Shown here: positions 1 to 64,000 of the stretch, in pieces | Layout: each line of letters begins with the position of its first letter | Position numbering within the stretch: the stretch's first letter is position 1 | Assembly: GCA_964493145.1 (NCBI GenBank) | Contig: CAZBMV010000001.1 | Location: 54,623 to 118,622 of the forward strand | Origin: an uncultured Candidatus Saccharibacteria bacterium | Lineage (GTDB): Bacteria > Patescibacteriota > Minisyncoccia > Phycocordibacterales > UBA918 | Direction: 5' to 3' | Length of the DNA stretch: 64,000 nt | The notes under the pieces: model-generated | Databases searched by the model: none | Told to the model about the DNA's origin: nothing | The model's input: the letters and a program-made list of their open reading frames with translations, nothing else | Program-made: the position numbers and the translations under genes

Positions 1-2567
1 GCGTACATGTAGAGATCAGAAATTTCTTTTCCTGAGGTGCCGCTGAAGAAAATGTTGAGCGACTGTGACTGGTCAATCCACTTTCCTCGTGTTGCGCCCG
101 CCTTCATAATCCAGCGCATGTCAATCTCAAACGTCTCCTTGTACTTCTGTTTGAGTTCAACGGGAACACTCGGGATGTCTCTCAGACTTCCATCGTTGTA
201 CTTGATTGCCGAGAGCATTTCAGTATTCCACAAGCCGATTTTTTTGAGATCTTCCACGAGGTACGGGTTCACGATAATGAAGTCTCCGGAAATATTTGAT
301 TTCACGTAGATGTTTTTGTAAATCGGCTCGTTCCCCGGAATGGAACCGGCAATGTTTGCAATGGTTGCCGTCGGCGCAATCGCCATGGTATTTGAATTTC
401 GCATACCGTACTGCTTCACCGCATCGCGTACAACACTCCAGTCAAGTCGCTCGGTGCGGTCAATGCCCGTGGGGATACCACGCTCCTCTTCCACGAGTGC
501 AATGGTATCCACAGGGAAGATTCCTCTGTCCCACTTTGAGCCTCTGAAGCTTTGGTACGCACCGCGTTCGCGTGCGAGATCGGTTGACGCGAGGATGGTG
601 TAGTACGCGATAATCTCCATTGAGGTATCAGAGAATTCTGCACACTCTTCCGACGCAAATGGAATATTGAGCATGTAGAGCGCATCTTGGAAACCCATAA
701 TACCTAAGCCCACGGGACGGTGCTTCATGTTTGAGTTCCGTGCCTCAACCGTTGGATAAAAGTTGAGATCAATGACGTTGTCAAGCATGCGCATCGCTGT
801 CGTTGTCGTCTCGCGAACCATTTCACGATCAAAGGACCCGTTCACGATATGCTTCGGATAGTTGATGGAGCCCAAGTTACATACGGCAGTTTCCTCCGCG
901 GAGGTGTTGAGCGTAATTTCCGTACAGAGGTTGGAGCTATGAATGACGCCAACGTGATCTTGCGGTGAACGAATGTTTGAAGGGTCTTTGAATGTAATCC
1001 ATGGGTGACCAGTTTCAAAGAGCATGGAGAGCATTTTTTTCCAAAGGTCGCGCGCTTTCATTCGCTTCCAAATTTTCATTTCCCCACGACGTGCCATTTC
1101 CTCATACTTCACGTACAGTTCCTCAAACTTCTTTCCGTACGTTTCGGTGAGGTCCACTGCCTCATCGGGTGAAAAGAGTGTCCACTCGGCGTCATCGCGC
1201 ACGCGCTTCATGAAGAGGTCGGAAACCCACGCCGCAGTGTTCATGTCGTGTGTACGACGTCGCTCATCTCCGGTGTTTTTGCGAAGTTCAAGAAAATCCT
1301 CAAAATCAACGTGCCAATTTTCCATGTACACGCACGATGCACCGCGGCGGCGACCAGAGCGGTTGATGGCGACCGTGACGTCGTTTGCAATCTTAAGAAA
1401 CGGAATGACCCCCTGTGAGGTGATGCCCGCCGCCTTGATTTCGGCACCCATACCGCGAAGTTTGCTCCACGCGGTTCCGATGCCGCCCGCCCACTTTGAG
1501 AGCATCGCGTTGTCGCCGTACACCTTGAAAATATGCTTTAGGTCGTCCTCAACAACATTGAGGTAACACGAGGAAAGTTGCGGGTGTGGTGTCCCGGCGT
1601 GGAAGAGTGTCGGTGTAGACGGGACGAAGCGCATGAGCGACATGATGTTGTAAAACTCAACCGCGCGCGTCTCTTTTTCCTGTTCATTGAGCGCGAGTCC
1701 CATGGCGATACGCATCCACATCATCTGTGGTGTCTCTATGAGTTTCCCCTCAACGCGAATGAAGTATCGGTCATTGAGTGTTTCAATGCCAATGTATTTA
1801 AAGAGGTCGTCGCGAGAGGGGTCAATGTGTTCGGCGAGTTTTTCAAGATTGAAGGAGAGCATCGTGGCGTCGTACTTCTTCGCCTCAACGCCTCGGCGCA
1901 TGTTACGGACAAACGCGTCTCGGTATACCTTTACCCGTTCCTCACGCGAAACCGAACTCAGGTTCCCCACCGCCTCATCGGCGATGCGTCGTGCGAGTTG
2001 GCGTGCGGCGACAACCGAGTACGCGGGGTCTTCCTCAATGCGTGAGCGCAACACGAGTGTCACGAGTTTGGATAGTTCTGCTGTCTTAATGCCGTCGTAC
2101 ACCTCTCGCTCCACCTGCGCGACGATGTCTTCGGTGCGGATTTCATTTTCATGCCCTGCGGTAAACTCAGAAAGGTACGCGCGCATTTTTTCGCGAGAGA
2201 ATTGTTCCTTGCTCCCGTCAGATCGTTCCACCGTGAGGCGCTGCTCTTCAATTTCTTTGACCACCTCCTGCTTTCGTTCTTCGCTCTGCTTGAAGCGATA
2301 CAAAATATACGCCTTCGCAACACCGAAGTACCCCTGCTCCATGAGCGCGTTCTCCACGAGGTCTTGCACCTGCTCGACGGTCGGACAATGTTCTTTCCCC
2401 TCGCAGAGAGTACCGAGGTTCGCTACAACCCGCTCAGTCATCTGTTCCAGTGTCACATCATCAACAGACACCTGTTCGGCGGCAAACGCCTTCTTCATGA
2501 CGATGACAATCTTCGTCGGATCAAAGGGGGCCGACATTCCGTTTCGTTTGATAATTGTGGTGATCAT
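1..2567 (-). CDS. ribonucleotide reductase catalytic (large) subunit, partial; C-terminus runs off the window start
   Basis: Minus-strand reading frame open to the window edge, start codon complement at 2565-2567. Translation begins MITTIIKRNGMSAPFDPTKI (ATP-cone-like) and carries SSNLCTEITLN and CNLGSINY motifs typical of RNR large subunits. Missing from the ORF track only because there is no in-window stop. Confidence 0.8.
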   Translation of the reverse strand, partial: MITTIIKRNGMSAPFDPTKIVIVMKKAFAAEQVSVDDVTLEQMTERVVANLGTLCEGKEHCPTVEQVQDLVENALMEQGYFGVAKAYILYRFKQSEERKQEVVKEIEEQRLTVERSDGSKEQFSREKMRAYLSEFTAGHENEIRTEDIVAQVEREVYDGIKTAELSKLVTLVLRSRIEEDPAYSVVAARQLARRIADEAVGNLSSVSREERVKVYRDAFVRNMRRGVEAKKYDATMLSFNLEKLAEHIDPSRDDLFKYIGIETLNDRYFIRVEGKLIETPQMMWMRIAMGLALNEQEKETRAVEFYNIMSLMRFVPSTPTLFHAGTPHPQLSSCYLNVVEDDLKHIFKVYGDNAMLSKWAGGIGTAWSKLRGMGAEIKAAGITSQGVIPFLKIANDVTVAINRSGRRRGASCVYMENWHVDFEDFLELRKNTGDERRRTHDMNTAAWVSDLFMKRVRDDAEWTLFSPDEAVDLTETYGKKFEELYVKYEEMARRGEMKIWKRMKARDLWKKMLSMLFETGHPWITFKDPSNIRSPQDHVGVIHSSNLCTEITLNTSAEETAVCNLGSINYPKHIVNGSFDREMVRETTTTAMRMLDNVIDLNFYPTVEARNSNMKHRPVGLGIMGFQDALYMLNIPFASEECAEFSDTSMEIIAYYTILASTDLARERGAYQSFRGSKWDRGIFPVDTIALVEEERGIPTGIDRTERLDWSVVRDAVKQYGMRNSNTMAIAPTATIANIAGSIPGNEPIYKNIYVKSNISGDFIIVNPYLVEDLKKIGLWNTEMLSAIKYNDGSLRDIPSVPVELKQKYKETFEIDMRWIMKAGATRGKWIDQSQSLNIFFSGTSGKEISDLYMY

Positions 2568-2888
2568 AGCGCTGTATCGTTATGTATAAATAATCCGTTC
2601 GTACATTTTTTTGAGGGCTCTTAAGCACGCCACCTGTCTTGTGGTTTCTGAAATTTCTAATGTGCCCTTTCCGACACACGAAGAGCAAAGGCGTGTGTTA
2701 TACGCATAATAGCATGTCGTGCAAAACTCAAAATTTCGCCTATTCTATGAGACGAGCCGATGCTCTTAAGCAAAATATGGGTTTTTGTGACAGGGTGTAC
2801 AAAACCCACACAAAAGGTGCTGTGGATAGCAATATTTATCTTCGTGGGGCAAGACTTGAAACAGGATTTTTATTGTTTCCGAATGAAC

Positions 2889-2917
2889 AAAACCCCGTGC
2901 CGAAGGCGCGGGGTTTT
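2889..2917. terminator. GC-rich hairpin flanked by A- and T-runs; likely bidirectional intrinsic terminator after mscL
   Basis: AAAACCCCGTGCC-GAAG-GCGCGGGGTTTT, immediately 3' of the mscL stop. Confidence 0.55.
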
Positions 2918-2929
2918 GTTCATCAGCCA

Positions 2930-3298
2930 CTATTTTTTGAGACTGTCTCTGATTTCCCTAAGGAGGAGAATTTCTTCGCTTGGCGAAGGTGCTTCTTGCT
3001 TCTGCGACTTTTGGAAACGATTGAGTGCACGCAGTGTGAGGAAGATAACGAAAGCAATGATGGTGAAATCAATCACCGCCTGAATGAATTTTCCGTACTG
3101 AAGTGATATCGTGCCAACCGATACGGAGAGGCTAGTAAAATCAAGACCACCGAGAAAGATGCCGATGATGGGCATGAACATCGTATCAACGAGCGATGAG
3201 ACGATTTTGCCGAATGCGGTACCGATAATGACCGCAACCGCAAGATCAACAACGTTGCCCCGAATCGCGAACGCTTTAAATTCTTCTAGTATTTTCAT
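2930..3298 (-). CDS. mscL: large-conductance mechanosensitive channel
   Basis: 122 aa. FKAFAIRGNVVDLAVAVIIGTAFGKIVSSLVD...MPIIG matches the MscL N-terminal signature almost residue for residue. Confidence 0.9.
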   Translation of the reverse strand: MKILEEFKAFAIRGNVVDLAVAVIIGTAFGKIVSSLVDTMFMPIIGIFLGGLDFTSLSVSVGTISLQYGKFIQAVIDFTIIAFVIFLTLRALNRFQKSQKQEAPSPSEEILLLREIRDSLKK

Positions 3299-3324
3299 AC
3301 ATAACAGTATACACTTTTCTAAAT

Positions 3325-4107
3325 ATGCTCACATACATTTTCATAGCAACACTCAGCATTGCACTACTTTCCCTCGTTGGAAGTTTTTTCTTTAACACAA
3401 AAGACACCGCAAACAAAACGCACACCTTCGTCCTCCCCGTTGCGGTCGGCGTCTTTCTCGGTGTCGTTTTTTTTGAACTTCTCCCAGAGACGTACGAAGC
3501 TTCTCACGTGTGGGGCCCTGTTGCCATTGCGTGCGGCTTTTTCGGATTTTACATACTCTCGCACATGCTCCACACATTCCATCACCACCATGCACATGAT
3601 GAAGACTCGTGCGTGGGAACCGGTGGCAAGATGCTTCTCATTGGTGATGCAATCCACAACGTGGCCGACGGCGTCGTCATCGCATCTGCATTCATGGTAA
3701 ATCCACTTGCGGGTGTTGTGACAACGGTGGGCATAGCACTCCATGAAATTCCTCAAGAAATTGCAGAGTTTGGCGTGCTCCTCCGTTCGGGATACTCACG
3801 CCAGAAAGCGCGTGTGCTCAATTTCATATCGGCGACAAGCGTTTTTGTCGGTGCGCTTTTCACCTATTTTTTTGCACAAACCACTGAGGGATACGTCTTC
3901 GTCCTCACCGGTATAGCAGCCGGTAACCTTCTTTATATTGCATCCGCTGATCTCATTCCCGAACTTCGCGAATCACACAAAGAGCACTTCGCCGCGACAC
4001 TCGTTGCAACGCTCGCGGGATTCGTACTCATCGGCGGACTTATTTCATACACACACGAGAACTTGCCTGAATACGGTAATTCTTCGGAAGAATTCCACGA
4101 TTTATAG
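3325..4107 (+). CDS. zupT: ZIP-family zinc/metal transporter (ZupT-like)
   Basis: 260 aa polytopic protein with a His-rich loop (HHHHAHDED) and the ZIP motifs HNVADG and HEIPQEIAEFGVLL. Confidence 0.75.
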   Translation: MLTYIFIATLSIALLSLVGSFFFNTKDTANKTHTFVLPVAVGVFLGVVFFELLPETYEASHVWGPVAIACGFFGFYILSHMLHTFHHHHAHDEDSCVGTGGKMLLIGDAIHNVADGVVIASAFMVNPLAGVVTTVGIALHEIPQEIAEFGVLLRSGYSRQKARVLNFISATSVFVGALFTYFFAQTTEGYVFVLTGIAAGNLLYIASADLIPELRESHKEHFAATLVATLAGFVLIGGLISYTHENLPEYGNSSEEFHDL

Positions 4108-4563
4108 ACCCCAAAGAAGACGGGCGATATAGTACCCAAATCCCGCACCTATCACAAAAATGAGAATGGCAGTGCCAATGATATCTGTTGAACTCATTCC
4201 TCCATTATACGTGAATGTATATTTCTGTCTCATTTGTTGACTTTAAAACGGGGTCATAGTATACATATGCCTTTCCATCGTACGAATTTCAGTGAAACAA
4301 CACAGGCAGTGTGCTCGGAACGAACGTTTTTGTCACACTGCCTGTGTGGTTTTGCAGGCATCTGTTCAAACAACAACCTGAGGTACGTTAGATGGAAAAT
4401 ACACAAGAAATAGACCTGAACAAAACCCAAGAACAAGGAGGCCTTGGGAATGGCAACGAGGGGAATCCACAGCACATCTCGCATCACCACGAGTTCGGAA
4501 AAATGCTCGCGGTAACGAGAATGTACTGGGGCATCGTAGAGTAGCCACATCAGGTCAACAGTC

Positions 4564-4592
4564 AAAGCCGGAGCATTCGCTCCGGCTTTTTT
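4564..4592. terminator. intrinsic terminator-like hairpin + T-run
   Basis: AAAGCCGGAGC-ATTC-GCTCCGGCTTTTTT. Confidence 0.5.
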
Positions 4593-4595
4593 ATT

Positions 4596-4613
4596 TGGGC
4601 GGCTACCGGGAAT
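4596..4613 (-). repeat. 18-nt duplicate of the tRNA-His 3' end (TGGGCGGCTACCGGGAAT), att-like
   Basis: Identical to 7335-7352 (the 3' end of the tRNA-His gene). A further 14-nt copy lies at 7061-7074 and an inverted 16-nt copy at 4745-4760. Confidence 0.55.
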
Positions 4614-4755
4614 ATCGGTCATTACATGACCAGTATCCGTTCAGGATATTTTTGTTCGTCTGACGACTCCAAAACTATCTCTGAACAGCTTCGATTCGCG
4701 TTACGGCTTTTCTGTTTCGTTGTCACCTCACAGAAAACCCTACGCCCGGTAGCCG

Positions 4756-4799
4756 CCCAGAATATAAAAAACTCCCGAAGGAGTTTTTTATATTCTGGG
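4756..4799. repeat. 20-bp perfect-stem hairpin (CCCAGAATATAAAAAACTCC-CGAAGG-GGAGTTTTTTATATTCTGGG)
   Basis: Inverted repeat seen directly; abuts the inverted tRNA-His 3' copy. Confidence 0.5.
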
Positions 4800-4888
4800 C
4801 GACGTCGTAGAGGACGTTAGAACTGTGTTTGAGAGGTTGGGGGATGCGAGTATTTATATTCCGACGTTCTTCTCCACCCCTGAGTGCA

Positions 4889-5503
4889 CTATTTCTTGAG
4901 TAGATACTTGAGCCAGACCGTTTTCTTTCCTGGGTTGGTCCAAGCATCTTGTTTGATGACTTTCAAATTATATTGCTGAAAAATTTCTTGCAACTTTTCT
5001 GGTTGCCAGTATGAGAAGAACCTCTGATACTCATACCCGTAATCATTTTCCACAACTACTTTTTCGTCGTCACCCTCTTTAAGAGCAATGTGGAGTATCC
5101 CGCTTGGTTTGAGTATGCGACAAATTTCACCAAAAACAAAATTGATTTTTTCTTTTGGAATATGGAGTAGCGACGCTTTTGCAAACACTCCATCAAAATA
5201 CTCGTCGGCATAAGGCAAGACGGAAAGCATATCTCCTTGCAGAAAAGTTGCTGATGGTAATTTCTCACGAGCAATCTTTAAGAGGCCTTCTGATAAATCA
5301 AACCCCTGTACATCAAAACCTCGGAGCGTGAGTTTCTTTGTTTCAACGCCAGGACCGCAACCTAAATCTAAAACTTTTGCATTTTGGAAAAGTGCTTCAC
5401 TAAAAAAGTCCACGAAGTCATTGTCCCAGCTATCGTTCTCGTGGTCCTTTGAGTAATCGCTGGCAATTTTGTTATATGTATCTGCAAGTATGTTCGTTTC
5501 CAT
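4889..5503 (-). CDS. class I SAM-dependent methyltransferase
   Basis: 204 aa with motif I VLDLGCGPG and the acidic post-I region; small-molecule MTase-like. Confidence 0.75.
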   Translation of the reverse strand: METNILADTYNKIASDYSKDHENDSWDNDFVDFFSEALFQNAKVLDLGCGPGVETKKLTLRGFDVQGFDLSEGLLKIAREKLPSATFLQGDMLSVLPYADEYFDGVFAKASLLHIPKEKINFVFGEICRILKPSGILHIALKEGDDEKVVVENDYGYEYQRFFSYWQPEKLQEIFQQYNLKVIKQDAWTNPGKKTVWLKYLLKK

Positions 5504-5540
5504 TCAAAAAGTATATCAAATTACCCCACACTCTGGTTCA

Positions 5541-6068
5541 CTACACATTAACCTCAATAATCCCTCCATCACCAATTTTGTCAGGAATACTTTTTCCTAA
5601 ATGTGCGAGTATCTGTTTAATTGGTCCACCGTGAGATACGACCGCTATCGTGTTGTATTCCTTCTGTGTTATTTTTCCAAACGTATCTAAAACTCTGTTT
5701 CTAAAATCAGCAAAACTTTCCCCTTCAGGGTCAGTATTCAAAGGGTCCTTGTGTGCCTCAACCACTTCAGGATATTTCTCCAAAGCTTCTGCCTTCGTAA
5801 GACCAGAGAGTACTCCGTAACTCCTTTCTTCAAGTCCATTCACAATCTCAACAGGACACTCTATTTTTGAGCTTATGATTTCGGCACTTTCCCTCGCTCT
5901 AATTAAAGGGCTGACGAAAATAATTTCAATGCCTTTGCCAACTAAATTATCAGCCGTTACGGTGAGCTGTTCCTTTCCCAAGTCAGTAAGGTTGTCATCG
6001 TAGCTCCCGCCGTATCTGTCTTCCACATCACCCGTCGTCTCCCCGTGCCTTACCAAAAATATTTTCAT
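5541..6068 (-). CDS. histidine phosphatase family protein (phosphoglycerate-mutase-like)
   Basis: 175 aa; N-terminal LVRHGET (RHG catalytic motif) and a downstream SHGG. Confidence 0.75.
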   Translation of the reverse strand: MKIFLVRHGETTGDVEDRYGGSYDDNLTDLGKEQLTVTADNLVGKGIEIIFVSPLIRARESAEIISSKIECPVEIVNGLEERSYGVLSGLTKAEALEKYPEVVEAHKDPLNTDPEGESFADFRNRVLDTFGKITQKEYNTIAVVSHGGPIKQILAHLGKSIPDKIGDGGIIEVNV

Positions 6069-6083
6069 ACTTACCTTAACTAT

Positions 6084-6992
6084 TTATTTAATCCAAGAAG
6101 CTAACGCGTCTGCCAAATTTTGCTCAAAACCGTTATACCCGTGGTCAGCATCACCGAGAATATTCGTCTCAACCTTGGGTGAGTTGAGTAAAGCCCCCTT
6201 TATCCTATTCATTGTCTCCTCAATTGAAACTACGAGGGCATCATCTTTCCTTCCCATAATTGCATATGTTGGAATGGTTATCTTTGCGAGGAGTGGGAGT
6301 GTATCACTGGGGTTATGAAAGTTGAATATTGCGACAGGCGAATGTTCTCCGCCAAGACTAATGTACGACTTCGCCGAAAGCGGACTTTCATCCCATAATG
6401 CAGGGTTCGGCAGAAGTTCATCGCCCCTCCCTTCGGCAACCATTTGTTGTGCGGTGTTCATATCTACCTCATAATTTTTATCCAACTTTATGAGACCGAC
6501 CATATCGGAGGGTGAAAGGAAAATGACCGAGGAAAGTCTTTCGTCATTTGCCTCTGCGGAATAATATGCAACCTTCGGAGCACCGAGACTGTGTCCCGAG
6601 AGATGAATGTTTGAGAAACCTCTTGACGAGACAAAATCAATCGCTGTTCGTATATCAATCAGACTGTCTTCAAATTTCTCATATGCGTTTCCAATTCTCA
6701 CAATCGTCCGCTTTCCGTCCATAATTTTCGTTAGGTCCTTCATCAGTTCGCAACCACGATTATTGAAAGCGAGGAATGCAATATTATTGCTTGTTAGAGT
6801 TTCGGCAATAGCATCTAGGAATTTGTTTTCATAAAAATTACCCGCCATTCCGTGAACGTGCACAAGGATTTTGCCAGTTGTCTGCTCTGGTTCATACAAA
6901 AGACCAACTAGCTCTAGACCGTCTTGTGTGACCATCCTATGGAATGATGTTTTCATAATGGTGATAGAAGTATACCAAAAATTAATTCTCAC
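6084..6992 (-). CDS. alpha/beta-fold hydrolase
   Basis: 302 aa; HVHGMAGN oxyanion-region motif and GHSLGA nucleophile elbow. Confidence 0.7.
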   Translation of the reverse strand: MRINFWYTSITIMKTSFHRMVTQDGLELVGLLYEPEQTTGKILVHVHGMAGNFYENKFLDAIAETLTSNNIAFLAFNNRGCELMKDLTKIMDGKRTIVRIGNAYEKFEDSLIDIRTAIDFVSSRGFSNIHLSGHSLGAPKVAYYSAEANDERLSSVIFLSPSDMVGLIKLDKNYEVDMNTAQQMVAEGRGDELLPNPALWDESPLSAKSYISLGGEHSPVAIFNFHNPSDTLPLLAKITIPTYAIMGRKDDALVVSIEETMNRIKGALLNSPKVETNILGDADHGYNGFEQNLADALASWIK

Positions 6993-7009
6993 TAGGGTAT
7001 CGTTTGGCT

Positions 7010-7059
7010 AGAACCAAAATGTCCCCTGTTTAGGGGATATTTTGGTTCTTTTTTTCTTT
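7010..7059 (+). terminator. strong plus-strand intrinsic terminator (11-bp outer + 6-bp inner stem, then TTTTTTCTTT)
   Basis: AGAACCAAAAT GTCCCCT GTTT AGGGGAT ATTTTGGTTCT TTTTTTCTTT. No plus-strand gene lies upstream. Confidence 0.45.
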
Positions 7060-7073
7060 AGGGCGGCTACCGG

Positions 7074-7163
7074 GTGAGAAAGTGCGGGGCACTTTTGCAA
7101 GAGGTTGTCGACAGTTTGAGGACACGAGAACTGTCATACAACCTGAACAGTTCCTGTAAGGAA
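7074..7163. ncRNA. structured repeat element, family 2, copy 1 (candidate small RNA / 3'-UTR element)
   Basis: GTGAGAAAGTGC-GGGG-GCACTTTTGCAAGAGGTTGTCGACAG...CTGTCATACAACCTGAACAG-TTC-CTGTAAGGAA. A second copy at 61283-61379 keeps the stems through compensatory changes. Confidence 0.35.
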
Positions 7164-7289
7164 TCGGCGTCCAACTCTAGTTCACTACGTTCACAAGAGT
7201 TACCTGCCCGCGGTTCGCTGGTTCGTCGCATTATGAGAGCGACTTACATCGCGAACCGTTCGATTCCGGACGCGAGCTCCGCTCGCTTA

Positions 7290-7345
7290 GCCGCCCAGAC
7301 ATGTGAAAAGCCCCTTACGGGGCCTTCACATGTCTGGGCGGCTAC
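7290..7345. repeat. 18-bp perfect inverted repeat (GCCGCCCAGACATGTGAA...TTCACATGTCTGGGCGGC) enclosing a GCCCC/GGGGC inner hairpin; overlaps the tRNA-His 3' end
   Basis: Seen directly. Likely processing or terminator structure downstream of tRNA-His on the minus strand. Confidence 0.5.
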
Positions 7346-7408
7346 CGGGAATCGAACCCGAGACACAAGTGCCACAAACTTGAGTTTTACCACTAAACTA
7401 TAGCCGCC
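7335..7408 (-). tRNA. tRNA-His (anticodon GTG), with extra 5' G
   Basis: RC reads GGCGGCTATAGTTTAGTGGTAAAACTCAAGTTTGTGGCACTTGTGTCTCGGGTTCGATTCCCGGTAGCCGCCCA. Cloverleaf folds, anticodon loop is TTGTGGC, T-loop is TTCGATT. Confidence 0.85.
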
Positions 7409-7437
7409 ATGTGCGCATAGTTATAGCGGTTTTCTTG

Positions 7438-8337
7438 TCACTTGTCGAGGTGTTCCCCTTTCAAAAAGCGCGTGCTGTCTTGAAAGACACTCCCCTCCTT
7501 GAACTCGTTGTGAAATTCGGATGGCAGAAGCTGAATGTCGTCGTCCGGTAAAATCCATCGCACTTCGTCTATTTCGTGCGCGTGAGTCTTCTCTCTTTCA
7601 TCGTGCGTAAGGTAATCAGCACCGTTTGCAATCTCAAAGAAAAATTCAACTGACTGTACTCCGCCGGTATTTACAAATGTGTACACGTATAAGAGTCTGC
7701 CTACCACCGGTTTCACGCCAAGCTCTTCTACGAGTTCCCGTTCTATACACTCTTTCGGATTTTCTCCAACATCAAGATGTCCCCCCGGAAGTGCGTAAAA
7801 ATCTCGCTCCGGGTGATGGACGGCGAGAAGTTTCCCATCGTGAATGATAACCGCGCGACTGCGGACGGTGTGTGTATGCATGGACGTAAGTATACAAGAA
7901 AAACGAGTGCGGGAGCACTCGTTTGATGGACATTCGTTTGGTGACTTTGGTGGAAGATCATTGAGTAAGCTTAAAACCATTGCGCGTTTTTCGGCAAAAT
8001 CAAAATGTGGGTGTGTTTGACTGCACCAATCAATCGCTCGCACCCATGCGCACACGAGGCGCCTCCCTTCCAGGGAGAGCCCTATGTACACTCCGGGGTT
8101 CCGGTAAAACCACTCAATGAAACAGGCCGATGCGTTGCACTCAGCCCGTATTGCCGCGAGTGCATTGTATGCTCTGCAAACGTTACGAAATTCAAACGCC
8201 AAGTACACCGTAATAACGGTAAAGCACACGACTACTCCCTGTATCATGTGAACCTCCCGAGAGAACGAATACTTCATATACTGTACACAATAAAAGAGAA
8301 ACATGGAACAATCTTCCCAAATCCTCTGCCCATACAA
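7438..8337 (-). CDS. NUDIX hydrolase; the functional protein probably starts at the internal Met (7881), giving ~147 aa
   Basis: C-terminal half carries the Nudix box GGHLDVGENPKECIERELVEELG. The N-terminal 150 aa of the long ORF is low-quality sequence running toward tRNA-Leu. Confidence 0.7.
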   Translation of the reverse strand: MYGQRIWEDCSMFLFYCVQYMKYSFSREVHMIQGVVVCFTVITVYLAFEFRNVCRAYNALAAIRAECNASACFIEWFYRNPGVYIGLSLEGRRLVCAWVRAIDWCSQTHPHFDFAEKRAMVLSLLNDLPPKSPNECPSNECSRTRFSCILTSMHTHTVRSRAVIIHDGKLLAVHHPERDFYALPGGHLDVGENPKECIERELVEELGVKPVVGRLLYVYTFVNTGGVQSVEFFFEIANGADYLTHDEREKTHAHEIDEVRWILPDDDIQLLPSEFHNEFKEGSVFQDSTRFLKGEHLDK

Positions 8338-8364
8338 AAAGACCGGCAGAAAGCCGGTCTTTTT
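8336..8364. terminator. hairpin + T-run (AAAAAGACCGGC-AGAA-AGCCGGTCTTTTT)
   Basis: Seen directly, between the tRNA-Leu 3' end and the NUDIX ORF. Confidence 0.5.
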
Positions 8365-8367
8365 GTA

Positions 8368-8454
8368 TGGTGCTCAGGAGAGGATTTGAACCTCCATGCC
8401 CGTGAAGGCGCTACCACCTCAAGGTAGTGCGTCTACCAATTTCGCCACCTGAGC
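8368..8454 (-). tRNA. tRNA-Leu (anticodon GAG), CCA encoded
   Basis: RC reads GCTCAGGTGGCGAAATTGGTAGACGCACTACCTTGAGGTGGTAGCGCCTTCACGGGCATGGAGGTTCAAATCCTCTCCTGAGCACCA. Long variable arm, anticodon loop CTTGAGG. Confidence 0.85.
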
Positions 8455-8511
8455 ATCTTTCAGGAAAAATCCTGAGAACGCAGTATAACTAATATTATCT
8501 TTATTTTCAAC

Positions 8512-8545
8512 AAAAACCGCGCGGCCTTTGGCCGCGCGGTTTTTG
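8512..8545. terminator. bidirectional intrinsic terminator (AAAAACCGCGCGGCC-TTT-GGCCGCGCGGTTTTT)
   Basis: Perfect 12-bp GC stem with an A-run on one side and a T-run on the other; lies 3' of rplS. Confidence 0.65.
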
Positions 8546-8555
8546 TTGGTACGTA

Positions 8556-9200
8556 TTATTTCGCTTCTTCTGTCGTTGCTTCAGTTGCCGGCTCTGTCGC
8601 TTCGGTAACTGGTGTTTCCGGCTCAACTTCTGTTGCGGTGTTTGTCTCTTCTGATGCTTTCGCTTCTTCCGCTACCTTTGCTGCGGCTTCTGCCTCTGCT
8701 TTTACCTTTGCTTCTTCAGCGAGTCGCGCCTCCTCCGCTGCCTTTGCGGCCGCTTCTTCTGCGGCGATACGTTCCCGCTCCGCCTTCATTTCAATTTCTG
8801 ATTCGGAAGAAAGACTCATGAGGCGCATACGACGCATCTGTCGCTTGATTTCACGAGCAACCTTCTCGCGGATGTAGTAGAGTTTCGCGCGTCGGACGGT
8901 GCTTCGTCTCACAATCTCAATCTTATCAATGAGCGGTGAATGGAGTGGGAAAATCTTTTCAACCCCGATGCCGTCCACAACCTTTCGTACCGTAAACGTG
9001 GCACCTGCCTCGCCACCATGCTTGCGCGCGAGCACAATTCCCTCAAACACCTGAATGCGTGTTTTGCCCTTATCCTCAATCTTCTGGTGCACGCGAACGG
9101 TGTCCCCCGCCTTGATGCCGAGATTCTTTCGGTCTTCCATGTTGACGGAAGAAATGGTGATTCCTGCTACGGTATTCATGATACGAATGACTAACTGCAA
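8556..9200 (-). CDS. rplS: 50S ribosomal protein L19 with ~90-aa Ala/Glu-rich C-terminal tail
   Basis: Core region [32 protein letters not shown]...TFTVRK...[13 protein letters not shown]...[10 protein letters not shown] matches L19. The true start may be the Met at 9179 (MNTVAG...). The tail is low-complexity [15 protein letters not shown]. Confidence 0.85.
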
Positions 9201-9242
9201 TTACTGCCTAAAATATAAACGTGCTGTACTCTAACACATGAA

Positions 9243-10004
9243 TCATTGCGTCGCAATAGACGCGAGCGCGCGCGAGAAATCGGGCGGAAGTTCGGCAACG
9301 TACGTTCTTTCTTCCCCTCTGGGGAGCACAAGTGTGAGGCTGTACGCGTGGAGAGCGAGTCGTGAAAAGCCGAGGTTGTCGTTTTGTTCGGTCTCCTTCG
9401 GTGCGTAGAGTGTGTCTCCCACAATCGGCTTTCCTATTGAGCGGAGGTGGACGCGAATCTGGTGCGTACGTCCCGTTTTCGGGAGGACTCGTACGTACGC
9501 ATGTGTGCTTGATTGCCCTAAAAGTTCCCAGTTCGTTGTTGCACTGCGGAGCATCCCACGCGCACCTCGTTCTGCAGAACGCAAGCGAAAATCTCGCGGA
9601 CTCCTCCCGATGGGGCGTTTGATTGTTCCCCATTTTTCTTTCAGTGTTCCGTAGATGAACGCGCGGTACTCCTTCCGAACGAGACGCTCGTGAAACTGCT
9701 CTTTGAGGTGTGTGAATCCACTCGGTGTTTTTGCGAGGATGAGCACTCCGGACGTTTCTCTATCAAGGCGGTGAACGACCCCCGAGCGTTCAAGGGGGGT
9801 CCCATCTTGAGCCAGCCCCGGTTCACCGACCCCACGCGCCGTAGGCGCGTGGGCAAGAAACCAATCAACGACCGTCGGCTCGGTACTTCGGCCATCACCA
9901 TGCACCATAATTCCCGACGGTTTATCAATGACGAGAACGTCCTCATCCTCGTAGAGAATCGTAATGTCACCGACCTTTTCTTCGCTCGCGTGTTGCATAT
10001 TCAT
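9243..10004 (-). CDS. RluA-family pseudouridine synthase (RluD-like)
   Basis: Contains VLVIDKPSGIMVH, HRLDRETSGVLILAKT and a THQIRVHL-like motif. The ORF-track start at 10175 overlaps uppS by ~200 nt; the internal Met near 10004 (MNMQHASEEK) is the likelier start. Confidence 0.7.
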   Translation of the reverse strand: MNMQHASEEKVGDITILYEDEDVLVIDKPSGIMVHGDGRSTEPTVVDWFLAHAPTARGVGEPGLAQDGTPLERSGVVHRLDRETSGVLILAKTPSGFTHLKEQFHERLVRKEYRAFIYGTLKEKWGTIKRPIGRSPRDFRLRSAERGARGMLRSATTNWELLGQSSTHAYVRVLPKTGRTHQIRVHLRSIGKPIVGDTLYAPKETEQNDNLGFSRLALHAYSLTLVLPRGEERTYVAELPPDFSRALASIATQ

Positions 10005-10653
10005 GTAGGATACTCTGAAATTGAGATTCTCCAAAATCGGGCCAGAGTGTTTTTGTAAAAAAGAGTTCACTGTACGCCGATTGCCAGAGGAGAAAATTTG
10101 ATGTGCGCATTTCGCCACTCGTGCGAATGATGAGGTCGGGGTCCGGCATGCCGTGAGTCCACAACATTCCACCAAAAGATTCTTCGCTCACCAAGGTCCC
10201 CGCAGAAACTGCCCTATTTACCGCATCTACGATTTCTCGTCTCCCACCGTACGAGAGCGCAACCCAGACGGTGAGGTCGGGGTCATCATAATTTTTTGAT
10301 TCCGCATCCGTAACCGCCTCGCGCAGTTTTTGTGAGAGTGCACCCAATTCCCCTATTACACGCAAATTTATTTTACCTTTCTTTTGCAAGAGATTGGGAA
10401 GTTCAGCAAGTGCCTGTTCAAGAAGTGACATGAGATACCCGACTTCCTCTTCCGTACGCTTCCAATTTTCCGTTGAGAATGCGTAGCATACCATGTGTGG
10501 AATATGCGCATCGTACACTGCCTCAACAATGTTTTTAAAAGTGGAATACCCCGCCCGGTGACCATCAAGAAGAGACTTTCCTTGCGCAGTCGCCCACCGA
10601 CGATTGCCATCCATGATGAACCCTACGCACTGTGGCACATTGTTTCGTTCCAT
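9967..10653 (-). CDS. uppS: undecaprenyl-diphosphate synthase (cis-prenyltransferase)
   Basis: IMDGNRRWA, ENWKR and RTSGEMRTSNFLLWQ motifs. Confidence 0.85.
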   Translation of the reverse strand: MERNNVPQCVGFIMDGNRRWATAQGKSLLDGHRAGYSTFKNIVEAVYDAHIPHMVCYAFSTENWKRTEEEVGYLMSLLEQALAELPNLLQKKGKINLRVIGELGALSQKLREAVTDAESKNYDDPDLTVWVALSYGGRREIVDAVNRAVSAGTLVSEESFGGMLWTHGMPDPDLIIRTSGEMRTSNFLLWQSAYSELFFTKTLWPDFGESQFQSILHEYATRERRKGR

Positions 10654-10656
10654 ACG

Positions 10657-10968
10657 CTACTGGCTTATAACTCTAAATTCATCAAAATGTTTCTCCGGTG
10701 TCCGCCAATCAATCGCGAGTGATTCAATCTTCGCGAGCGGTGAACCTGTGTTCAGTGCCTCAATACTCCCCTTGAGTTCATCGGTGGTGCCCTGCAAAAC
10801 AACCTCAACCGAACCATCCTCACTATTTCGTACCCACCCGAAGAGGCCGTGTTCACGTGCGTACCGCTCAATGTAATCTCGGTATCCAACCCGCTGCACC
10901 TTCCCCTTTACGACAGCATGAATTTCTAAAAACATACCTGAAGTATACCTGTATTGAAATAATTTCAA
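10657..10968 (-). CDS. acyP: acylphosphatase
   Basis: VKGKVQRVGYR...GLFGWVRNSEDGSVEVVLQG signature; the start could instead be the Met at ~10935. Confidence 0.7.
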   Translation of the reverse strand: MKLFQYRYTSGMFLEIHAVVKGKVQRVGYRDYIERYAREHGLFGWVRNSEDGSVEVVLQGTTDELKGSIEALNTGSPLAKIESLAIDWRTPEKHFDEFRVISQ

Positions 10969-10998
10969 AAAACGGTACTATGGTGCGTACCGTTTTAA

Positions 10999-11071
10999 GG
11001 GCGCTTAGCTCAGTTGGTAGAGCAACTCGTTTACACCGAGAAGGTCAGGGGTTCGAGTCCCTTAGCGCCCA
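10999..11071 (+). tRNA. tRNA-Val (anticodon TAC)
   Basis: GGGCGCTTAGCTCAGTTGGTAGAGCAACTCGTTTACACCGAGAAGGTCAGGGGTTCGAGTCCCTTAGCGCCCA; cloverleaf folds with anticodon loop TTTACAC. Confidence 0.85.
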
Positions 11072-11291
11072 CAAAGAAAACCCGCTCTGTGGGTTTTTGA
11101 CTGGGCGCTAAGCACAGCACCTGCGTGCTGTGCGTGAGGGCTCGAAAAGAATTTGTATATTTTTTCTATACGAAATGAAAAAATACAAATTCTCGGGTAG
11201 AAAAAAGTTATGAACGTAGTGAATTACTTTTTGACACCGAGACCTCCACCGCCCACACATACAAAAAATCGCATCGGCGGTTTTTTGTTTT

Positions 11292-11314
11292 TGTGCCTCG
11301 ACCAGGAATCGAAC
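11292..11314 (-). repeat. 23-nt duplicate of the tRNA-Arg(TCT) 3' end (TGTGCCTCGACCAGGAATCGAAC)
   Basis: Identical to 11438-11460; lies 125 bp beyond the tRNA 3' end and itself sits inside a CCAGGAATCGAA...TTCGATTCCTGG inverted repeat. Confidence 0.55.
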
Positions 11315-11439
11315 ATTACATGTTCAGTACACCTTGTCGCTATTTTGTTTCCTTACGTCACAAAATAGCTGGCAAGGTCTTCGATTCCTGGACCCAATCA
11401 CAGAAAAACCGGCATGGAGCCGGTATTTTTGTGATTGTG

Positions 11440-11512
11440 TGCCTCGACCAGGAATCGAACCTGGAATAACGGCTTAGAAGTCCGCAGTTATATCCATTTA
11501 ACTATCGAGGCA
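11440..11512 (-). tRNA. tRNA-Arg (anticodon TCT), imperfect anticodon stem
   Basis: RC reads GCCTCGATAGTTAAATGGATATAACTGCGGACTTCTAAGCCGTTATTCCAGGTTCGATTCCTGGTCGAGGCA. Acceptor and T-arm are canonical; loop is CTTCTAA. Confidence 0.6.
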
Positions 11513-11569
11513 TAACTTATCTGTTTAGAACGAACGTAGTGTACAGAGGAGACTGGCTCCCCGCAAGAC

Positions 11570-11950
11570 CTACTGCATCTCAATTCTTTCCACAACAACC
11601 TCATCGCTACTTTGTGGTTCTTCGGGCACGACGGGCTTTTCAATATACACGACCTCCTTACGTTCACTTCGCAAACGGTTAAAGATTATTTCCCTCTCCT
11701 TAAACCTGCTACCCTGTTCCCGAACCGCACGTTCGTCGTACTGAAGTGGTGTTTCTGAAACAGTAACGCCTTCTTCGCGTTCAATGATCTGCGTGTGAAA
11801 ATCGTACGCAATGTACGCAATGCCACACACAAGTATGACAAACGCACACGTTAAGCCAATCAACCAATCACGTACTGGGTTTACAAACTCCCGTGCACGA
11901 TACTGCGTCATTCCTTTTTTCTTTTTTAAACCAAGAAAAGCAAACTTCAT
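11570..11950 (-). CDS. hypothetical membrane protein, last gene of the pilMNO operon (PilP position)
   Basis: 126 aa with one TM helix; start overlaps the stop of the preceding gene (translational coupling). Confidence 0.4.
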   Translation of the reverse strand: MKFAFLGLKKKKGMTQYRAREFVNPVRDWLIGLTCAFVILVCGIAYIAYDFHTQIIEREEGVTVSETPLQYDERAVREQGSRFKEREIIFNRLRSERKEVVYIEKPVVPEEPQSSDEVVVERIEMQ

Positions 11951-12477
11951 ACCTTTTTAAATTTTGTTACGCGTACCTCGCACGCCCCCTTCCACAACAG
12001 CCCACTTTCTGTCGCACCCTTTTCCAGCCGAACGGAACTCAACACACCCTGATATGGAAGATGCTCAAGAATTTTAAATGTGTGAAGAACAGCATCATGT
12101 TCGCCCTCAATACTCACATTCACGACGAGCGTTTCAAACGTTTCGTCTATTGGCTGTACCGTGAGCGAGTTTGTCACGAGCGTGACTCGTTGTTCTCGTG
12201 CGATATCCTCAACGAGAGTGAGGAACGTAATAACGTCCGCTTCTTCAAGGATTCTTGAAGCGACAAATTCTCTCTCCGCCTTCGTATTCTCAAGAGCGGT
12301 CGTGAGAGTTGCGAGCGACTTTTTGTGGAACTCAATCTCCGCCTGCTCAGTGCTCTTTGTGTGAAGTACGACTTTTCGTTTCTCCACTTCACGAACAAAG
12401 AACGCTGTTGCAATGATGGTGCCGCAGAGAAAGAGTCCTCCGATAGCAGCAACAATTTTTGAATGGTGTGAAAACAT
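11947..12477 (-). CDS. pilO: type IV pilus assembly protein PilO-like
   Basis: 176 aa: N-terminal TM helix, coiled coil and periplasmic domain; sits between pilN and the last operon gene. Confidence 0.45.
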   Translation of the reverse strand: MFSHHSKIVAAIGGLFLCGTIIATAFFVREVEKRKVVLHTKSTEQAEIEFHKKSLATLTTALENTKAEREFVASRILEEADVITFLTLVEDIAREQRVTLVTNSLTVQPIDETFETLVVNVSIEGEHDAVLHTFKILEHLPYQGVLSSVRLEKGATESGLLWKGACEVRVTKFKKV

Positions 12478-12486
12478 ATGAATGAC

Positions 12487-13020
12487 TTATGGTGCCACGG
12501 TGACGGTAAGGGTGAACGGGAGATTCACATCACGCGCGAGGTCTGCAATGGGAATATTCGCAGCTTCAAAAAGATCGGTATTCTCCACCGCCCGCTTAAA
12601 AGATACGAGTGTCTCACGCGTTGTCGCGGTACCCTGTACTTGGATGGTATCAATTCGCCCCTTGACCTCTTGTATAAGAAACGTCTTAAATGAAATACCC
12701 TGCGGTGCACGTTCTTCAAGAGTTGCAATAGCGTGACTCGGTGATATTGTTTCTTGCTGTTTTTTTAGTTGCGTGAGAATTTTCGTTATATCGCTTATCT
12801 CATGTGTTGCGGTCGCCAACATTTGCTCTTCTATGCGCTCTTTTTCCGACACAAGTGCCATAGAGTGAATTTGTGCACCGACGAGCACATACGTCGGCAC
12901 GTGTGCGACACCAAGAATGACGGCGACACATCCGAAGAGAAACGAGAGTGTCGCTCCTGCGCGGTACATGTACTCCCGCTTAACCACTCTGTGTCCTTCT
13001 GATGGAATGAGATTAATCAT
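12487..13020 (-). CDS. pilN: type IV pilus assembly protein PilN
   Basis: Begins MINLIPSE (canonical PilN INLLP start), followed by a TM helix and coiled coil. Confidence 0.6.
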   Translation of the reverse strand: MINLIPSEGHRVVKREYMYRAGATLSFLFGCVAVILGVAHVPTYVLVGAQIHSMALVSEKERIEEQMLATATHEISDITKILTQLKKQQETISPSHAIATLEERAPQGISFKTFLIQEVKGRIDTIQVQGTATTRETLVSFKRAVENTDLFEAANIPIADLARDVNLPFTLTVTVAP

Positions 13021-14117
13021 AGGTGAGAAAAATTTCTGAGTGCAAGACCGATTGCCGTCGCGTACCCGTACGAGTACCTCCGTGTGATGTCGGGGATATT
13101 CGTTTCAAGTGAGAGAGCGTTCACCCACACCTGCGCACATTCTGCCTTCACGCCGAGTTTTTCGGTGAGATACTCGGGAAGACCGAGAAGGTTCGCGCTC
13201 CCGCCACAGATAATCACCTTTTGTATCTCGCGCGCCTCCCGATCAATATCGCGAGTGTTCCAATAGTGCATGCGGATGCTGAGCTCGTCTATGATGATGT
13301 CCGCATGCTTCATGAGTACTGCGGCAATACGCTCATTCTCCTTTGACCGAATCAGACCGCGAGTATTTTTGATTTTTGTCAGTTCAGATTCTGCGACATC
13401 GCCCAGAATTGCCCGCATGTCTTGACTCATCTGATTCCCCGCGACGTCTATTGTTGACGTGTACATGAGTACCCCGTGATGCACGATACCGATACCCATT
13501 CGCGTCTTCCCAAAATCAACGATCATGTACGTTCCGCTCAGTTCCTCGGGGACCGTCGCCCGTGCAATTGCTTGCGCCTCAATCTCAAACGCGAGGGGGA
13601 TGAGCCCGGCTTTGGTGCACGCCTCATAGTACGTATTGATGGTTGACTGCGCGTACACCGAAACCGCAATGCGCAACGTGCGATTTTCCTCGTCTCTTCC
13701 CACAATCGCGTAGTCAAAGTACGCGTCACGAGGCGAGAGAGGAACATTCTCCTCAAGACGGAACTCGAGGAGTCCCCGAATATCCTTCTCGGGTGTCTGG
13801 ATGGGAAGTGTCGTTTCAAAAAGGTACGCGCGCTCCTCCGGAAGCGATACATTAACGTAGGTGGCATTTGTATGCTTTTTCATTTCCTTGAGTGTCGCAA
13901 TGAGTTTCTCTACATCGTGTACGTTACCGCGTTCAACGACTCCGACAGGAATCTCTATGTCGCCCCACACCTTGAGTGTGAGGTCTGTACTGTATGTGTG
14001 CTCACGAACAAATTGGACATACTTGAGAGAAGTGTCAGAAATATCAACCCCGACACAGGGAAACGACATGAGGCTCGGTGGCGGAAAAACGCGTTGTACG
14101 AGAGAAAGAACCGACAT
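13017..14117 (-). CDS. pilM: type IV pilus assembly ATPase-like protein PilM (actin/FtsA fold)
   Basis: 366 aa; GVDISDTSLKYVQF phosphate-1-like start, MIVDFGKTRMGIGIV second ATPase-fold segment, operon partner of pilN. Confidence 0.7.
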   Translation of the reverse strand: MSVLSLVQRVFPPPSLMSFPCVGVDISDTSLKYVQFVREHTYSTDLTLKVWGDIEIPVGVVERGNVHDVEKLIATLKEMKKHTNATYVNVSLPEERAYLFETTLPIQTPEKDIRGLLEFRLEENVPLSPRDAYFDYAIVGRDEENRTLRIAVSVYAQSTINTYYEACTKAGLIPLAFEIEAQAIARATVPEELSGTYMIVDFGKTRMGIGIVHHGVLMYTSTIDVAGNQMSQDMRAILGDVAESELTKIKNTRGLIRSKENERIAAVLMKHADIIIDELSIRMHYWNTRDIDREAREIQKVIICGGSANLLGLPEYLTEKLGVKAECAQVWVNALSLETNIPDITRRYSYGYATAIGLALRNFSHL

Positions 14118-14177
14118 ACGATGTACTTATATTATACACGTATACGCGGGATTCTCGCCCTTCAATTCCACACAAAA

Positions 14178-14762
14178 CTATGACTTGAGGTAGAGCATGA
14201 CGGCGTATAGCGCCACGCCAGCGCAAACTGCAAACGTGACGAGAGCGAATCGCTTATTCAAGCGCGCGAGAGCGTACTCGCCAAACTTGTGACAAATGTA
14301 TCCGATAAGGATGAAGCGCCCGAATCTCCCTATGATGGACGCGAGGATAAAACTCGCAATGTGTATGTGGAGCATGCCGCCGGCGATTGCGGTGAGTTTA
14401 TACGGAATTGGGGTAAACGCCCCGAGGAGGGTGAACCAAAACGCCCCCTCGTTCATCGCTTCGCTCGCCTTCGCAAAAAGATTCTCAAGGTGGTAGAGAG
14501 TGATAATCTTTGTGCCAATAAGGTCAAAGAAAACCGCACCGATGAGGTACCCGAATATACCCCCGAGAACCGATGCGGTGCCCGCAATGAATATGTACCG
14601 CACCCAGTGGTGAGGCTTCGCAAGCGTCATTGCGAGAAGAAACGGGTCAATGAGCACAGGAAGGAACGATGACTCCGCAAACGAAATGAGACCGAGGAAC
14701 CAGTCACCGTACGTTGCTTTCGGTTTTTTCACCACACCATTGTCTGTTTCCACTTTTTCCAT
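14178..14762 (-). CDS. DedA/YqaA-like integral membrane protein
   Basis: 194 aa, 4-5 TM helices; family assignment is tentative. Confidence 0.4.
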   Translation of the reverse strand: MEKVETDNGVVKKPKATYGDWFLGLISFAESSFLPVLIDPFLLAMTLAKPHHWVRYIFIAGTASVLGGIFGYLIGAVFFDLIGTKIITLYHLENLFAKASEAMNEGAFWFTLLGAFTPIPYKLTAIAGGMLHIHIASFILASIIGRFGRFILIGYICHKFGEYALARLNKRFALVTFAVCAGVALYAVMLYLKS

Positions 14763-14764
14763 AC

Positions 14765-15109
14765 CTATTTTATTTTCGTACCCGACGGCACATCGTTTGT
14801 CGGTTCAAGGAGCGCGAGTACCCCCTCGTGACTTGCCGCGAGTATCATTCCCTGACTCTCAAACCCTCTTATAGTGCGCGGTGCGAGATTCACCACGTAC
14901 GGAAACTTCTTCCCCACGAGGACCTGCGGATCATCAAAGTACTCTCGTATTCCCGAGAGAATTTGTCGTGGAACGCGGTTCCCTTCCGCATCAACATCCC
15001 CCACATCAACCATACACCGGAGCAGTTTATCGGCCCCGTCCACAATCTCAACAGAGAGTATCTCGCCGATGCGAATCTCCACTTTTGTAAAATCGTCGTA
15101 GGTAATCAT
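14765..15109 (-). CDS. csaA: tRNA-binding protein (CsaA/EMAP-like OB fold)
   Basis: YDDFTKVEIRIGEI...NLAPRTIRGFESQGMIL...PSGTKI aligns with B. subtilis CsaA (IDDFEKLDIRTG...PNGTKI). Confidence 0.7.
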   Translation of the reverse strand: MITYDDFTKVEIRIGEILSVEIVDGADKLLRCMVDVGDVDAEGNRVPRQILSGIREYFDDPQVLVGKKFPYVVNLAPRTIRGFESQGMILAASHEGVLALLEPTNDVPSGTKIK

Positions 15110-15111
15110 GT

Positions 15112-15516
15112 TTATTTTTTCTTATTCTGCGTACGCACAATGTAACTGTTGAGAATAACTGAGGCGGCACTCGCGTCCGTCATCTCGTTCCGTCCCTGAA
15201 AACGGATAGCCTCTTGCGTGGTGTACTGCTCGGGCTCAAGTTCAACAGGAATTCCGAGGTTGAGGGTAATGTCCTGAATGAATTCTTCAACCTGCGTGTG
15301 GACCTTGTTGGGCGCGCCGTCTCTCCCCAAGGAGTGACCCATGATGATTTGGGTGACTTTTTCTTTCTCCGCAAGAGAAGAAATATTTTGCAACAGTTTC
15401 GCGTCGTTTGGAAAAACCGTATGTGGAAACGCCATCATTCCCCTATCATCACTGAGCGCAACGCCCACACGTTTCGTTCCATAATCAATTCCCATGAGTC
15501 TCATTGGGAGTAGCAT
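15112..15516 (-). CDS. ruvX: Holliday-junction resolvase-like RNase H fold protein RuvX/YqgF
   Basis: MRLMGIDYGTKRVGVALSD. The ORF-track start (15663) would overlap the tRNA-Ser gene, so an internal Met (15516 or 15504) is assumed. Confidence 0.75.
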   Translation of the reverse strand: MLLPMRLMGIDYGTKRVGVALSDDRGMMAFPHTVFPNDAKLLQNISSLAEKEKVTQIIMGHSLGRDGAPNKVHTQVEEFIQDITLNLGIPVELEPEQYTTQEAIRFQGRNEMTDASAASVILNSYIVRTQNKKK

Positions 15517-15573
15517 AGCACGTTTGGAAGTCTTCGTTTTTTCTGGTACTATCCTTGCTACAAAAGAATACAC

Positions 15574-15660
15574 GGAAGGGTGACAGAGTGGTCGATTGTA
15601 CCTGTCTTGAAAACAGGAGTCTGGGAAACCGGACCGCGAGTTCGAATCTCGCCCCTTCCG
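15574..15660 (+). tRNA. tRNA-Ser (anticodon TGA), long variable arm
   Basis: GGAAGGGTGACAGAGTGGTCGATTGTACCTGTCTTGAAAACAGGAGTCTGGGAAACCGGACCGCGAGTTCGAATCTCGCCCCTTCCG. Confidence 0.85.
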
Positions 15661-15787
15661 CAAAACTAGAAAATTCAGGGTTCTTCCCTGGATTTTTTAG
15701 TTTCTGCGCAGGAGATTCGAAGCTGTTCAGAGATATTTTGGGAGTGATAGCGAACAAAAATATCCTGAACGGGTACTGAAACTGTAA

Positions 15788-15811
15788 GTTTCGAATCTCG
15801 CCCCTTCCGCC
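15788..15811 (+). repeat. near-identical (22/24) duplicate of the tRNA-Ser 3' end, ~130 bp downstream; followed by a terminator hairpin at 15821-15850
   Basis: GTTTCGAATCTCGCCCCTTCCGCC versus the tRNA 3' end AGTTCGAATCTCGCCCCTTCCGCA. Confidence 0.55.
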
Positions 15812-15909
15812 AAAATTGGAAAGCCCATATACGATATGTGGGCTTTTTAGTTTTTCACACTTCAACACAGAGAACAAAATTCACATAGACAGCGTGCTAC
15901 AATACACAC

Positions 15910-16380
15910 ATGAATGAAATGGCTCGTTCGGTGTACTGGGAAGCACCGGAACACAACCACATTGAAAAGACGGGTGATTGGTACTGGATTCTCGGCATCC
16001 TCGCCGTTGCGGGTTCGGTCGCGAGCATGATTTTCAACAACGTCCTCTTTGGCGTGGTCATTCTCCTCGCGGCAATGCTCATGTTTATCACCGGCAACAG
16101 AAAGCCGCGAATGCTTGAGTTTGAGGTGTCGGCAAACGGTGTCCGCATTGAGCACGATCTCTACCCATACGCAACGCTTGAGTCGTACTACCTTGATGAG
16201 TTTAATCTCATGAATCCGCAACTCATTCTGAAGTCACAGAAACTTTTCATGCCTCTCATTATCATTCCTATTCCGGAGGAGTACATTGTGATTATTGAGC
16301 AACTCGTTTCAACACGTCTCCCCGAGGAACACCTGGAGGAACCGCTCGCGCACAAAATACTGGAATTTTTTGGATTTTAA
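15910..16380 (+). CDS. hypothetical membrane protein
   Basis: 156 aa with two central TM helices; no recognisable motif. Confidence 0.4.
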   Translation: MNEMARSVYWEAPEHNHIEKTGDWYWILGILAVAGSVASMIFNNVLFGVVILLAAMLMFITGNRKPRMLEFEVSANGVRIEHDLYPYATLESYYLDEFNLMNPQLILKSQKLFMPLIIIPIPEEYIVIIEQLVSTRLPEEHLEEPLAHKILEFFGF

Positions 16381-16397
16381 TGTATTCTTTTGGTCAC

Positions 16398-16472
16398 GTC
16401 CTCATAGTTTAATGGATAGAACGCGAGTTTGCGGTACTCGTAATCCAGGTTCGATTCCTGGTGAGGGCACCA
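16398..16472 (+). tRNA. tRNA with anticodon GCG (Arg, unusual isoacceptor), CCA encoded
   Basis: GTCCTCATAGTTTAATGGATAGAACGCGAGTTTGCGGTACTCGTAATCCAGGTTCGATTCCTGGTGAGGGCACCA. D- and T-arms closely resemble the tRNA-Arg(TCT) at 11440. Anticodon stem CGAGT/ACTCG, loop TTGCGGT. Confidence 0.55.
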
Positions 16473-16475
16473 CGG

Positions 16476-16517
16476 TATACGAAAAACACGTCACGTATGT
16501 GACGTGTTTTTCGTATA
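16476..16517. terminator. 19-bp perfect palindrome hairpin (TATACGAAAAACACGTCAC-GTAT-GTGACGTGTTTTTCGTATA) directly after the tRNA
   Basis: Seen directly; symmetric A/T runs allow bidirectional termination or processing. Confidence 0.5.
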
Positions 16518-16794
16518 GCACGCAAACTGCTTTGCGTGCGTACAGTGGTGCCAAGTGGAACCATGTTTCGGCTATTACTAATGCCGAAACAGGCGAGCTC
16601 GGGGTGAGAAGCGAATACTTGGAGCTTCGCAAGACCTTGAGCACGCTAGTGCGAAAGGTGTACCGCTTCTGTAAGAAGAAAGTGCTTACTATTTTGGAAA
16701 CGAAGTAGAACAAAATAGTTAGCAACTTGACCCCACCGTGCCCTCATCAGCCGCAACCAAAATCTAGCGTCTATTGCTTGCTTCAAAACTTAGT

Positions 16795-16864
16795 GCGGGA
16801 TGCGAGAATCGAACTCGCGTCTGATGCTTGGGAAGCATCCATCCTGCCACTAAACGAATCCCGC
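16795..16864 (-). tRNA. tRNA-Gly (anticodon CCC)
   Basis: RC reads GCGGGATTCGTTTAGTGGCAGGATGGATGCTTCCCAAGCATCAGACGCGAGTTCGATTCTCGCATCCCGCA. Confidence 0.85.
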
Positions 16865-16910
16865 GCTAAGTTTTGAACTCGGGAAACAAAATGTCTGGGA
16901 GACATTTTGT

Positions 16911-16935
16911 CATCCTGCCACTGAACGATACCCGC
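16911..16935 (-). repeat. 21/25 duplicate of the tRNA-Gly 5' region, next to the palindrome ACAAAATGTC-TGGGA-GACATTTTGT
   Basis: CATCCTGCCACTGAACGATACCCGC versus the tRNA segment CATCCTGCCACTAAACGAATCCCGC. Confidence 0.45.
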
Positions 16936-16968
16936 GTCGCATAATAGTAACGCACGTAAACTATTATG

Positions 16969-17000
16969 CAAAACCCCGTGCTTCGCACGGGGTTTTGTTT
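16969..17000. terminator. intrinsic terminator (AAAACCCCGTGC-TTCG-GCACGGGGTTTTGTTTT) after rpsT
   Basis: Perfect stem, flanking A/T runs, 3 nt from the rpsT stop. Confidence 0.65.
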
Positions 17001-17002
17001 TG

Positions 17003-17269
17003 CTACTTCGCTCCCTTCTTGAGTGAGGCGACGAGGCGGGACTTCTTGCGGTCGGCGGTGTTTGATTTGATGATGCCGCGGTTTGTCGCTTTATCTATTG
17101 CCTTAAATACTTGCGGGAGGAGTGCTTCTGCCTCTTTGGTGTTTCCCTTCGTGACGTGGTCTCGGTACACCTTCACGGTGTCGTGGAGGATTGCCTTTCT
17201 TCGTACGTTGTACACACGCTTCTTAAGAGACGTGCGGTGTGCCTTCTTTGCGTTTGTGGTGATTGCCAT
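17003..17269 (-). CDS. rpsT: 30S ribosomal protein S20
   Basis: 88 aa, MAITTNAKKAHRTSLKKRVYNVRRKA...; basic throughout and matches the S20 pattern. Confidence 0.85.
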   Translation of the reverse strand: MAITTNAKKAHRTSLKKRVYNVRRKAILHDTVKVYRDHVTKGNTKEAEALLPQVFKAIDKATNRGIIKSNTADRKKSRLVASLKKGAK

Positions 17270-17348
17270 ATGTGAGCGATACTATAGCGTATGGTGGGGT
17301 GATTGGCAATCAAATTCAACCTAAATGACACAATCTTGTTACACTCAC

Positions 17349-18170
17349 TTATTTACTCTCAAGCATGCGGATGTTTGATTCAATGGAATTCTGCATCGCC
17401 CTGAACTCGGCTTCGTAGATGTCGGGGTCCACGCTTGGGTATGGAATCTTTGGTTGGTGCTGTGACAGTACGTATGCGGCCTCTTGCGCATTAAAGAGCG
17501 CCTTCTTTGCCTCTTCATACCTTCCGAGACTCAGGAGTACGAGACCGTACGTATTTTGTACCCACGGATTATCCTCGTTGTCCTTAGCGATTGGTTCAAT
17601 GGTCTGAAGTGCCCCGCGGACGTCGCCTGCACGAAATTGCACCCACGCCTTATCGTTTCTTCCCACCCAACTCGTGGAGTACTTTTCAATAAAGATGGAA
17701 AACTCCTCAATCGCTCTCTCGTTGTCACCGAGGTGTCCGTACGCGAGCGCGAGAACGTACCGTGTTTGAGTGTGATCCGGGTACACATCAAGTTCACGTT
17801 CTGCTTCTCTGCGTGAACCTTCAAGATCGCCCAGTATGAAAAGCGTTCGGGAAAGTTGGTGGTGTGCGTATGGCGCCGCCTTCCCAACGGGAGGGTACGA
17901 AGCGTACGTGAAGAGGTATTTTGCAATCTGTACGTTGTAGAGCGAGGGGACTTCTCCAAAAAAAGTGACCCCTGCTTTGTAGTAGAGCGCTGGAGACAAG
18001 AGTCCGTATACGATGAGAATGACGATTGTCGCCACGATCCCGTACCCGACCCAATCCTTGTTTTTGTGTTTTTGACCAAAGGTCATTTGGCTGAGCATGG
18101 GCAAATTGTACCATCTCATGCTGTTTGTGTACCACGAGCGAGGTGCGCTATCATGTACGTATGATTGCAA
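17349..18170 (-). CDS. TPR-repeat protein with N-terminal TM anchor
   Basis: Several 34-aa TPR-like repeats (ALAYGHLGDNERAIEEF etc.). The true start may be the Met at ~18119, avoiding overlap with ruvA. Confidence 0.55.
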   Translation of the reverse strand: MQSYVHDSAPRSWYTNSMRWYNLPMLSQMTFGQKHKNKDWVGYGIVATIVILIVYGLLSPALYYKAGVTFFGEVPSLYNVQIAKYLFTYASYPPVGKAAPYAHHQLSRTLFILGDLEGSRREAERELDVYPDHTQTRYVLALAYGHLGDNERAIEEFSIFIEKYSTSWVGRNDKAWVQFRAGDVRGALQTIEPIAKDNEDNPWVQNTYGLVLLSLGRYEEAKKALFNAQEAAYVLSQHQPKIPYPSVDPDIYEAEFRAMQNSIESNIRMLESK

Positions 18171-18730
18171 AACTCACAGGCGAAGTGGTTGAGGTTATGG
18201 TCGCACAGGTAGTGGTGGACGTCGGTGGTATGGGGTATCTCGTTTCTGTAACAAACGGGAGCGGATACAGTGTGGGGGAACGAATTACGCTTCACACCTA
18301 TCTCGCGGTGCGCGAGAATGCCATGGACCTGTATGGATTCGGAACGCGTGAAGAGCTCCGCATGTTCCAAGAGCTCATCAAGATTCCAAAAATTGGTCCG
18401 AAGACCGCCCTCCAAATACTCTCCCAGACGACACTCGCGATGCTCGCGCACGCCGTGCGAACCGATGACCCGACGTACCTCTCCAAAATGTCCGGCATGG
18501 GCAAGAAGAGCGCGGAAAAAATCGTCTCGGGGCTTCGGGACGTCTTGGGTGATGAGGGAATTTCCGGAGAGTACACGGGAACCAAAAATGGAGACAGTGA
18601 CGTCATTGACGCGCTCATGGTCCTCGGATACTCACAGCGGGACGCGCTTGAGGCGATCCAGCACATCCCGCCTGAAATCACCGAAACGAACGAACGGATC
18701 AGGTACGCGCTCAGGGCGGTCGGTTCCTAA
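18161..18730 (+). CDS. ruvA: Holliday junction branch-migration complex subunit RuvA
   Basis: MIAKLTGEVVEV...VVVDVGGMGYLVSV, HhH region IPKIGPKTALQIL; C-terminal domain III. Start trimmed to the internal Met. Confidence 0.8.
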   Translation: MIAKLTGEVVEVMVAQVVVDVGGMGYLVSVTNGSGYSVGERITLHTYLAVRENAMDLYGFGTREELRMFQELIKIPKIGPKTALQILSQTTLAMLAHAVRTDDPTYLSKMSGMGKKSAEKIVSGLRDVLGDEGISGEYTGTKNGDSDVIDALMVLGYSQRDALEAIQHIPPEITETNERIRYALRAVGS

Positions 18731-18754
18731 TCTTTTTTTGATACGCGGTGAAAA

Positions 18755-20062
18755 ATGGGTATACTGAAGGGATTCTCCATGGACAATATTCTCTATTACA
18801 TAAAGCAACTTATCCCTTCGGGGGTGTTTCGGCTCGTGCAACCTTTTTACCACTACGTCCTCGCGCTCATTGGGGCCGTGTATTACCGCTTCCCCTCAAA
18901 GGAAATCACCGTCATCGGGGTAACCGGGACGAAGGGAAAGTCTACGGTCGTGGAACTCATCAATGCCATCTTTGAGGCCGATGGAAAACGCACCGCAGTC
19001 GCCGGAACCATCCGTTTCAAAATCGGCGAGAAGAGCGAGCGCAACATGTTCAAGATGACGATGCCGGGACGCTTCTTCATGCAAAAATTTCTCCGTGACG
19101 CGGTGAACGCGGGATGTGATGTTGCGATTGTGGAGATGACCTCGCAGGGAGTGCTCCAATCTCGCCACAAGTTCATCCACCTTGATGCGCTCGTGTTCAC
19201 CAACCTCTCACCCGAACACATTGAATCGCACGGTTCGTACGAAAAGTACATCGTCGCAAAACTTGAACTCGCGCGCGCGCTCGAAGAATCACAGAAGCGC
19301 CCTCGGTACATGGTTGCAAACAAGGACGACGAACACGGCGCGCGCTTCCTTGAACGGAGCGTTGAGCACGCTCTCCCCTACGGACTCTCAGACCTTGAAC
19401 TCTACACGCTCAACAAGGAGGATATTAGTCTCGTGATACAGGGATCAACGCTCCGTGTCCCGCTCATCGGTCTCTTCAACGTATACAACACACTCGCGGC
19501 GATAACGTGCGCACGCGCACTCGGCGTACCAATGAAGACGATTCACACCGCACTTACGAACCTTCCGCCTATCAAGGGGCGTGTGGAGCGGTTCAAGTCG
19601 CCAAAGGGTGCAGAACGAAAGGTGACCGCAATTGTTGACTACGCGCACACTCCAGACTCACTTGAGAAACTGTACCTCGCATTTGAAAAAGAAAAGAAAG
19701 TATGCGTACTTGGGAACACCGGTGGGGGGCGAGACACGTGGAAGCGACCGGAAATGGGAAGAATCGCCGATAAGTACTGTGATCGCATTATTTTCACGAA
19801 CGAGGACCCGTACGACGAAGACCCGCGAGAAATCATTGACGACATGGTGCGTGGTATTGAACACGAATCAAAACTCACCATCATTATGGACAGGAGAAAG
19901 GCGATTCGTACGGCACTTGAGGAAGCGCCGGATGGGAGTGTGGTAATTATTTCCGGAAAGGGAACCGACCCGTACATTATGGGCCCGCACAATACCAAAA
20001 CACCTTGGAGCGATGCGAAGGTGGTTCAACAGGAGATGAATGCTCTCTTTGGAGAAGGGTAG
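18755..20062 (+). CDS. murE: Mur ligase family protein (MurE-like, shortened N-domain)
   Basis: P-loop GVTGTKGKST, then GRVERF...VDYAHTPDSLEKL...LGNTGGGRD...TNEDPYDEDP, which follows the MurE C-domain pattern. Substrate specificity cannot be called. Confidence 0.6.
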   Translation: MGILKGFSMDNILYYIKQLIPSGVFRLVQPFYHYVLALIGAVYYRFPSKEITVIGVTGTKGKSTVVELINAIFEADGKRTAVAGTIRFKIGEKSERNMFKMTMPGRFFMQKFLRDAVNAGCDVAIVEMTSQGVLQSRHKFIHLDALVFTNLSPEHIESHGSYEKYIVAKLELARALEESQKRPRYMVANKDDEHGARFLERSVEHALPYGLSDLELYTLNKEDISLVIQGSTLRVPLIGLFNVYNTLAAITCARALGVPMKTIHTALTNLPPIKGRVERFKSPKGAERKVTAIVDYAHTPDSLEKLYLAFEKEKKVCVLGNTGGGRDTWKRPEMGRIADKYCDRIIFTNEDPYDEDPREIIDDMVRGIEHESKLTIIMDRRKAIRTALEEAPDGSVVIISGKGTDPYIMGPHNTKTPWSDAKVVQQEMNALFGEG

Positions 20063-20065
20063 TTC

Positions 20066-20542
20066 CTATTTTCTTTTCGCATCTCGCGCGTGAAAGAGAA
20101 CGATTCCCGCACACACGGAAACGTTGAGGGATTCCTTTGCACCACTCATGGGTATGTGGAGGTGTGTGGTTGCGTCGGTAAGTACTTCACTTTCCACTCC
20201 CGTAATCTCATTCCCAAAAATGAATGCGGTGTCTTCTTTCGTAACGAGCGTTGTATATGGAACGGCGTGTGTCGTTTGCTCTACGGCGACAACGTGGACA
20301 CTTTCCTTCTTCAGTCGTTCTATGAGAGAAACAATACCTTCAACCACCTCGTATGGCACTGTCTCTGTTGCACCGAGCGACGTTTTTTTTATTTCCGCAT
20401 TCTCTCGGCCGAAACGATCCCGCGGAGCGGGTGTGTACCCGGTGATGAAAATTTTGGACACGCCTGCCCCATCCGCAGTCCTGAAAATTGAGCCGACGTT
20501 GTGTGCGCTTCGTATGTTGTGGAGAATGACGTACGTGTGCAT
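20066..20542 (-). CDS. SpoU/TrmH-family RNA 2'-O-methyltransferase
   Basis: The C-terminal 158 aa carry the SPOUT motifs (HNVGSIFRTADGAG, FIFGNEITGV, LHIPMSG). The ORF-track N-terminal 179 aa is charged low-complexity sequence and overlaps the opposite-strand membrane-protein gene. Confidence 0.7.
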   Translation of the reverse strand: MHTYVILHNIRSAHNVGSIFRTADGAGVSKIFITGYTPAPRDRFGRENAEIKKTSLGATETVPYEVVEGIVSLIERLKKESVHVVAVEQTTHAVPYTTLVTKEDTAFIFGNEITGVESEVLTDATTHLHIPMSGAKESLNVSVCAGIVLFHARDAKRK

Positions 20543-20623
20543 GGCTGTGTGTCGCACATCATACACCCATTTTTCGTAGACGCTATTCCTTAACAAGGTT
20601 ACATGGACACGGTACACTGAAGT

Positions 20624-21022
20624 ATGCTCAACATTTTCCCCATTCAGTTTCTCGCTCCGTTTGCATACATGATTCTGCGCGTCGGCATCGGTTTCGTACT
20701 CTTTGTTCTCGGTGTTCGTCACCTTCGTAATCGCTTCGCCCTTCGTGACACGTTCACGTTCCGCCTCTTCCCGTACGGCTTCTTCTTCGCGTGGTATCTC
20801 GCTATTGTGGAAATGGTTATTGGCGTCATGTACCTGCTCGGCCTTTTTACCCAAATCGCCGCTCTCCTCACCATACTCATGTCGCTCAAGTTTCTCATCA
20901 TGCATCGCACTTTCTCGCATCCGCTCATTCCGTCTCGCCTCACATACTTTTTTATGCTCCTTATCTCGGTTTCGCTCCTCATCACCGGCGGTGGCGTGCT
21001 GGGTTTTGATTTGCCGATATAA
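20624..21022 (+). CDS. DoxX-like small membrane protein
   Basis: 132 aa with four TM helices; tentative family. Confidence 0.4.
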   Translation: MLNIFPIQFLAPFAYMILRVGIGFVLFVLGVRHLRNRFALRDTFTFRLFPYGFFFAWYLAIVEMVIGVMYLLGLFTQIAALLTILMSLKFLIMHRTFSHPLIPSRLTYFFMLLISVSLLITGGGVLGFDLPI

Positions 21023-21203
21023 ATAGACATCTGCGGTGCCTGTGGTATAGTTTTGGTGCGCAGGAATGCGCTTTTTCATTTTCTTTTTTGTCTTTACAAA
21101 TTAGAATATAAACATGTTTGGTATATTTCCACACATCCGCCTTACAGGCGCTGTACACCTTTAGGGTATTTTTGTTCGTAAACTCCAATAATTCCACTAA
21201 AGG

Positions 21204-21232
21204 TCCGGAAAAGTGCCCCGCACTTTTCCGCC
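21204..21232. repeat. hairpin AAAAGTGC-CCC-GCACTTTT abutting the tRNA-Lys 5' end; same stem as the first hairpin of the 7074 element, inverted
   Basis: Seen directly. Confidence 0.4.
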
Positions 21233-21237
21233 CATAG

Positions 21238-21310
21238 CTCAGCCGGTAGAGCAGCTCCCTTTTAAGGAGAAGGTCCCAGGTTCGATCCCTGGTGGGCGGA
21301 CAAAATTTTT
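21238..21310 (+). tRNA. tRNA-Lys (anticodon TTT)
   Basis: CCGCCCATAGCTCAGCCGGTAGAGCAGCTCCCTTTTAAGGAGAAGGTCCCAGGTTCGATCCCTGGTGGGCGGA; loop CTTTTAA. Confidence 0.8.
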
Positions 21311-21340
21311 AAAGAAAATTTTGGACGCACAAAAAACTGT

Positions 21341-21366
21341 CCGGGGGACAGTTTTTAAGGGATCGA
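21341..21366 (+). terminator. intrinsic terminator AAAAAACTGTCC-GGG-GGACAGTTTTT
   Basis: Seen directly, 30 nt after tRNA-Lys. Confidence 0.55.
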
Positions 21367-21430
21367 AGACCTTGCGAGATACCTTTGCGAGTGAAGCGAA
21401 GCAAAGTATCCGCAAGGTGTACTGCTCGTG

Positions 21431-21447
21431 TAACGAGAGATACCCTG
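21431..21447 (+). repeat. 17-nt direct duplicate of the tRNA-Lys 3' end (CCCTGGTGGGCGGACAA)
   Basis: Identical to 21297-21313. Confidence 0.5.
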
Positions 21448-21549
21448 GTGGGCGGACAAGCGTTAAGAAACCCTGACCTTCGTCAGGGTTTTAGCTTGTC
21501 CGAGCCGCAGCGATGTTTTGCCGACCGCAAGGAAGCAAAACCGCGAGGC

Positions 21550-22022
21550 GGGGTCGCGAGTGCTTAGATAAATATTTATGAAATTAATATTTAACTTAGC
21601 AACTCGTGACGACAAGGTTTGTTTAGTACGCAAACCACTTTGCGTACGGCGCTTGTCCGAGCCGCAGCGATGTGGCCAGAAAATAACGAGCGTAGCGAAT
21701 ATATTTTCTGAGTCTGTCTTAAAATTCTATTCAAAATGAATTTTAAGACGAAAGCTGTCAAAAAGGCAAAACCGCGAGGCGGGGTCGCGAGTGCTTATGA
21801 GCGAAGCGAATTAGGAACAGCAGTCTGGGAGACTGCTGTTCCGTGACGACAACGCCATTGGGGTCGCGAGTGCTTAACGAACGCAGTGAGTTTAGGAATA
21901 ATAATCTGGGAGATTGTTATTCCGTGACGACAAGATTTGTTTAAGCGAGCTGGGGTCGCGAGTGCTTATGAGCGAAGCGAATTAGGAACAGCAGTCTGGG
22001 AGACTGCTGTTCCGTGACGACA
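21550..22022 (+). repeat. tandem array of four homologous ~66-74-nt structured units (21550-21615, 21781-21852, 21860-21933, 21952-22022)
   Basis: Each unit is GGGGTCGCGAGTGCTTA + variable region ending in a 12-13-bp hairpin + CGTGACGACA(A). Units 2 and 4 are identical; unit 3 keeps its hairpin through compensatory changes. Upstream partial repeats GCAAAACCGCGAGGC x2 and CTTGTCCGAGCCGCAGCGATGT x2. Confidence 0.6.
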
Positions 22023-22107
22023 GGACCAAAGAAGGTTTTGGCACAAAAAGTGATGTCTTTCGCATGGTGGCGAAAAGTGCTACATTTAACTCCATAATCT
22101 AACGTCT

Positions 22108-22848
22108 ATGTTTGAATCCTTTGGCAGTAGTGCGCACGAAAAAAAGGTACTCATTTTATCTCCGGAACGATACGAGGAAACCTTTAAAAAGAACATTGAA
22201 GAGCTACACGATGCGGTTGAGAGTGGCGACACGGAAACCATTGCGAAAGTGCGTTTCTATATTGAAAAACATAAACGCGAGATGTCAGAGTATGTCCGTG
22301 GCATTGATGAAATAGACACCAGCCTTTCAAATGAAATCCTTTCAGATGCCTCAAAAGCAATTCTTATTGACAACCGAATTCTCTTGGAGAAAATTGTTGG
22401 TAACCTTGAACGGTACATTCACGAATACCAAGAAGTGCTCACGGAAAGTACTGATGCGATGTCTTCAGGTGTTTCCAGCGCGGTGGATCCTTTTAAAGAA
22501 CGCGCCGTTCACGTTGAGCGTACCGGCGTTTCTGCACGATACTCACTCGCTGAGGTGCGGCAGTACCGACAAATTTTAAATGACGCGGCGCAAAGTGGTG
22601 ATGCGCAAATACTAAACCTTCTTGAAGAGGCGGTGACAAAGTACACCACAGAAGTGACTTCCTATGAGGTGGCAATCGGCGAAATTGATACTCTGCTTAG
22701 GCGTGAAGAAAATTCGGATGTCACGATTGCCCTCTACACAAACAATAAGATTCTTCTTGAACAAACCATTGCTGAAACGCAACAGCTCATTGATGACTAC
22801 CGAGCGCTTCTCACAAAAGAACTTGGAACGTCAGCATCAACGCTTTAA
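22108..22848 (+). CDS. hypothetical protein with two ~75-aa internal repeats
   Basis: ETIAKVRFYIEKHKREMSEYVRGIDEIDTSL... is repeated as QILNLLEEAVTKYTTEVTSYEVAIGEIDTLL...; both followed by NRILLEK/NKILLEQ. Confidence 0.4.
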   Translation: MFESFGSSAHEKKVLILSPERYEETFKKNIEELHDAVESGDTETIAKVRFYIEKHKREMSEYVRGIDEIDTSLSNEILSDASKAILIDNRILLEKIVGNLERYIHEYQEVLTESTDAMSSGVSSAVDPFKERAVHVERTGVSARYSLAEVRQYRQILNDAAQSGDAQILNLLEEAVTKYTTEVTSYEVAIGEIDTLLRREENSDVTIALYTNNKILLEQTIAETQQLIDDYRALLTKELGTSASTL

Positions 22849-23543
22849 AGCTTGAGCACCCACTGCTCAAGCGCTGTGGCTATGTCGCGCTTTCCGAGAT
22901 GTCCATCGTGGTAGAGCGTGACCAAATTTTTTGTAAGCTCTTCAACCTCACCTGCCTTGAACTTTGTGAGCGCTCGCTTCGCTTTCTGGTATACAAACGG
23001 CTTAAGCCCTGCCTCCTCTGCACCTGCGGTCTTTCCCGCAAGAAGCATTGTCTTCAGTTGCCAAAAAAGAATGCCCACGATTTCCTCCACAGGGACACCT
23101 TCGCGAATATTGGTGATGAGATGCACCCAGAGCACCCTCTTGTCGCGTGCGGCAAGTGCGTCGCTGAGTGCAAACACATTGAGTTTTTCCTCTTCGGCCT
23201 TGCATTCACAGCACACATCGGCAATTTTTGAAAAGATTTTTTTGTCTTCCGCCGGACGTGCGGTCTCAATGACAATGAAATGATGCGAAGACTCCTTGAG
23301 AGCCGCCAAATGTGCGAGAAACGCATCATAAAAGGTGGCGTCTTCGCTCGGTGTATCAAGGAGGATAACTTCCGTTCCTCCGAAGAGCGGCGTGCTCTGC
23401 GCGAGTTCGGAGAGCATACCGTCTTCGTAGGTATCCGCAGTGATGCGAAGCGGTGCTCTATCGCTACCGAGCGTTTCGTGCGCACGTGCAAGTGCCTTCT
23501 GTCGCACCTCGTCGGTATTTTTTCCAAAATAAATATCAAGCAT
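22845..23543 (-). CDS. holA: DNA polymerase III delta subunit-like (short form)
   Basis: PLFGG...VILL segment and C-terminal LSDALAARDKRVLWVHLITNIREGVPVEEIVGILFWQLKTMLLA follow the HolA pattern; immediately downstream of polA. Confidence 0.45.
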   Translation of the reverse strand: MLDIYFGKNTDEVRQKALARAHETLGSDRAPLRITADTYEDGMLSELAQSTPLFGGTEVILLDTPSEDATFYDAFLAHLAALKESSHHFIVIETARPAEDKKIFSKIADVCCECKAEEEKLNVFALSDALAARDKRVLWVHLITNIREGVPVEEIVGILFWQLKTMLLAGKTAGAEEAGLKPFVYQKAKRALTKFKAGEVEELTKNLVTLYHDGHLGKRDIATALEQWVLKL

Positions 23544-25947
23544 GATTCATGTATTCCATCTCATCCCAATTCTTCCCCATTTTCACCTCGGCGGCAATCG
23601 GCACGTCGTGTGTTTCTTCTTTGGTGAGGACTTGCTCCATGATTTCTTTAATTCGGAAAACGACCTCTTTCACGTACGCGTCCTCAATTTCAAACACGAG
23701 CTCGTCGTGTACCTGCAGAAGCATTTTCGCACGTGCACCATTCTTTTCTTTTGCAAGGTAGTCGTGAATTCGTACCATTGCAATGCGAATGATGTCAGCG
23801 GCAGTTCCCTGTACGGGCGCGTTGATTGCCATGCGCTCCGCTTGCGCTCGGATAAAAGGTGCGGAGGAGTTCATGCCGGGGAAATAGCGGCGCCGTCCAA
23901 AGTACGTCTTAGTGTACCCGTGTGCGCGAGCAAATGCTTTTGTCTCTTCAAGGTATTCGGCGAGCCGGGTGAAGGTATTGAAATACGCATTGTAAAACTC
24001 CTGCGCTTCTGCACGCGTCGTCGTATCACCAAGGTTCGCACGGAGCGCATTCACGCCCATGCCGTAGAGAATACCGAAATTAATAACCTTCGCCTCGCGT
24101 CGCATCTCGCGCGTTACCTCCGCAAATGGAACATGGAAAACGCGCGAGGCGACGCCTTGATGCACGTCCTCGCCGTTTTTAAAGATTTCAATCATTTTCT
24201 TGTCGCCGGAGAGAAACGCGGCGATGCGTAACTCAACCTGTGAGTAGTCTATGGAAACGAGCGTGCGCCCATGGTCCGCAATGAATGCTTTTCGTATCTC
24301 GCGACCTTCTTCGGTGCGTACGGGGATGTTTTGAATGTTCGGATTCTGTGATGCCATACGCCCCGTAGTCGTTCCCGCCTGAAGAAACGTCGTGTGGAGT
24401 CGGCCGTCGGCACCGACCATAGTGGGGATGGTGTCCACGTACGTAGATACGAGTTTTTGGATTTCACGGTACCGCAAAATTTCCTCAATGATGGGGTGTG
24501 CGTCTTTCAGTTTTTCCAGTTCCGATTCGCGCGTAGAGCGTTGCCCTGTTGCGGTGTGCTTTTGATTCTTCGGCTTGAGTGCAAGCGTATCGTAGAGAAT
24601 TTCACCGAGCTGTTTCGGCGAATTAACATTGAATTCCTTACCGGCGTGCGCATAGATGCGTTTTTCAAGCTCTGCAATCTCACGATGTATTTTTGCGGAA
24701 AGCGCTTGTAGGTGCGACACATCTATGCGCACTCCCGTTTTCTCCATCTCGCGCAAAACGGGCATGAGTGGCAACTCAATGTCCTCATACACTTTCACAA
24801 GTTCGCGTTTACTGAGTTCCTCTCTGATGTGTGCCTGAATCTGGGAAAAGTCGGAAAGGTTGTGCGCTCGCCCATACTGCACAATGTCGTCGTACGTCGG
24901 ATTTGTCGTTTCGGACGAGAGGAGCCAGAGCGCGAGTGCTGTTTTTTCCACTTCTCCCTCCGGAATCGCACTTTGTTCTTTTGTCGGTACGTCGGTTTTT
25001 ACACTGAAAAGATTTTTCACCCTCGTCGCGAGCGTACGAAAGCCGAGTTCCGCAAAGAGCGTGAGTGCCTTCTCCACATCAAAACCATCTCGCCACGTCT
25101 CCACGGGCAGGGTAAACGTGATGGGCGCATCGCGCCTGATGGTTGCGAGCATTTTAGAAAAGAGCGCCTCTTCTTCATTTGCTTTGAGAAGTTCCACCAT
25201 GCGATCTTTAATTCCCTTTGCGCGGAGCGTTCCTTCGTCTTTCTTGAGCGCGCGATATATTCCCTCAACCGTCTTAAAATGCACAATGAGTTCCGTCGCA
25301 GTCTTCTCTCCCACTCCCTTAATCCCCGGAATATTGTCGGACGGATCACCCCGAAGCCCCTTGTAGTCGGGAATCTGTGAAGGACCGAAGCCGAAGCGTC
25401 CCACAACTCCCCGTTCATCGTAGAGGACGGTGTCGTTTATTCCTTTCTTGAGGGTGTACACGAGCACTCGTTTGTCATCAACGAGTTGGAGTGTGTCCAT
25501 ATCGCCCGATGCAATGATGACGCGCAGGGTTTCGTCTTTTTTCATCTGTTCTGCAATGGTGCCCAAGATATCGTCCGCCTCAAAACCGGGGTACGAGTAC
25601 ACGGGCACGTTGCAGGCATGGAACACATCGTACGAGCGCTGTATCTGTGTGATGAGCGCGTCTTCGGTCTTTGCTCTCCCCGCTTTGTACTCTTTATACA
25701 CTTCGTGGCGGTACGTCGGTTCGGGAAGGTCGTAGCAGGCGACGAGGTAGTCGGGCTTCAGTTCCTCAACGATTTTGAGGAGCATGGCGACAACTCCGTA
25801 GAGTGCACCGGTGGGTTCCCCTGTAGGCGATGCGAAATCGGGAAGCGCGTGGTACGCGCGGTGGAGAATGGCGTGCGCGTCCAGAAGGACAAGTGTCCGT
25901 TCCTTCTCTTCTTTTTTGGTTTTATTTTTTTGCATTTTAAGTTCCAT
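23536..25947 (-). CDS. polA: DNA polymerase I (5'-3' exonuclease + Klenow-like polymerase)
   Basis: 5' nuclease region LVLLDAHAILHRAYHALP and polymerase motifs (DYSQVELRIAAFLSGD, KVINFGILYGMG, QVHDELVFE). Start trimmed to the internal Met; the ORF-track N-terminus overlaps tsaE. Confidence 0.85.
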   Translation of the reverse strand: MELKMQKNKTKKEEKERTLVLLDAHAILHRAYHALPDFASPTGEPTGALYGVVAMLLKIVEELKPDYLVACYDLPEPTYRHEVYKEYKAGRAKTEDALITQIQRSYDVFHACNVPVYSYPGFEADDILGTIAEQMKKDETLRVIIASGDMDTLQLVDDKRVLVYTLKKGINDTVLYDERGVVGRFGFGPSQIPDYKGLRGDPSDNIPGIKGVGEKTATELIVHFKTVEGIYRALKKDEGTLRAKGIKDRMVELLKANEEEALFSKMLATIRRDAPITFTLPVETWRDGFDVEKALTLFAELGFRTLATRVKNLFSVKTDVPTKEQSAIPEGEVEKTALALWLLSSETTNPTYDDIVQYGRAHNLSDFSQIQAHIREELSKRELVKVYEDIELPLMPVLREMEKTGVRIDVSHLQALSAKIHREIAELEKRIYAHAGKEFNVNSPKQLGEILYDTLALKPKNQKHTATGQRSTRESELEKLKDAHPIIEEILRYREIQKLVSTYVDTIPTMVGADGRLHTTFLQAGTTTGRMASQNPNIQNIPVRTEEGREIRKAFIADHGRTLVSIDYSQVELRIAAFLSGDKKMIEIFKNGEDVHQGVASRVFHVPFAEVTREMRREAKVINFGILYGMGVNALRANLGDTTTRAEAQEFYNAYFNTFTRLAEYLEETKAFARAHGYTKTYFGRRRYFPGMNSSAPFIRAQAERMAINAPVQGTAADIIRIAMVRIHDYLAKEKNGARAKMLLQVHDELVFEIEDAYVKEVVFRIKEIMEQVLTKEETHDVPIAAEVKMGKNWDEMEYMNHA

Positions 25948-26374
25948 ACGTAACGGTTCTCGTTTGTTCGTGGAGCGTGAATGAAATGGGGTACGCATCC
26001 TCAGGGATAAGGCGTTCAATTTTTTCCGGCCACTCAATACAGACGAGGCGTGTGGGGTCCTTCAAAAGTTCTTCAAAGCCGAGAACGCGCATCTCGTCGT
26101 CAGACTCAATACGGTACGCATCAATGTGCGTGAGTGTTTTAAAAAATGGGTGGCTTTTAATTGGGTATGATTTCATAATGACGAACGTCGGGCTCGTGAT
26201 TGTCTCTTCAATCGTGAGCACTTTTCCAATCTCCTTCACAAAAGCCGTTTTCCCTGCACCGAGGTCTCCCTGAAGTGCGAGAACGTGTGCATTATTTTTG
26301 AGAGCAAGTCCGTTCACAATTTCATGCGCAAAAGCATACAGCTCATCAATGGTACCGATATCGCGCTTCTCCAT
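25937..26374 (-). CDS. tsaE: tRNA t6A37 biosynthesis ATPase TsaE (YjeE)
   Basis: LALQGDLGAGKTAFVKEI P-loop in a ~145-aa protein. Confidence 0.75.
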   Translation of the reverse strand: MEKRDIGTIDELYAFAHEIVNGLALKNNAHVLALQGDLGAGKTAFVKEIGKVLTIEETITSPTFVIMKSYPIKSHPFFKTLTHIDAYRIESDDEMRVLGFEELLKDPTRLVCIEWPEKIERLIPEDAYPISFTLHEQTRTVTYGT

Positions 26375-26419
26375 TTGGTCATTCTACCATTTTTATCAGA
26401 GAGCGCAGGCAAAAGAAAA

Positions 26420-26455
26420 GGCCGGTTTGCGAGAGTAAACTCTCGCAAACCGGCC
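26420..26455. terminator. 16-bp perfect hairpin GGCCGGTTTGCGAGAG-TAAA-CTCTCGCAAACCGGCC after the lipoprotein gene
   Basis: Seen directly. Confidence 0.55.
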
Positions 26456-26470
26456 CTAGACCAGCCACCA

Positions 26471-26866
26471 TCACCGGATATGGATTCCTCCATATGGGTT
26501 GTGATGCGGCGAAGGAACAGGAATAACCTGTACGCCCTGCCGGCAAACCGGGTGGTAGTCATTGCGATGTGCGTTCCTGTCGTCGCACATCCACGGCACC
26601 GTCTTAGGTGGCACCACCATCATGGGCGGGTAATCATAATGATGATGGTGTCGCGGTTGCCGATATTGCGGCACCACTACCACGGGCGGTGGTGCATACA
26701 TCGGACCGCCACCGTAGTACGGAGGACGCGGCATCGGTTGGGCATTGCTCGCCATCCCGCCAAGGGTGACGTGCTTATCGCGATACGCACCACCGGCGGT
26801 TGCAAGACAGCCCGACATCAGTATCGCCACGAAGGCGATGAAGAGCGTTTTGAAAAGAACGTTCAT
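26471..26866 (-). CDS. Pro/His/Tyr-rich lipoprotein
   Basis: Signal peptide with lipobox LMSGC, then a low-complexity PPYYGGGP...HHHHYDYPP region. Confidence 0.5.
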   Translation of the reverse strand: MNVLFKTLFIAFVAILMSGCLATAGGAYRDKHVTLGGMASNAQPMPRPPYYGGGPMYAPPPVVVVPQYRQPRHHHHYDYPPMMVVPPKTVPWMCDDRNAHRNDYHPVCRQGVQVIPVPSPHHNPYGGIHIR

Positions 26867-26993
26867 GATTTTACCCTCCTTGGTAAAAATTGAATTGTCT
26901 TAATTATACCACAATCACTATTCCTGTCAATAATCCCCAAAAGGGCTTTGTTCTCCGTGCTTTTGGGTATCCTTCGCGTGGTACCATACATAC

Positions 26994-28649
26994 ATGCCCC
27001 AATTTGATGATTCTCTCACCAATGCCCGCCTCGCTTCGCTTCACCGTTCTGAGGAAGAGCGCCTCGTGGAAGCGCTCGCGCCAAAATACGGCTACCGGTA
27101 TGCCAATCTTGAGCGGACCCCCCTCAACGTAGAAGCACTCAAGTTGCTCTCTGAAGAGGAGTCACGAGGTGCGGAACTCGCGATCTTTGCCCGAACAAAC
27201 GAAAAGGTGTCTGTCGCAGTTCGCAACCCTCACAACCCCGACCTTCCCGTCGTTCTCAAAAAACTTGAGGGGATGGGGCTCACCCCAACCGTGTACCTCG
27301 TTTCGCTCCAGAGCGTACTCCACGCGTGGGACCGCTACCACGACGTTGATAGCGCAACCGCTGAGGTGCATGGTGTCCTTGATGTGAATCCGAAAAAAAT
27401 TAAACAAATCGCCGACACCGTCCACTCGTACCTTGATGTGGGCGGAATGGTTACCGCGATTGAAAAGGAGGGTTCTGTCACCCGTACGAGCAGTATCATT
27501 GAAATCGTGTTTGGAGGCGCACTCGCGCTCAACGCATCGGACATTCACATTGAACCTGAAAATCGTACGACGCGTATTCGGTATCGTCTGGACGGCGTCC
27601 TCTTTGACATCTGCGCCATTGAAAAGGGTACGTCGGCACAAATTCTTTCACGTCTGAAACTGCTCTCGGGTCTTAAGTTAAACAGACGGAAGGAATCTCA
27701 AGACGGACGCTTCACGTTTGACGTTGGGACGCGAAAGGTTGAAATTCGTTCCTCACTCATTCCGGGTGCGTACGGAGAATCCATGGTAATGCGCCTCCTT
27801 GACCCCGATGCATCCAGTTTTAAATTGGAGAACCTCGGTCTCAATGCAAAACTCCGCGACATCATTCTCAACGAACTCAGTCGTCCAAATGGCGCGCTCC
27901 TTACTACCGGACCAACCGGGTCGGGAAAGACAACCGCACTTTACTCGTTCCTCATGCACATCCACACGCCTGAACTTAAAATTCTCACCCTTGAGGATCC
28001 TGTTGAGTACAAACTTCCCGGTATTGTGCAGTCGCAGGTGAGCGATGAGTACTCGTTTGCGCAAGGTCTTCGTGCCATGCTCCGCCAAGACCCCGATGTC
28101 ATCCTCATCGGTGAAATTCGCGACCGTGAAGTGGCGGAAACCGCAATTCACGCCGCGCTCACGGGACACCTTGTCTTTTCCACGCTCCACACCAACAGCG
28201 CCGCAGGCGCATTCCCTCGCCTCGTTGATATCGGCGTTGACCCAAGTATGATCGCAAGCGCGGTCAATATCGTCCTCGGGCAACGTCTCGTTCGCCTCCT
28301 CTGTCCCGTGTGTAAAGTGGAGCGAGAAATGACAACTGAAGAACAGGCGCTCATACAACGGGTGCTCGGTGTTCCCGTTGCGATTCACACTGTCTTTGAT
28401 GCGGCGGGGTGTGATGCGTGCGGTATGAGTGGGTACAGGGGACGAGTGGGTGTCTTTGAAGCAATTCGCATTGATACCGCGGTTGAAAATGCCCTCGCAT
28501 CAGACCCGCGCGAACGTGTCATTCTTGAAGCAGCCAAATCTCAGGAGATCCCCACCATGCAACAGGATGCGCTCTATAAGGTGCTCGGCGGCATTACCTC
28601 ACTTGATGAGGCGTCGCGAGTACTTGACCTGTATCACATTGACGACTAG
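26994..28649 (+). CDS. pilB: type IV pilus/type II secretion assembly ATPase (GspE/PilB family)
   Basis: Walker A TTGPTGSGKTT, Asp box LRQDPDVILIGEIRD, His box GHLVFSTLHTN, Walker B, and a CPVCK...C..C tetracysteine. Confidence 0.85.
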   Translation: MPQFDDSLTNARLASLHRSEEERLVEALAPKYGYRYANLERTPLNVEALKLLSEEESRGAELAIFARTNEKVSVAVRNPHNPDLPVVLKKLEGMGLTPTVYLVSLQSVLHAWDRYHDVDSATAEVHGVLDVNPKKIKQIADTVHSYLDVGGMVTAIEKEGSVTRTSSIIEIVFGGALALNASDIHIEPENRTTRIRYRLDGVLFDICAIEKGTSAQILSRLKLLSGLKLNRRKESQDGRFTFDVGTRKVEIRSSLIPGAYGESMVMRLLDPDASSFKLENLGLNAKLRDIILNELSRPNGALLTTGPTGSGKTTALYSFLMHIHTPELKILTLEDPVEYKLPGIVQSQVSDEYSFAQGLRAMLRQDPDVILIGEIRDREVAETAIHAALTGHLVFSTLHTNSAAGAFPRLVDIGVDPSMIASAVNIVLGQRLVRLLCPVCKVEREMTTEEQALIQRVLGVPVAIHTVFDAAGCDACGMSGYRGRVGVFEAIRIDTAVENALASDPRERVILEAAKSQEIPTMQQDALYKVLGGITSLDEASRVLDLYHIDD

Positions 28650-28656
28650 AACACGT

Positions 28657-28760
28657 CCTGAATCCCCATATACTTCGGCGCGCTTCAATCAGAAACACTC
28701 ACCATATATGAAATATGCCTCGTATTTCCTCATTCGCGCTTCTTGTCTCTGGGGTTTCAG
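28657..28760 (+). ncRNA. structured repeat element, family 1, copy A (3' of pilB)
   Basis: Outer stem CTGAATCCCCA/TGGGGTTTCAG around a conserved core (CTTCAATCAGAAACACTCACCATATATGAAATATGCCTCGTATTTCCTCATTCG). Homologous copies at 31913-32029 and 61080-61207. Confidence 0.4.
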
Positions 28761-28805
28761 ACCATGCTCTTGTGGTCAATTTAAAATTTCTAGATATACG
28801 TCATC

Positions 28806-28835
28806 AAAAACCATTCGTTTAAACGAATGGTTTTT
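28806..28835. terminator. intrinsic terminator AAAAACCATTCG-TTTAAA-CGAATGGTTTTT
   Basis: Seen directly. Confidence 0.6.
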
Positions 28836-29205
28836 GCTATGCAACTTGTGTTTGGGTAGGTCAAGGAGACGAGGTGGTGGGGTCATGCTATATTCCCTAC
28901 ATCGTGAGTTACGATACTCACTGTTCCTCACATTGAGCGTATAACCCTTGACGCAATAGCTTCCGTAAGAAGTGACACTCCAAAATTAAGGTATGCTCCA
29001 GTGGTCTCATTCAAAGATGAGCACCAAAGCACCCTCATCTTGAGTACCAAGTATTGCGTAAAGGGTTATCAGTTCAATGACCCTGTTTTTTACTCTCTAA
29101 AAAAGAAAACATTCGGAGTCCCGAATGCAATGAACGATACGCCCACATTGTAGCATACCGACATTTTTTGTCAATCCCCTCCCTTTAGGGGGTTTTTCGG
29201 ATACA

Positions 29206-30198
29206 ATGGTGACTATGAGCGACCAAAAAACTTCATACGAACGTGATACCGCTGGAAATCTTGATCAAACACTTCGTCCGCACACCTGGGATGAGTACGT
29301 CGGACAAGCAAAAACGAAGGAGAACCTGCGCATTCTCCTTACCGCGGCACGTGAGCGCGGTCATGCGGCCGAGCACATTCTTCTCTACGGTCCACCGGGG
29401 CTTGGAAAGACGACGCTCGCCCATCTCATTTCACGAACACTCGGAACGAACATGCGCACAACTTCCGGTCCCGCGATTGAGCGCGTTGGTGATCTCGCCG
29501 CAATTCTCACAAACCTCTCTCCCGGTGACGTACTCTTTATTGATGAAATACACCGACTCAGTAAATCAATTGAGGAGGTGCTCTACCCCGCAATGGAATC
29601 CGGTGTTTTGGATATCATCATCGGCAAGGGACCTTCGGCACGCACGGTGCAACTGGATCTCCCTCCATTCACGCTCGTTGCGGCGACGACGCGAATTTCG
29701 CTCATTTCTTCGCCTCTTCGTTCACGTTTTTCTGGAGGAACGTTTCGCTTGGAGTTTTATTCCGATGACGAAATCGCGCGCATTCTCAAACGTTCAGCGG
29801 AACTCCTCAACGTTCGCGTTGCAGATCCTCTTCTCCTCCACATCGCGAGACGCTGTCGGGCAACACCGCGTACGGCAAACTATCTTTTGAAACGGTGCCG
29901 CGACCTCGCGCAACTTGAAACGTGTGATGTAAATGACGCTATCATTGAAAAAACGTTTGACCTTCTTGAGATTGATTCGCTCGGACTCACGAAGCAAGAC
30001 CGATCCCTCCTCTCACTCCTCATCACAAAGTTTGGTGGAGGTCCTGTAGGGCTCAACACTATGGCGGCGGCGACGGGAGAAGAGATGGCGACAATAGAAG
30101 ACGTTTTTGAGCCATACCTCATTCGGCAGGGACTCATAGAACGAACACCTCGTGGTCGTGTTGCGACAACTGTCGCGTACGAACACATAGAAAAATAG
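29206..30198 (+). CDS. ruvB: Holliday junction DNA helicase RuvB
   Basis: LRPHTWDEYVGQ, Walker A GPPGLGKTTLA, Walker B VLFIDEIHRL, sensor TTR...SPLRSRF. Confidence 0.9.
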   Translation: MVTMSDQKTSYERDTAGNLDQTLRPHTWDEYVGQAKTKENLRILLTAARERGHAAEHILLYGPPGLGKTTLAHLISRTLGTNMRTTSGPAIERVGDLAAILTNLSPGDVLFIDEIHRLSKSIEEVLYPAMESGVLDIIIGKGPSARTVQLDLPPFTLVAATTRISLISSPLRSRFSGGTFRLEFYSDDEIARILKRSAELLNVRVADPLLLHIARRCRATPRTANYLLKRCRDLAQLETCDVNDAIIEKTFDLLEIDSLGLTKQDRSLLSLLITKFGGGPVGLNTMAAATGEEMATIEDVFEPYLIRQGLIERTPRGRVATTVAYEHIEK

Positions 30199-30290
30199 TG
30201 TTTGAACGTTAAAAAGTGCGTATAATACTTAGGACCTACCTCACTCTGTGTGGTTCAATGTGAAATGGGTTCTAACAACATATATTCCGT

Positions 30291-30836
30291 ATGAGTGGAC
30301 ACAATAAGTGGAGCAAAATTAAGCACAAAAAAGCCGCGAGCGACGCTCAAAAGAGTAAGGTTTTTTCAAAGCATGCAAGTCTTATCGCAATGGAATCACG
30401 AAAGGCGCGGGGTGACGTAGGTGCCCCGGGTCTCATCGCCGCAATTGAGCGTGCGAAAAAAGATTCAATGCCAAAGGAAAACATTGACCGCGCAGTTTCC
30501 AAAGGAGCTGGTGCCGACGGTGCGTCATTCACTGAGGTGGTGTACGAAATGTATGGCCCGGGAGGAACCGCGATGATTGTTACCGCGGTTACCGACAACC
30601 CAAACAGAACCACCCCGGAAATTAAACACCTCCTCACAAAAAACGGATACCAGCTCGGTGGGAGTGGGTCATCTCTGTGGGCGTTTACAAAAACCGCTGA
30701 TGGGTATGTCCCCAACACCCCAATGACACTCTCTGACGAAGATGGCGAAAAACTCGCAAGTCTTATTGAGGCGCTGGAGACACATGACGACGTGCAAGAT
30801 ATTTTCACCACAGCGGACGACCCAAGTGGTGAATAA
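30291..30836 (+). CDS. yebC: YebC/PmpR-family transcriptional regulator (short form)
   Basis: MSGHNKWSKIKHKKAASDAQKSKVFSK matches the YebC N-terminal consensus. Confidence 0.8.
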   Translation: MSGHNKWSKIKHKKAASDAQKSKVFSKHASLIAMESRKARGDVGAPGLIAAIERAKKDSMPKENIDRAVSKGAGADGASFTEVVYEMYGPGGTAMIVTAVTDNPNRTTPEIKHLLTKNGYQLGGSGSSLWAFTKTADGYVPNTPMTLSDEDGEKLASLIEALETHDDVQDIFTTADDPSGE

Positions 30837-30840
30837 GGGT

Positions 30841-31317
30841 ATGAAAGTTCTCGCCTTTGATCCGGGGTATGATCGTTTAGGAGTCGCGGTACTTGAGCGA
30901 GATGCAGGAAAGGAAAAACTTCTCTTTTCCGAGTGTTTGGAAACCGACAGGAACACCTCTCTCTCTGAACGCTTGTTCCGTGTGGGGCAACATGTTGAGT
31001 TCCTTCTCAAAGAACACGCCCCGACCATCGTTGCACTGGAAACGCTCTTCTTTAATAAAAATGTAAAGACGGCAATTGGTGTTGCCGAGGTACGGGGTAT
31101 TATCCTTTTCCTCGCGCAGAGCGCTGGGTGTTCTGTTGCGGAGTTTGGTCCGCAAGAAATAAAAGTTGCGGTGACCGGCTACGGAAACAGTGATAAGACC
31201 GCTGTTTTCACCATGGTGAAGCGCCTCGTCGGCGGAGTGCCTGAGGGCGCATTGGACGACGAATACGACGCAATTGCGGTGGGTATTACGGCCCTCGCGC
31301 ACAAAAAACATTTGTAA
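30841..31317 (+). CDS. ruvC: crossover junction endodeoxyribonuclease RuvC
   Basis: MKVLAFDPGYDRLGVAV; the ORF-track N-terminal 33 aa would overlap yebC in another frame. Confidence 0.75.
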   Translation: MKVLAFDPGYDRLGVAVLERDAGKEKLLFSECLETDRNTSLSERLFRVGQHVEFLLKEHAPTIVALETLFFNKNVKTAIGVAEVRGIILFLAQSAGCSVAEFGPQEIKVAVTGYGNSDKTAVFTMVKRLVGGVPEGALDDEYDAIAVGITALAHKKHL

Positions 31318-31540
31318 AAACATTCGCCTGCAATACCTCATGAAGCCTGTGGGGTACTCTGGACGAACTGGTAAAAGTCCGCTCCTCCATCCTCCGAGCT
31401 AACGCCCAGGGTATTACGCGGGAGGAATCGGGGATTTTTTCTCGCAGAAGAAATGGCTCTGCCGTTGCTACATTACAGGTTCATTCATCCCCGCCCTGAC
31501 AGGTGGACGAACGAGTAAACAGCATCCCCATTTCACCCTG

Positions 31541-31912
31541 TTGCAGAATGGGCAAAGTTTTGATACAAAAGACCCTAATAAAAAGTTAAGTAAAAAATTG
31601 AATCATATGATCCTTTTTGTCGCCACCAATTATGCAGCCCGTCATGATGATGAGGAAGAAAATGAAAATGAAGACGAGGTGGAAACTGCGGATATTGATG
31701 ATGAGCTTTTGAGTGAACTTGCTGATGATGAAATAGGTGATGATCTTCTTGATGAAGAAATTGATCCTCTCCTTAAGGAAAGTGAGTTCCCACCCAACGA
31801 AGAAACGCCGGAGGGTGTTGTTGATGACGAAGCGAAGCCGTTTGTTGACGATGAAGAAGACGATGAGGAAGATATGGACTATGATTCGTTTGACGACCAC
31901 GACGAACTATAA
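31541..31912 (+). CDS. highly acidic small protein (Asp/Glu ~50% of the C-terminal 90 aa)
   Basis: DDEEENENEDEVETADIDDELLSELADDEIGDDLLDEE...; could start at MILFVATNYAAR. DNA-mimic-like or anti-sigma-like composition. Confidence 0.5.
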   Translation: MQNGQSFDTKDPNKKLSKKLNHMILFVATNYAARHDDEEENENEDEVETADIDDELLSELADDEIGDDLLDEEIDPLLKESEFPPNEETPEGVVDDEAKPFVDDEEDDEEDMDYDSFDDHDEL

Positions 31913-32029
31913 ACTTTTTAAAACAATCTCATACTTTGTTGTCCTTCAATCGGAAACGCTCATCGTATATTGAATACGCCTCGCATTTCCTCATTCGGAC
32001 GCCTCGTCTGAACTTGTTTTGAAAAAGTT
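31913..32029 (+). ncRNA. structured repeat element, family 1, copy B
   Basis: Outer stem ACTTTTAAAACAA/TTGTTTTGAAAAAGT; core CTTCAATCGGAAACGCTCATCGTATATTGAATACGCCTCGCATTTCCTCATTCGG. Confidence 0.4.
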
Positions 32030-32051
32030 TAATAAACCTTTTCAAGGAAAC

Positions 32052-32084
32052 AAAACCGCCGGCATGAAGTGCCGGCGGTTTTGT
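32052..32084. terminator. bidirectional intrinsic terminator AAAACCGCCGGCA-TGAAG-TGCCGGCGGTTTT, 3' of tyrS
   Basis: Seen directly. Confidence 0.65.
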
Positions 32085-32098
32085 GTACCCCCTCTCTC

Positions 32099-33304
32099 TT
32101 ATGGGAGCAGTCGCACAAACCTGCGCTTGCCGATTTTGAGCGTGCGCGGTGTCTCAACTCGTTCCGGAATTGTTTCAAGTTTTTCTCCTGTCTCCGCGTC
32201 GCGTACCCCGCCCGCATCAAGGAGTCGTCTGAGTTCTGTTTTTGAAGAAACTATTCCCTCCTTAAGAATTGTCTCAACGTACCCTCCGGCGATCTCAAGA
32301 ACGTCTTCGGGGACACCGTGGTTTTGAAATGTTTCAATAAATGTTTGCTCTGCCTCGTGTGCCGCTGTGTCTCCGTGATACATTCGTGTAATTTCTCGTG
32401 CGAGCTTCATCTTGATGTCACGAGGGTTTGTGTTGCCGGATGAGAGCGCGTCTCGTATTTCCAAAACTTCTGCCATAGGGAGTCGTGTGCACATCGTAAA
32501 GTATTCGTTTATGTTTGCATCGCTCATGCTCATAACCTTCCCGTACATATCATTGGGAGGCATGGTGAGCGTTATGGTGTTCCCCCAACTTGAGCTCATT
32601 TTGCGTCCGTCCGTTCCTTGAATGATTGGCGTCATGAGAATGTCTTGCGCTTCTTGCCCAAAGTGCGGTTGCAGTACACGCCCCGCGAGCATATTGAAGC
32701 GTTGGTCCGTGCCACCGAGTTCAACGTCTGCGTGAATTGCGACGCTATCGTACCCCTGCATGAGTGGGTAGAGTGTTTCGCGAAGCGACACGCGCTTCCC
32801 CGCATCCAACCGTCGCCTTATGTTGTCTCTCGCAATGAAGTCCGAGACGGAGAAGAGGTCTGCGTGCTCGCCGATTTCCCGATACGTGAGTTTTTCAAGC
32901 CACTCTGAATTGTAGCGAAACTCCACCGCACCAATATCAAGTATTTTCCCAACCTGCTCATAGTACGTTTTTTTATTCTCTTCCACGATGTCCCGCGTGA
33001 GCATTGGGCGCTCGCTATCCTTGTCGGACGTGTCGCCAATGAGTCCTGTGAAGTCACCGACAATGAGAACGATTTGGTGCCCAAGTTCCTGAAAATCACG
33101 AAGTTTAAGGAGGGGGATAGATCGTCCGAGGTGGAGACTCGCGCTCGTTGGGTCAATCCCAAGTTTGACGCGAAGTTGTTTCCCTGAGAGCAATTTTTTC
33201 TTTAGGCTGTCTTTATGGATGACTTCATCAACTCCGCGTGTAAGGAGTTCGTCTATTTTTTGTTCGTGTGTATCAACGCCCATAGTATGCATACTGTACC
33301 ACAT
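32099..33304 (-). CDS. tyrS: tyrosine--tRNA ligase
   Basis: HIGH-class motif region LKLGIDPTSASLHLGRSIPL, KMSSS (KMSKS), C-terminal S4-like domain. Confidence 0.9.
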   Translation of the reverse strand: MWYSMHTMGVDTHEQKIDELLTRGVDEVIHKDSLKKKLLSGKQLRVKLGIDPTSASLHLGRSIPLLKLRDFQELGHQIVLIVGDFTGLIGDTSDKDSERPMLTRDIVEENKKTYYEQVGKILDIGAVEFRYNSEWLEKLTYREIGEHADLFSVSDFIARDNIRRRLDAGKRVSLRETLYPLMQGYDSVAIHADVELGGTDQRFNMLAGRVLQPHFGQEAQDILMTPIIQGTDGRKMSSSWGNTITLTMPPNDMYGKVMSMSDANINEYFTMCTRLPMAEVLEIRDALSSGNTNPRDIKMKLAREITRMYHGDTAAHEAEQTFIETFQNHGVPEDVLEIAGGYVETILKEGIVSSKTELRRLLDAGGVRDAETGEKLETIPERVETPRTLKIGKRRFVRLLP

Positions 33305-33386
33305 TCAATATTTTTTTGGAAAAAACCGAATTGTGTAGCCACCCTTTGCTGTTTATCAATGTGCCATACAGTGCTACTATGGGCAC

Positions 33387-35573
33387 ATGACAACGATACG
33401 AACGTGGGTGCGCGCACACACGCGAGAACTCTTGGTAGATGTGTGCATTGGCGTATTCGTCCTTGGTCTCATTGGAGCGGGGGTGCTTCTCATCTGGGTA
33501 GCGACACTGGACATTCCCGACCTTTCTTCGTTTGAGGAGCGTCGCATCCAACAATCAACAAAAATTTACGATCGCACGGGAGAAATTCTCCTTTACGACC
33601 TCCACCAGGATGTCCGTAGAACGGTCGTTCCCTATGAAGAAATATCGCGCCATATAAAAAATGCGACCGTTGCAATTGAAGATGACACGTTCTTTGAGCA
33701 TCAGGGCGTTCGGCCTCTCGCCATTCTTCGTGCCGCATACGACAACCTTATTGGTGGCAATCTTCTCGGTGGGCGCGGCGGATCAACGATAACCCAGCAG
33801 GTCATTAAGAACTCTGTGCTTGCGCGAGAAAAAACACTCACGAGAAAAATCAAAGAAATGATTCTCGCGTTTCGCCTTGAGCAGGTGCTCACAAAAGAAG
33901 AGATTCTCTCCCACTACCTCAATGAGTCTCCGTACGGCGGGACCATTTATGGAGTAGAGGAGGCGAGTCTCTCGTTTTTTGGAAAGCCGGCATCTGATGT
34001 GACGCTCGCGGAAGCCGCCTACCTTGCCTCGCTCCCACAACTCCCAACGTACTACTCTCCGTACGGAAGTCACATTGATGATTTGGAAAAACGAAAAAAT
34101 CTCGTGCTCCAAAAAATGTTAGAACATGGTTTTATCTCGCAAGAAGAGTATGACGGAGCGATGGGGGAACGAGTTGAATTCAAACCGCAGGTGGCAACCG
34201 GAATTCGTGCGCCGCATTTTGTTTTTTATATCCGAGACTACCTCATAGAAAAGTACGGGGAGGAATCTCTCGCGGAGCGTGGTCTCAAGGTTATCACAAC
34301 GCTTGATTGGGAGTTGCAGGAAAAGGCGGAAGAGATTGTGAAAGAAAAGGCGCTTTTTAACGCAAAAACATACAATGCGGAAAACGCGTCCCTTGTTGCC
34401 GCCGACCCAACAAATGGCGATATTCTGGTTATGGTTGGGTCGCGCGACTACTTTGATACGGAGATAGACGGTAACTACAACATCGCCCTCGCAGAACGTC
34501 AGCCTGGGTCGTCCTTCAAGCCGTTTGTGTACGCAGCCGCGTTTAAAAAAGGATACACCCCCGACACGGTCGTGTTTGATCTAAAAACACAATTTTCAAC
34601 CGCGTGCGCTCCGGACAACTTTACCTCTGTAGACAACTGCTATTCTCCTGAAAACTACGATCACAAATTCCGTGGTCCGGTTTCCTTCAGAAACGCGTTG
34701 GCGCAATCTCTCAACATTCCGGCAGTGAAGGTGCTTTACCTTGCGGGCATTCCTGAGTCCATCAAACTCGCACGGTCACTCGGCATCACGACGCTCATTG
34801 ATCCAAACAAGTACGGGCTCACGCTCGTCCTCGGTGGTGGTGAGGTACGACTCCTTGAAATGGTGGGGGCGTATGGAACATTCGCAAATGAGGGGGTGCG
34901 CAACGAGTTGCGCGGTGTATTACGAATTGAGGATGCGAGTGGTGTCGCACTTGAAGAAACGACACCTGAACCGAAGCATGTGCTTGATAGGAACATTACC
35001 CTTCAAATTTCCGACATTCTTTCTGACAATACTGCACGCACGCCACTCTTTGGTGCAAATTCTCCCCTCTATTTTCCCGGCCGTGATGTCGCGGCAAAAA
35101 CGGGTACTACAAACGATAAGCGAGATGCGTGGGTAGTGGGGTACACTCCAAACCTCGTTGTGGGCGCGTGGGCTGGAAATAATGACAATAGATCAATGAG
35201 TGAGATCTCCGGACTAATCATCACACCATTGTGGCGAGCGTTCATGGATGTGGCACTCCAAAAAATAGAGCCTCGTACGTTTGCCGAGCCACCACAAACA
35301 CCAAACACCATTAAGCCGATTCTCCAGGGGGTGTGGTTTGATCCCCTCTCTCTCATTCCCAACGACGGGGAGGAAGGTGTTCCGCTCAATATTGAAAATG
35401 CTGTTGCGGGGGCACACTCAATTTTATATTTTGTTGATAAAGATAATCCGCTCGGACCGCAACCAACTAACCAGACAGACCCTCAGTTTCCCTTATGGGA
35501 ATACCCGGTGTCTCTATGGAAGAGCTCTCTCATGGGTGTGCCGGGTGTAGATGGAAGTGGGGAAAACGATTAG
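33387..35573 (+). CDS. bifunctional class A penicillin-binding protein (PBP1A)
   Basis: N-terminal TM; GT51 motifs (EDDTFFEHQGV, GGSTITQQ, RKIKEMILAFRLEQ); transpeptidase SSFKP and KTGTT. Confidence 0.85.
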   Translation: MTTIRTWVRAHTRELLVDVCIGVFVLGLIGAGVLLIWVATLDIPDLSSFEERRIQQSTKIYDRTGEILLYDLHQDVRRTVVPYEEISRHIKNATVAIEDDTFFEHQGVRPLAILRAAYDNLIGGNLLGGRGGSTITQQVIKNSVLAREKTLTRKIKEMILAFRLEQVLTKEEILSHYLNESPYGGTIYGVEEASLSFFGKPASDVTLAEAAYLASLPQLPTYYSPYGSHIDDLEKRKNLVLQKMLEHGFISQEEYDGAMGERVEFKPQVATGIRAPHFVFYIRDYLIEKYGEESLAERGLKVITTLDWELQEKAEEIVKEKALFNAKTYNAENASLVAADPTNGDILVMVGSRDYFDTEIDGNYNIALAERQPGSSFKPFVYAAAFKKGYTPDTVVFDLKTQFSTACAPDNFTSVDNCYSPENYDHKFRGPVSFRNALAQSLNIPAVKVLYLAGIPESIKLARSLGITTLIDPNKYGLTLVLGGGEVRLLEMVGAYGTFANEGVRNELRGVLRIEDASGVALEETTPEPKHVLDRNITLQISDILSDNTARTPLFGANSPLYFPGRDVAAKTGTTNDKRDAWVVGYTPNLVVGAWAGNNDNRSMSEISGLIITPLWRAFMDVALQKIEPRTFAEPPQTPNTIKPILQGVWFDPLSLIPNDGEEGVPLNIENAVAGAHSILYFVDKDNPLGPQPTNQTDPQFPLWEYPVSLWKSSLMGVPGVDGSGEND

Positions 35574-35578
35574 AAAGA

Positions 35579-35872
35579 TTATATAATCTCTTTTGGTGCA
35601 CTCTTCTTTCCCAACCGCTCTTCTAGTTTGGTGATGATTTTCTTCTTATAAAGAATGATCTCTGTTTTTAACATCCCTGATGTGTGTATAGAAAGTGTTT
35701 TTGTGGTTGTGTTGTATGTACACACTTCTTTTTTTACAGTGAGGTTGAGTGTTTCTTCCACAATAGAAATAAATGTTTGTATAATCGCTCCTTGTGGGGC
35801 CCTAAGAGAATCGGTATATTTTTTAAAAAGGTTAGAAACATGAATAATTCCTTTCCCTCGCTTCTTTTCCAT
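35579..35872 (-). CDS. DUF721-like small protein downstream of dnaN
   Basis: 97 aa basic protein; family assignment rests on position, not motifs. Confidence 0.35.
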   Translation of the reverse strand: MEKKRGKGIIHVSNLFKKYTDSLRAPQGAIIQTFISIVEETLNLTVKKEVCTYNTTTKTLSIHTSGMLKTEIILYKKKIITKLEERLGKKSAPKEII

Positions 35873-35873
35873 A

Positions 35874-36965
35874 CTATTTGTTCATTGGCATGACGAGATA
35901 CCTAAGTGAATTATCATGTACTCCTTCAATAACCATTGGCCGTCCAAACCCGGCACATTTAAGGATAATGCTCTCGCTCTGTATGTGGGGGAGTGCCTCA
36001 CTAATGTACCGTTGATTGAAGTTAAGGGTTATATCCTCTCCCTCCACAGTCGCTTGGATTGATTCTGTTGTTGCGCCCGCCTCCCCGCTCTGTGCTGAGA
36101 GGGTAAATGTACCACCGGAAATTGTAATGGTGAGCTGAAGAAATTTATTGAGGAAAATGTTTGTTTTCTTTAGTGCTTGTGAAAGGTTGTTTGTGAGGAG
36201 GGTTGTGTTTGTTTTGTACTCTTTAGGAATAATTTGTGTGTAGTCTGGAAACGAGCCGGTGATGAGACGAGAGGTGATGTAGATATTATCAACAGAGAGA
36301 GCGCATTGGTTTTCTGTAATAAAAATTTGTACATCTCCCTGCACCTCTTCAACAACACGCGCGAGCTCAAGTGCGTTTTTATATGGAATTAGAATTGGTT
36401 CCTCAAGGGTAATGTTCTTTTGTGGAATTGTTTTCTCCATTAACCTAAAAGAGTCTGTTGCCACAAATGTGAGGGTATGCTCTTTTTTTTGGTGAATATA
36501 AATACTTCCTAATTCAGGCTTAATTGATGATTGGGACGCGGTAAACGCTGTTGTTTTTATTCCCAGGGCAAAAAGAGATCCTTGGATGGTGTGTGGGGTG
36601 CTCTGTATGTGTGGAATTGTTGGAAAATCCTCAATTGGAATACTTTTAATTTCTGTTCGCGACGCTTTTGATTCAACAACCAACACATCTCCTTCTTTAT
36701 AGAGGGTAACTGTTGGTTGTGTAATAAGATTTATTGTTTGTACAAGAATGTTTGCTGGAACGGCGATACTACCATCCTCTTGTTGTGTCACGTCAACATA
36801 CCCCTCAATTCCAATTTCAAGATTTGTTGCCTTAATGGTGAGTTTTGTGTTTTTTACCTCAAGGAGTACACATTGGAGTATGGGGAGAGTTATGTGTTTT
36901 GTGCATACTTTAGAAACACTCTCAAGTGTTTGTTTAAATTTTTTTATATCAAGTGAGATGTGCAT
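35874..36965 (-). CDS. dnaN: DNA polymerase III beta sliding clamp
   Basis: 363 aa; MHISLDIKKFKQTLESVSKV...LLEVKNTKLTIKATNLEIGIE is the typical domain-I start; directly downstream of dnaA. Confidence 0.8.
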   Translation of the reverse strand: MHISLDIKKFKQTLESVSKVCTKHITLPILQCVLLEVKNTKLTIKATNLEIGIEGYVDVTQQEDGSIAVPANILVQTINLITQPTVTLYKEGDVLVVESKASRTEIKSIPIEDFPTIPHIQSTPHTIQGSLFALGIKTTAFTASQSSIKPELGSIYIHQKKEHTLTFVATDSFRLMEKTIPQKNITLEEPILIPYKNALELARVVEEVQGDVQIFITENQCALSVDNIYITSRLITGSFPDYTQIIPKEYKTNTTLLTNNLSQALKKTNIFLNKFLQLTITISGGTFTLSAQSGEAGATTESIQATVEGEDITLNFNQRYISEALPHIQSESIILKCAGFGRPMVIEGVHDNSLRYLVMPMNK

Positions 36966-37244
36966 ATGTGTGTTTTTCTTTTTTTAAAACCGGACTACGT
37001 TTTACTATTATGTATGTGAATGTGTTGATAGTGCGATAAAAGTACGTAATTGTAGTATTTTTTGTAATATTTTTTTGTATAATTCTGTGTATAGGGTGGT
37101 TATTTTTTCACATAAATATATTTTCTATGTGAATATCTTTTACATTAAAAAATAACGATACTTTTTTTCATACCTATACACACAGTACGATAATACTTTT
37201 CCTATTTTATAAAGAACTTTTCAACACACTTCCCCACCACCCAT
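36966..37244. promoter_or_regulatory. AT-rich dnaA-dnaN intergenic region; candidate oriC/DUE with weak DnaA-box-like 9-mers
   Basis: About 75% A+T with many T/A runs. Degenerate TTATNCACA-like sites: TATTCACAT (complement of ATGTGAATA), ATTCACATA. Confidence 0.45.
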
Positions 37245-38624
37245 CTACTTGAGAAGTAAACGAATTTGAGAAATTTCTTCCTCTAACTCCGTACTCTCTT
37301 TCACCTCATGTTTTATTTTTTCACACGAGTGGATGACGGTGGTGTGGTCACGACCCCCCAACTTTTGCCCAATTGCCGGGTATGAAACTTGAAAATCCTC
37401 TCGGAGGATGTACATGATAAGTTGACGTGGCTTCACAACCTCCTTCCTACGCGTCTTTTCGTAAATACTTGCAGGATCAATGTCATAAAATCGTGCAATT
37501 TTATCCACCACATCAGAAACCGCAAGTGATTTGCGTGGGCGGGTACTGTTTTTTATAAGTACCTTCACCTCATCAAGCGAGAGCGCTCGTCCGAGGAGTT
37601 GTGATTGGCATAAAATGGTATTGAGTGCACCCTCCAACTCACGAACGTTTCCCTCTATGGTCTGTGAGAGGTGTTCAACCACATCCTCACCGAGGACGAG
37701 ACTATTTTGCGCCGCTTTTGATTTGAGAATGGCGCCCCGCGATTCAAAGTCAGGTTCAGGAATATCAACAATCATTCCCTGTGAAAAACGGGAACGGAGA
37801 CGTTCTTCCATATTTGACATGAGTGCCGGGTGAACATCACTTGAGAAGACAATCTGCTTGTTATTGTCATGCATGGCGTTGAAGAGGTGGAAGAGTTCTT
37901 CCTGCGTCTTCTCCTTATTCATAAGAAACTGCACATCGTCCATAATGAGAACGTCATACTGGCGGTACTTGTCCTTAAAATTATTTGCCGTTCCGTTCTG
38001 AAGTGAATTCATGTAGTCAACGGTAAAACGCTCACTTGTGACGTAGTACACCTTCTTCCCCGCCCGCTTCAATTGATTTCCGACAGCCTGAATGAGGTGT
38101 GTTTTTCCATGTCCCGTTTTCCCGTACACAAAGAGTGGGTTGTACGCAATGCCGGGTTTGTTTACGACCGTTCGTGCCGCAGCATGCGCGAGCTCGTTAA
38201 ACGGACCAACGACAAAATTATCAAACACATACTTCGGGTTAAGATTGTCACTCTTATTTATGTAGTACTCCTCAAGAGGAAGCGCGGCATTCACCGTTTG
38301 CTTTCGTGAAGATTCGTGTCGCTTGTCGTTTCGTTGCACAACAATATACTCTATGCTCCGCGCATAAGGAGTGAGGTCGCGAAGTGTTTTTAAAATCAAC
38401 GTCTGAAATTTATCCGCAACCCAGTCACGAACAAAAACACTTGGAACACCAAGCGTTACCGTCCCGTCTTCAAGTGAAACAATGTGTGTATCACGGAACC
38501 ACGTTTTAAAATTTGCGGAGGTTATGGAGAGTTCTATATTGACGAGCGCATCATCCCACAATTTCTTCACATCAATCTGTTCCGTCTGAATAATGTTGGT
38601 AGAGATGTTTGAAATAGAACTCAT
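37245..38624 (-). CDS. dnaA: chromosomal replication initiator DnaA
   Basis: AAA+ motifs GKTGHGKTHL and VLIMDDVQF; C-terminal DNA-binding domain (...IGQKLGGRDHTTVIH). Confidence 0.9.
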   Translation of the reverse strand: MSSISNISTNIIQTEQIDVKKLWDDALVNIELSITSANFKTWFRDTHIVSLEDGTVTLGVPSVFVRDWVADKFQTLILKTLRDLTPYARSIEYIVVQRNDKRHESSRKQTVNAALPLEEYYINKSDNLNPKYVFDNFVVGPFNELAHAAARTVVNKPGIAYNPLFVYGKTGHGKTHLIQAVGNQLKRAGKKVYYVTSERFTVDYMNSLQNGTANNFKDKYRQYDVLIMDDVQFLMNKEKTQEELFHLFNAMHDNNKQIVFSSDVHPALMSNMEERLRSRFSQGMIVDIPEPDFESRGAILKSKAAQNSLVLGEDVVEHLSQTIEGNVRELEGALNTILCQSQLLGRALSLDEVKVLIKNSTRPRKSLAVSDVVDKIARFYDIDPASIYEKTRRKEVVKPRQLIMYILREDFQVSYPAIGQKLGGRDHTTVIHSCEKIKHEVKESTELEEEISQIRLLLK

Positions 38625-38842
38625 AGAAGACGTGTTAAATGACAGAGAGAATTATACCCACCTGTGGAGAAGTGTAAATACGTGAGAAAAAACGGCGCAT
38701 TTAATATCGTGTGTGTACAGGGGATGTGCACAACGTGTGGAGAGAACTGTATACGCAAAGAGTCAATACCACAGACCAAAGCGAAGGTCCCCGCTGTTGA
38801 TTAAATGTGTTTTTTGGTGTAGAGTGTCACGCACATAATCAT
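38625..38842. promoter_or_regulatory. dnaA/rpmH divergent promoter region with DnaA-box-like TGTGGAGAA/TGTGGAGAG (= TTCTCCACA)
   Basis: Two copies of an 8/9 DnaA-box match 50 bp apart, upstream of dnaA. Confidence 0.45.
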
Positions 38843-38980
38843 ATGCCAAAAAGAACGTATCAACCAAAGAAGCGAAAGCGAGCGACAACGCACGGTTTCC
38901 TCGTTCGTGCAAAATCAAGCACAGGCGCAAACGTATTAAAAGCACGCCGACGAAAAGGACGTGCAAAATTAAGCGTTTAA
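38843..38980 (+). CDS. rpmH: 50S ribosomal protein L34
   Basis: 45 aa [45 protein letters not shown]; canonical position before rnpA; below the ORF-track length cutoff. Confidence 0.85.
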
Positions 38981-38995
38981 GATACACTTGTAGAG

Positions 38996-39322
38996 ATGCT
39001 TCCACGAAAAGAACGATTGAGTAGGAAAGAATTCAATCGGTTTTTTTCTTTTGGGAAAAAGGTACACTCGGCATCATTCACACTCGTGTACGCTCCCCAT
39101 GAGGAACTCCACGTATCCGTCGTTGTTTCAAAAAAAGTGGCACCGACAGCAGTTGTGCGAAACAAGGTGCGTCGGAGGGTGTACGACATTGTGAGAAGAG
39201 CGCGCGACGAACGAAACATTCACGGAGTATACATCTTTCTTACAAAACCATCGGTGGCACGCACAGACTACACAACACTCAAGGAAGAGGTTCGCAAGCA
39301 CCTCCACACCATTATAAAGTAA
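38996..39322 (+). CDS. rnpA: ribonuclease P protein component
   Basis: RLSRKEFNRFF...FTLVY... basic 108 aa, immediately after rpmH. Confidence 0.8.
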   Translation: MLPRKERLSRKEFNRFFSFGKKVHSASFTLVYAPHEELHVSVVVSKKVAPTAVVRNKVRRRVYDIVRRARDERNIHGVYIFLTKPSVARTDYTTLKEEVRKHLHTIIK

Positions 39323-39332
39323 CCAACAGACC

Positions 39333-40079
39333 ATGACGTACATTTGGCATACATTTTTCTTTGACCCAATCTATAACAGTCTCATTTTTTTTATTGATGT
39401 TGTTCGCGGAGGCGACGTGGGCGTTGCCATCATTTGTACCGTTGTTCTTGTAAAAACCATCATTCTTCCCCTCTCGCTCAAAGCGGCACGAACGCAACTC
39501 GTCATGCGTGACATAGAACCAAAACTCACTGAAATAAAAGAAAAGTATAAAGACCAACGAGAAACACAGGCACTGAAGACCATGGAGCTATTCCGTGAAG
39601 CAAAGATCAACCCACTCACGAGCATACTTCTCCTGTTCATTCAAATTCCAATCATCATCGCACTCTATTTTTCCGTGTATTCAGGTGGGGGTGTCAAACT
39701 GCCTGAAATAAATGTTGCAATCCTCTACTCGTTTATTCCCACCCCAGAAACGGTCAGTATGATTTTTCTCGGCTTCATGGACATTACCGCAAAGAGCCTC
39801 CCGCTCGCCTTCATTGCCGGCCTCACACAATTCATACACACACACCTCTCACTCCCACCGCAAAAGCCACGAGATCCAAAAGCCGAACCGAATTTTAAAG
39901 ATGACTTTGCGCGAAGTATGCACATACAAATGAAGTACGTCATGCCGATACTCATCTTCGTTGTTGCGTACACCATTTCAGCGGCAATCGCCCTCTACTT
40001 CACCGTGAGCAACCTCATGGCTATCGCACAAGAGTACGTCGTCCGCCACAAAGGCCTTAAGGTAACACACACAAATTAG
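39333..40079 (+). CDS. yidC: membrane protein insertase YidC (short form)
   Basis: 248 aa with 5 TM helices and conserved NPLTS, following rnpA. Confidence 0.75.
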   Translation: MTYIWHTFFFDPIYNSLIFFIDVVRGGDVGVAIICTVVLVKTIILPLSLKAARTQLVMRDIEPKLTEIKEKYKDQRETQALKTMELFREAKINPLTSILLLFIQIPIIIALYFSVYSGGGVKLPEINVAILYSFIPTPETVSMIFLGFMDITAKSLPLAFIAGLTQFIHTHLSLPPQKPRDPKAEPNFKDDFARSMHIQMKYVMPILIFVVAYTISAAIALYFTVSNLMAIAQEYVVRHKGLKVTHTN

Positions 40080-40108
40080 AAATTTAGAAATACAAAAACC
40101 AACACTTT

Positions 40109-40142
40109 TATATTATAATTCCCCATGGGGAATTATAATATA
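40109..40142. repeat. perfect 34-bp palindrome TATATTATAATTCCCCATGGGGAATTATAATATA (copy 1; dyad extends to 40105-40146)
   Basis: Exact copies at 40758-40791 and 53597-53630, each with its own extra dyad-symmetric flanks. Confidence 0.8.
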
Positions 40143-40154
40143 AAAGTGTAATGT

Positions 40155-40724
40155 ATGGAGAAAAAGGAAAAAAAGAATGAGAGAATAAAACTGGGACCAA
40201 TTGGTGAAGCAATACTCGGAGTGGTTGCGGTTACAGGCATGGTTACTGTTTTTGCGGTATTCCCTGGTGTGACAACAGTTATCGCCCCCTTTTTAAAAAA
40301 GAAAAAATACTCACCAAAGCAAGCGATTGAAAGAAATATTAACTCACTCATCAAAAAAGGAGTTCTCAAAAAAGTAACTGACTCATCAGGAAACGAAAAA
40401 CTTGAACTCACAAAACGAGGACGATGGGAGGCCGCTCTCCGGTTTACTTCTCAAGATAGAAAGCAAACAAAATGGGATGGAGTTTGGAGAGTGGTGATAT
40501 TTGACGTACCACAATCAAAAGCAAAAGAACGAGGAGAACTTCGCAGGGCAATGCGTTTTTTCGGATTCAAACTTCTTCAAAAAAGCGTGTGGGTATATCC
40601 TTTTGCATGTGATGACTTCATTACACTTCTCAAAGATCATTTCGGTGTCTCGCGCGATGTTCTCTATATGAAAGTGTCACACATTGAAAACGACAAGCAT
40701 CTTAGGAGAGAGTTTGGTTTGTAA
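40155..40724 (+). CDS. membrane-anchored PaaX-family-like regulator (TM helix + wHTH-like + PaaX_C-like domain)
   Basis: TM helix IGEAILGVVAVTGMVTVFAVF; LIKKGVLKKVTDSSGNEKLELTKRG resembles the PaaX wHTH wing; TKWDGVWRVVIFDVPQSKAKERGELRRAMRFFGFKLLQKSVWVYP resembles the PaaX WDGxW...GFG core. Bracketed by the 34-bp palindromes. Confidence 0.45.
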   Translation: MEKKEKKNERIKLGPIGEAILGVVAVTGMVTVFAVFPGVTTVIAPFLKKKKYSPKQAIERNINSLIKKGVLKKVTDSSGNEKLELTKRGRWEAALRFTSQDRKQTKWDGVWRVVIFDVPQSKAKERGELRRAMRFFGFKLLQKSVWVYPFACDDFITLLKDHFGVSRDVLYMKVSHIENDKHLRREFGL

Positions 40725-40757
40725 ATAAGCCAGCGCAACTTATTTTGTAACACAACT

Positions 40758-40791
40758 TATATTATAATTCCCCATGGGGAATTATAATATA
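40758..40791. repeat. perfect 34-bp palindrome, copy 2 (dyad extends to 40751-40798)
   Basis: CACAACTTA-[core]-TAAGTTGTG. Confidence 0.8.
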
Positions 40792-40844
40792 AGTTGTGTT
40801 CAACGGGAGCATTGGAACAATAGGTATGATTGTTTGAAAACAAG

Positions 40845-41993
40845 TTATTGCAGATCAAACATCCAGAGCGCATTGTCGTTCTTGTTGATGAAGTAGAGCG
40901 CCGATTCATCCGGTGCAATGCCAATCGTGAGCACGTCAACCTCTCGTCCCGTTTCCGTAAGAAAATTGCTTAATACCGTTGCTTTGCCTTCTCTAATATC
41001 AATTCGCCAGAGCACGTCACTGTAGGAGATGCTCCCCATGTACCAATCATCAGGAAATCGCTTCCCTGCACCGAGGTCTTCAGGTGCAGAACAGTACAGG
41101 TATGAAGAACCACTGATACACTTTTCCGGAATGACAGTAATCGGAACAACGGAAGGGTTCCCCTCAGAAAGGTTTGCGAGAGAGTAGACAACACCATCAG
41201 CAAGCACCGTTGTAATCGGTGTTGCGTGGTGCACAATACCCATAAGGCCATACCCACCCGCGGTTACGTACCGAAGCCTATTTTTAGACACTTCATAAAG
41301 TGACCCTCGCTGCATTGCTGTTGGAACAGTGTACACGTACGTTGTCTCGCCCCAAATTACGTGGATATCCCGAAGCGGGATGCTAAACAACTGCACGGTC
41401 GTTTCTTTTTGCACATCGTATGCGTACCCCACAGAACCACTTTCATCCTTGAGTAGGTAGTACAACGTGCTCGTCGCTTCTCCAAAATGTATTTCAGTTG
41501 CTCCTGCCGGTAATTTTTTTCCTACGAATGAGCCACCCTGTGCTGATGCAAGTGTTCCAACGAGCGTTTCTGTATTAAGTTGAGACAGAAGCGTGATCGC
41601 AACAGAAGCGCCGTTTCGTGAAAATACTGCCTCGCGTGCACCAGGGAGCGTTGTGCCACTGATGAGTGACTCAGAACCATTCGCGGTGTTGATTTGGTAG
41701 ATGTGTCCGGTCCCCTGCTCCACGTAACGTATACCACCATCAACAAAACTCGCTCCCGCGACAGGGCGAACGGTAAGTTGTTTCAACTTCTGTATCTTAC
41801 CTGCGATGTTTATATCCTGAACATCAACGACCGAGTCATGAACTGCGACATCAGACGAATTTCCTCCAATACCAAAGTTTGAAAAAACTTCCGAACCATT
41901 CTTGGGAGACCCGAAGGTGAAAAGGTACGCCCACACACCTAGAATGATGAGAATGAGAAGGGTTCCTATAATAATGAGAATTGTTTTTTTCAT
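40845..41993 (-). CDS. secreted/membrane-anchored repeat-rich protein (beta-propeller-like), first gene after the T4SS-like cluster
   Basis: N-terminal TM/signal, Gly/Ser/Thr-rich repeats, no catalytic motifs. Confidence 0.4.
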   Translation of the reverse strand: MKKTILIIIGTLLILIILGVWAYLFTFGSPKNGSEVFSNFGIGGNSSDVAVHDSVVDVQDINIAGKIQKLKQLTVRPVAGASFVDGGIRYVEQGTGHIYQINTANGSESLISGTTLPGAREAVFSRNGASVAITLLSQLNTETLVGTLASAQGGSFVGKKLPAGATEIHFGEATSTLYYLLKDESGSVGYAYDVQKETTVQLFSIPLRDIHVIWGETTYVYTVPTAMQRGSLYEVSKNRLRYVTAGGYGLMGIVHHATPITTVLADGVVYSLANLSEGNPSVVPITVIPEKCISGSSYLYCSAPEDLGAGKRFPDDWYMGSISYSDVLWRIDIREGKATVLSNFLTETGREVDVLTIGIAPDESALYFINKNDNALWMFDLQ

Positions 41994-42736
41994 TGTGGCA
42001 TACCTTGATTTCCGTCATTACCGTAAGACGCATCTCCATAAGTACATTCTCCAACTGAAGCACTTATTATTGTGAACGTACCACTACGTGCGCTACATTG
42101 CGCGCGCGCACCACTATCATCGTAATCAACGATGTTATAACACGAAGGACAAACAGGATCAAAAATAGGAGTAAGTGAGTAACGCTCCGTTTGTATGGTA
42201 ACGTTTGTGTTTCGAATCGCCTCATCGGCAAGTTGTTCTGACGTTCTACCTTCGCCCGTATCGATGCCACCTGCTCCTGTTCCCCGCGAAGACTGATTAA
42301 GTTGAACTTTCGTTGCGTTTTCCAACACATTCAATTTCGTGAGTTCCGGGTTGATGGTGTAGAGCACGATGTACGGGAGGAGGAGTATGGCAAGTCCCAT
42401 GAGCACGCCTTTAATATCATCTTTAGCAGAAGATTTACCAGTCACCACTTCAGTTGTCGCATATTTAACACCCGCGATGGCTATTTTTACAACACCGAAA
42501 AGCGCACCGATGGAAATGAGGAGAATGTATATTTTGTTTATGTAATCAGGAAGGCTCGTCGCACCAGATGTATTGAGTCCGGGGACGTTCACGAGGGGCG
42601 TGTATTTTGCCGTCTGTGCGAGAGTGGGAGTCGCAAAAACAGCAACAAAGAAAAAAACTAAAAAGACAAGAGAAAAAACGCGGGCGAGATGAGTTTTTGT
42701 TGTACATGAAGAAAACATACGCTTATTCAAAAACAA
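41990..42736 (-). CDS. TrbC/VirB2-like pilin candidate with Cys-rich C-terminal extension
   Basis: Signal peptide, then two hydrophobic helices (ILLISIGALFGVVKIAIAGV and VLMGLAILLLPYIVLYTI) separated by a short polar loop, as in VirB2/TrbC. Confidence 0.4.
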   Translation of the reverse strand: MFLNKRMFSSCTTKTHLARVFSLVFLVFFFVAVFATPTLAQTAKYTPLVNVPGLNTSGATSLPDYINKIYILLISIGALFGVVKIAIAGVKYATTEVVTGKSSAKDDIKGVLMGLAILLLPYIVLYTINPELTKLNVLENATKVQLNQSSRGTGAGGIDTGEGRTSEQLADEAIRNTNVTIQTERYSLTPIFDPVCPSCYNIVDYDDSGARAQCSARSGTFTIISASVGECTYGDASYGNDGNQGMPQ

Positions 42737-43733
42737 GATTCAGTGCCTTTTCAATAAATTGTGGGACAGTACCTTTTGTGACCACCCGATACTCCACCTG
42801 TGCGGAGCCCGCCCCGCCCGTGCGTGCCAAAACGAGCGCGTTGGGGATACCTGTCTTTGATTGTACCTCGGTACCGTCAAGTTTCCACACAAAATCAGCA
42901 CTCTGTGCCGTTAAAGCGGTATTGAGGAAAAAGGGCTCACCGAAAAGGGTTGTTTCGTCACTCACAAACGAGAACGGATTTCGCACTTCACGGAGGAGGA
43001 GCCCGAGGAGCGGACTGTGTTCGTAAAAGTGTACCTCGGGTTCAACAAGATTTATTTCCACTTCCCCCCTTCCCACAGAGCGCCCATCATTCGCAAAAAC
43101 TTCAACGGAGATCTCTTCTTCACCAAACAGGGACGACGTGATGGTTACGGCATACCTTCCCTTAACCGGCCCCCCAAAAAGAACAGATCCCGCACGACTC
43201 CATTTATACGTGTACGCGGAGAGGGGCATGCTTGAGCCGTCGTCAACAACAGCGACGAGTTTCATTGGGGTGTTGTGTGTGGGGAGGCGGCGACCTTTGT
43301 AGAATGTGGGAACGTACGAATCTGTTTCAACAACAACATCCACGACGGAAGGTGTAAGGGTAATTTCTTTTGAGAGCGAAGGCGCTCCCGTTTTTGTGAG
43401 GACGACACGAACGGAAAGTTTTTCACCCACGTCACCCGTACGAAGAGAAATGGAGCGTTCGTTCTCAAGGTCAGACCGCCTTTCTCCGTCCACAAACCAT
43501 GAAACAGTCGCACCTATCGCATCTACCGAATAGTCATCAAGCGAAACAACGACAGTTGAGTGGGGGGCGGGGTACGATGGACGTGTGGTGAGCTGAACCC
43601 CAGCGCCGCCCAGTGCGGCAAATTGCGCATGGGCAGGAGAAAAGGAAACAAGAAACAAACCGAAAGCCAACCCAAAAAACCATAGAGAGTGAAGACGTTT
43701 CATGTTCCCAACCATATACAGTAAGTGTATCAC
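42723..43733 (-). CDS. secreted hypothetical protein (signal peptide)
   Basis: 336 aa with signal peptide, beta-rich; coupled to the neighbouring genes by overlaps. Confidence 0.4.
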   Translation of the reverse strand: MIHLLYMVGNMKRLHSLWFFGLAFGLFLVSFSPAHAQFAALGGAGVQLTTRPSYPAPHSTVVVSLDDYSVDAIGATVSWFVDGERRSDLENERSISLRTGDVGEKLSVRVVLTKTGAPSLSKEITLTPSVVDVVVETDSYVPTFYKGRRLPTHNTPMKLVAVVDDGSSMPLSAYTYKWSRAGSVLFGGPVKGRYAVTITSSLFGEEEISVEVFANDGRSVGRGEVEINLVEPEVHFYEHSPLLGLLLREVRNPFSFVSDETTLFGEPFFLNTALTAQSADFVWKLDGTEVQSKTGIPNALVLARTGGAGSAQVEYRVVTKGTVPQFIEKALNLVFE

Positions 43734-43794
43734 GCTACAGACATTCTCTGCTTAACTAATAAACAAAAGAGAGTTATTCCCAGGGTAGTCCTCA

Positions 43795-44490
43795 TTACCG
43801 CACAGCCTTTGTATTTTTGCTAAACAAAATATAACACACCCAAATAACAAGCCACGGAAAGAGATTTGTTACAGGGAAGATATTAAGCGCTAAACAAACA
43901 GCGGTCACAAATGTTGTCATTGTTGTTGCTAGGGGGTCAATTTCAAACAAATAAAATACAAACATGTAACAAATGAAAAGCACAAGAGTCATAACAACAA
44001 CTACAATCCAGAGCGCATACCCGAGAGGTTCAAAAAACAGCCAGTCTTGGAAATCAAACATCTTTCCAAGAAGTTTTCCGTACCACGTTTCATGTCGCAC
44101 ATGCAATACCACGCCATGGAGACCAAAACCAACAAGAGAACCCAATGCACAAACCAACTGGATGACGTACGCAAACAGAATTATTGAAATTGTAAAACGA
44201 AATGCTGTTTTCGTAACAACGCCAGCCGGTTTCATTTTTTTGGTAAGACTCCTTTTCAGGTTTCGTCTAACGTACTCATTCTTTGCCACACGAAGCGCTT
44301 CTGCCGTTTGGGACACAGTCCCCTCGGTACGTTCACCAGGTTCTTCCACAGGAATTTCATTCGTTTCAACACCCCTTTCTTTTTTTTCCCAATAATCAGC
44401 AAGGAGGCGTTCGTCGGTTGTTTGGCGTGATGGTAAGGAAGAAACCTTCTCATTCCAATCCTTTTGCTTGGCTTCATCAATATGTGGCAT
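43795..44490 (-). CDS. polytopic membrane protein of the T4SS-like cluster
   Basis: 231 aa, charged N-terminus plus 4 TM helices. Confidence 0.4.
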   Translation of the reverse strand: MPHIDEAKQKDWNEKVSSLPSRQTTDERLLADYWEKKERGVETNEIPVEEPGERTEGTVSQTAEALRVAKNEYVRRNLKRSLTKKMKPAGVVTKTAFRFTISIILFAYVIQLVCALGSLVGFGLHGVVLHVRHETWYGKLLGKMFDFQDWLFFEPLGYALWIVVVVMTLVLFICYMFVFYLFEIDPLATTMTTFVTAVCLALNIFPVTNLFPWLVIWVCYILFSKNTKAVR

Positions 44491-44495
44491 AGTGT

Positions 44496-46292
44496 CTATG
44501 TACTACCTCGTGCAAGTTCCGCACGCGCTTGCTGTATCTGGAGGAGTTGCGATGGGTCGGACGTGATGATTTGGTCTTCCGTGTATGACGCCATGACCTT
44601 AATCGCGACGTGCTTAAGGCCGACGAAGAAGATACCCTCCCCCACCCCTGACTCTAAAAGCATGAACTTTTCTTCATCGGTGAGGTTGAACACGCTCTGG
44701 AGTGTGTCAATCGCCGTCGGTGATTGCTTCATGAGAAGCTGAATGGATGAATTCGTGATCATCGGAACGCCGTACGGTGAGCGAAGGAAATCGTCCACGT
44801 CTTGTGTGATTGTTGAGAGGCCGAGGTAGTACTTTCGTCCGCGCTTTGCGACATTGTGGAGAAAGGCGGCCGTGTCGGGGGATTTGAGCATCCACCACGC
44901 CTCATCAATGACGAGGAGGCGCTTTTTGAGTTCACGACGAACCGCACCCCAGATGTGGTTCGTGATGATGTACATGGCGATGGTCTTCAACTCCTCCTCC
45001 ATGTCACGGAGAGAGAAGACGATGAACTTTTGATTGATGTCCACATTTGTCGGTTCGTTCATGAAGCCCGCCCACGTACCCGATGTGTACTTTGTGAGGC
45101 GTTGTACCAATGATTCGCTCCCCTCCATTCCCGCGAGTACCATTTCAAAATCCGAGAGGAGGGGTGGCGGGAGGTCGCGATAGTCACCGTTTCCCGTGAT
45201 GTCCTTGAGGGCATACACCTCGTGAAGCGCCGCATCAATGATGGCGTCTTCTTCCGGCGTGAGTCCGCCGAGCATGAGACGCATGAGCCCCACGAGTTCA
45301 ATAATGTGCGAGCGGAGAAGTTCCTTCGGATTTTCATCGGCTTGCGGTACGGGGAGATCAAACGGATTGATGTGGTGACTTGAGGAGAGCGAGATGTTGA
45401 AGAAGCGACCACCGGTTGCTTCCGCGAGGTACTCGTACTCACGTTCCGGATCAATGACGATGACTTCCGTACCGAACATGAGCGAGCGGAGAATTTCCAG
45501 CTTTGTCGTGTACGACTTTCCCGCGCCGGATGTTGCGAAGGTGACCGAGTTGTAGTTTGTGAGCTTGAAGCGATCAAAGAGCACGAGGGAACTGTTGTGA
45601 CGATTGATGCCATAGAGAATGCCGTTGTCCGAGGTGAGATCAAACGAGGTGAACGGGAAAAAACTGGAGAGTGGCGAAGAGTTGAACTTCGTGTGCACGA
45701 GGAGCATGTCGGAAACGGTGGGAATGACACTCAAGAACCCCTCTTCTTGCTGGAAAAGTGCCGGCTTAATGTAGACGAGCCGTGCATCAAGAATACCCTT
45801 TACTTCAGTTTCCATTTTGTTGAGAGTCGCCTCATTGTCGGCGTAGAGCGCAATGTAGAGGCCGACGTTAAAAAGCTTCTCTTCCGCTTGCTGAAGTTTG
45901 TCACGGAGGTCCTCAAGGTTGCGGTATGCGGCATCAAGTTGCGGGTCGCGAACCATCCCCTTCTCGGCACGCTCATTGATTTGGCTCTGAACCTCAGCGA
46001 CCTTTTTTTGGAATTTCTTAAGAGTCTCTGTCGTGTTGATAGGGTGCACAACGATAGACACATCAATTTCCCGCTCAAGGTTGAGGACAGGTTCAAGCCA
46101 CCCGTCATTGAGGTACCGCGGGTACGACACCGCAAAAAAGACACGTGAGAGGCGTCCGCTCACATTGAGACTGCGCGGATTTATACTTATTGCGGACGGA
46201 GCAACAACATCGGTGAGCGAGAGCGGAGTGTTCGCCGGCGTTGCTTCTGTAGCATCTTTCTTTTTTTGTTGTATAAAATCAAAAAGACTCAT
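44496..46292 (-). CDS. virB4: VirB4/TrbE/CagE-family type IV secretion ATPase
   Basis: Walker A FATSGAGKSYTT, Walker B LLVIDEAWWML, the GRKYY motif, and the N-terminal FFAVSYPRYLNDGWL region typical of VirB4. Confidence 0.8.
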   Translation of the reverse strand: MSLFDFIQQKKKDATEATPANTPLSLTDVVAPSAISINPRSLNVSGRLSRVFFAVSYPRYLNDGWLEPVLNLEREIDVSIVVHPINTTETLKKFQKKVAEVQSQINERAEKGMVRDPQLDAAYRNLEDLRDKLQQAEEKLFNVGLYIALYADNEATLNKMETEVKGILDARLVYIKPALFQQEEGFLSVIPTVSDMLLVHTKFNSSPLSSFFPFTSFDLTSDNGILYGINRHNSSLVLFDRFKLTNYNSVTFATSGAGKSYTTKLEILRSLMFGTEVIVIDPEREYEYLAEATGGRFFNISLSSSHHINPFDLPVPQADENPKELLRSHIIELVGLMRLMLGGLTPEEDAIIDAALHEVYALKDITGNGDYRDLPPPLLSDFEMVLAGMEGSESLVQRLTKYTSGTWAGFMNEPTNVDINQKFIVFSLRDMEEELKTIAMYIITNHIWGAVRRELKKRLLVIDEAWWMLKSPDTAAFLHNVAKRGRKYYLGLSTITQDVDDFLRSPYGVPMITNSSIQLLMKQSPTAIDTLQSVFNLTDEEKFMLLESGVGEGIFFVGLKHVAIKVMASYTEDQIITSDPSQLLQIQQARAELARGST

Positions 46293-46297
46293 AGGTG

Positions 46298-46918
46298 TTA
46301 CCGTTGCGGTGCTTGTGAAAGGTCCTCGGGATTAAAAATGTGGTAGTACAGTTCGGTGAGTTCGTCTGTTCCCAGAGGCGCGGTACGGATGCCGATGCGC
46401 GCGAGCCCCTGCTCCACGACAGACACGCGCTGTTCCAACTGCATGCGGTCTTCAAAAAATTTATCTGAGACACCTCCCCCCTTTTTTGTTTTCGGCTTAA
46501 GGAATTTCCCTATACCCTCAACCTCAAGCGACGCTGACCTATACGGCACAATGACAAAGAAATTCTTTGTCATAATTTCCACTTCGCTCGTAAAGGTGGT
46601 AATGAACTCCATGTACTCTCGCAACTGAATGCGCATGAGGTCGTTGTCTTGATGCGATTCTCTCTCTTTGAGGATTTCTAGGTACGGCCGTATATCAAGA
46701 CGTCGCGACTGAGCGTATATTTGGAGAGAAAAGTCCACCGCATTAAGAAATGCCTGAAATTGAGAGAGAATCGCCTGCTGTTCTTCGGATGCTTTGAGCG
46801 CAAAGTTTATGGAAGAGGCGAGGAGCACCATACACATTTGCCCATCTTTAAGAATGACGACATCATCGTGAATGTCTGCAATGGGAACAAATTGTTGCGT
46901 TGCGTTTTGTGTTGTCAT
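46298..46918 (-). CDS. T4SS-associated protein resembling the extreme N-terminus of Gram-positive VirB4 (possible split VirB4 N-fragment)
   Basis: VPIADIHDDVVILKDGQMCMVLLASSINFALKASEEQ resembles the DG.I.KDG...L.V..INF.L.S.EEQ start of TraE/TcpF-type VirB4. Stops 5 nt before the VirB4 start. Confidence 0.4.
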   Translation of the reverse strand: MTTQNATQQFVPIADIHDDVVILKDGQMCMVLLASSINFALKASEEQQAILSQFQAFLNAVDFSLQIYAQSRRLDIRPYLEILKERESHQDNDLMRIQLREYMEFITTFTSEVEIMTKNFFVIVPYRSASLEVEGIGKFLKPKTKKGGGVSDKFFEDRMQLEQRVSVVEQGLARIGIRTAPLGTDELTELYYHIFNPEDLSQAPQR

Positions 46919-46920
46919 AA

Positions 46921-47322
46921 TTAACGTTCGGTTTGATTGAGCTCAAGTTTTTTAGTCAGCGCCGAAATGGAATTTTGGTGAACGGAAGAAAGATCTGATG
47001 TTTGCTGGGCTTCTTCCCCGTAGCCGTTTGTCACCGTCTGTGAGGATTCGCGTTTCCAAAGGTACAGTTTATTCTTTGTCGTATACCGCGCCGCTGACTC
47101 AAGGAAGAGTGAGAACGGGCGATTGTTGACGCGGTGAAATGCGAGCGAAAAAGAGAGGGCGGCAATCGGGAGGCCAAAGAGAATCGCCAAAATAAAAGGA
47201 GCGCTCAAAAAAAGAATGACGAGGATGCCCACTCCACCGGCGAGGTACACGAACTGGCGCCACGTAAGGGGGCCAATAACCTTGTCTTCAATCTCAATGA
47301 ATTGAGGAACCTCAAAGCGCAT
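46921..47322 (-). CDS. PrgI/VirB3-like small membrane protein
   Basis: MRFEVPQFIEIEDKVIGPLTWRQFVYLAGGVGILVILFL...; hydrophobic hairpin, positioned before VirB4 as in Gram-positive T4SS. Confidence 0.45.
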   Translation of the reverse strand: MRFEVPQFIEIEDKVIGPLTWRQFVYLAGGVGILVILFLSAPFILAILFGLPIAALSFSLAFHRVNNRPFSLFLESAARYTTKNKLYLWKRESSQTVTNGYGEEAQQTSDLSSVHQNSISALTKKLELNQTER

Positions 47323-47378
47323 ATATCAGTATTGTACCTTATCCGCACGCCCGCTCCCCCACGGGCGTGCGGATAAAA

Positions 47379-47930
47379 CTACTCACCCGCCCTTTTCCCC
47401 TCCTCGTATGCTTCGTACCCTCGTACGGGAGAGGAGGCACCGGACTCGTCTTTGATAGACGCAATATCTTTTTGCATGGTGCGTGTTGGCGCAATTGCCC
47501 TAAGCACCTCTTCGCGTGTGAGCGGACGCGGGCTATTCTCGTTTGTACCACTCGCGTTCTCAATTCCTTCGGGACGGAGCTCAAGTTTTTCACGAGTGTC
47601 TTTATTTGCACTCGGTAACACAACTGTTTCAGCAGTAGCATTCAGCGAATTAAAAAAGACACCAATAGTTTTTTCAATTTCAGGTATATGCGCAGAATCA
47701 ATTCCCAAAGCAGAAAGTTCATTTTTAAAATCTTCAGGCGACTTAAAACCAAGAATTGTATCGCCAATTAAGTCAATGAAAGCAAGTCTTTTTTGCTCAT
47801 CAAAATTATTTTTTGTTACCAATACACCAATAACTTCTCCTAGCTCTAGGCTACCGTATAGATTTTTTACCGGCACACTAGCATTTCGGTATGCAAGAAG
47901 CCTTTTTTCAGAGGTGATAGTGTCGTTCAT
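47379..47930 (-). CDS. hypothetical protein of the T4SS-like cluster
   Basis: 183 aa, no motif; stop abuts the start of the upstream gene. Confidence 0.35.
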   Translation of the reverse strand: MNDTITSEKRLLAYRNASVPVKNLYGSLELGEVIGVLVTKNNFDEQKRLAFIDLIGDTILGFKSPEDFKNELSALGIDSAHIPEIEKTIGVFFNSLNATAETVVLPSANKDTREKLELRPEGIENASGTNENSPRPLTREEVLRAIAPTRTMQKDIASIKDESGASSPVRGYEAYEEGKRAGE

Positions 47931-47931
47931 A

Positions 47932-50199
47932 TTAGAATCTTGAACCTGCCGGAGTACTAAAGAAATTATTAAATGCGTTATTCCCGTGGATCATTTGAAC
48001 ATTTCGTTTAATGTTCGCTCTCGCCGTGTCGTCAATTGAATCATTATCAAGTATTTTTGTGAGTACATTTGCGTTTAGATGCTGCGCTGCTTTAACATCA
48101 GTAAGAATTTGAACAGGAAGATTTGCTCTCTCAGAATCATTACGAATTCTTCCAAACAAACGTGTTGCTGAAGCGGGGGTTGAAACACCTGCGGGCGCAA
48201 ATTCTGTAATAAGTGAAGTGTTTCGGGCATTTTTGAGAACAGATTTTTCGCTGGGGGTGAGGTTCTTCATGTCGTGGATCTGTTTTGATGTCAAGTGACC
48301 GGCATGTTGGACAAGTGTGTTGAAGTCCATTGCATCAAGATCACTTGCATCTGCTTTGCTAATATTCCCAGCATTTCCTCCTGCGCCTCCCGATACCCCA
48401 TGTTTATTTTGAACGTGAATTGAGCGAGCAGAGCGTAATTTCGCTTTCTTCTCATCGTCAAGGTCTTCAGACTTTGCTTTCATTAAGGATTCAAACTGAG
48501 AAGAAGACATATTTTCCACGAGAGCATTATATTCGGGAGTTCCCTCTTTATGTTTTTCAAGAAGTTTCAAAAGTTGTTCATTTGAAGCGTTTGTGATGGA
48601 ACGTTCCATGTCAATTCTTTGTTGGCTTCCAGTAGGTGCCGAATGACCTGCGGCAATATTGGCACCAATATTACTGACTTGGGCACTTTGTGCCCTAGCT
48701 CTCTTAATTTCTTTTGTTTCATCTTTTTTGTCCTTGAATGTTTTACTGCCACCGTAATTACTTTTCGCCGCTTTTGTTGCAACTGCGTTTATTCCAGTGG
48801 CACGCATAGCTAGGGCACCAATTTGCGCGCCTCTAGTATTGCTTTTGCGTAATGAATCCTGTTTGTCGGCGACCCACTGACCAGCACGACCAATCGTGTT
48901 GCGTCCCATCCACCCGGTAGCACCTTTACGAAGATTATCACCGGCGCCAATCATCATTCCCGCACCCTCAACCCCAAGCTTCTTTGCCACGAGTAGAGAT
49001 TGGATGAGGAAGAAAATGATGACGGAAAAGTTTAGGAACATGTAGTATGAATCCGCCTGTTCCCCATTGGTCATCGCTTTCATGAAACTTCCACCTGAAC
49101 CAATAAGGTTGAGCCCACCAATGAGTGTGAGTGAAATGAGTGTGAGAAAAAGGTAAATTGGTGCGAAAAAAGCTTGTGCAAGCAGTTTTCCCCAAAGTGA
49201 GGACGCCATGCTTGCCGTTTTTGGGAAAATAGTTGCGGCAAAAAGAATCGGTGAGGCAACCATAATGAGAATGAGAATCACAAACCGAATCACGAGCAGT
49301 ACCGCAGCAGCGAAGAACACAAATGCCGCAATGAAGAGAACTAATGCGCCGAGAACGTAGAACCAAACCATGCCAGCTTTTGTTACGTTGTTGAAAGTGT
49401 TCGGGTCAGGTGCTTTGAAAATGGTTGTAATTCCAAGACGATCAGCAACAGCAGCGGAAATGGTACCCCCCCCGTCTGTCATGGAGGTATAAATTTGGTA
49501 TGAAGTATAGTTTCCGAAATCAACAACAAATTTCACAATGAAGAGACTGAAGTTGATGAGGAGCGCACCGATGATGATGCGTGAGAGTGTTTGCTTTATA
49601 AAGTGACTATCCGGGTCAATAATGGCTCTGATGCCGAGGTAGATGAATCCGAAAATAAAAGCCAGGTTTGCAAAGTCACGAACGAGTTTCCACGCGTTAT
49701 CTATCGCCAAACCAAATGATTGTGTATTGACCATGTCGCCCATACCAAAAACAAATTTTTGGAGTGCAGCATCAAGAAGCGTCCCTCCTACCCACGTAAA
49801 CGCGGACGCCATTGTGAGAATGAGGTTACCGATGTACTGACCAACTTGTGACCAAAAACCACCGTCCTCTTTTTTCTTGTCTTTCGCTGTAGCAGCTTGG
49901 TTTTTTGCTTCCGCTTCTCTCCGCACCTCTTCTTGCCACTGTTGGTTGAGGGCGTCGTTTTCAGCCTGTCTTTCATCATAAGTCTGTGTATCGTTTTGAT
50001 CTGCGATAGCGCCAAGATCTACATTTGAGGTATCAACCCCTTGAGTATTGCCGCGCGTATAGTCAACAGCAGTAGGATCAGCGTCTTGAGCAAAACCAAC
50101 ACGCACCATTCCAAAAAAAGAAAAGAGGAAAAGAAGTGCAATCGCCAAAAGGGTTGTTCTCTCCCCGAGCGTATTTTTTTGTTGATGCAGAGAAGTCAT
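47932..50199 (-). CDS. VirB6/TrbL-like polytopic membrane protein with long hydrophilic C-terminal extension
   Basis: Signal-like N-terminus (MTSLHQQKNTLGERTTLLAIALLFLFSFFGMV), ~8 TM helices, then a ~330-aa polar tail. The ORF-track start (50400) overlaps the upstream gene by 200 nt and is trimmed. Confidence 0.45.
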   Translation of the reverse strand: MTSLHQQKNTLGERTTLLAIALLFLFSFFGMVRVGFAQDADPTAVDYTRGNTQGVDTSNVDLGAIADQNDTQTYDERQAENDALNQQWQEEVRREAEAKNQAATAKDKKKEDGGFWSQVGQYIGNLILTMASAFTWVGGTLLDAALQKFVFGMGDMVNTQSFGLAIDNAWKLVRDFANLAFIFGFIYLGIRAIIDPDSHFIKQTLSRIIIGALLINFSLFIVKFVVDFGNYTSYQIYTSMTDGGGTISAAVADRLGITTIFKAPDPNTFNNVTKAGMVWFYVLGALVLFIAAFVFFAAAVLLVIRFVILILIMVASPILFAATIFPKTASMASSLWGKLLAQAFFAPIYLFLTLISLTLIGGLNLIGSGGSFMKAMTNGEQADSYYMFLNFSVIIFFLIQSLLVAKKLGVEGAGMMIGAGDNLRKGATGWMGRNTIGRAGQWVADKQDSLRKSNTRGAQIGALAMRATGINAVATKAAKSNYGGSKTFKDKKDETKEIKRARAQSAQVSNIGANIAAGHSAPTGSQQRIDMERSITNASNEQLLKLLEKHKEGTPEYNALVENMSSSQFESLMKAKSEDLDDEKKAKLRSARSIHVQNKHGVSGGAGGNAGNISKADASDLDAMDFNTLVQHAGHLTSKQIHDMKNLTPSEKSVLKNARNTSLITEFAPAGVSTPASATRLFGRIRNDSERANLPVQILTDVKAAQHLNANVLTKILDNDSIDDTARANIKRNVQMIHGNNAFNNFFSTPAGSRF

Positions 50200-50200
50200 A

Positions 50201-51706
50201 TTAGAAATTTGTCTCCTGACATGCGTTATCAATGGAACCGGTGAAGGACGAAATTTCGGTTTGCAAGTTCGGAATGGTTTGCAATTCAACGGACACGAGT
50301 TGTGGAGCGGAATGCAAATTATTTCCGTCGCGGAACGCCATAAATCGTTCCATAATACGTGATTGTGCTGCGGGGATTGATGTTGCATTGTACTTTTCAA
50401 GGAGTGAGTTTATCGTCGCACCGGGAGTTGATGAATTTTCCAGTGCAGAGTAATCGGCGAGCCAGACGTTAAGTGTTGCAATAACTGTTTGCGCTGAAGC
50501 AATCGCAGTTTGCGCTGAGCTCAGTTGACTTTGGAGCGACGAGGTGAGGTTGCCGGGGGTACAGACCTCGTACACCTCATTTCCGCTATCGTCGGTTGTT
50601 GTCGCTCCGGGGTACACTCGTTCTCGGTACGTTGAGGCATCAGTGATGAGATTGACAATTTGTTGCTGAAGACCGAGGTAGCGTTCCTCATTTGTTATGG
50701 CGGTTCTCAGTGCGGAGTTTGCACCCTCAGAAGCACCGGTAACATCGGTTGAATCTTGCATTGGCTCATCACGCATTCGGTCAAAGTAATCTCCGGAAGA
50801 ACCGTTCCCCGGTTCGGTGAGACCGAGGAGCCCACCGACACCACCTAACGCTTCACCTACGAGTTGTGCAAAGAGAGCTCCGACGAGCTCATTGATCTCA
50901 TCCGCGGCAGCAATTCGTTGGTTCGTAAGACCCAGAGCACTGTTTAATTGGTCTTCAATAACAGAACCGGGAGTGATAATGTTTCCATAATCGTCTTCCC
51001 TGGAGAGAAATCCCTTACCAAACTCAAGAAGTTTAATTTCTTGCCCCTGCGCATTGCTGATGCTTGCGTACATTGCCGTGTTTGCCTCAAGGTATGCACT
51101 GTATGGGTTGTTCCCCGGCATGAGTGCCATTTCGTACCACCCATCCCAGCCACCCGCGAGGAAGTTTCCGTTCATAAAACTTTCCATATTGCTCACGACG
51201 CCACTCAGCGTACATTGCGCTTGGTAGTTGCGACGTTGGTTGTACTGCATCTGGAGTGCAAGTTGAACGTTAAGCTTAAACGGCGAACAGAGAAACTTGA
51301 GCGGTGAACCCCAAATGAAATCACCCGCTACTCTGTCAGCGATATTCATGAGGAATCCCTCAAGGTCGGTCACAAAGGCGGGGCTCCCCTGAAAGCCCGA
51401 GTTCACCCACTTGGTCGTACTCTTGATCATTTGTTGAATAGTGAGGTTGACGAGTTGCCACGCGATTTTATCAAGGACATACTCCTTTGTCGCCAGACTT
51501 TGAATGGAGGCGGACGTTATGGCATCAAACGCCGCGGAGATTGCACTTTGCACCCACGCGCCTATTTCTCCGACGATATTATCATCAAACGAGTGCGCCT
51601 TTTGAACCGTTAACGACTGCGAGACCGGAGCAAAAACAAAACTTGAAACAAGAACAAAGGAGGTGGCGATGAGGGTTACTTTTTTAAGAAATGAAGGCGA
51701 CATCAT
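50201..51706 (-). CDS. secreted hypothetical protein (501 aa)
   Basis: Signal peptide; Gly/Ser/Asn-rich; no motif. Confidence 0.4.
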   Translation of the reverse strand: MMSPSFLKKVTLIATSFVLVSSFVFAPVSQSLTVQKAHSFDDNIVGEIGAWVQSAISAAFDAITSASIQSLATKEYVLDKIAWQLVNLTIQQMIKSTTKWVNSGFQGSPAFVTDLEGFLMNIADRVAGDFIWGSPLKFLCSPFKLNVQLALQMQYNQRRNYQAQCTLSGVVSNMESFMNGNFLAGGWDGWYEMALMPGNNPYSAYLEANTAMYASISNAQGQEIKLLEFGKGFLSREDDYGNIITPGSVIEDQLNSALGLTNQRIAAADEINELVGALFAQLVGEALGGVGGLLGLTEPGNGSSGDYFDRMRDEPMQDSTDVTGASEGANSALRTAITNEERYLGLQQQIVNLITDASTYRERVYPGATTTDDSGNEVYEVCTPGNLTSSLQSQLSSAQTAIASAQTVIATLNVWLADYSALENSSTPGATINSLLEKYNATSIPAAQSRIMERFMAFRDGNNLHSAPQLVSVELQTIPNLQTEISSFTGSIDNACQETNF

Positions 51707-52575
51707 ATGTCAAAAAGATAAAAGAACGCGCCGAGTTCGTCGTTTGCATAGGTAATACCGTTTTCACCGAGAGCTTCGCCCATAGCCTTGAAGGAATTTG
51801 CCATAGCGGTTACATCATCATAGTACTTTCGTACGCGCGCGAGGGCGTAGAGTGGGTCATCAAACGCCTTTTCCATTGCTTCTATGTCGGTGAGAATTGC
51901 TTCGTACGCATTGAGGAGCGCGAGGTGTTCATTGACGAACGAATCCGGCACGCTCATTTTAAGCATGTCATTAATCATGCCGACGTACGCCTCGCGTATG
52001 GGTGCGAGTTTTGCGAGCACGGCGGGGTCGTTCGTATCAAGCGCTTGTTTTAAAATTGTCACCTCATTCACCCCTCCCGTTTGATACTTCACGACGATTT
52101 CCGGTATGCGATTTCCATACTCGCGCATCGCTTCAAAGGTCGCAGGAACGATGGTGAGTTCAAGACGAGAGCGACGTTTGCTCTGTGTGTTTTCTTCAAT
52201 GGCGGTGACGGCATTCCCGACGAGCAGAGACGGGTCGCTGAAATCTTGACCGTTTATTTTCCCCTGAAGGTAGTCTTGAAAAAATGCTTCAGAAAATTTT
52301 CCCGTGAAGGTGGTTGGTTCCTCGTACGGTTCCGCACCCTCTGCTTCATTGTTTGGCGCGGGTGGCGTTATTGCTTTGATACCAAGACTTTCCTCCCAAT
52401 CTTTAATGCCATCATTGTCCGAGTCGGTCGCTTCAATATACGTTCGTTCGGGTGCCACCGCGACGACGACTTGTGCTTCCTGTGGTTGTGCCGTCGTCGC
52501 ATTCACGTGCAAAGCGCCAAGGATGATGACGATCCCCATTGCGACTGCTCCTCCTATACGAATACTCCCTTTCAC
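51703..52575 (-). CDS. secreted/anchored hypothetical protein, first gene of the T4SS-like cluster
   Basis: N-terminal TM/signal and a DSDNDGIKDWEE (calcium-binding-like) segment. Confidence 0.4.
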   Translation of the reverse strand: MKGSIRIGGAVAMGIVIILGALHVNATTAQPQEAQVVVAVAPERTYIEATDSDNDGIKDWEESLGIKAITPPAPNNEAEGAEPYEEPTTFTGKFSEAFFQDYLQGKINGQDFSDPSLLVGNAVTAIEENTQSKRRSRLELTIVPATFEAMREYGNRIPEIVVKYQTGGVNEVTILKQALDTNDPAVLAKLAPIREAYVGMINDMLKMSVPDSFVNEHLALLNAYEAILTDIEAMEKAFDDPLYALARVRKYYDDVTAMANSFKAMGEALGENGITYANDELGAFFYLFDI

Positions 52576-52649
52576 ACGAAGGTGGATTACTCATGTAGTA
52601 TAGCAAGATGTGTGTAAAAACATGTGATTTTTGTGCACACAACGTGTGG

Positions 52650-53531
52650 TTAACTCTGTGGAGAGAGAGGTTGATTTTGATGTGTGTAGAGTTTGTGCGC
52701 GAGCGCGAGCCACTTCTCAAGAGGAACGTCTTCCCCGCGGACGTCTTCCCTAAGGCCGAGTGTGGAAAAAGTGGGGGTAAGAACATCGCGCGCAACCATA
52801 CCGGAAAGATTTCCAATGAGTTGCTTCCGCCTTGACTTGAACCCACAGTGGAGCACCGAGAAGAAAAATTCCTGAAAAGAAGGTGTCTCCCCCGCATTCC
52901 CTAGGGTTCCCCTAGGGAATGCGGGGGGAGACAGGCGGTCTTTTGAAATGTGCTGAACTGCGAGAATGGCCGAATCAATCTTTGGAGGAGGCATGAAATT
53001 GCCTTTTGTGACGGTTTTTACGTACCGTGGTTCACCAAAAACCTTTACAGAGAGCGACAAAACCGACTCCTTCTCGCTTCGTGCAATGCGCTCGGCGACC
53101 TCTTTTTGTACAAGAAAAACGAGAGTTAATGGGGGTATGTCATGCTCAAGAAAATGGCGAAAAAGAAAGCCGGAAATGTAGTAGGGGATGTTTGCTATGA
53201 GTTTGTAGGCACTCGGCCGAAGGCCGAGTGCCCCGAGGTCAACATTCCGTACATCATCATGCACAATAACAAGCTTTTTAGCCGTAATTTCCTCCTCAAA
53301 GGTTTTTTGAAGTGCTTCAACGGCACGTATGTCTGCCTCTATGGCGACAACATTTGCCCCACGAATGAGAAGTTCACGAGTGAGCATGCCGGTCCCGGGG
53401 CCTACCTCAAGCACTACATCACCCCTTTTTACCTCTCCCGCTTCCGCCATTGCCTCTGAAATACGGGGATTTTTGAGAAAATGCTGCCCCAAAGACTTTT
53501 TTGCATCAATCTTTCCTATCCTTTTTTTCAT
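52650..53531 (-). CDS. ksgA: 16S rRNA (adenine1518/1519-N6)-dimethyltransferase
   Basis: LGQHFL, VLEVGPGTGMLT (motif I), NIPYYIS; contains a 46-nt palindromic in-frame segment (see repeat at 52885). Confidence 0.85.
   Translation of the reverse strand: MKKRIGKIDAKKSLGQHFLKNPRISEAMAEAGEVKRGDVVLEVGPGTGMLTRELLIRGANVVAIEADIRAVEALQKTFEEEITAKKLVIVHDDVRNVDLGALGLRPSAYKLIANIPYYISGFLFRHFLEHDIPPLTLVFLVQKEVAERIARSEKESVLSLSVKVFGEPRYVKTVTKGNFMPPPKIDSAILAVQHISKDRLSPPAFPRGTLGNAGETPSFQEFFFSVLHCGFKSRRKQLIGNLSGMVARDVLTPTFSTLGLREDVRGEDVPLEKWLALAHKLYTHQNQPLSPQS
52885..52930. repeat. 21-bp inverted repeat with 3-nt spacer embedded in-frame in ksgA (TCTCCCCCGCATTCCCTAGGG-TTC-CCCTAGGGAATGCGGGGGGAGA)
   Basis: Seen directly; encodes the PAFPRGTLGNAGETPS segment of KsgA. 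Confidence 0.7.
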
Positions 53532-53585
53532 AAAGACAGTATAGGTGTAGGGATATCAAACTGCAAAACATAAACGTAAGCTCAC

Positions 53586-53639
53586 TTCCGCCGCTTATAT
53601 TATAATTCCCCATGGGGAATTATAATATAAGCGGCGGAA
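53586..53639. repeat. 54-nt perfect palindrome containing the third copy of the 34-bp core; abuts the pcrA stop, ~50 nt upstream of the ksgA start
   Basis: TTCCGCCGCTTA-[34-bp core]-TAAGCGGCGGAA. Confidence 0.8.
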
Positions 53640-53640
53640 A

Positions 53641-55593
53641 CTAATCCAAGTACACCGTCCGTTCATAGCCGGATTCGCTCGGGTTTGTACTCTCAAGGAG
53701 TTCTTCGCGGATGTCGCGCAAAAAAGAAGACGGGGCGTTGACGCGTTGGCTTCCAAAAATAGTACGCATGTGCGCGTAGGAGAGAAAAACCTTTTTTTGC
53801 GCGCGCGTGAGCGCAACGTAAAAGAGGCGGCGCTCCTCTTCTTCATCAACACCCTCGTCACTCAAGCGCTCGTGTGGGAAGAGACCATCTTCAAGTCCGG
53901 TGATGAATACGTACGGGAACTCAAGACCTTTGGATGCGTGGATGGTCATGAGACGTACCGCGTCCAGTTCGTCCTTGTCTTTGAGTTCATCCTGGTCGCT
54001 CCCGAGTGCGGAATCTTCAAGGAGGTGCTCTATCGCTTCTTCGGGTTCATACTCGCAATACTTCGTTCCGAGGGAGACGAGTTCGCGTACGTTTTCAAGA
54101 CGTTCAAGCCCCTCTTCTCCATTCTGTCGATACTCCCCCTCCATCCCCGTTCGTTTCATGATGAACGCGAGCGTCTCGTGGACGGGATGACCTTTCGCGT
54201 ACGTCGCGATTTCATCTATGAGTGCATAAAACGCGTCAACTTTCTCACGCGTTTTTGCAGGAAGATCATCGCGCTTCCCCTCCACCACCTTGAGAACGGT
54301 TACCTTGCCTATGCCCCGCGGAGGTGTGTTGATGATACGTACCAGGTCCCCCGTTCCTTCCGGGTTGAGCGCAAAGCGCAGGAACGCGAGAACATCCTTC
54401 ACCTCCTTCCGTTCAAAAAACTTCGTGCCGAGCATTTGGTACGGCACATCGTAGTTGATGAAGGCTTCCTCAAGCGCACGCGACTGAAAGTTGGTACGGA
54501 AGAGAACGGCGATGTGCGAAGGAGACACCCCTTTTTTTATGAGGTCCTTTGCGGTCATGGCAACGTACTCCGCCTCCTCCTGTCCTCCCATCGCGGCGTA
54601 AAGCGAAATGAGTTCCCCGGGGTGATTTTTTGTAAACACTTTTTTCAGAGGGCGGTTCACATTCTTTCCGATGATGTCATTGGACGCCGCAATGATGGTT
54701 TGCGTGGAGCGGTAGTTTTCCTCCAGCATGATTATTTTTGCCTGTGGAAAGTGACGTTCAAATTGCAAAATATTTTTGATGTCAGCACCCCTCCACGAGT
54801 AAATGTTTTGATCCACGTCACCAACGACGCAGAGGTTTGCGCGCTCTCCCACAATGAGCCGTGCAATTTCATACTGGACACGGTTCGTGTCTTGGTACTC
54901 GTCTATGTGGACGTACGTAAAGCGATCGCGGTACTCGGCAACAATTTCGGGGTGACTCTTGAGCATGGAAAGCGTCTTTGCGAGGAGGTCATCAAAATCA
55001 AGTGCGTGTTCGTCTTTGAGAATCGTGTCGTAGTGCGCCCACACTTCCGCCGCCACACGCTCAGGGTACGTGCGGCTTTCTCCCGCGAAGTCGCTACGTG
55101 TCTGTGCGTCTCCCTTCGCGCGTGAAATAATGGAAAGAATTTTACGCGGTTCAAACTGTTTTGGGTCGTGCCCCGCGCGCTCCATCGCCTTTTTTATCGC
55201 ACCTATGGAGTCACTGCGATCGTATATGGCGAACTGCTTTTTGAGTCCGAACACCCCATGGTGCTCTCTGAGCATACGAACGCCGAGAGAGTGGAAGGTA
55301 GTCACGAGGGGGACACCGCCATCGGTACTGCGTGCGCTCCCGTGAAACACCTCTATAAGGTGCATGACACGTTCGCGCATTTCTTTTGCCGCTTTGTTGG
55401 TAAAGGTGACGGCGAGAATTCGCTCAGGTGGTATACCGCTCAGTATGAGGTGGATGATGCGGTGCGTGATGACTCTCGTTTTCCCTGAGCCGGCACCCGC
55501 GAGCACGAGAAGCGGACCCTCGGTTGTCATCACCGCATTTTTTTGTGCCTCGTTGAGACCTTCAAGGTGTTTTTTGGAAAAAGTGTCGTCCAT
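53641..55593 (-). CDS. pcrA: UvrD/PcrA/Rep-family ATP-dependent DNA helicase
   Basis: Motif I GAGSGKTRVITHRI, Ia, II (DEYQDTN), and VGDVDQNIYSWRGA. Confidence 0.9.
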   Translation of the reverse strand: MDDTFSKKHLEGLNEAQKNAVMTTEGPLLVLAGAGSGKTRVITHRIIHLILSGIPPERILAVTFTNKAAKEMRERVMHLIEVFHGSARSTDGGVPLVTTFHSLGVRMLREHHGVFGLKKQFAIYDRSDSIGAIKKAMERAGHDPKQFEPRKILSIISRAKGDAQTRSDFAGESRTYPERVAAEVWAHYDTILKDEHALDFDDLLAKTLSMLKSHPEIVAEYRDRFTYVHIDEYQDTNRVQYEIARLIVGERANLCVVGDVDQNIYSWRGADIKNILQFERHFPQAKIIMLEENYRSTQTIIAASNDIIGKNVNRPLKKVFTKNHPGELISLYAAMGGQEEAEYVAMTAKDLIKKGVSPSHIAVLFRTNFQSRALEEAFINYDVPYQMLGTKFFERKEVKDVLAFLRFALNPEGTGDLVRIINTPPRGIGKVTVLKVVEGKRDDLPAKTREKVDAFYALIDEIATYAKGHPVHETLAFIMKRTGMEGEYRQNGEEGLERLENVRELVSLGTKYCEYEPEEAIEHLLEDSALGSDQDELKDKDELDAVRLMTIHASKGLEFPYVFITGLEDGLFPHERLSDEGVDEEEERRLFYVALTRAQKKVFLSYAHMRTIFGSQRVNAPSSFLRDIREELLESTNPSESGYERTVYLD

Positions 55594-56002
55594 TCGGCAT
55601 CAACTATACCACGGGGTCCTCAGGGGGAGATTTTGTGGATAAAAGAGAGGGAGAAATATTACACAATAAAAAAACACCCTGTAAATACTCCAAAAATGCT
55701 TGTTTTGAGGGCTTAAACTACCCTCACCAGCGCACTGTGGAAAAGGCAAAAAAGCAAGGTTGACCCCCCTTCTCCCTCCGCTATCATGGTAATCGTACCC
55801 TCAAATGAGGATACCGCATGGAGCGTCAATGACCGCTCTTTTTGTTTCAGGCAGACGCCTCACACTTCGCGATACATAATAATGTGTGAGACTAAGCTTC
55901 CCGATTGACCGTAGTGGATGAATTGCGGTGAGACCATAACACACGTATATAAAACAGTTTTTCAAGGACTCTTTTTCACCAAGGATACAAAATGGTGAAA
56001 GG

Positions 56003-57037
56003 ATGACATACATTCATACTCCGTGGTTCGCTCTGGAACTCGGAATTTTTGCTGTGGCGGTTGTTCTTCCCCTCTCGGTCTCGGCTGGCTTCCTAGCCCC
56101 ATTCTTTGGTACGGCGTCAGCAGATACTGAGGAGTGGGCTCCGATGTCTACTCGCACAAACTCACAAACGGTACCCCTCCTCCGTGCCGCACTCAACATT
56201 GATCCGAATCCTGCGAAAGGAGGGGGTGACATCATCATTTCAGAGGGTGCACTCGTTGCGAATGGTGACATTGACGGAGTCGGTGATGTGGCAAACACAA
56301 AAACCATGAATGGCGAGATTAGCGTGTACGTTGTTCGCGAGGGAGACACGCTCTCGCAGATTGCGCAGATGTTTGATATCAGTTCAAAGACGATTCTCTG
56401 GGCAAATGACATTTCAAATCCCTCAAAAATTCGCCCCGGCGACTCACTCCTCATCCTTCCGATTACCGGCGTGCGCCACGTGGTAAAGAAGGGAGACACT
56501 ATTGCATCAATCGCGAAAAAGTACGAGGGTGATGTGGATGACATTCTCGCGTACAATCAGCTCGCGTCGGCAAACGATGTGAGTGTTGGTGACACGATCG
56601 TTGTTCCGGGTGGTACGATTGCGACTCCCGCACCAGCGAAGAAGACCGCGCCATCGTACGCGGGGAGCAGGATTGTGGCAACAGGAAACGGTAGTTCGGG
56701 ATACACACATCCACTCCCAGGAGCGGTACGCACCCAAGGGCTCCACGGATACAACGGTGTTGATTACGGGGCGCCTGCAGGCACACCTATATACGCAGCT
56801 GCGGATGGAGAGGTCATCGTTGCAAAAAATTCGGGATGGAATGGAGGGTACGGGCTCTACGTTGTCGTGAAGCATGCGAACGGCACACAAACCCTCTACG
56901 CGCACAACTCACGAAATGCGGTCGCCGTAGGAGAGGTTGTCTCGGCGGGACAGGTTATCGGATACGTCGGAAGCACCGGTAAGTCTACGGGTAATCATCT
57001 CCACTTTGAGGTACGTGGTGCGAAAAATCCTTTCTAA
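56003..57037 (+). CDS. LysM-domain M23 peptidoglycan DD-metalloendopeptidase
   Basis: Two LysM repeats (YVVREGDTLSQIAQMF, HVVKKGDTIASIAKKY) and M23 motifs HNGVDYGAPAGTPIYAAADG and HLHFEV. Confidence 0.85.
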   Translation: MTYIHTPWFALELGIFAVAVVLPLSVSAGFLAPFFGTASADTEEWAPMSTRTNSQTVPLLRAALNIDPNPAKGGGDIIISEGALVANGDIDGVGDVANTKTMNGEISVYVVREGDTLSQIAQMFDISSKTILWANDISNPSKIRPGDSLLILPITGVRHVVKKGDTIASIAKKYEGDVDDILAYNQLASANDVSVGDTIVVPGGTIATPAPAKKTAPSYAGSRIVATGNGSSGYTHPLPGAVRTQGLHGYNGVDYGAPAGTPIYAAADGEVIVAKNSGWNGGYGLYVVVKHANGTQTLYAHNSRNAVAVGEVVSAGQVIGYVGSTGKSTGNHLHFEVRGAKNPF

Positions 57038-57073
57038 ATCCGGAAACGCCGCGGCTTCACCCACGGCGTTTTG

Positions 57074-57712
57074 CTATTTTTTGTTCTGAATAAAAAACAG
57101 TGCGGTGGCGGTTACGGCACCGAGCGTATCGGCGAGCATGTCTTTCTGCGCGTCCCACATGTCGCCTTGACTTCCGAGGTACGCCGCGCCAAGTTCAGGT
57201 GCGGCGTTTGCGGCATACAGCCACTCTATGAGTTCGTATCCCATCGCGATTGTCGCAATGGTGAAAATGGGATAGGTAAAGAGGAGAAAACGATTCGCAA
57301 CAAGTTTCTTTACAGAGAGCCACTCGGCAATCGCGTACGCATAGAACCCAACCGAAAAGTGCGCAATCCGGTCAAAGTGGTTTCGCTCAAAATCAAAGAG
57401 GTCGGTAACAAAGCCGAAGGGAACCTGTGCAAACGTCCAGTGCCCGCCGATGGTGTGGAGGTAGATGAGCACAAACATGAGCCCGTACGCCGCCTTTGAA
57501 AACGTCACACCGCGCGCATAGAGAATCAAAATAATTCCGACGATGATCCACACCGTAAGATTTTCAACAAACCACGTCGCGCGGTCGGTGGGGTGGAATG
57601 CGAGAACGGTAAAGAGAATAGAATAAATGATAAGCAGTGTTCGTAAAAAAGTATGTTGAAGCATGCTTGTAGTATATAACGCCGCCAGCCACTTTTTATA
57701 ATAAAACCGCAA
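57074..57712 (-). CDS. polytopic membrane protein (YjdF/DUF2238-like)
   Basis: 212 aa, 6 TM helices; tentative family. Confidence 0.4.
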   Translation of the reverse strand: MRFYYKKWLAALYTTSMLQHTFLRTLLIIYSILFTVLAFHPTDRATWFVENLTVWIIVGIILILYARGVTFSKAAYGLMFVLIYLHTIGGHWTFAQVPFGFVTDLFDFERNHFDRIAHFSVGFYAYAIAEWLSVKKLVANRFLLFTYPIFTIATIAMGYELIEWLYAANAAPELGAAYLGSQGDMWDAQKDMLADTLGAVTATALFFIQNKK

Positions 57713-57779
57713 GCCATTCGGGCTTTTTCTTTTTCAACGGTCAGTACTTTCTCTCCCAAAAAATTAGGAAAATCACATT

Positions 57780-57813
57780 TATACCATAACGCGCATATGC
57801 GCGTTATGGTATA
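57780..57813. promoter_or_regulatory. perfect 34-bp palindrome TATACCATAACGCGCAT|ATGCGCGTTATGGTATA between the TrmB-like regulator gene and the membrane-protein gene; candidate operator
   Basis: Seen directly; 8 nt after the regulator stop and ~70 nt before the downstream start. Confidence 0.45.
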
Positions 57814-57821
57814 AACGGTGG

Positions 57822-58610
57822 TTACGGGAGTTTGATATGTTTTGGTTTCTCAAATTCCCCGCGAGTCCGTTCCCAGAGTATCTCAAAGATGTCTTTCATT
57901 GCGCGGGCGAGCTTTTCACTTTCAATAATGAGTGCTTGCTTTGAACCTGGGATAACAATGCGGACTCCCCATTCAAACATCTCAAACGAAGTATCTGCCG
58001 CATAGAGATTTGTTGGGAGAAAGCGTGCAACTATGCCACCGTCACCGGTGAGAAATTTTTCATACGATGCAAGCGAGGCGTCATCAGGAGTAAAGGCACG
58101 TACCGCGATGTTGTGTTTTTGCTTATATTCATTCCACGGTAAAAAAACAGATTTCTCAAGTTCAACATCAACATCGGTTGCACGTGCAAAAAACCCGACG
58201 ATTTCTTTCCCGTGAAATTCTTTGAGGCGGTAGTCGTATGCCTGCTTGAGACCATCAGTTCCCTCAAAGTAGAGGATATTCGGCTTTTCACTGGTTTTTC
58301 GTTGAAGCGCCATGAGTTCCGGAAGTGCGCGCTTCACCGAGCGGAGTTTCTGTTCGGCGTCCTCAACATACGCTTCCGGTGATCGTGCCATGTATAGTTT
58401 ATTTTTCTCTCCGGTCACCTGTATGATGAGTCCTTTCTCAACAAGTTCCTCTGCGATGACGTAGGCGGTCGGCCGCTTGAGCCGCGCACGCTTGGCGATT
58501 TTATAAGGAGTTGATGGACCAAGTTCAAGGAGCGCGAGGTACACACGTGCCGCTTTATCACTCAAGTTTAGATTCTTCAGTTGTTCAACGAGATCTTCCA
58601 TATAGCGCAC
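57822..58610 (-). CDS. TrmB-family transcriptional regulator
   Basis: N-terminal wHTH LSDKAARVYLALLELGPSTPYKIAKRARLKRPTAYVIAEELVEKGLI plus TrmB-like C-domain. Confidence 0.7.
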   Translation of the reverse strand: MRYMEDLVEQLKNLNLSDKAARVYLALLELGPSTPYKIAKRARLKRPTAYVIAEELVEKGLIIQVTGEKNKLYMARSPEAYVEDAEQKLRSVKRALPELMALQRKTSEKPNILYFEGTDGLKQAYDYRLKEFHGKEIVGFFARATDVDVELEKSVFLPWNEYKQKHNIAVRAFTPDDASLASYEKFLTGDGGIVARFLPTNLYAADTSFEMFEWGVRIVIPGSKQALIIESEKLARAMKDIFEILWERTRGEFEKPKHIKLP

Positions 58611-58728
58611 ATGGTACTACAGAGTAATATTATAGTCAATAAAATTGACAAATACAAACTAAAGCACAAATTATCCTTATGATAAAACAAAAAATAAAGA
58701 AAGCAGATAAAATAGATAGTCAGATATA

Positions 58729-58757
58729 TTGACGAGAATGATACCGTGTGGTAGTAT
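58729..58757 (+). promoter_or_regulatory. sigma70-like promoter TTGACG-N17-TAGTAT
   Basis: Near-consensus -35 and -10 with 17-nt spacer, ~90 nt upstream of the small ORF whose RBS is AAGGAGAG. Confidence 0.5.
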
Positions 58758-58844
58758 ATACGCAGATGATACGGAAGTATCAAGAACTTTGAATCCGCGA
58801 AATTCTTCGCACCGCACCTCGGGCACTGGGGTAAGGAGAGACAA

Positions 58845-59105
58845 ATGGATATCTACTTGGTAAGGAATACATACGGATGGGATGGCGCCGAGATGTGGGG
58901 GCGAACTGTCGGCGATGTGGCACACGGACCTGTTGGTGTGTTTTTCACCCCAGAACTTGCCGCAGATGCCTGCATCGCCATGAGAATGAAATTCGTTTTC
59001 TCCGGCGATTGGTCATATCCCGAAATCCGTCCTGAATGGAAAGATTGGTTTGACGACAAATACCATAATGTTTACATAGAAAAATGGAACATTATGGGTT
59101 CGTAA
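58845..59105 (+). CDS. hypothetical small protein (86 aa)
   Basis: Strong SD (TAAGGAGAG) 6 nt before the ATG, with the promoter upstream. Confidence 0.55.
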   Translation: MDIYLVRNTYGWDGAEMWGRTVGDVAHGPVGVFFTPELAADACIAMRMKFVFSGDWSYPEIRPEWKDWFDDKYHNVYIEKWNIMGS

Positions 59106-59378
59106 TCAATCTTTCCACGCAGACCCCAGTCTGACTGCGTGTAATAAATGAATGGGACGCTCGTAGAGAATACAAGTACGAGCATGGTGGGGCATAAAAG
59201 ACCGAACCCCTTCCAAAAGCTTTTCCGGTAGATACGCTTAGACTACCCGTTCGCCCTTACGTGAAAGTGGTCTGGCGAGTTGAGTGAATTCACCTCCTCG
59301 CCATCTTTATACAGTTTTTAAGGAAACTTGAAAACTTTTAGAGATTTGTTCCTTCAAAATCAACCTGAGGAGACGAAC

Positions 59379-59651
59379 ATGAGTGAACAGCAACCGAGAA
59401 TGAGCGTTTCGGGAACCATTGTTGAGGTTCTCAACGAGGGGCTTGCCACCTTCAAGGTGAAGACGAAACTGGGTTTCGCATTCGTCTGGGTGTGGGAGGA
59501 AGTTGAAGTGAACTTCCGCGTCGGTTCGGCCTTTGAGGTCACCGATGCGCCGGTCACATTTGACGGCGGCTACCCCATAGCGACAATCAAGCCCGGTACC
59601 ATGTTCTTCCTCAACGGAACGAGGTACGAGACACATGACCCCGAGGCCTAA
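59379..59651 (+). CDS. hypothetical small protein (90 aa)
   Basis: SD GAGGAG 6 nt upstream of ATG (MSEQQPRM...); beta-rich. Confidence 0.5.
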   Translation: MSEQQPRMSVSGTIVEVLNEGLATFKVKTKLGFAFVWVWEEVEVNFRVGSAFEVTDAPVTFDGGYPIATIKPGTMFFLNGTRYETHDPEA

Positions 59652-59910
59652 CATGGAGCAGGTTCCGAGGCGACCTGAACAAAACGTCTCAAACAACACG
59701 CCCGAATGGTGGAATCACTTTCACCCTTCGGGCTTTTTCTTTTTGGGCACGTATACCATAAGTTCCGATCGGAACTTATGGTATAAATATTTTTTGTGGA
59801 ATCTTAAGTGCAAACCGTTACACGTCCCGCGTATCCTACGCACACCCGTATGTCTATTGACGGTAATATATAAATTTGCTACACTTTATATACAGTAAAT
59901 TCATATATTT

Positions 59911-61053
59911 ATGAAACCAATAATTAAGCGATTTTACACGAGCAAAATCAATTCCCTTCTTGAACCCGGCAAGGTGCTTGTGGTGTACGGACCGCGTCAG
60001 GTTGGGAAAACGACACTCATTCATGGGTTCCTTGAGGGGTATGAGGGAAGGGTGTACCAAGGAACCGGCGAGAACGCTCCTCTCGCCGAAGTGCTTGAGT
60101 CACACGACGTGGCAAAGATAACGTCGTATTTCAGTGGGTACGACCTCATCTTTATAGATGAGGCACAACGGATAGAGAAGATCGGTCTCGCACTCAAACT
60201 CATTGTCGACCATCTTCCTCATGTGCGTGTCATCGCGACCGGCTCATCGTCGTTCGAACTCTCAAACAAGATTGGCGAACCACTCGTTGGAAGACAGCGC
60301 ATTGTCACACTGTTTCCGCTCTCCGTCATGGAACTCGTCGGACATTTCGGCGGAGCATTCCCGCATGAACGGCTCGGTGAGCTTCTCGTTTTCGGCGCGT
60401 ACCCTGAGGTACTCACCACGCTGTCGCTTGAGAAGAAAAAAGAAACCCTCGCGCTCCTCCGTGACGGGTATCTGTATCGAGACATTCTGGAGCTTGAGAA
60501 TCTGCGCAACAGCAAAAAGGTACTCGACCTTCTTCGACTCATCGCGTTTCAGATCGGGAAAGAGGTGTCAATTCAAGAACTTGGAACGATGCTCGGCATG
60601 AGTCGGAAAACGGTTGAACGGTACCTGGATCTTTTGGAGAAGGCGTTTGTCCTGTTTAATGTGCGCGGATTTTCAAGGAACCTTCGCAATGAAGTGACGA
60701 AGACATCGCGGTACTACTTCTACGATATCGGCGTTCGCAACGCGGTGATTGATAATTTTAACGCCATCAACGTTCGCTCGGGTGATGATGTCGGCATGCT
60801 CTGGGAAAACTTTGTCATCGCTGAGCGCATGAAAAAAAGAATGTACCACGGCATTCACGCCAACATGCATTTTTGGCGCACATGGCAGCAGCAGGAGATC
60901 GACCTCGTGGAAGAGCGCGATGGAAAATTGTTCGGATATGAACTGAAGTATGCAAAACGTAAAACAAAAATTCCGCCACAGTGGAGGGAAACGTACCCCG
61001 CCGCCTTTTTTGAAACAATCAGTACGGACAACTATCTTCCGTTCATTACGTGA
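59911..61053 (+). CDS. AAA-family ATPase with DUF4143-like C-terminal domain
   Basis: Walker A GPRQVGKTT, Walker B LIFIDEAQ, and a C-terminal helix-turn-helix-like segment. Confidence 0.7.
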   Translation: MKPIIKRFYTSKINSLLEPGKVLVVYGPRQVGKTTLIHGFLEGYEGRVYQGTGENAPLAEVLESHDVAKITSYFSGYDLIFIDEAQRIEKIGLALKLIVDHLPHVRVIATGSSSFELSNKIGEPLVGRQRIVTLFPLSVMELVGHFGGAFPHERLGELLVFGAYPEVLTTLSLEKKKETLALLRDGYLYRDILELENLRNSKKVLDLLRLIAFQIGKEVSIQELGTMLGMSRKTVERYLDLLEKAFVLFNVRGFSRNLRNEVTKTSRYYFYDIGVRNAVIDNFNAINVRSGDDVGMLWENFVIAERMKKRMYHGIHANMHFWRTWQQQEIDLVEERDGKLFGYELKYAKRKTKIPPQWRETYPAAFFETISTDNYLPFIT

Positions 61054-61079
61054 TGAGGGCGAACGATGTTTTGAAACGT

Positions 61080-61207
61080 TCTAGAACTCATTTCAAACCC
61101 CATCTGCTTTGTTGCGTTCGTCGCTCAAACACTCATCGTATATTGAATACGCCTCGTGTTCTCGCTTCTCCGCGTCTCGCATCTTAGGTTTTGAAATGAG
61201 TTCTAGG
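61080..61207 (+). ncRNA. structured repeat element, family 1, copy C
   Basis: 20-bp outer inverted repeat TCTAGAACTCATTTCAAACC/GGTTTTGAAATGAGTTCTAG around the core CTCAAACACTCATCGTATATTGAATACGCCTCG. Confidence 0.4.
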
Positions 61208-61282
61208 TCTTCATTCTGAAGCTGGGCGCTTCAAGCACGTGTGACTCTTTCAGTGCATCGGATTCTTCAAGGTCGGCTATCG

Positions 61283-61379
61283 TGAGAAAGTCCGGGGGAC
61301 TTTCGCAAGAGGTTGTCGACAAATTTTGGTTTGTGTAAACCAAAATTTGTCATACAACCTGAACAGGTTCTGTAAGAAA
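61283..61379. ncRNA. structured repeat element, family 2, copy 2
   Basis: GTGAGAAAGTCC-GGGG-GGACTTTCGCAAGAGGTTGTCGACAA-[hairpin AATTTTGGTTT-GTGTA-AACCAAAATTT]-GTCATACAACCTGAACAG-GTT-CTGTAAGAAA. Outer stem GGTCGGCTATC/GATAGCCGACC overlaps the comM stop. Confidence 0.4.
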
Positions 61380-61389
61380 GATAGCCGAC

Positions 61390-62913
61390 CTATGTTTTGG
61401 CGCGATAGTGGAGTGCTTCAAGAACGTGCGCTTCCTTGAGGTCGGGCGAATCGTCCAAGTCAGCGATTGTCTGCGAAACTTTAATGAGGCGATGGTAACT
61501 TCGCGGGGAGAGTCCAAGTTTTTCTGCTGAGCGCTTGAGAAGGTCGCGAACCGCGGGTGTCATGTGCACGCGTTCATCAATATCACGTGACGACATTTCT
61601 CCGTTTGCGTTGATGCCACTTCCCCTGAATCGCTCGTACTGGCGTTTGCGCGCGTGCATGATTTGTTCACGTGCACGGTCAGTTTCACCACGAGTTCCAG
61701 GAGAGGATACCCTCTTTTCCGTGAGCGTATTGTAGTCAACGTGCGGTACCGAGAGCCAGAGATCAATACGGTCAAGAATTGGCCCGGAAATTTTGTGCTT
61801 GTACGTTTGGAGCATCTGTTGCGTGTAGTCGCCGCGCTCATCGCCACCGCGAGTTGGGTTCATTGCCGCGACGAGAATAAAATCTGCGGGAAAAAGTGCG
61901 CTCGCCTGAACACGAGAAATGGACACGACCCTGTCCTCAAGCGGTTGACGGAGCGCATCTATCGCACGTCGCTCAAATTCGGGAAACTCATCCAGAAAGA
62001 GCACCCCCTTATGGGCGAGGGTCACCTCTCCCGGACGCGGGTGCGTACCGCCACCGACGAGCGCGGTGTATGACGCGGTGTGATGTGGTGCACGAAAGGG
62101 CGGGCAGAGTGAAACGCTCTCCCCAGTTCCTGCAACCGAGTGAATGGAAGTCACCTCGAGCGCCTCTTCGCGCGTGAGTGGCGGAAGAATTCCTCGGAGT
62201 GCTCTCGCGAGCATCGTCTTCCCCGTCCCCGGTGGACCGACCATGATGACGTTGTGCCTCCCGGCGGCAGCGATCATAAGTCCGCGCTTCGCAGACTCTT
62301 GCCCGCGAACGTCTTCAAGACGGACGGCACTTTCACTCCAGAGTGTCTCAATTTGGGTTGGTGGTATTTCGGGTATGCGTGCGTGATCATCACGCGTCGT
62401 ATCAATGTGCCTGATAACCTCGGTGAGCGTGCGCGCAGGCGTGATGCGTATTCCTGAAATGAGTGCCGCCTCCTCTCTGTTCTCATAGGGGACAACGACT
62501 TCGGAAAAGTGTGCGGATAGCGCTTTGCGCACAATGGGGAGGACACCGCGTACCGGGCGGAGTGTACCATCAAGGGAGAGTTCACCAATGAAGCAGATAC
62601 TTGAGACATCGGCGCGCAGTTCTTCTTTCGCCATGAGGTACGAAATCGCAATGGGCAAATCAAAGAGAGGACCTTCCTTCTTGAGGTCTGCGGGAGCGAG
62701 CGAAATAACCACTTTGTGATTCTCGCCCTTTGGTGCGGAGAAGCCGGAATTCTTAAGGGCGCTGTTCACCCTGTCGCGCGCTTCCTCCACCGCCTTCCCC
62801 GGAAGACCGACAATGGTAAACGCAAACAGACCTCGCGAGAGGTCTGTCTCCACCGTAACGATGTCGGCGCTCGTGAGCGAAGGCTGTGCGGAGTGAACAC
62901 GTGCGATCGCCAT
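61390..62913 (-). CDS. comM: YifB/ComM-family Mg-chelatase-like AAA+ ATPase
   Basis: N-terminal Lon-protease-like region, Walker A GPPGTGKTMLA, and a C-terminal Mg-chelatase subunit ChlI-like domain. Confidence 0.8.
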   Translation of the reverse strand: MAIARVHSAQPSLTSADIVTVETDLSRGLFAFTIVGLPGKAVEEARDRVNSALKNSGFSAPKGENHKVVISLAPADLKKEGPLFDLPIAISYLMAKEELRADVSSICFIGELSLDGTLRPVRGVLPIVRKALSAHFSEVVVPYENREEAALISGIRITPARTLTEVIRHIDTTRDDHARIPEIPPTQIETLWSESAVRLEDVRGQESAKRGLMIAAAGRHNVIMVGPPGTGKTMLARALRGILPPLTREEALEVTSIHSVAGTGESVSLCPPFRAPHHTASYTALVGGGTHPRPGEVTLAHKGVLFLDEFPEFERRAIDALRQPLEDRVVSISRVQASALFPADFILVAAMNPTRGGDERGDYTQQMLQTYKHKISGPILDRIDLWLSVPHVDYNTLTEKRVSSPGTRGETDRAREQIMHARKRQYERFRGSGINANGEMSSRDIDERVHMTPAVRDLLKRSAEKLGLSPRSYHRLIKVSQTIADLDDSPDLKEAHVLEALHYRAKT

Positions 62914-62922
62914 ACCCTTTTA

Positions 62923-63294
62923 CTACGCGAGCGTCCCCTCTTCTTCGCGGTGCGCGATGCACGTGCGCGCAGTAGGATTTATCATGAGACGCTTCTCTTC
63001 AATTGCGCCTCCACAAATTTCACACGCACCGAATTTCCCCTCTTCAATTTTTGCGAGCGCGCGAAGGATGCCGTTGTATCGCTTCTCAAGCACCGCGACG
63101 AGTGCGGTGCGTTCATCCCACGCCTCCACACTGTCGGCGGCGAGATTTTGGTCCGGCTCTTCCGCATCCAATTCTTCGGGAACCGCAATCCAGTCGCTCG
63201 GATTTTCCGGGTTGTGAATGCCAATGACGGAAAGTTCATTGGTAATGTCCGCAAGCATTCCTTGAAGTTGTGTTTTGTAGTCGTGTGTACTCAT
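62923..63294 (-). CDS. DksA/TraR-family zinc-finger protein
   Basis: C-terminal CEICGGAI...TARTCIAH zinc-finger-like motif. Confidence 0.5.
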   Translation of the reverse strand: MSTHDYKTQLQGMLADITNELSVIGIHNPENPSDWIAVPEELDAEEPDQNLAADSVEAWDERTALVAVLEKRYNGILRALAKIEEGKFGACEICGGAIEEKRLMINPTARTCIAHREEEGTLA

Positions 63295-63324
63295 GGTAAA
63301 AAGTATACCACTTTTCAGAATCTA

Positions 63325-63978
63325 TTAGAATCGTTCTATGATTTCTGTGAGCGCGCCACTTCCCGCTGTAATCACAACGGTGTCTTGGTTAACGAACGAG
63401 TATACGACAACCTCGTTCCCCACGTCGTCATAGAGGACGCGGGCGGGTTTGTTGTTCACAATCGTGTCCCTGAAGAACATGCTCGTAATCGGCGACGAGG
63501 AGGTAAAGAGCGGCGTGAGGTCGGCAAACATGTACTTTTCCCACGTGAGAAGTCCCACAAAGAGTGCGTCAAAGTTGTACGATCTGATGACGATGAACGG
63601 AACTTTTTCATTCATGGCAACGCCACCAATCATGAGGGCTGGTTCAAGTGCGCGTATTGTTTCTTCACTGAGCCGTGTCCCGAGGAAAGCAAACAACTCC
63701 TCTGCAGTCGCAACGTGTGAAACGGGATCACCCATCACGACCGGGTAGAGTTGAACCGACGCGTGAGAAGAATGCGCAACTTCATTTTTAAGTGCGGTGA
63801 GAAACGAAACAGGGTCAGATTCAAGTGCGATTGAAAGTTGCTCCTCGGTTTTGAAAAAGGCGGGAATGGTGAGTGTCTCTTGTGCACCGTCACCGGTCTC
63901 ACCGCGGAACAGCATGACGGATACGCTCGCGCCAATCGCGAGAATAATTCCCACAACAACGGCACCCCCGAGCATCAT
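63325..63978 (-). CDS. membrane-anchored hypothetical protein
   Basis: N-terminal TM helix; the reading frame stays open to the window end, so the true start may lie beyond 64000. Confidence 0.4.
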   Translation of the reverse strand: MMLGGAVVVGIILAIGASVSVMLFRGETGDGAQETLTIPAFFKTEEQLSIALESDPVSFLTALKNEVAHSSHASVQLYPVVMGDPVSHVATAEELFAFLGTRLSEETIRALEPALMIGGVAMNEKVPFIVIRSYNFDALFVGLLTWEKYMFADLTPLFTSSSPITSMFFRDTIVNNKPARVLYDDVGNEVVVYSFVNQDTVVITAGSGALTEIIERF

Positions 63979-64000
63979 CCATGTTGTTTGGGAAAGTTCA

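What the first reader, a model, noticed from the sequence alone, without database searches (positions are those of the whole stretch)
31913..32029. Family-1 structured element: three copies directly 3' of plus-strand genes, with covarying stems
- Copies lie at 28657-28760 (after pilB), 31913-32029 (after the acidic protein gene) and 61080-61207 (after the AAA ATPase gene). Each starts 1-30 nt after a stop codon.
- They share a ~55-nt core, ...CAATC(A/G)GAAAC(A/G)CTCA(C/T)C(A/G)TATAT(G/T)AA(A/T)A(T/C)GCCTCG...TTCCTCATTCG.
- An internal hairpin covaries: CGTAT-attga-ATACG in copies B and C versus CATAT-atgaa-ATATG in copy A.
- Each copy is enclosed by a different 11-20-bp inverted repeat (CTGAATCCCCA/TGGGGTTTCAG; ACTTTTAAAACAA/TTGTTTTGAAAAAGT; TCTAGAACTCATTTCAAACC/GGTTTTGAAATGAGTTCTAG).
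- A conserved core inside non-conserved but always-pairing outer stems is the signature of a selected RNA structure, or of a MITE with terminal inverted repeats.
Basis: seen in the sequence. Interest (0 to 1): 0.65.

Follow-up and report, generated by a model that had tools for sequence, protein, structure and literature searches.

The report
Structured palindromic repeat of CPR bacteria
A hairpin-forming repeat of about 125 bases occurs three times here and dozens of times in other ultra-small (CPR) bacterial genomes; it keeps its fold on one strand only, is gained and lost exactly at gene ends, and matches no catalogued RNA family.

Summary
The three copies are real, but each is longer than reported: A 28648-28770, B 31910-32032, C 61081-61207. 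An exhaustive covariance-model search finds no fourth copy in the window. Pattern scans recovered about 40 more copies, all from Patescibacteria (CPR) MAGs and metagenomes. None came from phage or plasmid collections, and Rfam 15 has no match.

In 36 distinct copies, 94% of pair cells are paired and 26 of 37 pairs show double compensatory changes. The fold is strand-specific, with G-U 107 against A-C 9.

The terminal CUA of the folded strand supplies the stop codon of a convergent gene in 18 of 38 copies. Orthologous sites in relatives are filled or empty without any change in protein length, so the element is gained and lost. Unlike a typical MITE, the apical core is conserved in sequence while the outer arms vary but keep pairing.

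Best reading: a Correia/ERIC-like mobile palindrome kept as a single-stranded, probably RNA, rod-shaped module. Target-site duplication, a transposase and transcription of the folding strand are not shown. A new variant of a known kind.

The parts
28648..28770 (-). Copy A (type 1): complete hairpin element. Its folded-strand 3' end overlaps the TAG stop codon of pilB.
   Evidence: R1 129 bits and R2 117 bits on the minus strand, against 19 bits on the plus strand. Minus-strand MFE is -39.2 kcal/mol (z -5.5) against -28.2 on the plus strand. Sequence.
31910..32032 (-). Copy B (type 1), the copy named in the finding: complete hairpin element. Its end overlaps the TAA stop codon of the acidic-protein gene.
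   Evidence: R1 130 bits and R2 119 bits on the minus strand, against 16 bits on the plus strand. MFE is -38.6 (z -5.9) against -29.6. The orthologous site is empty in L043, L044/45, L046 and L047.
61081..61207 (-). Copy C (type 2 subtype): complete hairpin element, 27 nt beyond the TGA of the AAA_14/DUF4143 ATPase gene, flanked CTAG...CTAG.
   Evidence: R1 105 bits and R2 116 bits on the minus strand. MFE is -54.1 (z -10.1) against -41.1. It groups with L018, L021, L024-27, L037 and L042 in alignment A3.
31952..31990 (-). Apical module of copy B: P4 (8 bp), a 4x4 GA-rich internal loop (GAGG / AUGA on the folded strand), and P5 (CGUAU/AUACG) with a 5-nt loop. This is the most sequence-conserved part of the family.
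   Evidence: Invariant columns in A2/A3. P5 pairs are 100% paired and P4 pairs 91%. Apical identity between paralogs is 0.74-1.00, against 0.34-0.92 for the outer stem.
28647..28649 (+). TAG stop codon of pilB, formed by the complement of the element's terminal CUA.
   Evidence: ORF 26994-28649. The same register occurs in 11 other family members.
31910..31912 (+). TAA stop codon of the acidic-protein gene, lying inside the outer stem of copy B.
   Evidence: ORF 31541-31912. The C-terminus ...DHDEL has the same length in relatives with an empty site.
28808..28836 (.). Context, not part of the element: a bidirectional terminator-like hairpin between copy A and the convergent ncRNA candidate.
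   Evidence: Sequence. In relatives with an empty site, a hairpin of this kind follows the pilB stop codon directly.
32052..32080 (.). Context, not part of the element: a bidirectional GC-rich terminator hairpin between copy B and the end of tyrS.
   Evidence: Sequence. It is retained in L043 and L044, where the element is absent.

Best explanation
This is a dispersed, non-coding, imperfect palindrome of about 125 nt that is specific to CPR/Patescibacteria genomes of the Paceibacteria type.

Origin: it behaves like a miniature mobile element. It is gained and lost at orthologous gene ends, and it lands exactly on the stop codon. Its terminal ...GCUCUA supplies a TAG on the opposite strand, so the protein is not lengthened.

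Maintenance: after insertion it is kept under selection as a single-stranded, rod-like hairpin on one fixed strand, which in this window is the minus strand. The outer ~18-bp stem drifts by compensatory changes that pass through G-U intermediates. The apical module stays conserved in sequence; it comprises P3-P5, two or three tandem G.A motifs and the GAGG/AUGA loop.

Most likely mechanism (inferred): the folding strand acts as RNA. Transcription that runs towards the 3' end of the abutted gene would produce the rod. Possible sources are read-through of the convergent unit or weak local initiation. The rod would then serve as a barrier or processing site, and the apical GA-rich module as a docking site for a host factor. 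In most family members the architecture is A-tract, stem, U-tract.

Shown here: existence, fold, folding strand, position on stop codons, presence/absence polymorphism, and a core that is more conserved than the arms. Inferred: that the acting molecule is RNA rather than ssDNA, the function, and the mode of mobility.
For: Family and hosts: 17 loci come from 10 CPR MAGs and 25 from metagenome contigs. Several copies occur per genome.

Fold: 94.0% of pair cells are paired against 77.2% in shuffles. 26 of 37 pairs and 216 cells have changes on both sides (0 of 500 shuffles reach this). Slid controls give 33-49%.

Strand: G-U/U-G 107 against A-C/C-A 9. This holds in every class of neighbouring-gene orientation. 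The minus-strand fold is better in 20 of 20 copies.

Stop-codon docking: in 18 of 38 copies a convergent ORF ends in the terminal CUA. 13 of these stops are TAG, and 11 sit in the identical register. The background share of TAG is about 35%.

Mobility: site B is filled only in the window. Site A is filled in the window and L047, degenerate in L043, and empty in L044 and L046. Synteny and protein C-terminus length are unchanged.

Constraint after insertion: the inner part is more conserved than the outer stem in 92% of pairs. Orthologous copies are 90-93% identical where flanking DNA is 53-94%.

The element is not coding and matches no known RNA family.
Against: No consistent promoter lies upstream on the folding strand. 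The only hint is a weak enrichment of -10-like hexamers, 14/34 against 8.4+-2.4.

At copies A and B a canonical terminator stands between the convergent unit and the element. Minus-strand RNA would therefore need read-through.

In about 10 copies the element is antisense to both neighbouring genes.

A U-tract is weak or absent in window copy A and in most type-2 copies.

A TA target-site duplication is not demonstrable. The distal flank is TA in about 13 of 38 copies, which is close to base composition.

No transposase is known or was found in the window.

The strongly conserved core has no identified partner.
Confidence: 0.5

Rival explanations
1. The element is a selfish hairpin that acts as single-stranded DNA, in the manner of REPIN/RAYT, IS200/IS605 PATEs or attC. 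One strand must fold to be recognised by a recombinase or transposase. The strand-specific pairing and the conserved core would then be requirements of its own mobilisation, not of a host RNA function.
For: The folding strand is intrinsic to the element and independent of neighbouring transcription. No promoter was found. Presence/absence polymorphism exists. Cores are homogeneous within a genome and differ between genomes, as in REPIN populations described in bioRxiv 10.1101/2021.07.10.451892. As with attC, the folded strand is the one opposite to the upstream ORF. Only one flank (the CUA side) is conserved, as for elements that insert next to a fixed target without duplicating it.
Against: Arms diverge much faster than the core while still pairing. 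That implies selection acting in place after insertion, which a birth-and-death process does not predict. The three window copies share one orientation although they lie on both sides of the dnaA/dnaN region. The attC R boxes and the REP GTAG motif are absent (sequence). No candidate enzyme has been identified.
Confidence: 0.2
2. The copies are a family of stand-alone small RNA genes, paralogous and trans-acting. Each would be transcribed from its own promoter, and the apical GA-rich module would bind or sequester a conserved protein.
For: The fold is strand-specific with strong covariation. Each copy keeps a sequence-conserved core. -10-like hexamers are weakly enriched 4-8 nt upstream of the stem. 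Copy A has a TTGATG-17-TTAAAT sequence 8 nt upstream (sequence).
Against: No promoter is conserved at orthologous copies. The apparently conserved upstream motif (AAAACC..TAYAAT) turned out to be an extra copy of the element's own arm. The copies are gained and lost at orthologous sites. No 3' terminator lies beyond the hairpin.
Confidence: 0.15
3. One reading: a 3' UTR structure of the upstream plus-strand genes (pilB, the acidic-protein gene, the AAA ATPase gene) that acts in cis on those mRNAs.
For: The element lies between the stop codon and the terminator of those genes, so the plus-strand version is certainly transcribed. The plus strand still folds better than shuffled sequence, with z from -3.7 to -6.8.
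Against: On the plus strand the 107 G-U pairs become A-C mismatches. Compensatory pathways always pass through G-U on the minus strand. The CM scores 15-19 bits on the plus strand against 115-119 on the minus strand. A quarter to a third of family members are oriented the other way relative to their neighbours.
Confidence: 0.05
4. The copies are ordinary intrinsic terminators or chance palindromes that only look related.
For: The elements sit at gene ends. Most family members have an A-tract and a U-tract flanking a GC-rich stem segment. In L004 and L020 the element is the only sequence between two convergent genes.
Against: A conserved inner part of about 80 nt is shared across more than 40 loci with E-values down to 1e-32. 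Separate canonical terminators stand next to copies A and B. Sites that lack the element keep those terminators.
Confidence: 0.03

Closest known systems
Correia repeat enclosed elements (CREE/NEMIS) of Neisseria
   Same: Both are imperfect palindromes of 105-155 nt at gene ends. Both are co-transcribed and fold as long RNA hairpins. Both have a CAAAAAC / GTTTTTG tract in the arms. Two co-linear subterminal patches look alike: TCAG(G)ACAAGGCG and GGCAACGCnGTA. The two-arm local alignment score has z 4.3-4.9 against dinucleotide shuffles, and only in one orientation. The general properties of Correia elements (TA duplication, RNase III processing, IHF site) are from my own knowledge plus PMC5039591.
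   Different: Profile tests fail. nhmmer with the whole family, or with either arm, finds no Correia copy at E<=10-100 in 181 kb of Neisseria DNA, and the CM does not find one either. The termini differ (AGAGCGTGG against TATAGTGGATTAA). The central parts are unrelated. In Correia the TIRs are the conserved part; here it is the core. The hosts are unrelated phyla. TA duplication is not shown here.
ERIC / REP-BIME / REPIN intergenic palindromes of proteobacteria
   Same: These are also short, non-coding, dispersed palindromes in transcribed intergenic spacers, often right after stop codons. They are conserved across species, act as RNA hairpins, and show site-by-site presence/absence (my own knowledge; REPIN biology in bioRxiv 10.1101/2021.07.10.451892).
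   Different: There is no sequence similarity. No RAYT gene is known here. REPs are 20-40 nt and carry a GTAG motif. Strand-specific selection and a conserved apical module with variable arms are not typical features of those families.
Integron attC sites
   Same: attC sites are imperfect palindromes of 57-141 nt directly 3' of an ORF and often overlapping its stop codon. Structure is conserved more than sequence. The strand that folds is the one complementary to the ORF (my own knowledge), as found here.
   Different: The R''/R' boxes (RYYYAAC/GTTRRRY) are absent. In attC the ends are conserved and the middle varies, the reverse of this family. There are no cassette arrays and no integrase, and the flanking genes are syntenic housekeeping genes.
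Bidirectional intrinsic terminators
   Same: Both sit between convergent genes. Most family members have an A-tract, a GC-rich stem and a U-tract.
   Different: The hairpin is about 55 bp long with conserved internal loops and a conserved core. A U-tract is missing in several copies. Canonical terminators coexist with copies A and B.

Membership tests
MITE (miniature inverted-repeat transposable element) | Short, non-coding, multi-copy and dispersed | tested here: met
   The element is about 125 nt, and the only reading frames inside it are short and not conserved. There are 3 copies in the window and more than 40 copies at different loci in at least 10 MAGs.
MITE (miniature inverted-repeat transposable element) | Terminal inverted repeats conserved among copies (transposase binding sites) | tested here: inconclusive
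   The arms always pair. Their sequence is conserved in some genomes (AGAGCGTGGTCAAAAAC...; stem identity 0.87-0.92 in CAZNWG01). It has drifted to 0.34-0.54 in the window genome, and the arms are less conserved than the core in 92% of pairs.
MITE (miniature inverted-repeat transposable element) | Target-site duplication flanking each copy | tested here: inconclusive
   The gene-side flank is TA in most copies, but there it is part of a stop codon. The distal flank is TA in only about 13 of 38 copies, close to base composition. Copies B and C have TA on both sides; copy A has TA and TT.
MITE (miniature inverted-repeat transposable element) | Filled and empty orthologous sites | tested here: met
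   Site B is filled in the window and empty in L043, L044/45, L046 and L047. Site A is filled in the window and L047, degenerate in L043, and empty in L044 and L046.
MITE (miniature inverted-repeat transposable element) | A related autonomous element that encodes the transposase | not tested
   No transposase was found among the 20 flanking or window proteins scanned. Whole genomes were not available.
Correia element (CREE) of Neisseria | 26-bp TIR TATAGTGGATTAACAAAAA(C/T)C(G/A)G(T/G)AC and detectable overall sequence homology | tested here: not met
   nhmmer and the CM give no hit on real Correia copies. Only two ~12-nt subterminal patches are similar, with z 4.3-4.9 in pairwise shuffles.
Integron attC site | R''/L''...L'/R' boxes (RYYYAAC ... 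GTTRRRY) at the ends, cassette arrays and an integrase | tested here: not met
   The arms carry CAAAAAC/GTTTTTG inside the stem, not R boxes at the ends. The neighbours are syntenic core genes.
Integron attC site | The folded strand is the one opposite to the upstream ORF | tested here: met
   G-U 107 against A-C 9 on the strand antisense to the abutted ORF. The ORF abuts the 3' end of the folded strand in 18 of 38 copies, against about 4 at the 5' end.
Any Rfam 15 RNA family | A match to a curated covariance model | tested here: not met
   At gathering thresholds the window yields only 8 tRNAs. At E<=10 on 28600-29220, no hit covers the element.
Structured functional RNA (general) | Covariation supporting one strand-specific fold | tested here: met
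   A phylogeny-aware test (R-scape) was not available.
Structured functional RNA (general) | Evidence that the folding strand is transcribed | not testable with these tools
   No expression data were available. Promoter scans are weak or negative.
Intrinsic terminator | GC-rich stem followed directly by a U-tract | tested here: inconclusive
   GGUUUUUG follows the inner stem in most type-1 copies. It is absent in window copy A and in most type-2 copies. The scan tool cannot score such long hairpins.
TIGR arrays (Tas-associated guide RNAs of CPR and phages) | Tandem arrays of ~36-nt units with edge and loop repeats (UG...CCA) next to a Nop-domain gene | tested here: not met
   The copies are solitary and 125 nt long, they are not in arrays, and no Nop-domain gene is adjacent. 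The description of TIGR arrays is from PMC12045711.

The most novel reading that the evidence does not exclude
The element is not just a decaying transposon. It would be a CPR-specific functional module, a rod-like RNA (or ssDNA) whose conserved tandem-G.A apical domain is the ligand of a conserved host factor. It would be placed on the stop codons of genes, on the opposite strand, to guard or process gene 3' ends in these very compact genomes. That would make it a new class of non-coding element absent from Rfam.
Probability: 0.3. Interest if true: 0.7.

Novelty: new variant of a known kind. Interest (0 to 1): 0.55.

Why it matters
CPR/Patescibacteria genomes are tiny, largely uncultured and thought to be poor in repeats and regulatory RNA. 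This family is widespread in them and has covariation as strong as that of accepted RNA families. It has an unambiguous folding strand, and it lies base-for-base against stop codons.

If it acts as RNA, it is one of the first lineage-specific structured RNAs of this radiation, and it offers a way to find the unknown factor that reads its GA-rich core. If it acts as ssDNA, it points to an unrecognised mobilisation system in CPR.

The model built here can also be used to annotate these elements. That would avoid mis-called small ORFs and misplaced gene ends in CPR MAGs.

Tried and rejected
- **Rfam:** searches at gathering thresholds and at E<=10 give nothing on the element.
- **Coding:** a mini-ORF in the core (AUG CGA GGC GUA UUC AAU AUA CGA UGA, after GAGGAAA) loses its start codon in many copies, so the core is not coding.
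- **Own promoter:** the apparently conserved upstream motif AAAACC..TAYAAT is really a third copy of the element's arm. The statistical signal for -10 boxes is weak, and the window copies have no convincing promoter.
- **Core inserted into pre-existing terminators:** this would explain the different arms, but it is rejected because the arms of different loci are visibly homologous (AGAG-YRTG-NTCAAAARC).
- **Correia homology:** the lead from memory was checked against real Neisseria copies. Pairwise similarity is suggestive, but profile and CM tests are negative, so homology is not claimed.
- **attC, REP/RAYT and TIGR-Tas:** their defining motifs or architecture are absent.
- **K-turn:** the P4/P5 loop is a symmetric 4x4 loop with tandem G.A and lacks the 3-nt bulge (read from the sequence).
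- **DGR-type adenine mutagenesis as the source of arm variability:** the variable positions are not adenine-specific.
- **Replication-strand explanation:** the three window copies share one orientation on both sides of dnaA/dnaN. With n = 3 this is weak.
- **Phage or plasmid origin:** no hits in IMG/VR, INPHARED or PLSDB.
- **Source contig:** the look-up of the window's own PilB failed because the protein is not on record.
- **Taxonomic labels:** a check of the 'Saccharibacteria' MAG labels by protein comparison was uninformative. The labels are quoted as deposited.

Full report
**1. The observation**

The three stretches are present as described. By blastn, A and B share 54 nt at 85%, B and C share 30 nt at 97%, and A and C share 31 nt at 84%. 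A profile built from the three finds nothing else in the window above noise. An exhaustive covariance-model search of all 64 kb with filters off gives three hits of 115-119 bits. Every other hit is 24 bits or less and is a plain 50-60-nt hairpin that scores equally on both strands.

The elements are longer than reported. Alignment with relatives shows that pairing continues outwards to the stop codon. The corrected spans are A 28648-28770, B 31910-32032 and C 61081-61207. The pilB TAG and the acidic-protein TAA lie inside the outer stem.

**2. The element is widespread and confined to CPR bacteria**

A 30-nt degenerate pattern from the core matched 17 places in the species-representative genome set. 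All are in MAGs labelled Candidatus Kaiserbacteria, Candidatus Saccharibacteria or 'bacterium', with up to five hits per MAG. A second pattern matched 25 metagenome contigs. The same pattern matched no IMG/VR viral contig. blastn against phage and plasmid collections gave no match.

The window is a CPR chromosome segment that includes dnaA and dnaN. Named homologues of its PilB are annotated as Paceibacterota, Pacebacteria or Minisyncoccia. Rfam 15 has no match, either at gathering thresholds or at E<=10.

**3. Structure and strand**

RNAalifold on 19 copies predicts one long hairpin of 37 pairs, and 25 of these pairs show compensatory double changes. The count on the 36 distinct rows of a 43-copy, model-based alignment gives:

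- 94.0% of cells paired, against 77.2+-0.6% in shuffles.
- 26 pairs and 216 cells changed on both sides; 0 of 500 shuffles reach this.
- 33-49% of cells paired when partners are slid by 1-3 columns.

That alignment was fitted to the model. The independent MAFFT/alifold result agrees with it.

The layout on the folding strand is as follows:

- An outer stem of about 18 bp (AGAGCGUGGUCAAAAACC.../...GGUUUUUGGACAUGCUCU).
- A conserved internal loop (ACAAGGCG / CAACGCAGUA).
- P3.
- A stretch of tandem G.A pairs.
- P4 (8 bp).
- A symmetric GAGG/AUGA loop.
- P5 (CGUAU/AUACG) closed by a variable 5-nt loop.

There are two subtypes. Window copies A and B are type 1 and copy C is type 2.

The fold belongs to one strand. 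All 20 copies first examined fold 8-20 kcal/mol better on the strand that is the window minus strand. In paired cells there are 107 G-U/U-G against 9 A-C/C-A. Variable pairs run A-U, G-U, G-C or U-A, U-G, C-G, and never pass through A-C. This holds whatever the orientation of the neighbouring genes. The folding strand is therefore antisense to pilB, to the acidic-protein gene and to the ATPase gene.

**4. Position**

In 18 of 38 distinct copies, a convergent open reading frame of at least 70 codons ends in the last bases of the folded strand. The stop codon is TAG in 13 of them, and 11 of those sit in exactly the same register; the TAG is the complement of the terminal CUA. Among long ORFs of these loci, TAG makes up about 35% of stop codons. 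Only about four credible cases have a gene ending at the other end of the element.

The abutted genes are unrelated to each other: PilB, PilC, MurJ, NDK, an SLT transglycosylase, a phosphoribosyltransferase and a DUF285 protein.

Neighbour orientations (5' side/3' side, relative to the folded strand) are same/opposite 10, opposite/opposite 10, same/same 5 and opposite/same 5. In L004 and L020 the element fills essentially the whole spacer between two convergent genes.

**5. Gain and loss**

Four relatives keep the gene order PolA-TsaE-...-PilB-RuvB-YebC-RuvC-acidic protein-TyrS. Their PilB identity to the window is 81% (L043), 74% (L044/45), 70% (L047) and 69% (L046).

- **Site B (acidic protein/TyrS).** In the three relatives that keep the acidic-protein gene and tyrS adjacent (L043, L044/45, L047), this spacer is only 43-68 nt and holds just the terminator; in L046 two genes lie between them and the first spacer is 32 nt. 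No copy of the element is found at this site in any of the four relatives.
- **Site A (after pilB).** L047 has a full copy (117 bits), here with a TGA stop codon. L043 has an 85-nt hairpin with the family's terminal sequence (CTAGAGTATG...) but without the core. L044 and L046 have nothing but a terminator.

PilB and the acidic protein end at the same residue position where filled and empty sites can be compared, except that PilB of L046 is a few residues longer. Insertion therefore occurs at the stop codon itself.

A TA target-site duplication cannot be shown. The base before the stem on the distal side is T in only about a third of copies.

**6. Constraint after insertion**

The inner part is more conserved than the outer stem in 92% of all pairs. 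For paralogs within one MAG the values are 0.93-0.98 against 0.66-0.82. In the window they are 0.63-0.75 against 0.34-0.54.

Orthologous copies are 90-93% identical where flanking DNA is 81-94% identical in one pair and 53-87% in the other. L016 and L023, which are orthologous, differ by a C-G to U-A double change in P3.

This is the opposite of a MITE whose terminal repeats are kept for its transposase. It argues that something reads the core.

**7. Transcription**

I found no consistent promoter on the folding strand. -10-like hexamers 4-8 nt upstream of the stem are weakly enriched, at 14/34 against 8.4+-2.4 in shuffles, with 21 of 1000 shuffles reaching 14. The window copies have nothing convincing.

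A motif that looked conserved upstream (AAAACC..TAYAAT) is in fact an extra copy of the element's arm, present in several loci.

At copies A and B a canonical bidirectional terminator lies between the convergent transcription unit and the element. RNA of the folding strand would therefore come from read-through or from weak initiation. This is the main gap in the RNA model, and the reason the ssDNA rival stays alive.

**8. Comparison with known systems**

The nearest kinds are the intergenic palindromic repeats: Correia/NEMIS, ERIC and REP/REPIN.

I recalled a resemblance to Correia ends and tested it on real Neisseria copies taken from prophage contigs. Two subterminal patches, TCAG(G)ACAAGGCG and GGCAACGCnGTA, line up in the right order and orientation. 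The two-arm alignment score is 4.3-4.9 sd above shuffles. However, profile HMMs of the whole family or of either arm, and the CM, do not find Correia copies. I therefore do not claim homology.

attC sites share the position and the choice of the strand opposite to the ORF, but not the defining boxes or the genomic context. TIGR arrays, which occur in CPR, are unrelated in architecture.

**9. Verdict**

The element is both a selected single-strand structure and a unit that is gained and lost, but it folds on the other strand than assumed, and it is not a textbook MITE.

I rate the possibilities as follows:

| Explanation | Confidence |
|---|---|
| Correia/ERIC-like mobile palindrome retained as a strand-specific, probably RNA, module | 0.5 |
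| ssDNA-acting selfish hairpin | 0.2 |
| Autonomous small RNA gene family | 0.15 |
| Plus-strand 3' UTR element | 0.05 |
| Ordinary terminator or chance palindrome | 0.03 |

Novelty: a new variant of a known kind. Interest: 0.55.

Noticed in passing
window 28800-29145 (minus strand), between pilB and ruvB: A conserved candidate ncRNA of about 340 nt. It has a strong promoter-like site (TTGACA-16-TACAAT with TG, 29174-29147), a 5' hairpin followed by a U-run, a long ~150-nt rod, and a terminator at 28836-28808. It is conserved in L043, L044, L046 and L047, with 16 pairs showing compensatory changes in 5 sequences. Rfam has no match at E<=10.
   Followed up: partly
window 40107-40144, 40756-40793, 53594-53631 (and a diverged copy at 59750-59787): A 38-nt perfect palindrome, CTTATATTATAATTCCCCATGGGGAATTATAATATAAG, occurs in 3-4 copies. 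Two of them bracket the PaaX/Cas2-like-domain gene at 40155-40724.
   Followed up: no
window 7040-7200 and 61248-61408: A second repeat family of about 110 nt, 81% identical overall with 91-93% blocks. It contains a hairpin (GAGAAAGTGCGGGGCACTTT) and the motifs GTTGTCGACA and TGTCATACAACCTGAACAG. One copy lies directly between copy C and the ComM-like gene.
   Followed up: partly
window 15574-15822 (+) and 11281-11511 (-); related piece at 4622-4659 and 21142-21179: Two different tRNA genes show the same arrangement. Each is followed by a terminator hairpin, then a shared ~70-nt segment (..TCGAAG..TATTTTG..AAAATA..GTACTGAA..TGTAA), then a duplicate of that tRNA's own 3' end about 147 nt downstream. 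This looks like att-site remnants of a tiny element that targets tRNA 3' ends.
   Followed up: partly
window 21528-22025: A cluster of direct repeats lies just downstream of the tRNA at 21228-21300. The units are 39-78 nt and spaced 81-231 nt apart, and they contain GCGAGGCGGGGTCGCGAGTGCTTA and a hairpin TTAGGAACAGCAGTCTGGGAGACTGCTGTTCC.
   Followed up: no
L001 ~5222-5262, L007 ~1745-1790, L013 ~205-260, L017 ~3650-3690, L047 6290-6315: Several family members carry an additional copy of one arm, similar to the 5' arm (CTAGAGCATRTCCAAAAAC..CATAC), 7-40 nt upstream of the hairpin on the folding strand. The 3' arm therefore has two possible partners. This could be a remnant of nested insertions or an alternative pairing.
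   Followed up: partly
L043 5700-5960: At the orthologous pilB site, the 81%-identical relative has a core-less 85-nt hairpin with the family's termini. It also has a fragment of the core (AATATTCGCCTCGC) and two similar small hairpins (CCCCACCGCAGAGCGGATGGGG and CCCCGCGAAGTCCGTGGGG). The spacer after pilB appears to be a hot spot for small repeats.
   Followed up: no
L001 1203-1290: A further diverged half-copy of the element, with covarying P4 (GGAAGU/ACUUCC) and P5 (CGUAC/GUACG), lies next to a masked run of N.
   Followed up: no

What the first reader, a model, noticed from the sequence alone, without database searches (positions are those of the whole stretch)
40105..40798. Membrane-anchored PaaX-like regulator bracketed by two copies of a perfect 34-bp palindrome
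- Repeat: the 34-mer TATATTATAATTCCCCATGGGGAATTATAATATA occurs exactly three times in 64 kb: 40109-40142, 40758-40791 and 53597-53630.
- Dyad extension: each copy carries different flanks that extend the perfect dyad (42, 48 and 54 nt: CTTTTA/TAAAAG, CACAACTTA/TAAGTTGTG, TTCCGCCGCTTA/TAAGCGGCGGAA). The flanks covary to keep the hairpin, which argues for selection on the hairpin itself rather than a simple protein half-site.
- Gene context: two copies sit 12 nt upstream and ~30 nt downstream of a 189-aa ORF. That ORF combines an N-terminal TM helix, a wHTH-like wing (LIKKGVLKKVTDSSGNEKLELTKRG) and a WDGVWRVVIFDV...GFKLLQKSVWVYP segment that I read as PaaX_C-like (WDGxW motif).
- Candidate roles: an autoregulatory operator pair, a REP/RAYT-type hairpin element, or a small cassette that can move with its palindromic ends.
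Basis: partly seen in the sequence, partly recalled or inferred. Interest (0 to 1): 0.75.

Follow-up and report, generated by a model that had tools for sequence, protein, structure and literature searches.

The report
PaaX-like gene bracketed by private palindromes
A small DNA-binding protein gene in a Patescibacteria (candidate phyla radiation) genome sits between two copies of a long perfect palindrome, and relatives in this group nearly always carry their own lineage-specific version of this layout, which most likely means the protein binds these sites to control its own gene.

Summary
The 34-mer occurs exactly three times, and none is expected by chance. Each copy sits inside a perfect palindrome of 48, 52 or 54 nt with its own flanks. 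Two copies bracket a 189-aa ORF.

The ORF is PaaX-like but was mislabelled. The WDGxW segment is the PaaX central Cas2-like domain (PaaX_M, E=4e-18), not PaaX_C. There is no effector domain. The best fold match is E. coli PaaX.

The new result is comparative:
- The family is large (about 3,200 clusters at 50% identity), and every named genome among the 80 loci examined is Patescibacteria/Parcubacteria.
- 67 of 86 family genes share an exact 12-mer between their upstream and downstream flanks, against 27 of 681 control ORFs.
- The repeated element is typically 34-42 nt. It ends within about 30 nt of the start codon and restarts within about 40 nt of the stop in most loci inspected.
- It is near-identical within a genome and different between genomes.
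- It is a perfect or near palindrome with inverted outer boxes.

Best reading: these are the protein's own binding sites. The upstream one overlaps its near-leaderless promoter, giving autorepression. A REP/RAYT-like hairpin-repeat system built on a Cas2-like protein is not excluded.

I rate this a new variant of a known kind, of moderate to high interest.

The parts
40102..40149 (.). Upstream palindrome, copy 1. A 48-nt perfect dyad, with the 34-mer core at 40109-40142. The right arm carries -10-like hexamers TATAAT (40134-40139) and TATAAA (40139-40144), 10-15 nt before the ATG.
   Evidence: As RNA it folds to -29.1 kcal/mol, z = -7.8. On the minus strand it is followed by a T-tract and scored as terminator-like.
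40155..40724 (+). 189-aa protein. It has a hydrophobic N-terminal segment (about residues 14-46), a winged-helix region (recognition helix about 54-67, wing 71-85) and a Cas2-like PaaX_M domain (105-180). There is no PaaX_C domain.
   Evidence: Pfam PaaX_M E=4.3e-18. AlphaFold model pLDDT 78. Foldseek top hit is PaaX 8a39, E=8.6e-6. Hydropathy. Family alignment A1 has invariant W107, W111, R112, D117, R126, Q142, S144, P149 and C152.
40749..40800 (.). Downstream palindrome, copy 2. A 52-nt perfect dyad, with the 34-mer core at 40758-40791. It lies between the stop of the ORF and the stop of the convergent T4SS-like operon (40845..).
   Evidence: It folds to about -34 kcal/mol on either strand. 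No T-tract follows it on either strand.
53586..53639 (.). Distal palindrome, copy 3. A 54-nt perfect dyad, with the core at 53596-53629 and GC-rich outer arms TTCCGCCGC/GCGGCGGAA. It lies 1 nt after the stop of the UvrD/PcrA-like helicase (minus strand). Its centre is about 81 nt upstream of the rsmA ATG.
   Evidence: The orthologous intergenic region in three relatives holds other hairpins or a canonical terminator, not their own box palindrome.
57778..57815 (.). Fourth site of the same format, with box TATACCATAA and inner CGCGCAT|ATGCGCG. It lies 6 nt after the stop of a TrmB-family wHTH gene (57822-58610, minus strand).
   Evidence: In L083 the orthologous TrmB gene also has a box palindrome after its stop, but with that lineage's inner core.
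59752..59785 (.). Fifth site of the same format, with box TATACCATAA and inner GTTCCGA|TCGGAAC. It lies in the divergent region between 59307-59699 (minus strand) and 59911-61053 (plus strand).

Best explanation
**What it is.** The ORF encodes a truncated PaaX-type DNA-binding protein. It has a winged helix and a Cas2-like dimerisation domain, no ligand-binding C-domain, and a hydrophobic N-terminal anchor. The palindromes are its own cognate binding sites.

**How it most likely works.**
- A dimer places its two winged helices on the inverted outer boxes (TATATTATAA / TTATAATATA, centres 24 bp apart). This resembles the way PaaX uses TGATTC-N27-GAATCA.
- The upstream site overlaps the -10 region of the gene's own near-leaderless promoter, so binding represses the gene (autoregulation).
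- The downstream site, just after the stop codon, is a second operator. It either loops with the first or blocks transcription entering from the convergent operon.
- The distal copy and the two other box-format sites are extra sites of a small regulon.

**How the sequences evolve.** The site sequence is private to each lineage and evolves in concert between the copies in one genome. The perfect, copy-specific dyad extensions are most simply a by-product of hairpin template-switching at an already long palindrome.

**Shown:** the homology, the family-wide bracketing, the site format and its position on the promoter.

**Inferred:** that this protein binds the sites, that binding represses, and looping or roadblock.
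For: 1. **Fold and homology to a known autorepressor.**
   - PaaX_M scores above threshold.
   - The whole-length structural best hit is E. coli PaaX.
   - PaaX binds TGATTC(N27)GAATCA and represses its own Px promoter (PMC9493321).
2. **Family-wide bracketing.**
   - 67 of 86 family genes share an exact 12-mer between the 250-nt upstream and downstream flanks, against 27 of 681 control ORFs.
   - 16 of 86 against 2 of 681 have matched long palindromes on both sides.
   - Long palindromes occur at 0.55/kb near the gene and 0.037/kb elsewhere.
3. **Hairpin-perfect sequence is not required.** In many relatives the flanking element is 97-100% identical between the two copies but only quasi-palindromic. 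It keeps inverted 9-10-nt outer boxes around a non-complementary spacer (L004, L010, L057, L059; L090). Both direct and inverted relative orientations occur.
4. **Position on the promoter.**
   - The upstream copy ends within 30 nt of the start codon in most loci inspected.
   - In several loci a TAnnnT hexamer in the right arm lies 6 nt before the ATG (L026, L034, L046).
   - This is the same layout as many other leaderless genes in this window.
5. **The outer box is specific.** TTATRRTATA occurs 10 times in 64 kb, only as inverted pairs 14 nt apart.
6. **Stable host gene.** Copy number is low. Synteny is conserved within sublineages, next to yidC, gyrB or parB/topA. No relatives were found in viral contigs.
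Against: - No binding data exist. The link between protein and site is purely associative.
- In this lineage the variable inner 14 nt and the copy-specific flanks are perfectly self-complementary. Outer-box recognition alone does not need this.
- The three copies are 100% identical over 34-38 nt, and orthologous sites in close relatives are completely different. DnaA is 88-91% identical in those relatives, yet the inner 7-mers are unrelated. That is faster and more concerted than usual for operators.
- In L083 the palindrome after the TrmB ortholog carries the same inner core as the palindromes that flank the family gene in L082, from the same metagenome, and in L001. In the window the TrmB-adjacent inner core differs from the flanking one. 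The inner core therefore does not behave as a simple specificity code.
- The family keeps the residues conserved in Cas2 (D117, Q142, S144). The PaaX-like Rv0674 lacks them. This hints at more than dimerisation.
- A hydrophobic segment replaces the first two helices of a normal winged helix.
Confidence: 0.5

Rival explanations
1. **REP/RAYT-like system built on a Cas2-like protein.** The palindromes are hairpin-forming repeat elements. The protein recognises them as DNA hairpins or cruciforms through its winged helix. Through its Cas2-like domain it nicks them, copies them or homogenises them. The gene with its two flanking repeats is the master unit and the distal copies are its offspring.
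For: [quoted passage not shown] Their palindromy is kept by complementary mutations and they co-evolve with the REPs (PMC2817692).
- The arms change strictly by Watson-Crick covariation with no one-sided changes.
- Flanks are copy-specific and symmetric.
- Copies are 100% identical within a genome, with complete turnover between close relatives.
- Distal copy 3 is absent from the orthologous intergenic region in three relatives.
- The Cas2-motif residues D117, Q142 and S144 are invariant. Rv0674 lacks them.
- A true Y1_Tnp gene bracketed by palindromes exists in a Patescibacteria locus, L018. Such systems therefore operate in this group.
Against: - There is no HUH/Y1 transposase domain.
- Copy number looks low: 3 copies in 64 kb, and about 4-6 found on roughly 580 kb of contigs from one metagenome.
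- Many family members have flanking elements that cannot form good hairpins.
- The flanking copies are in direct orientation about as often as inverted. RAYT flanks are always inverted.
- The position after the TrmB ortholog is conserved between genomes, which suggests a functional site rather than a random insertion.
- Cas2 homology gives no known transposition chemistry.
Confidence: 0.2
2. **Structural hairpins not bound by this protein.** The palindromes act as transcript-end elements: bidirectional terminators, RNase III or processing sites, or mRNA stabilisers. They insulate a short gene wedged between operons. The protein is an unrelated neighbour.
For: - Very stable hairpins form on both strands, at -22 to -43 kcal/mol with z of -7 to -10.
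- Four of the five sites in the window lie right after a stop codon.
- Copy 1 is followed by a T-tract on the minus strand.
- The orthologous helicase-rsmA spacer in a relative holds a canonical terminator.
- Canonical terminators in this window are also perfect palindromes.
- Strict Watson-Crick symmetry is what a hairpin used on both strands would need.
Against: - The association is specific to this gene family across unrelated genomic contexts: 78% against 4%.
- In L001, L002, L003, L045 and L046 a canonical A/T-tract terminator follows the downstream palindrome. The palindrome is therefore not the terminator there.
- Copies 2 and 3 have no T-tract.
- The upstream copy overlaps the promoter and start codon, so it would mostly not be in this gene's own mRNA.
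- Many relatives have poor hairpins.
- The conserved 10-nt outer box is not explained by structure alone.
Confidence: 0.12
3. **Recombination sites.** The two flanking elements make the gene an invertible or excisable cassette. The crossover would fall at the central dinucleotide, as in hix/gix or serine-integrase sites.
For: - One class of relatives has an otherwise perfect palindrome with an asymmetric 2-nt centre, CG-GT-CG or CG-AC-CG. In 5 of 5 such pairs the two copies are inverted (L013, L045, L053, L060, L078).
- Position and orientation of the gene differ between L090 and L093, relative to the ATP-grasp and PHP genes. The two proteins are only 51% identical, so orthology is uncertain.
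Against: - No recombinase is encoded nearby in the window.
- The window's sites and the CTATAG class are fully symmetric, which would give no polarity.
- Counting all asymmetric pairs, direct orientation is at least as common as inverted.
- Gene orientation relative to yidC is constant in all six loci of that lineage (window, L001, L002, L003, L089, L092).
Confidence: 0.04
4. **Chromosome-membrane tether or centromere-like complex.** The hydrophobic N-terminus holds the protein at the membrane. The palindromes, near dnaA, yidC, gyrB or parB, are anchoring sites. The function is structural (Noc-, RacA- or AspA-like) rather than regulatory.
For: - The hydrophobic N-terminus is conserved.
- Several sublineages place the gene next to origin-proximal genes: dnaA-rpmH-rnpA-yidC, gyrB, and parB/topA.
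- There are weak profile and fold hits to the centromere-binding winged-helix protein AspA.
- L090 has a tandem array of four sites downstream of the gene.
Against: - Other members sit in a polysaccharide gene cluster.
- The topology is unknown.
- The AspA similarity is at the level of a generic winged helix.
- This reading still requires the binding assumed in the best explanation, so it is a variant of that explanation rather than a true alternative.
Confidence: 0.08

Closest known systems
PaaX, the phenylacetyl-CoA-responsive repressor of E. coli and Pseudomonas (PDB 8a39; Pfam PaaX, PaaX_M, PaaX_C)
   Same: - It has a winged helix followed by the Cas2-like middle domain. It is the best whole-length fold match and shares the PaaX_M domain.
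- PaaX is an autorepressor. Its operator is two short inverted boxes far apart, TGATTC-N27-GAATCA.
- Here inverted 10-nt boxes lie 14 nt apart, and one site is on the gene's own promoter.
   Different: - About 190 aa instead of about 310, with no PaaX_C effector domain.
- It scores 25.7 against a 264.55-bit equivalog cutoff.
- The N-terminus is hydrophobic.
- It keeps Cas2-motif residues that the PaaX-like Rv0674 lacks.
- It has a second operator after the stop codon.
- It has no link to aromatic catabolism genes.
REP elements with their RAYT (Y1/HUH) transposase (Nunvar et al. 2010, PMC2817692)
   Same: - A single-copy host gene is bracketed by two copies of a lineage-specific palindrome.
- The downstream copy lies right after the stop codon.
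- Further copies lie in intergenic regions.
- Palindromy is kept by compensatory changes, and repeat and gene change together.
   Different: - The protein has no Y1_Tnp/HUH domain.
- Copy number appears to be a handful, not hundreds.
- Flanking copies are direct as often as inverted.
- Many family members have only quasi-palindromes.
- There is no GTAG-type head.
Cas2 (CRISPR adaptation protein, ferredoxin-fold nuclease)
   Same: - There are weak but consistent hits of residues 111-149 to several Cas2 models, with E of 4e-4 to 1.5e-2.
   Different: - It is below every Cas2 threshold.
- It is fused to a winged helix.
- No CRISPR-like array was found in the window, and none of the window proteins scanned with Pfam (21 ORFs, about a third of those called) gave a Cas domain.
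- Some databases name family members 'Cas2', which is an over-annotation.
Membrane-tethered one-component regulators (ToxR, CadC) and membrane-associated site-specific DNA binders (Noc). Recalled from general knowledge, not tested here.
   Same: A DNA-binding domain is attached to a hydrophobic or membrane-binding segment, with a small set of palindromic chromosomal sites.
   Different: - There is no sequence relationship.
- Here the hydrophobic segment is N-terminal and immediately precedes the recognition helix.
- Topology and membrane insertion are unproven.

Membership tests
PaaX family (transcriptional repressor) | PaaX_M central Cas2-like domain | tested here: met
   PF20803 at 65.6 bits against a cutoff of 24, residues 105-180. 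All listed homologs carry it.
PaaX family (transcriptional repressor) | N-terminal winged-helix DNA-binding domain | tested here: inconclusive
   There is no Pfam PaaX N-domain hit. The AlphaFold model has helix-helix-helix-wing topology, and Foldseek aligns 186 columns to PaaX 8a39. The first two helices are the hydrophobic segment, at pLDDT about 58-77. Profile hits to MarR and AspA are weak, at E of 0.0015-0.01.
PaaX family (transcriptional repressor) | C-terminal PaaX_C effector (phenylacetyl-CoA) domain | tested here: not met
   There is no PaaX_C hit. The protein ends 9 residues after the PaaX_M match.
PaaX family (transcriptional repressor) | Equivalog-level score (TIGR02277) | tested here: not met
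   25.7 bits against a cutoff of 264.55.
PaaX family (transcriptional repressor) | Binds widely spaced inverted boxes, including one on its own promoter | not testable with these tools
   The sequence layout is compatible. Binding itself needs an experiment.
Cas2 | Score above the Cas2 model thresholds | tested here: not met
   PF09827 at 15.9 against 23.8, and TIGR01573 at 18.6 against 24.5. PADLOC Cas2 models give E of 4e-4 to 9e-3.
Cas2 | Conserved beta1 Asp and Q-x-S-V motif | tested here: inconclusive
   D117, Q142 and S144 are invariant in A1.
Cas2 | Association with cas1 and a CRISPR array | tested here: not met
   No CRISPR-like array was found in the window. None of the window proteins scanned with Pfam (21 ORFs, about a third of those called) gave a Cas domain.
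REP/RAYT system | Y1 (HUH + Tyr) transposase domain in the bracketed gene | tested here: not met
   There is no PF01797 hit. As a positive control, the L018 ORF scored 28.4 bits on Y1_Tnp.
REP/RAYT system | Gene flanked by two copies of the repeat in inverted orientation | tested here: inconclusive
   Flanking is met: 67 of 86 against 27 of 681. Orientation is undefined for the window's perfect palindromes. Among asymmetric relatives about 8 pairs are inverted and about 13 direct (hand tally).
REP/RAYT system | Palindromy preserved by compensatory changes | tested here: met
   99.6% of cells pair, 14 of 17 pairs change on both sides, and none changes on one side only. The sites were found as palindromes, so some ascertainment bias applies.
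REP/RAYT system | High genomic copy number (usually more than 100) | not testable with these tools
   Only 64 kb of the source genome is visible, with 3 copies and 2 related sites. The exact core is absent from both public collections. The L001-type core was found at 7 related sites on 6 contigs, plus 2 unrelated hits.
Intrinsic terminator | GC-rich stem-loop followed by a T-tract | tested here: not met
   Only copy 1 on the minus strand qualifies. Copies 2 and 3 lack a T-tract. In relatives a canonical terminator follows the palindrome.

The most novel reading that the evidence does not exclude
The family is a Cas2-derived, non-HUH counterpart of the REP/RAYT partnership. In this reading a domesticated winged-helix/Cas2-like nuclease recognises hairpin or cruciform forms of a private palindrome. 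It keeps a small family of these elements identical within each genome, by nicking and templated repair or copying. That would explain four things: the perfect dyads, the copy-specific symmetric flanks, the complete sequence turnover between close relatives, and the obligatory copies at both ends of its own gene.
Probability: 0.17. Interest if true: 0.85.

Novelty: new variant of a known kind. Interest (0 to 1): 0.62.

Why it matters
Patescibacteria have tiny genomes, and little is known experimentally about their regulators. This family is large: about 3,200 clusters at 50% identity, often with several paralogs per genome. Each member comes with a readable, lineage-private DNA element at both ends of its gene.

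If these are operators, this gives hundreds of natural protein-site pairs for one simple fold. That would be a ready-made data set for how winged-helix/PaaX-type specificity evolves. It would also be a first handle on gene control, and possibly membrane tethering of DNA, in organisms that cannot be cultured alone.

If the Cas2-like domain instead acts on the hairpins, it would be a second, independent invention of the REP/RAYT lifestyle. It would also be a new activity for the Cas2 fold.

The result corrects database names as well. Members are annotated as 'PaaX' or 'Cas2', and both names over-state what is known.

Tried and rejected
- **Exact core in public collections.** Searching ATTATAATTCCCCATGGGGAATTATAAT found nothing in genome contigs or metagenome contigs. 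A genome-wide count for this organism was therefore not possible. The window's own protein is not in the contig index.
- **Phage origin.** No relatives were found in viral contigs. PHROGs gave nothing meaningful.
- **Defence system.** PADLOC gave only sub-threshold Cas2 hits.
- **Rfam.** The window yields only tRNAs, with nothing at the palindromes.
- **DnaA boxes, dif/Xer sites, parS- or Noc-like sites.** I considered these from the CATAA...TTATG arms and the origin-proximal position. I rejected them by inspection. The box does not match TTATCCACA, and the central region is 14 nt and palindromic, not 6-8 nt.
- **Centre class against recognition helix.** I looked for residues in the recognition helix that track the CTATAG or CGGTCG centre classes. 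No obvious correlation appeared.
- **Inverted-orientation rule.** The first 5-of-6 result did not hold once quasi-palindromic relatives were included.
- **Insertion polymorphism of copy 3.** The orthologous spacer in three relatives lacks a box palindrome. These genomes are too divergent (RsmA about 61% identical) to tell insertion from site turnover.
- **Literature.** Searches for PaaX with Cas2-like, and PaaX with Parcubacteria, returned nothing.
Full report
**1. Checking the observation**

The 34-mer TATATTATAATTCCCCATGGGGAATTATAATATA occurs three times, even when 3 mismatches are allowed. The copies are at 40109-40142, 40758-40791 and 53596-53629. None of 100 dinucleotide-preserving shuffles gave a match.

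Each copy is the core of a longer perfect, zero-loop palindrome:

| Copy | Coordinates | Length |
|---|---|---|
| 1 | 40102-40149 | 48 nt |
| 2 | 40749-40800 | 52 nt |
| 3 | 53586-53639 | 54 nt |

The sequence outside the shared core differs between copies and is self-complementary in each. The third coordinate is off by one, and two dyads are longer than stated. Copies 1 and 2 bracket the ORF 40155-40724 (189 aa, + strand).

**2. The protein**

- Pfam places residues 105-180 in PaaX_M, 'PaaX protein central Cas2-like domain' (E=4.3e-18, 65.6 bits, cutoff 24). There is no PaaX_C hit, and the protein ends just after this domain.
- The PaaX equivalog model scores 25.7 bits against a cutoff of 264.55.
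- An AlphaFold model built on a 47-sequence alignment (mean pLDDT 78) gives helices 15-27, 32-47 and 54-67, a two-strand wing at 71-85, then a ferredoxin-like beta-alpha-beta-beta-alpha-beta unit.
- Its best PDB match over 186 columns is E. coli PaaX (8a39, E=8.6e-6), followed by the PaaX-like Rv0674.
- By sequence, the N-terminal half matches MarR-type and AspA winged helices only weakly (E of 0.0015-0.01).
- The first two helices are the hydrophobic stretch. 81 of 83 family members have a 19-residue Kyte-Doolittle window of at least 1.6, with a median of 2.05. Both flanks are lysine-rich. A membrane-inserted helical hairpin with a cytoplasmic body is plausible but unproven.
Rv0674 lacks them. 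Several Cas2 models hit residues 111-149 below threshold.

**3. The family**

- phmmer against 1.84 billion cluster representatives finds 3,187 clusters at E of 0.001 or better and 1,452 at 1e-10 or better. Nearly all of the 150 listed are 170-210 aa and match over almost their full length.
- Of the 80 genome loci kept, out of at least 590 relatives found, every one whose record title gives a taxon is Patescibacteria/Parcubacteria (Paceibacteria, Kaiser-, Zambryski-, Taylorbacteria and others), apart from two records labelled Bdellovibrionales. Several genomes carry two copies.
- No relatives were found in viral contigs.
- Database names for members are 'PaaX' or 'Cas2'.

**4. The key comparative result**

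The closest homolog with a long contig is L001 (67% identical). It has the same synteny: dnaN and dnaA on one strand, then rpmH-rnpA-yidC-X, then a convergent T4SS-like operon. Its gene is also bracketed by two perfect palindromes, but of a different sequence.

This generalises across the family:
- In 1.26 Mb of family loci, long palindromes (loop of 2 or less) occur at 0.55/kb within 250 nt of a family gene and at 0.037/kb elsewhere.
- Of 86 family genes with enough flank, 16 have matched palindromes on both sides, against 2 of 681 control ORFs.
- Dropping the palindrome requirement, 67 of 86 share an exact 12-mer between their upstream and downstream 250 nt, against 27 of 681 controls.
- The shared element is typically 34-42 nt and 97-100% identical between the two copies. 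In most loci inspected it ends within about 30 nt of the start codon and restarts within about 40 nt of the stop. It differs from lineage to lineage.
- In many lineages it is only a quasi-palindrome, with inverted 9-10-nt outer boxes around a spacer that is not self-complementary. Examples are L004, L010, L057 and L059. L090 has one such copy upstream and four downstream.
- Where the element is asymmetric, the two copies are direct in about 13 loci and inverted in about 8 (hand tally). An early impression of obligatory inversion did not hold.

**5. The site format in this lineage**

Eight loci of the closest subfamily (51-71% identical proteins) use a 34-nt format. Six of them are linked to yidC; L005 and L093 lie in other contexts. 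The format is a 10-nt box TATAYYATAA, a 14-nt inner segment, and the inverted box.

- The box is semi-conserved between genomes.
- The inner 7-mer is different in every genome: TTCCCCA, GGGACGA, GCTCCAA, CGTACGG, TGTCCAC, GGGCCGT and TGAACAT. It is nonetheless identical, or nearly so, between the copies in one genome.
- The window holds five sites of this format, with three different inner segments, all perfectly self-complementary.
- The box TTATRRTATA occurs ten times in 64 kb, only in these sites.
- Across 17 such sites, 99.6% of cells are Watson-Crick paired, 14 of 17 pairs change on both sides, and no pair shows a one-sided (G-U-type) change.
- That pattern points to symmetry at the DNA level, or to a hairpin used on both strands. 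It does not point to a one-strand RNA structure. The sites were found as palindromes, so the statistic carries some ascertainment bias.

**6. Position relative to transcription**

- Most genes in the window have a TGnTAnAAT-like -10 element 6-10 nt before the ATG and no Shine-Dalgarno sequence. mRNAs here are therefore largely leaderless (inference from sequence).
- The right arm of copy 1 carries TATAAT (40134-40139) and TATAAA (40139-40144), 10-15 nt before the ATG.
- In L026, L034 and L046 a TAnnnT in the right arm lies exactly 6 nt before the ATG. In several loci the ATG overlaps the outer end of the palindrome. The upstream element therefore sits on the core promoter.
- Copy 2 lies between convergent stops and has no T-tract on either strand. 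Copy 1 has a T-tract only on the minus strand.
- In L001, L002, L003, L045 and L046 a canonical terminator follows the downstream palindrome, so the palindrome is not itself the terminator there.

**7. Distal copies**

- Copy 3 abuts the stop of a UvrD-like helicase. Its centre is about 81 nt upstream of rsmA, which has its own -10 element.
- The orthologous spacer in three relatives holds other hairpins or a plain terminator.
- The site at 57780 lies 6 nt after a TrmB-family gene. The TrmB ortholog in L083 also has a box palindrome after its stop. There the inner core is the same as in the palindromes that flank the family gene in L082, from the same metagenome, and in L001.
- The position can therefore be conserved while the sequence is homogenised within a genome.
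- The L001-type core was found at seven related sites on six metagenome contigs, all intergenic. Their outer flanks differ but mostly stay symmetric.

**8. Interpretation**

The evidence best fits cognate protein-binding sites:
- a PaaX-type dimer, as PaaX itself binds TGATTC-N27-GAATCA and represses its own promoter;
- an upstream site on the promoter;
- family-wide bracketing that does not require hairpin-perfect sequence;
- low copy number;
- stable synteny next to yidC, gyrB or parB/topA.

What this reading does not explain well:
- the perfect, copy-specific dyad extensions;
- 100% identity among copies;
- the rapid concerted turnover;
- the retained Cas2-motif residues.

These features resemble REP/RAYT biology. 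A true Y1 transposase bracketed by palindromes exists in a Patescibacteria locus, L018. I therefore keep a Cas2-based REP-like system as the main rival at about 0.2.

The dyad extensions could also be a mutational by-product of template switching at long palindromes. This is an inference from established work on quasipalindrome mutagenesis and was not tested here.

Terminator or processing hairpins (about 0.12), recombination sites (about 0.04) and a membrane tether (about 0.08, a variant of the binding model) are less supported.

**9. Verdict**

The protein is PaaX-like but is not PaaX, not PaaX_C-bearing and not Cas2.

The palindrome pair is one instance of a rule that holds for roughly four-fifths of a large Patescibacteria protein family. 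My literature searches found no description of this rule.

It is a new variant of a known kind: an autoregulator with flanking private operators. There is a credible chance of something stranger.

Noticed in passing
window 57778-57815 and 59752-59785: Two further palindromes share the 34-nt format and outer box but have different inner segments. They bracket a 1.9-kb segment that holds a TrmB-family winged-helix gene (57822-58610, minus strand). This is a second bracketed regulator in the same window.
   Followed up: partly
window 57714-57734 and 59724-59744: The 21-mer CC(A/C)TTCGGGCTTTTTCTTTTT occurs twice. One copy ends 43 nt and the other 7 nt to the left of one of those two palindromes. 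Its function is unknown.
   Followed up: no
window 21528-22025: A cluster of direct repeats lies downstream of tRNA-Lys. It has CGGGGTCGCGAGTGCTTA four times and a 44-nt hairpin unit three times, with TRF period 81. There is no Rfam match at E of 0.1 or better.
   Followed up: partly
window 7074-7163 and 61282-61379: Two stretches of about 100 nt are 91-93% identical over the matched segments and lie 54 kb apart. The second has no Rfam match. A 79-nt repeat also occurs at 28670, 31931 and 61104.
   Followed up: partly
window, most gene starts (for example 4889-5503, 15910, 33387, 52650-53531, 62923-63294): Genes typically have a TGnTAnAAT-like -10 element 6-7 nt before the ATG and no Shine-Dalgarno sequence. 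This implies widespread leaderless mRNAs in this organism.
   Followed up: partly
window 40845-50400 (minus strand): A T4SS-like operon (TraG/VirB4 P-loop, TrbL/VirB6-like) converges on the PaaX-like gene. This arrangement is conserved in L001 and L092. The paralog loci L090 and L093 also have a VirD4/TrwB-like gene within 10 kb.
   Followed up: no
L018 2926-3734: An IS200/Y1_Tnp (RAYT-like) ORF at 2965-3645 (minus strand) is bracketed by two palindromes whose single central base is inverted (A against T). This is a classical REP/RAYT-style unit in a Patescibacteria genome, 2 kb from a PaaX_M family gene.
   Followed up: partly
L090 9965-9997 and 10583-10922: Five copies of a 33-nt element (TACCGTATACGTAACAGGTGGAAATATACGGTA) surround a paralog. 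One is upstream and four are downstream, in two tandem units of about 170 nt. The element has inverted outer boxes and a non-palindromic spacer.
   Followed up: partly
window 53612, 57796; L085 5110: The centres of three distal palindromes lie about 81-85 nt upstream of the next gene's start codon. This shared distance could mark a regulatory position or be coincidence.
   Followed up: no
L042 17605-17636 and 17899-17928: Two copies of TATACTAGTGTTTTGCAAAACACTAGTATA lie 294 nt apart and are not adjacent to the family gene. What they bracket was not examined.
   Followed up: no

Follow-up and report, generated by a model that had tools for sequence, protein, structure and literature searches.

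A T4SS-related gene cluster beside dnaA in a Patescibacteria genome

What does a T4SS do when the genes for DNA transfer are missing from its side? The window, that is, the whole 64-kb stretch of DNA analysed here, raises this question with a real T4SS-related cluster, in which VirB4 and PrgI/VirB3 score above their profile cutoffs and a pilin and VirB6 are supported through their orthologs. In our view, the best explanation is very probably that this is the already described chromosomal T4SS of the ultrasmall Patescibacteria, a system derived from Gram-positive conjugation machinery, passed on vertically and devoid of DNA-transfer genes.

Gene layout and genomic setting

The cluster consists of 11 tightly packed minus-strand genes at window positions 40845-52575 (Table 1), with intergenic spacings of -14 to +61 nt, and looks like an operon. 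All ten genes recognised in the sequence-only reading stood (from the pilin gene to g10 in Table 1, with the VirB6 ORF drawn as 47932-50400), and the total rises to 11 since g0 joins them by synteny. GC content shows no anomaly relative to the flanks, which are housekeeping genes of the replication origin, namely rsmA and uvrD on one side and yidC, rnpA, dnaA and dnaN on the other.

Table 1. Genes of the cluster and a neighbouring peptidase gene (window coordinates)
Gene or product	Length (aa)	Position	Strand	Basis
g0, last cluster gene	382	40845..41993	-	synteny; overlaps pilin gene by 4 nt
VirB2-like T4SS pilin	248	41990..42736	-	PF18895 sub-threshold, orthologs
g2, secreted, three Ig-like beta-sandwich repeats	336	42723..43733	-	alignment A1 profile
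g3, polytopic membrane protein	231	43795..44490	-	position conserved, sequence divergent
VirB4-family ATPase, MPF_FATA type	598	44496..46292	-	NF045971, PF19044
TrsD-like protein	206	46298..46918	-	NF041427, E = 7.9e-10
PrgI/VirB3-like small membrane protein	133	46921..47322	-	PF12666
g7	183	47379..47930	-	position conserved, sequence fast-evolving
Extended VirB6/TrbL-like polytopic channel protein (most likely start)	755	47932..50199	-	PF04610 sub-threshold, orthologs
g9, secreted, signal peptide	501	50201..51706	-	uncharacterised family
g10, first cluster gene	290	51703..52575	-	tblastn in 47/84 loci, constant position
LysM + M23 peptidase		56003..57037	+	PF01551 (E = 4.3e-31), PF01476 LysM

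The closest VirB4 homologs in a homolog search carry the names Ca. Paceibacterota, Pacebacteria or Minisyncoccia. Across a set of 84 related loci (L001-L084) from Paceibacteria/Parcubacteria genomes, with 80 genome loci representing Kaiserbacteria, Nomurabacteria, Taylorbacteria, Campbellbacteria and Parcubacteria MAGs, the order uvrD-rsmA-g10-g9-VirB6-g7-VirB3-TrsD-VirB4-g3-g2-pilin/g0-yidC-rnpA-dnaA-dnaN-PBP1 is kept. Median identity in these loci is higher for VirB4 (70.8%) than for UvrD (62.5%) or DnaA (60.4%), a comparison biased by the choice of the loci on VirB4 similarity, and identity falls to 28-37% among the extracytoplasmic components. Such extreme conservation of VirB4 may reflect a transport activity that is needed continuously.

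Outside the cluster, a Pfam scan covered every window ORF of 500 aa or more together with ORFs down to 150 aa, apart from a few of 155-183 aa and those nested in larger ones; it found no relaxase, VirD4/T4CP, VirB9, VirB10, VirB11 or integrase. No VirB8-like protein was identified. The earlier statement that relaxase, VirD4, VirB11, VirB9 and VirB10 are missing from the window is upheld for the scanned ORFs, and so is the view that this is not a canonical conjugation system. Nor is there an adjacent complete conjugative element, the neighbours being dnaA, dnaN, yidC, rnpA, rsmA and uvrD with no mobile-element genes; because gene order and context recur in the 84 related loci, the cluster is not an integrative element. 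A coupling protein may sit outside the 64-kb window, since VirD4-like T4CP homologues are found in most Patescibacteria genomes, distant from virB4 (PMC12102498), and DNA transfer may take place through an unrecognised relaxase.

Core and accessory components

The identification of a clear VirB4 ATPase was correct. The protein matches NF045971 conju_CD1110 (E = 1.8e-107; 360.5 bits, cutoff 325) at profile positions 180-733 only, as well as PF19044 (E = 9.2e-25), and both Walker motifs are intact (A, ATSGAGKS; B, LLVIDE). This best model, above its curated cutoff, is the MPF_FATA prototype family CD1110/CTn2, followed by the VirB4 of a Mycoplasma ICE (Mbov_0397). More than 8000 homologs were retrieved, with the top 120 clusters being 83-100% identical. 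The neighbouring gene product, previously counted among the unknowns, is instead TrsD-like. It aligns with full-length VirB4 models in their N-terminal parts (NF045975, positions 100-233; NF045971, positions 1-117), its orthologs carry PF26593 TraC-like, and the gene is present in 83 of the 84 loci; it corresponds to the N-terminal domain of VirB4, here the product of a gene of its own. The PrgI/VirB3 gene is likewise found in 83/84 loci, and its product, as had been proposed, belongs to PF12666 (E = 4.9e-11; 43.5 bits, cutoff 27).

For VirB6 and the pilin, family-level support comes through orthologs, as the window's own proteins score under the Pfam gathering thresholds. A TM scan gives VirB6 about six TM segments and, C-terminal to them, a polar tail of ~340 aa; the protein falls just below the cutoff of PF04610 TrbL (E = 6.5e-5; 23 bits against 25.9), a family matched by 15 of 64 orthologs (best 2e-8), while the orthologs in L001-L004 have precomputed TrbL/TrbL_3 matches. 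The family agrees with the sequence-only reading at the ortholog level, and a polar tail (put at 330 aa) had been noted there too; the protein length of 822 aa given there does not stand: the mechanical ORF reaches 50400, and the ATG at 50199 is most likely the start, because it abuts the upstream g9 stop at 50201 and orthologs are ~700 aa long.

In the pilin, a signal peptide and a two-helix pilin domain, which ends near residue 135 ('TINPEL'), precede a tail. Its own matches to PF18895 (E = 1.2e-3; 19.3 bits, cutoff 26.6) and to the Mbov_0395 pilin-like family (E = 4.5e-3) lie below cutoff; among 57 positional orthologs, PF18895 is matched by 44 (best 2.1e-9) and TrbC by four. The call of a TrbC/VirB2-like pilin candidate holds at family level, although 'Cys-rich' was a generous description of a tail that had been put at ~100 aa and has ~113 aa and only four Cys. 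In alignment A6, the conserved pilin domain gives way to a hypervariable tail of 0 to ~330 aa, with total ortholog lengths of 140 to 469 aa.

The six lineage-specific accessory genes (g0, g2, g3, g7, g9 and g10) encode a secreted protein with three Ig repeats, an anchored beta-propeller, two helical extracytoplasmic proteins, one polytopic protein and one small protein without a membrane segment. Both fold assignments come from alignment profiles. The g2 profile, with invariant W79, W178 and W283 in its repeats (alignment A1), matches the Ig-like T4 Hoc protein (3shs; E = 3.6e-6), and PF06832 BiPBP_C and Ig_3 are found in 19 and seven of 62 orthologs, respectively; the gene occurs in 81 of 84 loci, and its true start is probably an ATG at ~43703. 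The g0 product is anchored in the membrane at its N-terminus, and its extracytoplasmic part is a TolB-like beta-propeller in which C292 and C301 are invariant. Its profile (A2) matches TolB structures (E = 4.8e-6), a few orthologs match PD40/beta-propeller families, and the gene adjoins that of the pilin in 71/84 loci.

The helical proteins are g9, in which a conserved N-terminal domain of ~220 aa (invariant W100, G104, C140, C165 and P246) precedes a helical-bundle C-terminal domain, and g10, whose N-terminal membrane anchor is joined by a disordered linker (DxDxDG..DWEE motif) to an extracytoplasmic helical bundle (residues 90-290 of an AF2 model, mean pLDDT 79). A Pfam scan and a PDB fold comparison gave no significant match for g10, whose 178 homologs are all hypothetical proteins of Kaiserbacteria/Paceibacterota. 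Family profile searches also gave no match for g3, a protein whose N-terminal region is charged and which has 3-4 TM segments (3-5 in 43 of 51 positional orthologs). The same was true of profile and PDB searches with g7; in 58 loci, the gap between VirB6 and VirB3 holds an ORF of 146-599 aa, 49 of them without a TM segment; g7 itself has none and is probably cytoplasmic. The earlier picture of five secreted or anchored unknowns stood only in part, as g7 has no TM segment or signal peptide and g3 is polytopic.

Relation to described systems

This T4SS has been catalogued in 2,417 of 3,035 Patescibacteria genomes, with an identical component set, no relaxase and a dnaA/dnaN/rnpA/ksgA neighbourhood (Quinonero-Coronel et al., 2025; PMC12102498). 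In the Paceibacteria arrangement of that study, as here, a VirB4 of MPF_FATA ancestry with adjacent TrsD is accompanied by PrgI/VirB3, VirB6 and a PF18895 VirB2-like pilin beside dnaA, dnaN, rnpA and ksgA/rsmA, with a LysM/M23 VirB1-like protein among the neighbours and neither relaxase nor T4CP nearby; we found no substantive difference. Because components, absent relaxase and neighbourhood are the same, the cluster is not new. The novelty implied by the sequence-only reading dissolves, its composition being standard for this clade, with both the features and the functional speculation already published (PMC12102498; PMC10633639; PMC12857230). Our additions to PMC12102498 are small, namely the fixed order of the 11 genes across loci, folds for two of the unannotated genes and the hypervariability of the pilin tail.

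The T4SS of Ca. Southlakia epibionticum ML1 (SEML1_0006-0019; PMC10633639) is likewise chromosomal and of monoderm type, with pilin genes within the cluster, neither a coupling protein nor a relaxase that can be recognised, and TrsD, PrgI and VirB6, which are essential in ML1. However, ML1 belongs to Saccharimonadia and the window cluster to Paceibacteria; ML1 has an array of six divergent pilins, rather than one long-tailed pilin, and a peptidase and lysozyme immediately downstream of virB4, unlike the window cluster. Gram-positive MPF_FATA systems (Trs of pGO1/pSK41, Prg/Pcf of pCF10, C. difficile CTn2 and the Mycoplasma ICE) share the VirB4 family, TrsD (as in pGO1), a PrgI-type VirB3, a PrgH/VirB6-type channel and the lack of an outer-membrane core. 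Unlike the window cluster, which is fixed in the chromosome and has no DNA-transfer genes, they are mobile, with a relaxase, T4CP, VirB8-like proteins and VirB1 hydrolases; they also lack a VirB2 pilin, except for a pilin-like protein annotated in Mycoplasma ICEs. Bordetella Ptl and Brucella VirB, Gram-negative systems that deliver toxin or effectors without a T4CP, resemble the window cluster in having a VirB2 pilin and no system-encoded coupling protein, but are diderm systems of the MPF_T lineage with a VirB7/9/10 core and VirB11. The substrate of Bordetella Ptl is a toxin assembled in the periplasm.

Possible function

To our knowledge, the pilus of a Patescibacteria-clade T4SS has never been seen. 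VirB4, TrsD, VirB3 and VirB6 would form a translocon in the cytoplasmic membrane, energised by the split TrsD/VirB4 ATPase with VirB3/PrgI as the membrane tether of that ATPase. The translocon would polymerise the pilin into a surface filament or itself form a short conduit across the monoderm wall. Host contact would then fall to the extracytoplasmic parts that evolve fast, namely the tail of the pilin, the propeller, the Ig-repeat protein, g9 and g10, and the machine would no longer conjugate DNA but transport proteins or other molecules between epibiont and host. All functional evidence stems from a single Saccharimonadia species with a cluster layout different from the present one: the Saccharibacteria T4SS is essential for growth on the host (Wang et al., 2023; PMC10633639), with Tn-seq finding both T4SS and pilin array essential in Ca. 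Southlakia epibionticum, which has no recognisable coupling protein or relaxase (PMC10633639). Some form of host-directed translocation by the cluster is, we judge, about evenly balanced in probability.

An organelle for attachment only, in which ATPase and channel assemble an adhesive-decorated VirB2-type pilus and translocate nothing, would accord with the hypervariable, Cys-containing pilin tail, the encoded Ig-repeat and beta-propeller surface proteins, the rapid evolution of the extracytoplasmic parts and the lack of a nearby coupling protein gene. We nevertheless consider it unlikely, as Saccharibacteria already adhere to hosts by type IV pili (PMC12857230), VirB6, a channel component, carries a large extra domain, and the conservation of VirB4 would point to continuous transport. 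Less probable still is a DNA-import machine resembling H. pylori ComB or archaeal Ced, which would supply a cell unable to make nucleotides with DNA from the host or the environment. Import requires neither relaxase nor T4CP, Patescibacteria lack nucleotide synthesis (PMC10633639), and VirB4 weakly matches CedB; that match, however, reaches 28.8 bits against a cutoff of 700 (CedD, 18 bits), and equivalents of VirB7-10, as in ComB, are absent. Moreover, transformation of Ca. S. epibionticum needs ComEC and type IV pili, and comEC deletion abolishes competence without affecting viability (PMC12857230); the essential role of the T4SS is therefore not DNA uptake through the dispensable ComEC. The window has type IV pilus genes of its own for such a role, with the previously noted PilB (26994-28649) and PilM (13017-14117) confirmed by Pfam scan.

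An ordinary or decayed ICE, its relaxase, coupling protein and integrase lost or lying just outside, would explain the descent of the core genes from the conjugation machinery of monoderms, with CTn2 and a Mycoplasma ICE providing the best VirB4 models. This is highly improbable given the origin-proximal housekeeping flanks, an arrangement conserved with those flanks in 84 loci of different species, the uniform GC content, VirB4 conservation at housekeeping level, and scanned window ORFs of at least 150 aa without integrase, relaxase or T4CP.

In 10 related loci of sufficient extent, the LysM/M23 peptidase gene is likewise found on the opposite strand past uvrD; in L063 and L064 it is upstream, but uvrD is undetected or the order different. 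LysM/M23-containing VirB1-like proteins have been described, with VirB1 homologues associated with virB4 specifically in Paceibacteria (PMC12102498), and the peptidase is a possible VirB1-type cell-wall hydrolase that may belong to the system.

The gene cluster and its genomic setting

The minus-strand genes at 40845-52575 almost certainly encode the T4SS of Patescibacteria. Component profiles and synteny confirm that the T4SS-like cluster recognized in the sequence-only reading is real, with gene-level details corrected: the ten genes listed there (41990-52575) all stand, but an eleventh, g0, had been missed, and it is counted as a cluster member because of synteny across related loci. The eleven ORFs are spaced by -14 to +61 nt, and those designated g are cluster genes outside the named T4SS components.

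Cluster genes, in transcription order, and other features of the window; identity is the median for the window protein against species-level loci
Feature	Position	Strand	Length	Description	Median identity
g10	51703-52575	-	290 aa	Membrane-anchored, family unassigned; transcribed first	29%
g9	50201-51706	-	501 aa	Secreted, family unassigned	36%
VirB6-like	47932-50199	-	755 aa	Polytopic channel protein	29%
g7	47379-47930	-	183 aa	Without TM segment	
PrgI/VirB3	46921-47322	-	133 aa	Small membrane protein	46%
TrsD-like	46298-46918	-	206 aa	VirB4 N-terminal domain	55%
VirB4	44496-46292	-	598 aa	ATPase	70.8%
g3	43795-44490	-	231 aa	Polytopic	
g2	42723-43733	-	336 aa	Three Ig-like repeats	28%
Pilin-like	41990-42736	-	248 aa	VirB2-like	37% (pilin domain only)
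g0	40845-41993	-	382 aa	Anchored beta-propeller; transcribed last	28%
DnaA	37245-38624				60.4%
Palindrome	40102-40149			Near-perfect 20-bp stem	
PaaX-like	40155-40724	+		Cas2-like middle domain	
rsmA/ksgA	52650-53531				
uvrD/pcrA	53641-55593		650 aa	Without intein	62.5%
LysM + M23 peptidase	56003-57037			Beyond uvrD	
tRNA genes (eight)	7336-21301			Over 14 kb	
YebC/TACO1-like	30291-30836				
RuvC	30742-31317				
DUF4143/AAA_14 ATPase	59911-61053	+		Near right-hand window end	
ComM-like ATPase	61390-62913	-		Mg-chelatase family; near right-hand window end	

More than 8000 database homologs of VirB4 were found, the top 120 clusters being 83-100% identical and, where named, assigned to Candidatus Paceibacterota, Pacebacteria or Minisyncoccia. 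With each species represented by one genome, at least 580 relatives were recovered; the best 80, all of them MAGs, belong to Kaiserbacteria, Nomurabacteria, Taylorbacteria, Campbellbacteria, Paceibacteria and Parcubacteria. One batch is labelled 'uncultured Candidatus Saccharibacteria', yet the locus is of the Paceibacteria type.

Synteny was assessed by tblastn of all window proteins against 84 related loci from other genomes and contigs (L001-L084), together with a table of ORF architecture. Wherever the contig is long enough, the order is uvrD-rsmA-g10-g9-VirB6-g7-VirB3-TrsD-VirB4-g3-g2-(pilin/g0, in either order)-yidC-rnpA-dnaA-dnaN-PBP1, and this conserved order rules out a mobile element. 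In the window, rsmA/ksgA lies 74 nt upstream of the cluster and is followed by uvrD/pcrA, while a PaaX-like gene, yidC, rnpA, dnaA, dnaN, a class A PBP and a class I W/Y-family tRNA synthetase lie downstream; yidC, rnpA, dnaA and dnaN are all within 5 kb of the cluster, the same setting as in L001-L084. The GC content of the cluster (0.44-0.51) is that of its flanks. A promoter and terminator scan gave site counts no higher than the shuffled expectation, and no operon inference was drawn from them.

The median identities indicate a highly conserved cytoplasmic engine and fast-evolving extracytoplasmic parts. VirB4 is more conserved even than the DnaA and UvrD of the same loci, a comparison in which its figure is inflated by the choice of loci by VirB4 similarity.

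Pfam scans covered the window ORFs from 150 aa upward, except for a few of 155-183 aa and those nested in larger ones. In agreement with the sequence-only reading, no relaxase, VirD4/TcpA coupling protein, VirB11 or VirB9/10 was detected among the scanned ORFs, nor was an integrase. The other scanned ORFs have housekeeping functions or no match, and include PolA, RuvA/B/C, a Mur ligase, SpoU, L19, UppS, a ZIP transporter and a ComM-like ATPase, as well as PilB (2.1e-107) and PilM (4.6e-27), which bear out the report of type IV pilus genes elsewhere in the window.

Core and surface components

On its sequence, the identity of VirB4 is unambiguous. Its best model is NCBIfam NF045971 conju_CD1110 (CTn2; E = 1.8e-107; score 360.5 bits, curated cutoff 325), followed by the Mycoplasma ICE VirB4 (263 bits), with lower scores for MPF_F TraC (179), MPF_T VirB4/CagE (123) and MPF_FA TcpF (27 bits); this ranking of profile scores is consistent with membership of the monoderm MPF_FATA class. 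The Walker A (ATSGAGKS) and Walker B (LLVIDE) motifs are both intact. The ATPase covers only positions 180-733 of the 752-position NF045971 model, and 5 nt upstream of virB4 is a TrsD-like gene (NF041427 TrsD, E = 7.9e-10) whose product also aligns with the N-terminal segments of full-length VirB4 models. Judged from these alignments, VirB4 is split in two, its absent N-terminal part being provided by the adjacent TrsD-like gene. Close to virB4, PrgI/VirB3 matches PF12666 (E = 4.9e-11) over the Pfam cutoff.

The VirB6-like and pilin-like window proteins are themselves below threshold, and both assignments are settled because their orthologs match the respective families. For VirB6, the window protein has at least six TM segments and scores 23.2 bits against TrbL, under the Pfam gathering threshold of 25.9, while TrbL is matched by 15 of 64 orthologs (best 2e-8) and those of L001-L004 carry precomputed TrbL/TrbL_3 matches. 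The 822 aa previously given for this protein came from a mechanical ORF call and is over-extended; a start at the ATG at 50199, giving 755 aa, adjoins the g9 stop (50201) and is in keeping with orthologs of ~700 aa. For the pilin, the window protein reaches 19.3 bits against T4SS_pilin PF18895 (threshold 26.6), a family matched by 44 of 57 positional orthologs (best 2.1e-9), with TrbC/VirB2 matched in 4. Besides a signal peptide, the pilin has a two-helix domain that is conserved and ends, in the ortholog alignment, in 'TINPxL'. The following tail is 113 aa with 4 Cys in the window and ranges from 0 to ~330 aa across orthologs, mostly with cysteines (median 6 Cys per protein). Since variable tails are the rule among orthologs, the tail is a family trait, and the idea that it is peculiar to this genome was rejected. 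The pilin C-terminus seems to be a platform for swapping extracellular domains. One protein of the pilin-like ortholog set, unnamed in the scan and placed in L052 via the alignment, has a VanY D-Ala-D-Ala carboxypeptidase domain (Pfam), and in some relatives (L015, L020) two pilin-like genes lie on either side of g0.

Among the accessory proteins, g2 is secreted and has three Ig-like repeats with a period of ~100 aa and invariant W79, W178 and W283; its profile matches the Ig-like Hoc protein (E = 3.6e-6), and its orthologs match BiPBP_C (19 of 62) or Ig_3 (7 of 62). In g0, an N-terminal anchor precedes a TolB-like beta-propeller, with a profile match to TolB structures (E = 4.8e-6) and few PD40 matches. 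The predicted structures of g9 and g10 are those of helical extracytoplasmic proteins. The anchored g10 combines an acidic DxDxDG..DWEE linker with a helical bundle predicted with confidence (mean pLDDT 79). In g9, AlphaFold2 predicts a C-terminal helical bundle with pLDDT above 90; the protein also has a signal peptide, and its conserved N-terminal domain is of low-confidence fold. Neither structure had a Foldseek match in the PDB at E <= 0.001, and profiles of g9, g10, g7, VirB6 and the pilin had no significant match to PDB sequences. The g9 family is large, comprising 5,697 representative clusters (E <= 1e-3), without annotation and without a Pfam match. A candidate identity considered for g9 is a VirB5-type pilus-tip protein; such proteins are homologous to TraC/VirB5 and would show a three-helix bundle with a globular appendage. 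g3 is polytopic; both g3 and g7 are conserved in position only, and no TM segment is predicted in g7 or in 49 of 58 of its orthologs. No VirB8/9/10 match was obtained, and the anchored proteins (the g0 beta-propeller, Ig-like g2 and the g10 helical bundle) include none that is VirB8-like.

Beyond uvrD, the gene with LysM and M23 peptidase domains occupies the same position in 10 related loci whose sequence extends to it; L063 and L064 also have such a gene upstream, with uvrD undetected or the order different. This peptidase may be a VirB1-type hydrolase, an activity that has been linked to virB4 in Paceibacteria (PMC12102498).

Relation to known systems and possible functions

A T4SS of this kind is not unprecedented. 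VirB4 was found in 2,417 of 3,035 Patescibacteria genomes, nearly all within a single clade inside MPF_FATA. TrsD is the component most often associated with it; VirB3/PrgI, VirB6 and VirB2-like pilins (the latter searched by PF18895 and PF04956) are encoded close by, only 109 relaxase homologues were found, and T4CP genes near virB4 are few; the genes adjoining the system in Paceibacteria and Microgenomatia are dnaA, dnaN, rnpA, ksgA and rpmH (Quinonero-Coronel et al., 2025; PMC12102498). The window agrees with this description on every listed point. In Ca. Southlakia epibionticum, Tn-seq showed the T4SS and its pilins to be essential for growth on the host; no coupling protein or relaxase was recognisable, and protein export or another role was suggested (Wang et al., 2023; PMC10633639). 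A 2025 review describes these systems as unique among monoderm T4SSs in having VirB2-like pilins and as the first T4SS shown to be essential, and speculates on a conduit for signals or for uptake from the host (PMC12857230). The kind of system is already known, and its discovery value is low because what is unusual about it coincides with what has been published. The earlier interpretation holds in part, in that this is not canonical conjugation; in proposing DNA uptake, attachment or effector delivery, it restates the published state of the field.

Gene content, topology, synteny, the conservation pattern and the lack of DNA-transfer genes among the scanned ORFs of the 64 kb are direct observations, and established T4SS architecture suggests how the parts might work together. 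TrsD and VirB4, with VirB3 and VirB6, would form a cytoplasmic-membrane translocon and pilin-extraction motor, and the pilin would build a filament or short conduit across the monoderm wall. Placed outside the membrane, and probably facing the host, would be the pilin's variable tail, the Ig-repeat protein, the propeller, g9 and g10.

With moderate confidence, we favour a non-conjugative, host-directed translocation role for this machinery, to which we assign neither cargo nor direction. That it is an ICE or other conjugative element is extremely improbable, and this was rejected: DNA-transfer and integrase genes were not found among the scanned ORFs, the locus is flanked by housekeeping genes and syntenically fixed in 84 loci, there is no GC shift, and synteny in related loci leaves no room for a relaxase or T4CP within +/-10 kb. 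DNA uptake is very unlikely; of the DNA-import T4SSs (archaeal Ced, H. pylori ComB), CedB reached 28.8 bits where the cutoff is 700, and CedD 18 bits, with VirB8/9/10 unmatched, and deletion of comEC ends competence with viability kept (PMC12857230). Pure adhesion is an unlikely account of the cluster.

It is conceivable, if rather doubtful, that the Paceibacteria-specific outer module (the pilin with its hypervariable tail, the Ig-repeat protein, the anchored beta-propeller and the large g9 and g10 families) is a host-recognition and penetration device, with the T4SS as an import 'feeding tube' through which host metabolites or macromolecules are drawn into a cell unable to make nucleotides, amino acids or lipids. 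Nothing in the evidence here contradicts such import or favours it over protein export; an import conduit, if true, would represent a novel functional class among T4SSs.

A conjugation-derived machine turned core gene set, present in ~80% of surveyed Patescibacteria genomes and essential in the one species tested, is an intriguing problem in the biology of ultrasmall host-dependent bacteria. The window provides a clean, complete Paceibacteria example and no new kind of system. The small additions made here, namely the fixed 11-gene order, the Ig-repeat and beta-propeller assignments, the variable pilin tail, the contrast of conserved engine and fast-evolving surface parts, and the size of the g9 family (~5,700 representative clusters), could guide the choice of targets for structural and genetic work.

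Other features of the window

The PaaX-like gene between yidC and the cluster is missing at the same position in 83 of 84 related loci, being present only in L007, and looks like a small lineage-specific insertion. The 75-nt gap between it and yidC holds the palindrome (ACACTTTTATATTATAATTCCCCATGGGGAATTATAATATAAAAGTGT), which may act as a terminator in both directions or as an operator for the regulator next to it. In two metagenome contigs, the UvrD/PcrA ortholog adjoining the cluster contains an intein (PF14890, 1011 aa; L001 1-2865, L002 1-2866).

Farther away, the YebC/TACO1-like and RuvC ORFs overlap by ~95 nt in different frames, and the former matches just part of a second/third-domain profile; a frameshift or mis-set start is possible. 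The ComM-like protein belongs to a family known in other bacteria as a competence-associated helicase, and a DUF4143/AAA_14 ATPase is encoded nearby. Eight tRNA genes (His, Leu, Val, Arg x2, Ser, Gly and Lys) are scattered amid housekeeping and type IV pilus genes.
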